Assembly: GCA_001662655.1 (NCBI GenBank)
Contig: KV460252.1
Strand: one strand, 5' to 3'
DNA from: Pseudogymnoascus verrucosus
Taxonomy: Eukaryota
DNA: 20,000 nt
Shown here: positions 1-20,000 of the stretch, one piece after another
Position numbering within the stretch: position 1 is the stretch's first letter
Layout: every line of letters begins with the position of its first letter
Program-made: the position numbers and the translations under genes
Notes under the pieces: model-generated
Told to the model about the DNA's origin: nothing
The model's database searches: none
What the model saw: only the letters and a program-made list of their open reading frames with translations

Positions 1-626
1 AGGCCCGTATGGACTACACTAAAGCTGATGCGGACTAGTCCATCATCAATGCCTCGGCAGACGGTGTATTTTCCAATACCTTTCCTCTCAAATGTTAACA
101 AATGCCAACAAGTCTCACTGAATCGTGCAGACGAGGCTACGACTAAATCAAGCAACTCCCGCGAAATATATGGGGATTGTCTCCAGTCTTCATTTCCGTT
201 AGAGTACTTCGAACAATGCGTGCGGGGGAATAGCCAGTTACCCCATCTCCCCCAGCTTCCATCGCGGAAAGGGGCATAGCGTCACTGAGTCCAGAGTTCG
301 ACGCGAAGCTCAACGCGTCTAAATGGTGTCTATTTTCTGTCTATTTAGGTTACTCCCCATCACGACTTGCGGTTAACAACGCGAACCCTATCACCGCCAC
401 CACGAACAGGAGATGCCCCATCATGGCCCCAAAATTTAGCCAGCTGCGCGTCCCCGCCCTTCCCATCCCCACACCGCGCGCCGTCCTACGGGCCTCGCCG
501 CCTCTTGCCGCACTCACGAAAGCCTCCCTCTCGAACCGTCACCATATCCGCGTGCTGCTCTCGCTGTTCGCGTCGCGGAACCTGCTGAAGTCGCTGCTCA
601 CGTTTCGGCCGGTTAATCGCAAGACT

Positions 627-1773
627 CTAAAACCAGGAGTTCCAATCTGGAAAATGCTTCTCCAGGCGCTCTGGGTGGCTGTCTGGCCAGGTCTGTTCCA
701 GGGTCTGGCGAAGCTCATCATAAAGGACCCGATAGGCGGGAGGGTTGAAGTGGAGGCCTGTCAGGAGGTTGTTAGCGATGGGGATTGGGATGGTGGTGTT
801 GAGGTGGAGGTTCCGGCGGGATGACGGGATGAGCAGGAAGGACAAAATTATACACACCATCGGAGAGCAACTCAGCAAAGGCGGGATTCTTATCCGTTTT
901 CAAACTGCCGGGGAGCACGCCCTCGCCGCTCCACCCTGTCCGCGCCATCAACGCGCTCCACAGGTCACAAACGACAACTTCTCGCCCTTCTGCTCTCAGC
1001 GCCTCTCCGACGGCCTTTCCAGCTTCGGCGTACGCCCGGGCTTTCTCGGCACTGCGACCGCGGTCAACACGTCCGTCAGAGCGCGTCTCCTCGGCGAGCT
1101 GATACTCGTCCACGGGTGGGGTGGTGATAATGACAATGCGTGGGTTGTGCGCGAGAAGGAGGGGGTGGGAGAGAATGGCAAGGAGGTTCTCGCGGTAGGT
1201 TTGGAGGGGAACGTGTTGGTGGCTGACGCCGCCGAGGTGACAGGAGTCGTTGGCACCGAAGAAGAGGGTCTAGTTGGGGGTTAGTGGGGGTTTGAATGGA
1301 TGGCGGGAGAAATACCATGTAGTCGATTTTGGCGGTGGTGGGGGGAGGGAAGATGTATTCGATTATGGCAAGAGCTTGGTCGGTGTTGTATCCACTGGAG
1401 GGGTTGGCAACGGACGTGCTGGTGATTGGGAGACATACCTAAGCCCGCGGTCCACAACGTCTAGGCGGCGCATATAGTCTGTAGCATACAAGTCAGCTGG
1501 ACTGATGAAAGCAATGTCTACTCGAGCGTCCAAGTTTGCTCCCACGCGTGACTAGATTATGGATGCGTACCATGAGCCAGCTGAGCGCCCAGAGCAAATC
1601 CTTTGTTCTGGTCAAAGGCGCCCTGGGTGATGGAGTCACCAAAGAGGAGGAATTGCTTGTACGGGAGCTGGATATTATTAGCTTGTTAATTTAATTCTAT
1701 ATGAGAATGGCCTCGAACGAACCGTAGGAGCCGCAGCAAGAATTTCCTTTGCAGGAGCCTTGAAAGCGACCAT
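627..1773 (-). CDS. IAH1: SGNH/GDSL-family hydrolase, isoamyl-acetate-hydrolysing esterase (IAH1)-like; proposed exons complement(join(627..757,858..1269,1316..1394,1439..1478,1571..1667,1723..1773)), 269 aa
   Basis: Manual splicing with GT donors, YAG acceptors and branch-like sites (CTRAY in most introns) gives one 810-nt frame: MVAFKAPAKEILAAAPT-LPYKQFLLFGDSITQG...RGLSGYNT...TLFFGANDS...DGLHF. All four SGNH blocks are present. Start context ccaacATGG. Confidence 0.88.
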
Positions 1774-3848
1774 GTTGGCGATCTCAGATATGAGTGCGGG
1801 GAAAGGGATAGATTAGCCGTGGGTTTCTTCAACGATACCAGAGGGCGAGGGGGAATTATTGAAGAGGAGTAAGTGATAGGGTTCTGGGAATAGGAAGCAG
1901 AGATATATGTACAGCCAGTATGTTTGCTGGCCAGAAGTTTGAGAGAAATGTTTGTCAGAGAAGGTGTGCACACAGTATCACAGTTATCGGTCTGGAGGTT
2001 AGAAGGTAGAGGGGTTGATTGATACTCGCTCGCCATTTCGGACCAAGTTGGTCCGCCAAACGGAGGAATAGTGCATCCGACATCGCATTAATCCATCTTC
2101 ACATTCCCCATACGCACAAATTATACTATAAGAATTGTGATCTTATAAAGCATAAGATTACAATTCCCCATTTCCACAAAAAGGAGGCTTAGGAGGCTTT
2201 CCCACAAAGATCATCGCTGGATCCGCAATGTTTCTTCCATCTCGCGTGCGCCGACAGGGGTAAATTGTTCCATTGGCCTTCTTTTTTGGCTTTTTTGGAA
2301 GGGTCTCAGGTGGGCTGAGTAAGCGATATTAGCAAAGTCTGAAAAAAGGGCGAAAAGGGAAAAAGGGACGGTTTGATCGGCAGCGTGGACCCCTATACGG
2401 TACGCTGAAACCGACGCCTTGGGGCCTTTTAAGCCCTTCAAGATCCCTATAATTTCGGGCCACAGAAGGTAATTGGGGAAATGACTTGGCGCGTCTGTTT
2501 TGGGGACGGGATTGAACTAGATGCGGCTTCTAGAGCGACCAAATGGGTCTGCGACTGCGACGAAGCTCCATGTGGATATGCACTCCGGCGAGTTTGAAGC
2601 TGACTGACGGGTGAGTTGACAGGACAGCAGCTAGTCCTGCCGTCGAGCACAAAAGACAGAAGAGAGGACAGGACTGTGCTTTTTCTGCTCCGAGACAGCA
2701 AGGCGACGCACGGCGATAGGGTAGTTGTGGTAGTCCTGCTTGTTGTGTTAGTCCTGCTAGTTGAGCTGGTGCTGTATCGCACCTGTCATGGCATTGCAAA
2801 TCATCGCGACAGGCTCTAAGACCGGACACCCCGAATGTCTCACAAAAGGGGCATATATATGAATAGCTATGGAGACTGAGACTCTAGAAAATGACGCCGG
2901 CGGGACAAGCTCTGTATAACATCCGTATAACATCCGGTAGTAAATGGTAAACAAATAGATAAAATAGCTGAGCTAGGCCCAGAGCTGAACCCAGAGCCTA
3001 AACCAACACAGCAATTGTCATCAACATAGCATATATTACCATACCCAGGTCTTATGCACATGCAGCCTCACATTCCTCATCACAATCACATTCTTCTCCT
3101 CTCGTCCCCCAATCCCCCACGCTCATCTCCGGGGACGCACGTTCTTATCCCCTACATTCCTTTCCACATCGCCTTCGATTGTGGGCGTCGTTCCCCCCTG
3201 TGTGACGACCCTTACTACTACCCCCTCTATCCCGTCTCCAACGCGACCAGTCAACTCTCCCACCTCTTGAATCCCACGATCTCCATCACACCTTTCACTT
3301 CGCATTTTACCCGCCCTGCTGCACACAATCGCACGGCCACCAACAAATATACCACAGGACGAAACGCGACAAACACACCCGAATTAGCCAGCCCAACGAG
3401 GATCTGGCCAGCCTAACTAACCAAGGCGCCACTGTCAGCTGCTTGTCTGTGGTCATAAGCTCGGCATACTGCAGCGACCGGCGCCACGCTACTGCACTGC
3501 ACGCACAGTACCTGACAGAAACCCCTTCGACGACGATCTCAGCGCGCGGCCAACACACATCGCGAGAACGACGGCGACGAGCCATTGATCGAGACGAGTG
3601 TCTGTGATTGCGACCGCAGTGGCTACGATTTGGCCTGTCGACTGTTTACACGACTGTCACGAGCCAGCGCGGAACGAGCTACATATATAGCCGGCACAGG
3701 CTACGACCACAACAACACGATCTTTCGCCCATAAACACCACGAAATACTCGAACATTGAACAGCCAGCGCCGCCCACAACGCGGGCGGTTCGCCCAGCAC
3801 CTCCATCCTCACGCCCATCTCGGTAGCAGCCTGTAATCTCGACCCACG

Positions 3849-4880
3849 ATGACCGGCCCGGCCCCCTCCCCACAACCCATCGCCATAACACTGTTCGGCG
3901 CGGGCGGGAGCGGCAAGTCGTCGCTAACGCTATCACTCGTCCGCAATGCCTTCACCTCGACATACGACCCGACGATCGAAGACAGCTACAGCATAACACG
4001 GCGGGTGGACGGCGTGGAGTATGTGATTACCATCACGGACACGGCAGGGCAGGAGGAATACCGCGGGCTGTGGGCGCAGGAGGCGCTGCATGCGGATGGG
4101 TTCGTGCTGGTGTACGACATTACGAGCCGACGGAGTCTGGAGGCGTTGGGGTGGTTTGAGGCGCTGGTGCGGGTGGAAGGGGAGTGTCGGGAGGAGAGGG
4201 CAGAGACGGCGCTTCGGCGGCGGATCGAGGGCAGTGAGCCGCTGACAAGGAGTACAACGCGGGTGGGTCGGTCGAGGCGTGGCACCGGGACGACGATCGT
4301 GAGCGAGGCGTCGGAGTTGAAGCCCGTCAAGATTGTGGCGGGGAACAAGGTTGACCTGGCGAGTTCTCGGCGGGTGCCGGCTCGAGAGGGTCTGGAATGG
4401 GCGCGGCGGCATGGGTGCGGGTTCATGGAGACGAGCGCGCGGGAGCGAGTGAATGTTGAGGAGACGTTTGGACTGATTGTGCGAAGAGTGGTGGAGGCGC
4501 GGAGGGAGGAAGAGCAGCAACGACTGGAGGAGGAGTATGCGAGGGCTACTCAAGAGAGGGAGATCCGCGGGGATAACAGACGATATACAGTCGACTGGAC
4601 GGAAGAGAGTCTACGTTATCAGCGCGAGCAGGCGAGGCGACATGAGAAGGAGAAGATGGAGCAAATGCCGAGGAGGGATGCCGGGAGGAGCGGGCAGAGT
4701 CAAGAGCAGCGCGAGAAGAAGGTGCGGAGGAGGAAGTCGGAGGCAGGTGTTGGTGTGAGACATGCCGTGACGGCGCCGTTGAGCCCTCTTGAGATTGAAG
4801 GAAAGCGGATGAGGCTGCCAATACCACAAGGGGATATTGGGCCCCCGAAGAAGGGCTGGGCTTGGTTAAGGTGTTGGTGA
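3849..4880 (+). CDS. Ras-family small GTPase, atypical (internal insertion, long charged C-terminal tail, ends in CW)
   Basis: G1 GAGGSGKS, Ras effector loop YDPTIEDSY, G3 DTAGQEEY, G4 NKVD, G5 ETSA; intronless 343-aa ORF, GC-rich. Confidence 0.9.
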   Translation: MTGPAPSPQPIAITLFGAGGSGKSSLTLSLVRNAFTSTYDPTIEDSYSITRRVDGVEYVITITDTAGQEEYRGLWAQEALHADGFVLVYDITSRRSLEALGWFEALVRVEGECREERAETALRRRIEGSEPLTRSTTRVGRSRRGTGTTIVSEASELKPVKIVAGNKVDLASSRRVPAREGLEWARRHGCGFMETSARERVNVEETFGLIVRRVVEARREEEQQRLEEEYARATQEREIRGDNRRYTVDWTEESLRYQREQARRHEKEKMEQMPRRDAGRSGQSQEQREKKVRRRKSEAGVGVRHAVTAPLSPLEIEGKRMRLPIPQGDIGPPKKGWAWLRCW

Positions 4881-5289
4881 GCCGGAGTTGATTTTTGCAC
4901 CATTTACTTTCTGTTGTATACCATGAGCCGGACGACCAGTGGCATTGAGCGTTTTACGAGCGTAGCGGCTGGTGTCTGATTCCACCTTTTACTGATCTAG
5001 GCATCGTTTTATTTTATTTTGGGGGTTTCATGTTGGATAAGCGGGTTTGTCGGGAAGGCATGGTTGTGTAAGAATTACTTGGATATTTTGGATTGAAGGA
5101 AAAGGAAAGGGAGTTTGTTGGCTGTCTTTTGCAGGGTGTACGAAAAAAAAGTTGGGAAGATATGACAGGCGAAACAGGACGATGTAGAAGGTAAATAGAT
5201 ATGAGTCAGGGCTTCAAGGCCATTAGAGAGAGAGAAAGGCATTTGCGGATTAATATGAAAACATTGACTTCATAGGTATAACTGCCAGT

Positions 5290-7467
5290 CTATCTACTCT
5301 TGATCATCCCAGCATTCGCACCGGTTCCCTTGCCACGCACAACTTTCATGTCTCCCTTTGTTTTTCCTGCAGCAAACTTTTCTCTCGCAAGCTGAATGGC
5401 AGACTTTCCATCTCCGCCTTTTCCTTTGACTGGTCCCTTCTTTGCAGGGAATGGCTTCTTCGCCTCTGCAGCGTCACCTTCATCTTCCTTCGGCGCAACA
5501 GCCACCGTCGTTCCCCCTTCTCCCTCCTTAACCTTTCCAATCCACTCTACCTTCCTCCTGACGAAGAGCTCCACCATCCAATTTCTTAATACTACTCTGC
5601 CAACCCAGTCTTCGCGTAGCTCAGCCATCGAGCTGGCGAGGATACTGCAGATGCGCTCCTTCAGCATCATGAGTCCCTGCGTGCCATCCCAGAACGCGTC
5701 GAGGGCATGCGATCCCGACTTTGACGTTGCGAGCGTGATGATCGACGCTGGGTCTGCGAGGAAGATGTTGACCAGCTTGCGGCGGAACGGTGCGTTGTTG
5801 GCACTGCCCGGGTTGCTGGGGGACGAGGGGTCCGTGGGGATCAGAGCCACCTGGAGGATGTGAGAGGTCGTCGTGGTGCAGGCGAGGTGGATGAGGGTGG
5901 GGAGGTCGAGGCACAGGAGGGAATCCTGGATCAGGGTGGCTGGGAGGCCTGGGATCGCAAGCATGGCTTGTGCGAGGAGGGAGCCGTGAAGGGTTGTGAG
6001 ATCTTGGCGGGGTTCGACTTTCTCATCGGTTTCGGCTTCTGGGGCGGTTTGGGGGGTTGTGTTGGTCATCTTGAGGAGGAGAGTCGCGGGGTCATTGCCG
6101 TATGCCTCTGCGATCGCGGTTGTGATTGCGGCAGTGCTTTTCTCGGCGCGTCGTGCGGATGTGCGCTCGAGGAGGGTCTTGAGGATGGTGGTTCGGGAGC
6201 GTTCGATAAGGTTGGGGATTTGCGGGGTGATGGAGGTGGCCGCTTCCTCGAGATCTTCACGAGAAACGCGCTCCAGGACTTTGATGACGACGTAGGTGGC
6301 AATCTCGTTGCGAGCCAATGCGCCGATGCGGTCTTTGAAGGTGGAGCGGTAGATTTGCTTGAACAGTTTTCCTGGAGCGTATGTGACGAGCGTTTCCAGA
6401 AGGCGGGATCCGATGGACTCGTAGATGAGGCCACTGACGAATGCTGCGGACTTGGAGCCCTCCGTTTCAATGTTATCGGGAAGAAGTTTTCTCAGGATGG
6501 AGCCGGACGCTTCTGGGGCGAGATCTTTTGTCTTTGTCGGGCGCGTGAGCTCCAATTCGAGGAGGAGTTGAAGAGCGGGGTTGGCAGTTTGGTGGCAAGA
6601 CAGAACCGGGATAGAGGTCTCGTCAAGGATTTCAGAAGTGTCGGAGATGAACTTGTTGACTGCATCTTGGAAGGAGGATGGGACGGCGCGCGCTTCCAGG
6701 CTGAGCTCTTCGGCGGACGACTTGAAGCCGGGGGTCGTGATGTTTTCCTTCTTTCTGCTTTGGAGGAGGGTTTTTGTAGAAGATTTCGCGAGTGGTTTTC
6801 CAGAGAGAACGACGAGGAGGACGCGAAGGGCGTGCGACGCGAATCGGTCGTTGAGGAGGAACCCAATTTGTCCTTCGAGTTCGTTCAGGGTGTAGAGGAA
6901 GGAGTTCTCCATCGACACGTAGACTTCGTCGGTTGGCGCAGGCTCATCTTCGGTGAGTTCTTGGGTGACGATAGGCGCAGAATGGATGAAGAGCGTCTCG
7001 CAGCAATGACTGGCGAATCGATGCTGTATGAGGTGCAGGAACTGTCCACTGAACTTTTGGAACAGCGTCTTCTTTTGTGTAGGCGTGCTCAGCAGGATGA
7101 GCCTCTCCATCAGCCGCGAACATGACTGGCTGTTCGCAATTTTCAGTTCCTTGCCCTCTGCCTCCTTGAAGACATTGGCGAGGAACAGCGACCGGTCTTC
7201 GTCGGACGGGAAGTCGTTCAGCTCGAGCAATTCGTCTGCGCGTCGGAAGTATTCTTGTTCTTCCTCGGCGAGTAGGCCGTAGAAGGGTCGTCCATCCGCT
7301 TCTTCGGTGAATGGTGGTGGGACGAAGGTGTCGGTGGTGTCCCCCACGAAGGATATGCCGCCAACATCGAGAGCGGGCCTCTTGCCCACGGGTTCTTCAT
7401 TCGCATTCGCCTCTCTCTTGCGCTTGCCCTCGCCGCGGCGACCACGTTGTTTGTTTTCTTTCGGCAT
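5290..7467 (-). CDS. NOP9: Nucleolar protein 9 (Pumilio-like repeat 18S rRNA maturation factor), 725 aa from ATG 7467
   Basis: MPKENKQRGRR N-terminus, FYGLLAEEEQEYF, KIANSQSCSRLMERLI, HRFASHCCETLF and a K/G-rich C-terminus, recognised as fungal Nop9. The track start at 7560 is a GTG; the first ATG is at 7467. Confidence 0.9.
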   Translation of the reverse strand: MPKENKQRGRRGEGKRKREANANEEPVGKRPALDVGGISFVGDTTDTFVPPPFTEEADGRPFYGLLAEEEQEYFRRADELLELNDFPSDEDRSLFLANVFKEAEGKELKIANSQSCSRLMERLILLSTPTQKKTLFQKFSGQFLHLIQHRFASHCCETLFIHSAPIVTQELTEDEPAPTDEVYVSMENSFLYTLNELEGQIGFLLNDRFASHALRVLLVVLSGKPLAKSSTKTLLQSRKKENITTPGFKSSAEELSLEARAVPSSFQDAVNKFISDTSEILDETSIPVLSCHQTANPALQLLLELELTRPTKTKDLAPEASGSILRKLLPDNIETEGSKSAAFVSGLIYESIGSRLLETLVTYAPGKLFKQIYRSTFKDRIGALARNEIATYVVIKVLERVSREDLEEAATSITPQIPNLIERSRTTILKTLLERTSARRAEKSTAAITTAIAEAYGNDPATLLLKMTNTTPQTAPEAETDEKVEPRQDLTTLHGSLLAQAMLAIPGLPATLIQDSLLCLDLPTLIHLACTTTTSHILQVALIPTDPSSPSNPGSANNAPFRRKLVNIFLADPASIITLATSKSGSHALDAFWDGTQGLMMLKERICSILASSMAELREDWVGRVVLRNWMVELFVRRKVEWIGKVKEGEGGTTVAVAPKEDEGDAAEAKKPFPAKKGPVKGKGGDGKSAIQLAREKFAAGKTKGDMKVVRGKGTGANAGMIKSR

Positions 7468-7893
7468 CGTTGGTGGGAATCGTGGTTTGCAGAGGTTGAT
7501 TGCACTTATCTTGCGATTGGAACTTTTCTGCCGGGCGGTGGGGGGAGGGATTACGATCACGTGGTAGGCAATAGTTTGTGTGTGATTCTGGCCTTAGGAA
7601 TTAGCCTTAAGAATTAGGCATTTACATAGTAAGACTTAGTAATTAGATAGTTCTATACAAAGGGGGCTGGCATAACCCTAACCGTTATAAGATGTTCATA
7701 ACCTATCCTACTCCTATATAGGCTTCAACCCTTCCTTAAATCTAAGAATAGATATTTTCCCTGTTGAGTGTCCTAATACGATAGTTCCGTTCCAGACTGC
7801 CATTTCTTCCGGTCGATATTCACGAGGAAGCCAGAGAATCTTCTCCTTCCCTTCTATTACCCAATCATCTAACACAAATAAACCTGGCTCCAC

Positions 7894-9210
7894 CTTACTA
7901 TCATGTAAGAAGGCTTCTGGCGTGAGAAATTTCGAATGGCCCTTGAGCGTCTCCAGCACTGTGCCCGTGACGGCGTCCCAGAGCCGTGTTTTATCACCTG
8001 ACCTAGCCGCCACCCGCTTGCCGTCCGGCGAGAAGGCAACTGACGAGACTGTCTCTGAATACCACTCGAGTGTCTGCAGTGGTGCGCCTGTCAGGCAGTC
8101 CCAGATCCGTACCGTATTATCCTGTGACCCAGATGCCACGTGCTTGCCGTCCGGCGAGAAGACCACCGATGTAACCGAGCTCAAATGGCCCTCGAGCGTC
8201 TGCAGTGCTGTGCCCGTCACAGTGTTCCAGAGGTGTACCATGTCACCTGACCCAAACACCACCCCCTTGCCGTCTGGCGAGAAGGCCACTGACGCGACAG
8301 AACGTGAACGGTACGGGCCCTCGAGCGGCGGGAGCGCCGTGCCTGTCACAACGTCCCAGAGCCGTACTGTGTAATCACCTGACCCAGACGCCACACGCTT
8401 GCCGTCTAGCGAGAAGGCCACTGACGAGATCTTCCTTGAATGGCCCTCGAGTATCTGCAGTACTGCACCTGTCATGGCGTCCCAAAGCCATACTGTTAGA
8501 TCATGTGACCCAGAAGCTAGGCGCTTACTGTCCGGTGAGAAGGCTAATGATGTAATTGGACCCCAATGGCCCTTAAGTGTCTGTAGTGCCTCGCCTGTCA
8601 TAGCGTCCCAGAGCTGTACTGATTGACCATCTGACCCAGACGCCCACCGCTTGCCGTCTAGCGCGAAGGCCACAGGCGTGAGAAAGCTTTGGCCCTCAAT
8701 CGTCTGTAGCACTGCGCCCGTCTCAGCGTCCCAGAGCTGTACCGTTTGATCATGTGACCCAGATGCTATACACTTGCTGTCTGGCGAGAAGGCTACTGAT
8801 GTGATAAATTTCGAATGGCCCTCAAGTGTCTGCAGTACTGCACCTGTCTCAGCGTCCCAGAGCCGTACTGTTAGATCATGTGACCCAGATGCTATACGCT
8901 TGCCGTCTGGCGAGAAGGCTACTGACTCGACTAAACTCGAATGGTCCTCGAGCTTCTGTAGCGCTACACCTGTCATAGCGTCCCAGAGCTGTATTGAGCC
9001 ATTAAGTGACCCAGACACTATGCGCTTGCTGTCTGGGGAGAAATCCACTGACGTGACCGGGCTGGAACCCTCGAGCACCTGTAGCGCCGCGCCAGTCACG
9101 GCGTCCCAGAGCCGTACCGTTTTATCATGCGACCCAGACGCCATGTGCTTGCCATCTCGCGAGAAGGCCACAGACTCGACTGAGTCCGAATGGCCCTCGA
9201 GCGTCTGCAG
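7894..9210 (-). repeat. WD40 tandem array, about 126-bp units, 10 full plus 1 degenerate repeat
   Basis: Repeated LQTLEGHSxxVxSVAFSPDGKxxASGSxDxTVRLWDAxTG units with visible nucleotide similarity (gcgtcccagagc, ggcgagaaggc). Confidence 0.92.
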
Positions 9211-11113
9211 CGCAGCGTTCCAATTTTCTTGCGCTCTCGTCTTCAATTGGATCCAAGGTGGGATAAATTTCTCAAATTGCCTCCGAACAATGCTTTTCTT
9301 CGGGGCGAAAACAAGCGCCGAACAGTATAGCTGTAGGGGTGCCTTTTCAATCACCAATCGGTTATACAAGGCGAATCGCATTGCATCATAGATAAATGCG
9401 TGTAAATCGGGGCTTTCATTAACCTATGACATGTTAATTAGAGTCTTGTAAGTAATAGATATATAGATTACCAGAACGTAAGCCTCTAGGGACAATATTG
9501 CCTGAATCCCTTCTGACGTCTTGCCCATCCACCCGAGTGCCTCGAGCCAGTGCAGTAGATGATCCTGTAGAAACCGGTGAGCTTCTCTGCCACTATGAAC
9601 CTGAGAATCACCCCTTTGTATATGCTGGACCCAGTAAAGACATGCATATTGAACTTCAGGTGGAAGGCATTCCTCAATCCAACTGCTCTTAACCTGGCTA
9701 GCTTGGCTACCAGGAGTATGCATTTTGCAAATGTCCTTCTTAAGTGTCTGGGACATTAGCTTTATGCAGCCAGCAGCTAATATCTGGTGCGCCTCCTTTT
9801 CATTCACCTAAAACTCCCTACATCGATCTTTGCTAAGGAGGAAGTCGCGAAATGAAGGATGGTGTAGGCAGAGCGGGCGAGTCGGCTCCTTTGGAATATT
9901 AAGGATCGCATAAAGGTCCTCAAATGTATTGTCGATATCTTCTTTTGGAATGTGTAATAGCTTGCTTAATGACAAGGTAGAAAGAGGTGAGAGCAACACT
10001 ACTATACTTCCAAGAATATGCTTTAACATATCGCATACCTCTTCTTTCTCTTCGTCTGAATATTCTGAGGAGATCGAGTTCTTAAGGACAGCAAGATAGA
10101 TCTCGTTGAGGTGTTTCTCTAGTGCGGTAATAGCGCTGCTACTGACCTTGAGAATTGTATCTAGTCTCTTGCGTGCGAATCGCCTCCCTTGATGGATAAA
10201 CTGACATGCTGTTGCTGCCCAAATGAAGAGGCCACAAGCGTGTAGAACTAGCTGTCTCAGAATCGCCTCGCCTGGCCAGTCTGCGCCGAGAGTCCACTGC
10301 TGCCTGATTGTCTCTAGATTGTATTCTAGGAATAGAGAGATATCATGGTTAATAGTCTCTAGTGGTATATCATGGAGTATGAAGTCCTGGTGCTTAGCTT
10401 GTGGGATACGGTATATGCTGTGTCGGATTGGAATTTCGGGTCTACTAGTTAGAAAGACTTGAAGTCGTACCGTCGTTAGTGACCGAGCCTCGGCTAAGAG
10501 CCCCAGAATGTTCTGGACGTTGATATCACCCTCACACTCGTCGAGCGCATCAACAACGAGGACGTACGGCTGGTGAGATTTCTCTAGCCTTGATAGGGGG
10601 CCGAGAACAAGCTGGCGCCACTGGTCTAAGAGGGACAGATTCGCAATATCACTCCGCTTGGTAACAGCCTCACAGATATACTGTCGAAGAGACGGCACAT
10701 TGAAAGCGAGCTGCACTGCTAGACTTGTAAAGAACTTGCCGGCATGGCTCACATCTCCGTCACCCTTTGAGAAGAAGAAGCTGGCTCCAAGACGCTTCTG
10801 CTGATTATACCTGTGGGCGACGGTACGGGTGATTGTTGACTTTCCCGTTCCAGCTAGGCCATTCAACCAGAAGATGCATCGCTCACCTTGTCCATCTTTT
10901 CCATCAGCCCAGCCATATATGTCTTTTAAAAGGTCGACGCGGGTGTTAGGGAGGCAGGCAGGTTCGTGTTGGCGGACGTAGGAATTGAACGGCGCGTCTG
11001 TTGCAAACGGGAGTAGGCTGAGGGGATCTTCTCGGGCTATCGCGTGCGTGTCAGTTTTGTGGTGCTCCTCTTTTTAATATGTATAATGTTAAAGAGCGTT
11101 AAGTTAACTTACT

Positions 11114-11182
11114 AATATGGTATATATCCCCGAGATGGGCTCTTGCGCCATCGTTGATATTAATGTCTCGGTATTGCTTGTT
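11114..11182 (-). other. R0 amyloid-nucleating motif (HET-s-related amyloid motif) of the NLR: NKQYRDININDGARAHLGDIYHI
   Basis: Aligns by eye with both pseudo-repeats of the neighbouring HET-S PFD (HQYSNIRIN--GQALAGDAY; HKYNGVEVKEGGKALIGNKY). Confidence 0.82.
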
Positions 11183-11212
11183 AGACCCACGTGGCTGCTC
11201 GGGATCCGACAT

Positions 11213-11617
11213 AGTGTACTTTGTAAGGTAATACAGTCAAGCTAGCTGCCGCCCGCAAAAGTGGAGAAGGAGCTGTTAAGAGTCTACTAAGTACAAATCC
11301 CAGTTAATGAATGGTGAAGTGCAATCAATACGTTATACCTCTCCTTCCTCTTGTAAGTCATAAGTCGCAAGTTAGGTGGGTGCTGTCAGGTTACGTTATG
11401 GTTATTAGTTGTCAGGTTACGTTATGATTATTAGTTATCTCGTCGTTGATGGTGAGGGGACTACCCCATCACTGCCCTCCCTGTAAGTGTAGGGTTGCAT
11501 ATTGGCCTAGTGTTGTGAGGCTGTGACTAAAGTAAGTCCTAGTGGGGTCCCACTCCATCCCATCAACTCAACCTTCACTCTGACGGCTCTTGTCTTGCAT
11601 TATCATTTCTCTTGTCA
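11213..11617. promoter_or_regulatory. Putative bidirectional promoter between the NLR and the het-S homologue (405 bp)
   Basis: Head-to-head ATGs at 11212 (-) and 11618 (+). Confidence 0.6.
11384..11435. repeat. 26-bp tandem duplication TGTCAGGTTACGTTATG(G/A)TTATTAGT x2
   Basis: Read directly from sequence; one mismatch. Confidence 0.9.
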
Positions 11618-12457
11618 ATGGCGGAGCCGTTCGGCATTGTCTCCGGTGCCATTAGAATTGCATCTGCCTTTACTGCTTGTGTTGACTGCTTCGAGTACGT
11701 CCAGTTTGGCCGTCACTTCGGTCGGGATTTCCAGACCAGCCAGCTTACTCTCAACTGCCTGAGACTCCGTCTTACACAATGGGGCGAGTCTGTCAATATC
11801 TACGACGATCCTAAACTAGGCAGGCAGGATGCTGCTGCGACCGACTTTGAACTTGCAAAGGATGCGCTGGTCTAAATTCTTGTGCTGTTTGCTGACACCG
11901 AGTCCATCTCTAAAAAGTATAAGTCGACTGCGAAGGCTGGCGAGGATCTCTTAGCGTATTCAATAGGCGATATGGATCCGAAGATGGTCGTGCTGGATAC
12001 TAAGATGAAAGGCTTGGCTACACAGCGTCAAAAGAAGGGTCGATTTTTGAAGCTTACTAGCTAGTCTCTCTATCACAGGTCTACCCTGAAAGATCTCCTT
12101 AGACAGATAGTCTCCCTTATCGACGAGATTGAGAAACTATTCCCTGCACCTCAGTCCCAAACCACACTTGTCTAGCAAGAAGCAGCAGAGATTGGTGACA
12201 AGCAGTCTCTTGAGCTGATCGAGGATGCAGCTACGGGTGTCGATAACCTCCTTCAAAAAACGGCATGGGAAGTAATTGCAGGTCACCAGTACTCGAATAT
12301 TAGGATCAATGGACAGGCCCTTGCTGGGGATGCATATAGTAGTGGCTAGAGTAGGGGTGCGATTAGGGCCTCTCACAAGTATAATGGCGTCGAGGTGAAG
12401 GAGGGTGGAAAGGCTCTAATTGGGAACAAGTATGGTGGAAAGGACTTCTAGGATTAA
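11618..12457 (+). pseudogene. het-S: HET-S homologue (HeLo pore-forming domain plus HET-s-like prion-forming domain), 279 codons, 5 premature stops
   Basis: N-terminus MAEPFGIVSGAIRIASAFTACVDCFEYVQFGRHFGRDF closely resembles HET-S. One frame continues through TAA 11873, TAG 12062, TAG 12173, TAG 12347 and TAG 12449 to ...KALIGNKYGGKDF*D-stop, matching the HET-s C-terminal GN.YGGK.FWD tail. Confidence 0.92.
12281..12454 (+). other. Two-repeat prion-forming domain (R1 GHQYSNIRINGQALAGDAY, loop, R2 SHKYNGVEVKEGGKALIGNKY, GGKDF(W)D tail)
   Basis: Manual translation in the het-S frame. Confidence 0.85.
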
Positions 12458-12830
12458 GCACATCTGTCACGCTGCTGACCATCTCTCACTCTTGCGTTGT
12501 GTTTAGAACATGAGAATATTTTGTATTTCTAAACCTAGTTGCATATTTATAACTGTCGAATTCTACACCACTACGATACCGAATTCAGATACAAACTTGA
12601 TTAAACCTAGAGTTATAATTGCTAATCCTAGGATCCCGCACGAGTTCTCACTAGCGCGCTTCTACTACTAACGCGACTGTTTCCGTCTGTTATCTTAGTC
12701 GCCTCTAGACGCACTGTCCCCCCTATCCTACTTTTCTGTCGCTTAACCCTCTGTCTACTATATACTTTTCCTTAGGAACCTACCTATAAAATAGTTTATA
12801 GATACTATAAGAAGATAGGATGAGCATCTA

Positions 12831-12873
12831 ACGTACTTGCATAGCGAACGGACCACCATAGCGAGTGGACCAC
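12831..12873 (+). repeat. Putative left TIR with two internal 17-bp direct repeats (CATAGCGAACGGACCAC / CATAGCGAGTGGACCAC)
   Basis: TA|ACGT start and internal direct repeats are typical of Fot1-like TIRs; the partner TIR is not in the window. Confidence 0.7.
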
Positions 12874-12929
12874 TTTTCCTTACATCTACTACTTCCTACC
12901 ATTAACGCGACTTTTCTCAACGAACTATA

Positions 12930-13247
12930 ATGGAATCTTCTTCAATTGAATGTCGTATAATCCTTACCCTTAAAGCACTTGAAAACGACCAAAATCTTAC
13001 TAGCCGAGCTACAGCAAAGATCTATAAAGTCCCTCATACAACACTTTTACGACGACGCGATGGTAAGAAGTCACGACGCGATATCTCTACCAACTCTAGA
13101 AAATTAACTAATCTTGAGGAATCTGTGATTCTTCGACGTATACTTGACCTAGACTCACGAGGATTTCAGCCCTAGCAAAGCTATATTCAAGAAATGGCTA
13201 ATTGTCTTCGTACAGACCGTAACGCGTCACGCGTTAGACCACGATAG
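12930..13247 (+). pseudogene. Pogo/Fot1 transposase N-terminal fragment (HTH-psq plus start of CENP-B-type HTH)
   Basis: SRATAKIYKVPHTTLLRRRDG...SRKLTNLEESVILRRILDLDSRGFQP*QSYIQEMANCL...RVRPR*, ending exactly at the LTR TG. Confidence 0.85.
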
Positions 13248-13727
13248 TGTTACGGCTAGGGTTTTCGGCGGCACTATCGCCGACACCCCGAGTATAGTAG
13301 TAATGAGGATGTTAGCGATTTGACCGCCCTTAAGGCAGGGTCAGTTATCAGGCACCTAATGAGTGTCCGGCACCTAGGTTTACAGGTACCGGAAGACAGT
13401 CAGGCACCTAGGAATTAGGAGGTACCGGAGTTGCAGGTACCGGAAGCAGCATAGGTACTAGAATAGCACTTACGTGATGGAACCGTGAGAACTGCTAGAA
13501 CTCTTACAGTTCCTACAGTTCCTCACAGTCCCCTTTAGCACGACGCCTCTATATAAGTAGATAGTTAGTTCTTAGATAGGAGCTTCGTGCTCAACTCAAT
13601 ATAGTATTTATTATATACTATAACGTGTTTTACGAAAGCCTTTGTGTCTAATCCCCTGCCTCCTCTATTAAGTAAACCAACGCAACGAAACCTCTATAAG
13701 TCTTATAGTTTAAGACCTAGCGTTACA
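13248..13727 (+). repeat. 5' LTR (480 bp), TGTTACG...CGTTACA
   Basis: The first 255 bp are colinear with 19746-20000; TATATAA at 13550-13556. The 3' end is inferred from the imperfect terminal inverted repeat and the adjacent PBS. Confidence 0.85.
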
Positions 13728-13729
13728 CT

Positions 13730-13737
13730 TTGAGCAC
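13730..13737 (+). promoter_or_regulatory. Primer-binding site TTGAGCAC, complementary to GTGCTCAA at 13587-13594 in the LTR (probable self-priming)
   Basis: Exact 8-nt complementarity; lies 2 nt after the inferred LTR end. Confidence 0.65.
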
Positions 13738-13773
13738 CACTTCTACGAGGTACTAGCTCATACACAAAGCAAC

Positions 13774-15660
13774 ATAGCTAGAAACGATTCCACCTCTAAC
13801 GTAGGGACGAAAGGGAAGGCAGCAACGGAGCCTGTCCCTTCGCCTACTACTACGCCTGCGCCTAGAGGGCCTCACCCCTTAGACAAACTTAAGATTGCAT
13901 TCCTAGACACCTTTAACGGGGACTGCAAGAAGCTTAAGAGCTTCCTCATCTAGACGGAGTTGTAGATGGCCATTAACGCCAAACACTTTGCCTTTAAAGT
14001 GCAACAGGTCTTGTAGGCCGTAGCCCTCTTAAGGGGTGCTGCCTTAGACTAGATTGCTAACTACCTAACTAACTACATAAGCTACTATGCAGCTAACGGA
14101 AGGGTCACCACAACGGCTAATTAGGGAACTAAGGATATCTTCATCACTTAGGTAGGTTTCGTTAAACAGCTTAAGGCGAACTTTAGAGATGTTGATGAGA
14201 GAAGGAACGTAGTGCGAGCCATTTAGGCCCTTAGGCAGAAAGGGTCTATAGTTACGTATACTGCTAAGTTTTAGTAGCATGCCCCTCTTACCCATTAGGG
14301 AGACGAGGCTATATACAACTAATATTACAAGGGGTTAAAGGATCATGTAAAAGATGAGATTTCTCAATCTAACAAACTAGATGACCTTAAGGAACTCATT
14401 AAGATGGCATAGAAAATCGACAATCGTTGCTATAAACGCCAACTTAAAAGACGAGGAGGAACATCTAGCCACTAATGGACTTAGAAAAGAAAGACACTAA
14501 AGAGCTATTAGCCCTAACCTATAGAGCTTAACGCTACGTTCAAGCCTAGCAGAAGACACTACAACCCTAACAAGGAGCAACAGCTTAAGGAACGGCTCTG
14601 TTTTAATTACAACAAACCTAGCTATATAGCCCGAGACTATAAGCAACCTAAGAAGGGGAACAGTAGACGTAAGTTTAGCAGACAACTTAATGCTACTTAG
14701 AAGGGACAACTAAACGCCACGTTTATAGACAAACCTAATTAGGGGATTAATAGTGTTAGCACCCTAGAAGGACAGAGCTCTAACGACGAGGATCTTAATG
14801 AGTTCGATGCATTACTTAAAGTTAAGAACGAACGCCTAAACAAGGGATTAACGGAATCCTAGAAACTCTAGCTAAAGGAGTTTGAAGAAGACGTAAAGGA
14901 GATCGCATTTAAGGAAAATCTACTAGGAGTAGTTAACATCTATAGACAGGCCATGCTCTAAAAGGGAACTCTACGAGCGATTCCTATACTACTACCCCTA
15001 ACGGGATGGATGGGTACTCAACAAGACTAGGAAGTCGTAGTTTGCGCTATAAGGTGTCGCCCTAGGTACCTACAAGGGAGGGAGCCCCGAGGAGCGAACT
15101 ACACCTCTAAAGAAGCCACTATGTAGTTGAAATACAAGCTTACAGAATATAACACGCAAGATGAACAGTAGGAAGACACTTAGGGCCCTAAACCCTAGGA
15201 ACTATAAGTAGACTAAGCTGCTATAGACTACAAACCTACTAATAAAGACGTAGAAAGGTTACGTATAACTATAGAGAAATCCAAGCTTATAGGCAAGATA
15301 AAGGAGGAACAGGAATTAACAAAGTTAGATGCATTAAGGATTGATTACCCCTAGCACCTATATATATTCTAGGAACACTATAAGTACGATGACTATAAGA
15401 GTCACCTATAGAAAAAGACCTAGTATCGACTATTTCTAAAAATCGCACCTTAGGTCTACTTTATAGATATAGACCAAATTCATGCCCTTAGACGAAGTTA
15501 GTCTAAAGGAGAACTACCGTTAAAAAAACAACAATAGGTATATGAGAAATACCTACACCTGCTAAATAAAGCAGAAGGATGGGGAGGACAATCTTCCTAA
15601 GGACCGCCTATAGAGGATGATGAACATCACTATTACTCCTTAGACGAGTTAAAAAACTAG
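13774..15660 (+). pseudogene. gag: gag (RIP-degraded, about 628 codons) with zinc-knuckle relic at 14599-14640
   Basis: Probable ATG>ATA start; LKIAFLDTFNGDCKKLKSFL capsid-type motif; CFNYNKPSYIARDY (CCHC relic); terminal AAA AAC TAG in the same frame. Confidence 0.82.
15651..15657 (+). promoter_or_regulatory. Putative -1 ribosomal frameshift heptamer A_AAA_AAC immediately before the gag stop
   Basis: pol motifs lie in the -1 frame relative to gag. Confidence 0.75.
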
Positions 15661-18600
15661 GAGTCCTCGACAGTAGGCCACTAGCAAGTGACAAAGAGAG
15701 GCCTAGTACAAAGCAGCTATGCGCCATAGGAGGCAGCATGCAGCTATATATAGTTACTAAGATACAATAGCAACACCTCTAAGCTATGATTAACTTAGGA
15801 GCAATAGGCAACTTTATAACAAAGAAAGTAGCAGACACTTAAGGTTTTAAGACGCAATTAAAAACCGATCCTTACCTACTAATAGTCGTGGATAGAGAGC
15901 CTATCTCAACTAATAAAGGGATAGTAACCTACAAGACAGTCCTATTAGAAATGGTTATACTACGCAGACATAAGGAAACGATCCAATTTAATATCGTATA
16001 TATAGACAACTATGCATGTATCCTTAGTGTGCTGTAGCTTAAGAAACACAACCCTTAGATCGACTAGTAGAATGAGAAAGTTGTAATGAGCTAGTGCGCG
16101 TGTAAACAACGAACGGACACGCTATAACGGGAGGAACCCTCCTAGGGCTAATGTAAGGTATATACAACCTCTATAGAGCCTAGTGACCTAGCCTAGGCAC
16201 CCTTACTAACGAATATACTAGTAGAGTATAAGGAATACAAGTAGCTATTCTAGGAAGGCCCTAAGAACGAGGCGCTTCCTAAGCACCAACTATAGGATCA
16301 TGTAATACCCTTAGAAGAAGGAAAGAGTCTACTGTTTAGACTAATATACCAGATGTTAGCAGATGAGTTAAAACTACTAAAAGAATATATTGACGATAAC
16401 CTTAAGAAAGGATTTATTAGACCGTCTAAATCTCCTATAGGAAGCCTAATGTTATAGGTTCCTAAGAAGGATAGAAGCAAACGACCATACGTGGACTATT
16501 GAGCGTTAAACAACATAACGATAAAGGATCGATACGCCTTACTGTTAATTAATAAGTTACACAATAGATTCTAAGGAGCTAAGATCTTTACTAAGCTAGA
16601 TCTACATAGCGCGTACAACCTAATCTAGATAGCTAACAACGAGGAGTAGAAAACAGCATTCTACACCTGCTATGGCCTATTTAAATATTAAGTCATGCCC
16701 TTTAGGTTAACTAACGCCCCTACATCTATGTAACGCTTAATAAATAACGCTTTACACAAATATCTAGACATATTCACCATCGTTTACTTAGACGATATAC
16801 TAGTATACTTAGCAAACAAGGACAAACATACTTAGTATGTTAAGCTTGTCCTCTAGAAGCTAAAGGAATACAACCTACTGTTAAAGCTAGAGAAATGTAA
16901 GTTCTATAAAAACTAAGTCGAATTCTTAGGCTACATTATCGGAACGCACAGCATTAAGATGGACTAAGCAAAGGTCATAGCAGTGTTAGAATGGCTAACA
17001 CCAACTATAGTTAAGGAAGTACAAGCCTTCTTAGGCTTCGCTAACTTCTACCGTTAGTTTATTATAGGATATTCTAAGGTAGCTTAACTACTTACAGAGC
17101 TTACTAAGAAGGATCTCGTGTTCAAATAGATAGACAAAGCAGAGGCTACCTTCTAGGAACTTAAGACGAAGTTCACAGAGGCACCTATCCTTACAACATT
17201 TAACCCTACAAAGAAGATCGTCCTTAAGACAGACTCTTCTAACTTTGCGATTAGAGCATGTCTAAACCAACTAGATGAGAACGGTAAGTTTAAACCAATC
17301 GCATACTACTCTAGGAAACTGTCACCTATAGAGCTTAACTATAACATCTATAACAAGGAGCTACTAGCTATTGTCGTTGCCTTTAAGCAGTGGCGCGTAT
17401 ATCTTAAGGGATCCACCTACACTATGTAAGTGTAGACAGATCATAAGAACCTTATATACTTCACTACAACCAAGGTTTTAAACTATAGACAAGTCTGCTA
17501 GGCAGAAACCCTTATAGCCTACAACTTCACAATAACCTATTATAAGGGCTCTAAGAACGCAAGAGTAGACGCTCTTAGTAGACAGACCGACTACGTTAGC
17601 CTAAAGGAAGAAAGACCTAGAGCAATATTAAAGAAAATAGACGTAGGAATATAGTACAATGAGTTACTAGCAACGATCTCTATCGTTAAAGACATAGAAC
17701 TCGAGGCAAGACTTAAGAAATCTTATATAACAGACGAATGCGTAAAGAGAGTCTTAACTAAGGTCGAAGGCGACTTCGCTATAGACGAACAAGGATTAAT
17801 CCGTTATAAAGGATTAGTATATGTCCTAAGTTAAATAAGACGCCTACTAGTGTAAGAACAACACTCGTTACTAGCACACAGTCATTAGGGAGTAACACAA
17901 ACCTTCAAACGAATCACGAGACACTACTACTTCCTAGGTATAAGGAAGTAGGTAGAAACGGTAGTAAGAGAGTGCGACATTTGTAGCAAATTAAAATCTA
18001 ATAGGCACTTGCCTTATAGACAGCTCAAGTCGACACTAGTACTAAAAGGAGCGTGGAAATTAATAGCCCTAGACTTCATCGTTAAGCTACTACCCTCTAA
18101 AGACCTGTTAATAGGAGTAGAATACAACTCTATCCTCGTTATAACGGAAAGACTCACGAAGTATAGGAAATTCGTACTATATCTAGAAGCCAGCAACGCT
18201 AAGGCGCTTGCGTATACCTTCATTTAAGTCATATTAGCTAATTATAGGATGCTAGAAGAAATTATCTTAGACAGAGACAAGCTCTTCACTTTGAAATTCT
18301 AGAAATCGTTAATGGCTCTACTAGGAACAAATCACAAGCTATCAACAGCTTTCTACCCCTAAACAGACAGCTAAATAGAAAGATTAAATCAAACCCTTAA
18401 ACAGTACCTACGAAGTTATGTTAATTATTAACAGGATAATTAGGTTTAGATTTTACCCATTGCACAGTTCGCATATAACAGCGCGATAGCGGAAGTAACG
18501 AAAGTCTCACCGTTCTTTGCTAATTACAGCTACTAGCTAGAAGCATATAGGCAACTAAGACCGGACGAAGCACGAGCTAAACAAGCCCTAATTGTAGTAG

Positions 18601-19100
18601 AACAACTAAAATCGTTCTACGAACAACTTGCAACGGACATCTAATTCTTAAATGAACGATCTACTACATACGCAAACAGGAAGCGCAGTATAGAACCTGC
18701 CTTTAAGGAGGGGGATAAAGTATACCTACTCTAGAAACACATCAAAACGAAGCGACTAAGTACAAAGCTAGACTTTAAGAAATTAGGACCATTTAAGATA
18801 TTAAACAAAGTCAGCTTAGTTAATTACAGACTACAGCTACCTAAGAACTCTAAACTCCATCTAGTATTTCATGTCTTATTATTAGAACTAGTAAGAGGGG
18901 ATGCCCTAATTACAACAGATACCGAACTTCAACCTAAAAATGAGATCATTAAATATAAGGTTAAGGCGATCCTAGACAAAAGGTTAGTAGGACGCTAAGA
19001 AGAGTTTTTAATAAAATGGAAAGGTTACGAACCTACAGACAACTTATAGGAGTTAAGAGGGAACCTTAGCTGCCTAGAGTTGTTAGCAGAGTTCTGCCGT
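15657..19100 (+). pseudogene. pol: pol (protease, reverse transcriptase, RNase H, integrase, chromodomain), RIP-degraded; 3' end approximate
   Basis: AMINLGAIGNFI (DSGA relic, 15783), YLDD (16785-16796) and TDSSNFAI (17229) are in one frame. Further on are H..H/CDIC, LDFIVKL, DRDKLFT, ERLN, LGPF and FLIKWKGYEPTDNL*E (chromodomain). Confidence 0.93.
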
Positions 19101-19632
19101 TAACACTCTAATTCAGCTAGTACGACGGCAATAAGGCTGTATAATCAAAGGTTAAGAAATCTAGTTTAGGGTTAGGGGCCTTAGGATTTGTAGTAGGCGG
19201 AGAGGTAGGTAGGCGAGCTACTCTTACTAGGGCCACGCGTTTACTTACTTTAGCTTCTTCTAGCTCATTGAGTGTCCGAAGCCCATAGTGCAACATCTCC
19301 CCCCCACGACTCTTTAATAGACGTTGTTACTTAGAGACGCGGAGCTGCTTTGCCATGGCCTCTTAGGCCTAGGAAATGGCGAGCTCTATCTCTTGCAACA
19401 AGCGTTCCTCTTCACGCTAGAGGCGTTCCTAATCTCTAAGAGAAGGACTAGCAGCGTCACACTTAACGTTTGATTTTATGCATTTAGCGCATTGTCTAGA
19501 ATTGCTAGACATAACGCATTTCGTTTCACAACGTTTACATTAAGTACACAGGGACATTTCGACCCTAGTGGCAGCAACATAGAGAGTAAGGAGATGACGT
19601 TCTTTGATTTTAGTATGTTTAGAAGAAGACAT
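19066..19632 (-). pseudogene. Antisense accessory ORF of the retrotransposon: Zn(II)2Cys6-like cluster plus coiled coil, about 188 codons, RIP-stopped; 3' end tentative
   Basis: From ATG 19632: ...EMSLCT*CKRCETKCVMSSNSRQCAKCIKSNVKCDAASPSLRD*ERL*REEERLLQEIELAIS*A*EAMAKQLRVSK*QRLLKSRGGEMLHYGLRTLNELEEAK...; Cys spacing C-x2-C-x6-C-x8-C-x2-C-x6-C. Confidence 0.75.
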
Positions 19633-19731
19633 GGTCGCAGCCTAACCTGCCCTATAGATAGTAGTAGGCATCACCCTACTTAAGTAGTTAGCAACTTTCT
19701 TAGTTAGCAAGTCCTAGGGACTAGGCCTCTT

Positions 19732-19740
19732 AGGGAGGGA
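19732..19740 (+). other. Polypurine tract AGGGAGGGA
   Basis: Purine run ending 5 nt before the 3' LTR TG. Confidence 0.7.
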
Positions 19741-19745
19741 CCTAG

Positions 19746-20000
19746 TGTTACAGCTAGGGTTTTCGGCAGCACTATCGCTAACACCCCGAGTATAGTAGTA
19801 ATGAGGATGTTAGCAATTTAACCGCCCTTAAGGCAGGGTTAGTTATTAGGCACCTAATGAGTGTCTGGCACCTAGGTTTACAGGTACCGGAAGATAGTTA
19901 GGCACCTAGGAATTAGGAGGTACCAGAGTTGCAGGTACTAGAAGCAGCACAGGTACCAGAATAGCACTCACGTGATGGAACCGTGAGAACTGCTAGAACT
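19746..20000 (+). repeat. 3' LTR (first 255 bp)
   Basis: Ungapped match to 13248-13502 with 17 differences, all transitions. Confidence 0.95.

Follow-up and report, generated by a model that had tools for sequence, protein, structure and literature searches.

A decayed HRAM3-type NLR/HeLo amyloid-signalling gene pair in Pseudogymnoascus, probably inactivated by repeat-induced point mutation

The closest well-described system is NWD2/HET-S, an HRAM1 pair of Podospora anserina. According to PMC4344463, its two genes are divergent neighbours with a short spacer of 0.6 kb, the NACHT-WD40 receptor carries a single r0 motif of about 21 aa at its extreme N-terminus, and the HeLo effector has two C-terminal pseudo-repeats ending in ...GN.YGGK.FWD. 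In the accessible text of that source, templating of the effector prion-forming domain by r0 is shown for NWD2/HET-S only. The same text describes nwd2 as pseudogenised in every het-s strain: an LTR insertion there disrupts nwd2 alone, and the effector persists as the het-s prion allele. RIP-marked NWD pseudogenes, as well as the leakiness of RIP (repeat-induced point mutation), are also described for Podospora in the available sections of PMC13449251.

Related motifs are catalogued in PMC4518210 (Daskalov, Dyrka & Saupe 2015, Sci Rep 5:12494). The general HRAM pattern given there comprises two C-terminal pseudo-repeats with hydrophobic residues at positions 5, 8, 10, 16 and 18, G at 19, and a preference for R or K at 15. 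The mark of the HRAM3 class is H at motif position 3, and Table 1 of that paper counts 6 HRAM3 proteins for P. pannorum.

We analysed a stretch of 20,000 nt from Pseudogymnoascus verrucosus (the window), in which the following features were recognised.

7714..9423, minus strand: NLR exon 3, encoding ten WD40 units plus a C-terminal tail that is conserved; natural stop at 7714-7716
9424..9471, minus strand: NLR intron 2, 48 nt, GTAATC...ATAG; its removal gives LEAYVL-VNESPDLH as in P0122
9472..11036, minus strand: NLR exon 2, NACHT/NPHP3_N NTPase domain followed by a helical region; premature TAG at 9810-9808 (codon 443)
11037..11112, minus strand: NLR intron 1, 76 nt, GTAAGT...ATAG, as deduced from gene models
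11113..11212, minus strand: NLR exon 1, ATG at 11212, GTAAGT donor at 11112, 33 codons plus 1 base; r0 motif SNKQYRDININDGARAHLGDI
11213..11617, no strand: shared divergent promoter region between both start codons
11618..12457, plus strand: HeLo effector pseudogene, 280 codons, with the HeLo domain (PF14479) at codons 6-201
HeLo codons 221-239, plus strand: r1 motif AGHQYSNIRINGQALAGDA
HeLo codons 251-271, plus strand: r2 motif ASHKYNGVEVKEGGKALIGNK
13245..20000, plus strand: RIP-degraded Ty3/Gypsy-type LTR retrotransposon with LTR copies and RT_RNaseH and integrase SH3 remnants
13245-13502 and 19743-20000, plus strand: the LTR copies (93% direct repeat, spaced by 6498 nt); the second is cut off by the end of the window

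The layout is that of a divergently transcribed, head-to-head pair: a three-exon NLR gene on the minus strand (11212-7714) and a HeLo gene on the plus strand (11618-12457). The start codons at 11212 and 11618 leave a spacer of exactly 405 bp, and both the coordinates and the Pfam matches thus bear out the original prediction of a NACHT-WD40 gene and a HeLo gene 405 bp apart. The promoter region carries a 26-nt tandem duplication (11385-11410 and 11411-11436); 26 nt at 11402 are absent from two relatives, X2 and X3, whose sequencing runs were compared with the window.

For the Pfam search, the HeLo translation was read with X at stop codons. It matched PF14479 with an E-value of 2.8e-39 and 135.5 bits (cut-off 23.2), over residues 6-201 and profile positions 1-205 of 205. 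The best of 308 homologs was P0002 from Pseudogymnoascus sp. VKM F-3775 (88%). In the NLR gene, the region 9808-11073 gave 111.9 bits for NPHP3_N and 30.1 bits for NACHT (cut-off 26.7), and both Walker motifs were found intact (GLAGTGKST and VLVVDALDE). Within 7714-9423, Pfam recognised WD40 repeats (PF00400) in 8 stretches. Unit analysis gave lengths of 41-44 aa each, with several units degenerate, and families of 126-nt repeats were found in the same exon. The C-terminal tail agrees with homologs P0127 and P0157.

The N-terminal part of the receptor depends on splicing of exon 1 to the NACHT exon, which is supported by comparison with the ortholog P0122 (95% identical). Exon 1 is 94% like the annotated N-terminus of P0122, and the predicted junction ...GDIYHI-T-REDPLS... 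corresponds to that N-terminus. Only the acceptor at 11037 gives YHI-T-REDPL as in P0122 and YHI[SG]REDPL as in P0127, P0157 and P0133. An acceptor at 11070, which would define a 43-nt intron, was ruled out since the ortholog junction demands 11037. The gene is an NWD2-like NACHT-WD40 NLR with its amyloid r0 at residues 10-30, ahead of the NACHT domain.

The three motif peptides quoted in the original prediction are all present in the sequence, and r0, r1 and r2 follow the general HRAM pattern. In r2 the key residues are Y5, V8, V10, K15, A16, I18 and G19; in r1 they are Y5, I8, I10, A16, A18 and G19, position 15 being Q, and the published alignment shows the 2-residue gap of r1 as well; in r0 they are Y5, I8, I10, R15, A16, L18 and G19. 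Position 3 is H in r1 (AGH) and r2 (ASH) and K, not H, in r0. Supplementary table 2 of PMC4518210, in its accessible part, prints the C-terminal 80 residues of P0002, an r1/r2 alignment with the same gap in r1, and r0 motifs of neighbouring NLRs. One of these, SGNQYRNIRINEGAKAQLGNI, agrees with the exon 1 r0 at 13 of 21 positions by eye count. The link of P0002 to HRAM3 goes through Table 1 of that paper because the supplement rows seen carry no group label.

Judged from the sequence, the variant fits HRAM3, by H at position 3 and by the closest homolog being a published member. The locus would therefore belong to the same family as the HRAM3 HeLo/NLR pairs of Pseudogymnoascus 'pannorum' VKM strains (PMC4518210). 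A search of HeLo codons 187-280 with PF11558 (HET-s_218-289) gave no match even at E<=10, a threshold at which HMMER filters still discard most weak matches, and none of the 120 homologs listed has a PF11558 entry. The proposal of a HET-s-related variant distinct from HET-s itself holds in this respect. The variant is not new, however, since HRAM3 of Pseudogymnoascus was reported in 2015 (PMC4518210).

The likeness of r0 to r1/r2 was also scored with an HMM built on 172 motifs, taken from 86 of 120 HeLo homologs (the regular expression missed the other 34). Exon 1 scored 2.9 bits, a value reached by 28 of 2000 shuffles, so that taken alone this likeness appears weak. It gains weight from position: when 120 NLRs and exon 1 were searched, there were 20 matches and the best 11 all lay within protein residues 3-33. 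Additionally, HeLo and NLR genes carry consecutive locus tags in 6 other genomes (V502_01091/2, VE00_07427/8, O988_01801/2, M1813_001343/4, B7494_g7218/9 and MMC25_003188/9), and 5 of the 6 NLR models from these pairs begin with an r0-like motif. The divergent arrangement and the r0 in exon 1 support the idea of a matched receptor/effector pair of the NWD2/HET-S kind.

By homology to NWD2/HET-S, the intact form would work as follows. Binding of a ligand by the WD40 array would lead the NACHT receptor to oligomerise, and the N-terminal r0 motifs would stack into a beta-solenoid seed. This seed would template the prion-forming r1/r2 region in the HeLo protein encoded next door, whose HeLo domain would then put its N-terminal helix into the membrane and cause cell death.

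With NWD2/HET-S the locus shares the divergent layout, the single N-terminal r0 and the two effector pseudo-repeats with the ending ...GN.YGGK.FWD, and it differs from that system in several details. Motif position 3 is H and not N, r1 is two residues shorter, the loop between r1 and r2 has 11 residues instead of 15, and HET-s_218-289 has no match in HeLo codons 187-280. Both genes of the pair are also inactivated. The HRAM3 entries of the VKM strains have intact open reading frames, and position 3 of r0 is N or H in those relatives, in contrast to six premature stops and K in the window.

Five of these stops interrupt the HeLo frame (codons 86, 149, 186, 244 and 278) and one the NLR frame.

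11873, plus strand: HeLo stop 1, codon 86, TAA; Q in homologs
12062, plus strand: HeLo stop 2, codon 149, TAG; W in homologs
12173, plus strand: HeLo stop 3, codon 186, TAG; Q in homologs, derived from CAG
12347, plus strand: HeLo stop 4, codon 244, TAG; W in homologs
12449, plus strand: HeLo stop 5, codon 278, TAG; W in homologs
9810-9808, minus strand: NLR stop, codon 443, TAG; W in P0122, P0127, P0157, P0125 and P0133

Each of the six corresponds to a C>T or G>A change and creates a TpA. They are accompanied by missense changes, such as G13R in HeLo, inside its N-terminal hydrophobic helix, and, in the NLR, G126D, R312Q, P339L and R423C at conserved residues; the WD40 array is eroded as well. 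Neither HeLo nor NLR has the open frame of a functional signalling pair. The pair had been called complete; both genes are instead pseudogenes, given their six premature stops and the many G:C>A:T missense changes that hit conserved residues. As encoded, they are predicted to be dead and the pair would be unable to signal.

Relatives X2 and X3 (97% identity) read TGG, TGG and CAG at 9809, 12063 and 12173, the stop sites that fall among 40 of 491 differences; the letters are C at 9809 and at 12173 and G at 12063, the C at 9809 giving TGG when read on the coding strand. The sense codons at 3 of 6 stop sites suggest that the inactivation is recent.

The direction of change is strongly skewed. In NLR codons 1-640, G:C>A:T accounts for 13 of 15 polarised amino-acid changes derived in the window; 7 of the 13 are in CpA/TpG context and 6 are not, including 3 at CpG, so ordinary deamination could contribute to the NLR changes. 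Against the homolog consensus, HeLo shows 31 differences, of which 13 are G:C>A:T and 11 of these in CpA/TpG context. Among the same 40 of 491 differences, 39 concern X2/X3: the window has A/T against G/C of the relatives in 33, the direction is reversed in 4, and 2 are transversions. When X2 was summed over all contigs, paralogs included, the bias was modest (A>G plus T>C 138 versus C>T plus G>A 103). WD units compared with their own consensus show 77 G:C>A:T and 33 A:T>G:C changes.

Usual cut-offs for RIP are a TpA/ApT ratio above about 0.89 and a (CpA+TpG)/(ApC+GpT) ratio below about 1.03. The two genes, at 0.95-0.96 and 1.13-1.20, respectively, pass the former but fail the latter, and their composite index is negative. 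The adjacent 12.5-20 kb passes both (1.6-2.3 and 0.53-0.74) and is strongly RIP-like. The indices of the genes are thus intermediate, indicating light RIP at most. The retrotransposon begins 0.8 kb downstream of the HeLo gene; it is context and a possible source of RIP, outside the pair. Paralogous contigs of 80-88% identity occur in run X1, the probable source of the window. A G:C>A:T excess relative to close relatives, with a preference for CpA/TpG, is the signature expected of RIP and is present at this locus.

Several explanations have to be weighed here. Neutral erosion by spontaneous or methylation-linked cytosine deamination, with the RIP-mutated transposon adjoining by coincidence, would agree with gene-body indices that fall short of the usual cut-offs, with the mere 7 of 13 NLR transitions in CpA/TpG and 3 at CpG, and with the transversions and indels also seen in WD units. 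We nevertheless find it unlikely, given the very strong polarity of the NLR changes (13 of 15), the context of the HeLo transitions (11 of 13), the confinement of all changes to about 3% divergence from relatives, and the combination of clearly RIP-marked repeats next to the locus with same-genome paralogs of 80-88% identity. The pair might instead be functional, the stops being sequencing or assembly errors or a strain-specific null allele with intact alleles segregating in the species. The sense codons retained by X2 and X3 at 3 of 6 sites (among 40 of 491 differences) would suit this, and null-allele polymorphism is common at NLR and het loci of Podospora, as stated in the available sections of PMC13449251. 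On the other hand, where contigs of run X1 cover 9400-11830 and 11804-12858, they contain 0 letters that differ from the window. This agreement is not independent, since X1 may be the data behind the window assembly. The public model P0242 carries identical letters too, the flanking genes (NOP9-like of 726 aa, Ras-like and GDSL lipase) are intact, and six stops, joined by no fewer than 21 other G:C>A:T missense changes, fit random sequencing error poorly. Taken together, this makes a functional pair very improbable.

It is also conceivable that the stops are conditional, so that sexual-stage A-to-I mRNA editing of UAG to UGG reopens the frames and the pair is silent in vegetative growth. Four of the six stops are indeed TAG at an ancestral TGG (HeLo codons 149, 244 and 278, NLR codon 443), the kind of stop that restorative editing corrects in Fusarium graminearum according to PMC10776026, and U at -1 is favoured in fungal editing according to PMC11156358. 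However, codon 86 is TAA, and edited UAA becomes UGA and remains a stop (PMC11156358); codon 186 derives from CAG; no genome-wide editing was found in apothecia of the Leotiomycete Botrytis cinerea, as stated in the accessible part of PMC11156358; and missense changes at conserved residues suit damage and not a switch. We therefore give editing hardly any credence. Were it true, stage-specific editing would also be known from Leotiomycetes and from a regulated-cell-death module.

Repeat-induced point mutation is, in our view, the most likely cause of the decay, and we consider it highly probable that the locus represents an HRAM3-type NLR/HeLo amyloid-signalling pair from Pseudogymnoascus (Leotiomycetes) that was killed in this way and persists as pseudogenes. 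Possible triggers of RIP are paralogous copies elsewhere in this genome, the WD40 repeats of the NLR itself, and leakage out of the RIP-mutated LTR retrotransposon downstream of HeLo. Judged from titles and abstracts, the literature search returned no paper describing RIP in Pseudogymnoascus. Within the window, no second copy of the left flank (7400-7760) was found to the right of the pair.

Both the HRAM3 NLR/HeLo pairs of Pseudogymnoascus (catalogued in 2015) and NLR loss by RIP or transposons in Podospora are already known, and the finding adds little to biology. As with the nwd2 and NWD pseudogenes of Podospora, an amyloid-pair NLR was lost through C>T mutation or an event involving a transposon, and a transposon lies at the locus or next to it (available text of PMC4344463 and PMC13449251). 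Unlike in Podospora het-s, the effector is the worst damaged, by point mutations, and there is no sign of an exapted prion allele; the locus shows the effector destroyed, not the receptor alone. Its modest value lies in annotation and in birth-and-death turnover, of which it is a clean case in a fungal cell-death module, and a datable one because close relatives retain sense codons at 3 of 6 stops. As regards annotation, the public model VE01_08371 (P0242, Pseudogymnoascus verrucosus, 130 aa) is identical to the window at 130 of 130 residues, and no other short HeLo fragment above 90% identity was found. This model skips stop 1 by splicing around it and terminates at stop 2; it merits a pseudogene flag, as does the NLR.

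Analysis of the locus confirmed that a HeLo effector gene and a NACHT-WD40 NLR gene lie head to head, 405 bp apart. Contrary to the original prediction, the pair is not complete: it carries five premature stops in the HeLo gene and one in the NLR gene. The NLR gene model was built from homologs, not from RNA.

Features of the gene pair:
11618-12457, plus strand: HeLo frame, 280 codons (reading-frame analysis)
11213-11617: inter-gene spacer and shared promoter, from which the two start codons point apart
11212-11113, minus strand: NLR exon 1 (homolog-based gene model)
11112-11037, minus strand: NLR intron 1, 76 nt, GTAAGT...ATAG (homolog-based gene model)
11036-9472, minus strand: NLR exon 2, NPHP3_N (111.9 bits) and NACHT (30.1 bits) (Pfam)
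9471-9424, minus strand: NLR intron 2, 48 nt (homolog-based gene model)
9423-7714, minus strand: NLR exon 3, WD40 repeats and conserved C-terminal tail (Pfam, homologs)

Of the domains that the original prediction had named for profile searches, NACHT and HeLo were recovered, the latter as an end-to-end match over HeLo codons 6-201 (PF14479, 135.5 bits, E 2.8e-39). The HeLo frame reaches its terminal stop, TAA at 12455, after the five internal ones, and the spliced NLR comprises 1124 codons in three exons. The proposed joining of exon 1 to the NACHT exon appears correct judging by homologous proteins: acceptor 11037 alone reproduces the junction GDIYHI-T-REDPLS of P0122 (the 95% identical NLR ortholog of Pseudogymnoascus sp. 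24MN13), and it also yields the YHI[SG]REDPL junction found in three members of the paralog group. A 43-nt version of intron 1 was ruled out by the ortholog junction, which needs this acceptor.

Premature stops and the residues found there in homologs:
TAA 11873, plus strand: HeLo codon 86, Q
TAG 12062, plus strand: HeLo codon 149, W
TAG 12173, plus strand: HeLo codon 186, Q, in some K or R
TAG 12347, plus strand: HeLo codon 244, W
TAG 12449, plus strand: HeLo codon 278, W, in a few F or Y
TAG 9810-9808, minus strand: NLR codon 443, W

The residues given for the HeLo stops were read from an alignment with 15 homologs, while at NLR codon 443 all five homologs compared (P0122, P0127, P0157, P0125 and P0133) have W within the motif FWV[ND]EK. 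Each of the six stops is explained by one C>T or G>A change making TpA. The flanking genes, namely the NOP9-like gene (726 aa, PF22493, E 1.6e-168), the Ras-family GTPase and the GDSL lipase fragment, are uninterrupted, and therefore the stops are no mark of bad assembly.

Intact neighbours:
5290-7470, minus strand: NOP9-like PUF protein
3837-4880, plus strand: Ras-family GTPase carrying a long, charged tail
772-1269, minus strand: GDSL lipase exon

These three neighbours look housekeeping-type, with G+C of 0.55-0.60 and low TpA/ApT.

Contigs from sequencing runs of two related genomes (X2 and X3) differ from the window by 47 and 53 letters across about 1.87 kb (~97% identity). Among the best 40 of 491 differences, both keep TGG at 9809, TGG at 12063 and CAG at 12173; at least three stops are thus younger than the split from these relatives. 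In the best-supported differences listed, the window has A/T against the relatives' G/C in 33 cases and the reverse in 4, with 2 transversions; totals across all contigs, paralogs included, are far less skewed (138 vs. 103 for X2).

When NLR codons 1-640 were compared with P0122, using six further NLRs as the outgroup, 26 amino-acid differences resolved into 15 window-derived, 4 sister-derived and 7 undecided. The window-derived changes are G:C>A:T in 13 of 15 cases (7 of these 13 in CpA/TpG context, 3 in CpG), the remaining two being one A>G and one G>C, and some of them hit conserved residues (G126D, R312Q, P339L, R423C). Scored against a 70% consensus of ten homologs, the HeLo protein has 31 residues off consensus: 13 G:C>A:T changes (11 in CpA/TpG context), 6 A:T>G:C, 9 transversions and 3 needing more than one change; G13R falls within the N-terminal hydrophobic helix. 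The ten WD40 units, compared with their own consensus, show 77 G:C>A:T and 33 A:T>G:C changes as well as 45 transversions. Unit lengths of 41 and 44 residues, together with missing GH/WD signatures, mark an eroded array; near-identical repeats are retained in relatives such as P0127 and P0125.

The public HeLo gene model, P0242 (P. verrucosus VE01_08371, 130 aa), is identical to the window over all 130 aligned residues, which correspond to codons 1-84 and 103-148. This model (11618-12061) cuts out 18 codons with the first stop as an "intron" and takes the second stop as its terminus, so the current annotation conceals a pseudogene and the model is an annotation artefact. The NLR ortholog P0122 is only 798 aa long, and its tail, QAVGVWVRWSISTALGRYDRRGTTDT, is identical to an out-of-frame reading of the window's WD40 region (8573-8695); its WD array is therefore likewise frameshifted or mis-modelled.

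From about 12.5 kb to the window end, G+C drops to 0.35-0.45, with TpA/ApT of 1.6-2.3 and (CpA+TpG)/(ApC+GpT) of 0.53-0.74. This region contains the following element:
13245-20000: Ty3/Gypsy-type LTR retrotransposon, degraded by repeat-induced point mutation (RIP), extending past the window edge

Its LTR copies (13245-13502 and 19743-20000; 258 nt, 93% identical) are 6498 nt apart, and remnants of RNase H (17157-17429) and integrase SH3 (18735-18998) persist in shattered frames. An 89-aa open frame at 12906-13175, beginning KIYKVPHTTLLRRRDGK, gave no Pfam match at E<=0.01; by eye, we take it to resemble a pogo/Fot1-type transposase helix-turn-helix.

The HeLo and NLR genes have intermediate indices (TpA/ApT 0.95-0.96; (CpA+TpG)/(ApC+GpT) 1.13-1.20), compared with 0.29 and 1.24 in the NOP9-like gene, and contigs with HeLo and NACHT paralogs, 80-88% identical, occur in the probable source run of the window (X1). 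RIP is therefore the best explanation of the damage to both genes. Neutral decay without RIP would agree with gene-body indices that stay sub-threshold, and we consider it unlikely. Still less probable is a locus that is functional or polymorphic, since the number and kind of changes disagree with it and the public gene model, an independent one, carries matching sequence. The boldest reading, restorative A-to-I editing that re-opens the frames, is suggested by the four TAG stops at W codons; it is very hard to credit, as the UAA of codon 86 would become UGA, a stop again, and PMC11156358 reports that genome-wide editing was not found in a Leotiomycete.

RIP could have been triggered by paralogous duplication, by the gene's own WD40 repeats with leakage into adjoining sequence, or by leakage from the adjoining transposon. 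All three routes are described for Podospora NLRs in PMC13449251. Among the papers listed by a literature search, none dealt with RIP in Pseudogymnoascus, judging by title and abstract.

All three motif peptides quoted in the original prediction were found in the sequence, and its interpretation as an NWD2/HET-S-like receptor/effector pair was right. The motif variant is indeed distinct from HET-s itself, as the canonical Pfam HET-s model for the prion-forming domain (PFD) had no match in the window PFD region. Its subfamily, left unassigned by eye, fits HRAM3, a HET-s-related amyloid motif class published already. In the 2015 paper of Daskalov, Dyrka and Saupe (PMC4518210), the defining mark of HRAM3 is H at motif position 3. 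The NLR N-terminal motif (r0) and the HeLo C-terminal pseudo-repeats (r1 and r2) retain hydrophobic positions 5, 8, 10, 16 and 18 as well as G19; r0 has K at position 3. Table 1 of that paper counts six HRAM3 proteins in P. pannorum. The closest intact homolog of the window appears in its supplementary table with the C-terminal 80 residues, r1 being AGHQYSNIGIKG--QALAGDA and r2 ASHKYDSVEVKEGGKALIGNK; r0 motifs of neighbouring NLRs are given there too. The locus is a dead representative of this published class. The likeness of r0 to r1/r2 is weak alone (2.9 bits, reached by 28 of 2000 shuffles). An r1/r2 model run over 120 NLRs and exon 1 gave 20 matches, the best 11 of which all lie inside residues 3-33.

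Intact relatives are numerous: a cut-off of E<=0.001 gave 308 HeLo homologs, and lengths of 277-284 aa prevail among the best 120. In six other genomes HeLo and NLR genes have consecutive locus tags, and 5 of these 6 NLR models open with a motif such as GNQYRNIRINEGAKAQLGNIYHI. Examples of intact orthologous pairs are V502_01091/01092 and VE00_07427/07428. In an intact pair, the receptor would oligomerise, r0 would seed and template r1/r2, and HeLo would then attack the membrane. This is the scheme that PMC4344463 gives for NWD2/HET-S, and we infer that it may extend to the HeLo/NLR family of the window. A preprint on barriers to cross-seeding between HRAMs (bioRxiv 10.1101/2020.07.06.188508) may be relevant to signalling by HRAM3.

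Four paralogous Pseudogymnoascus NACHT-WD40 proteins (P0123, P0124, P0128 and P0134), 75-81% identical in the NACHT region, begin with another short motif, FGDxNSGFQAGIVNGSVH. This motif presumably is similar to the "PP" amyloid motif, N-x-G-x-Q-x-G; in that case a single NLR backbone would carry several classes of amyloid motif in Pseudogymnoascus.

The shared promoter contains a 26-nt tandem duplication (11385-11436, one mismatch between copies), and X2 and X3 both lack 26 nt there. Beyond the 3′ flank of the HeLo ortholog (window 12641-12646), the X2/X3 contig passes into letters matching window 7493-7527, left of the NLR and directly upstream of the NOP9-like gene. Depths at this 12646-to-7493 junction are single-copy and 30 letters are visible; it could reflect tandem NLR/HeLo units or a differing module breakpoint.
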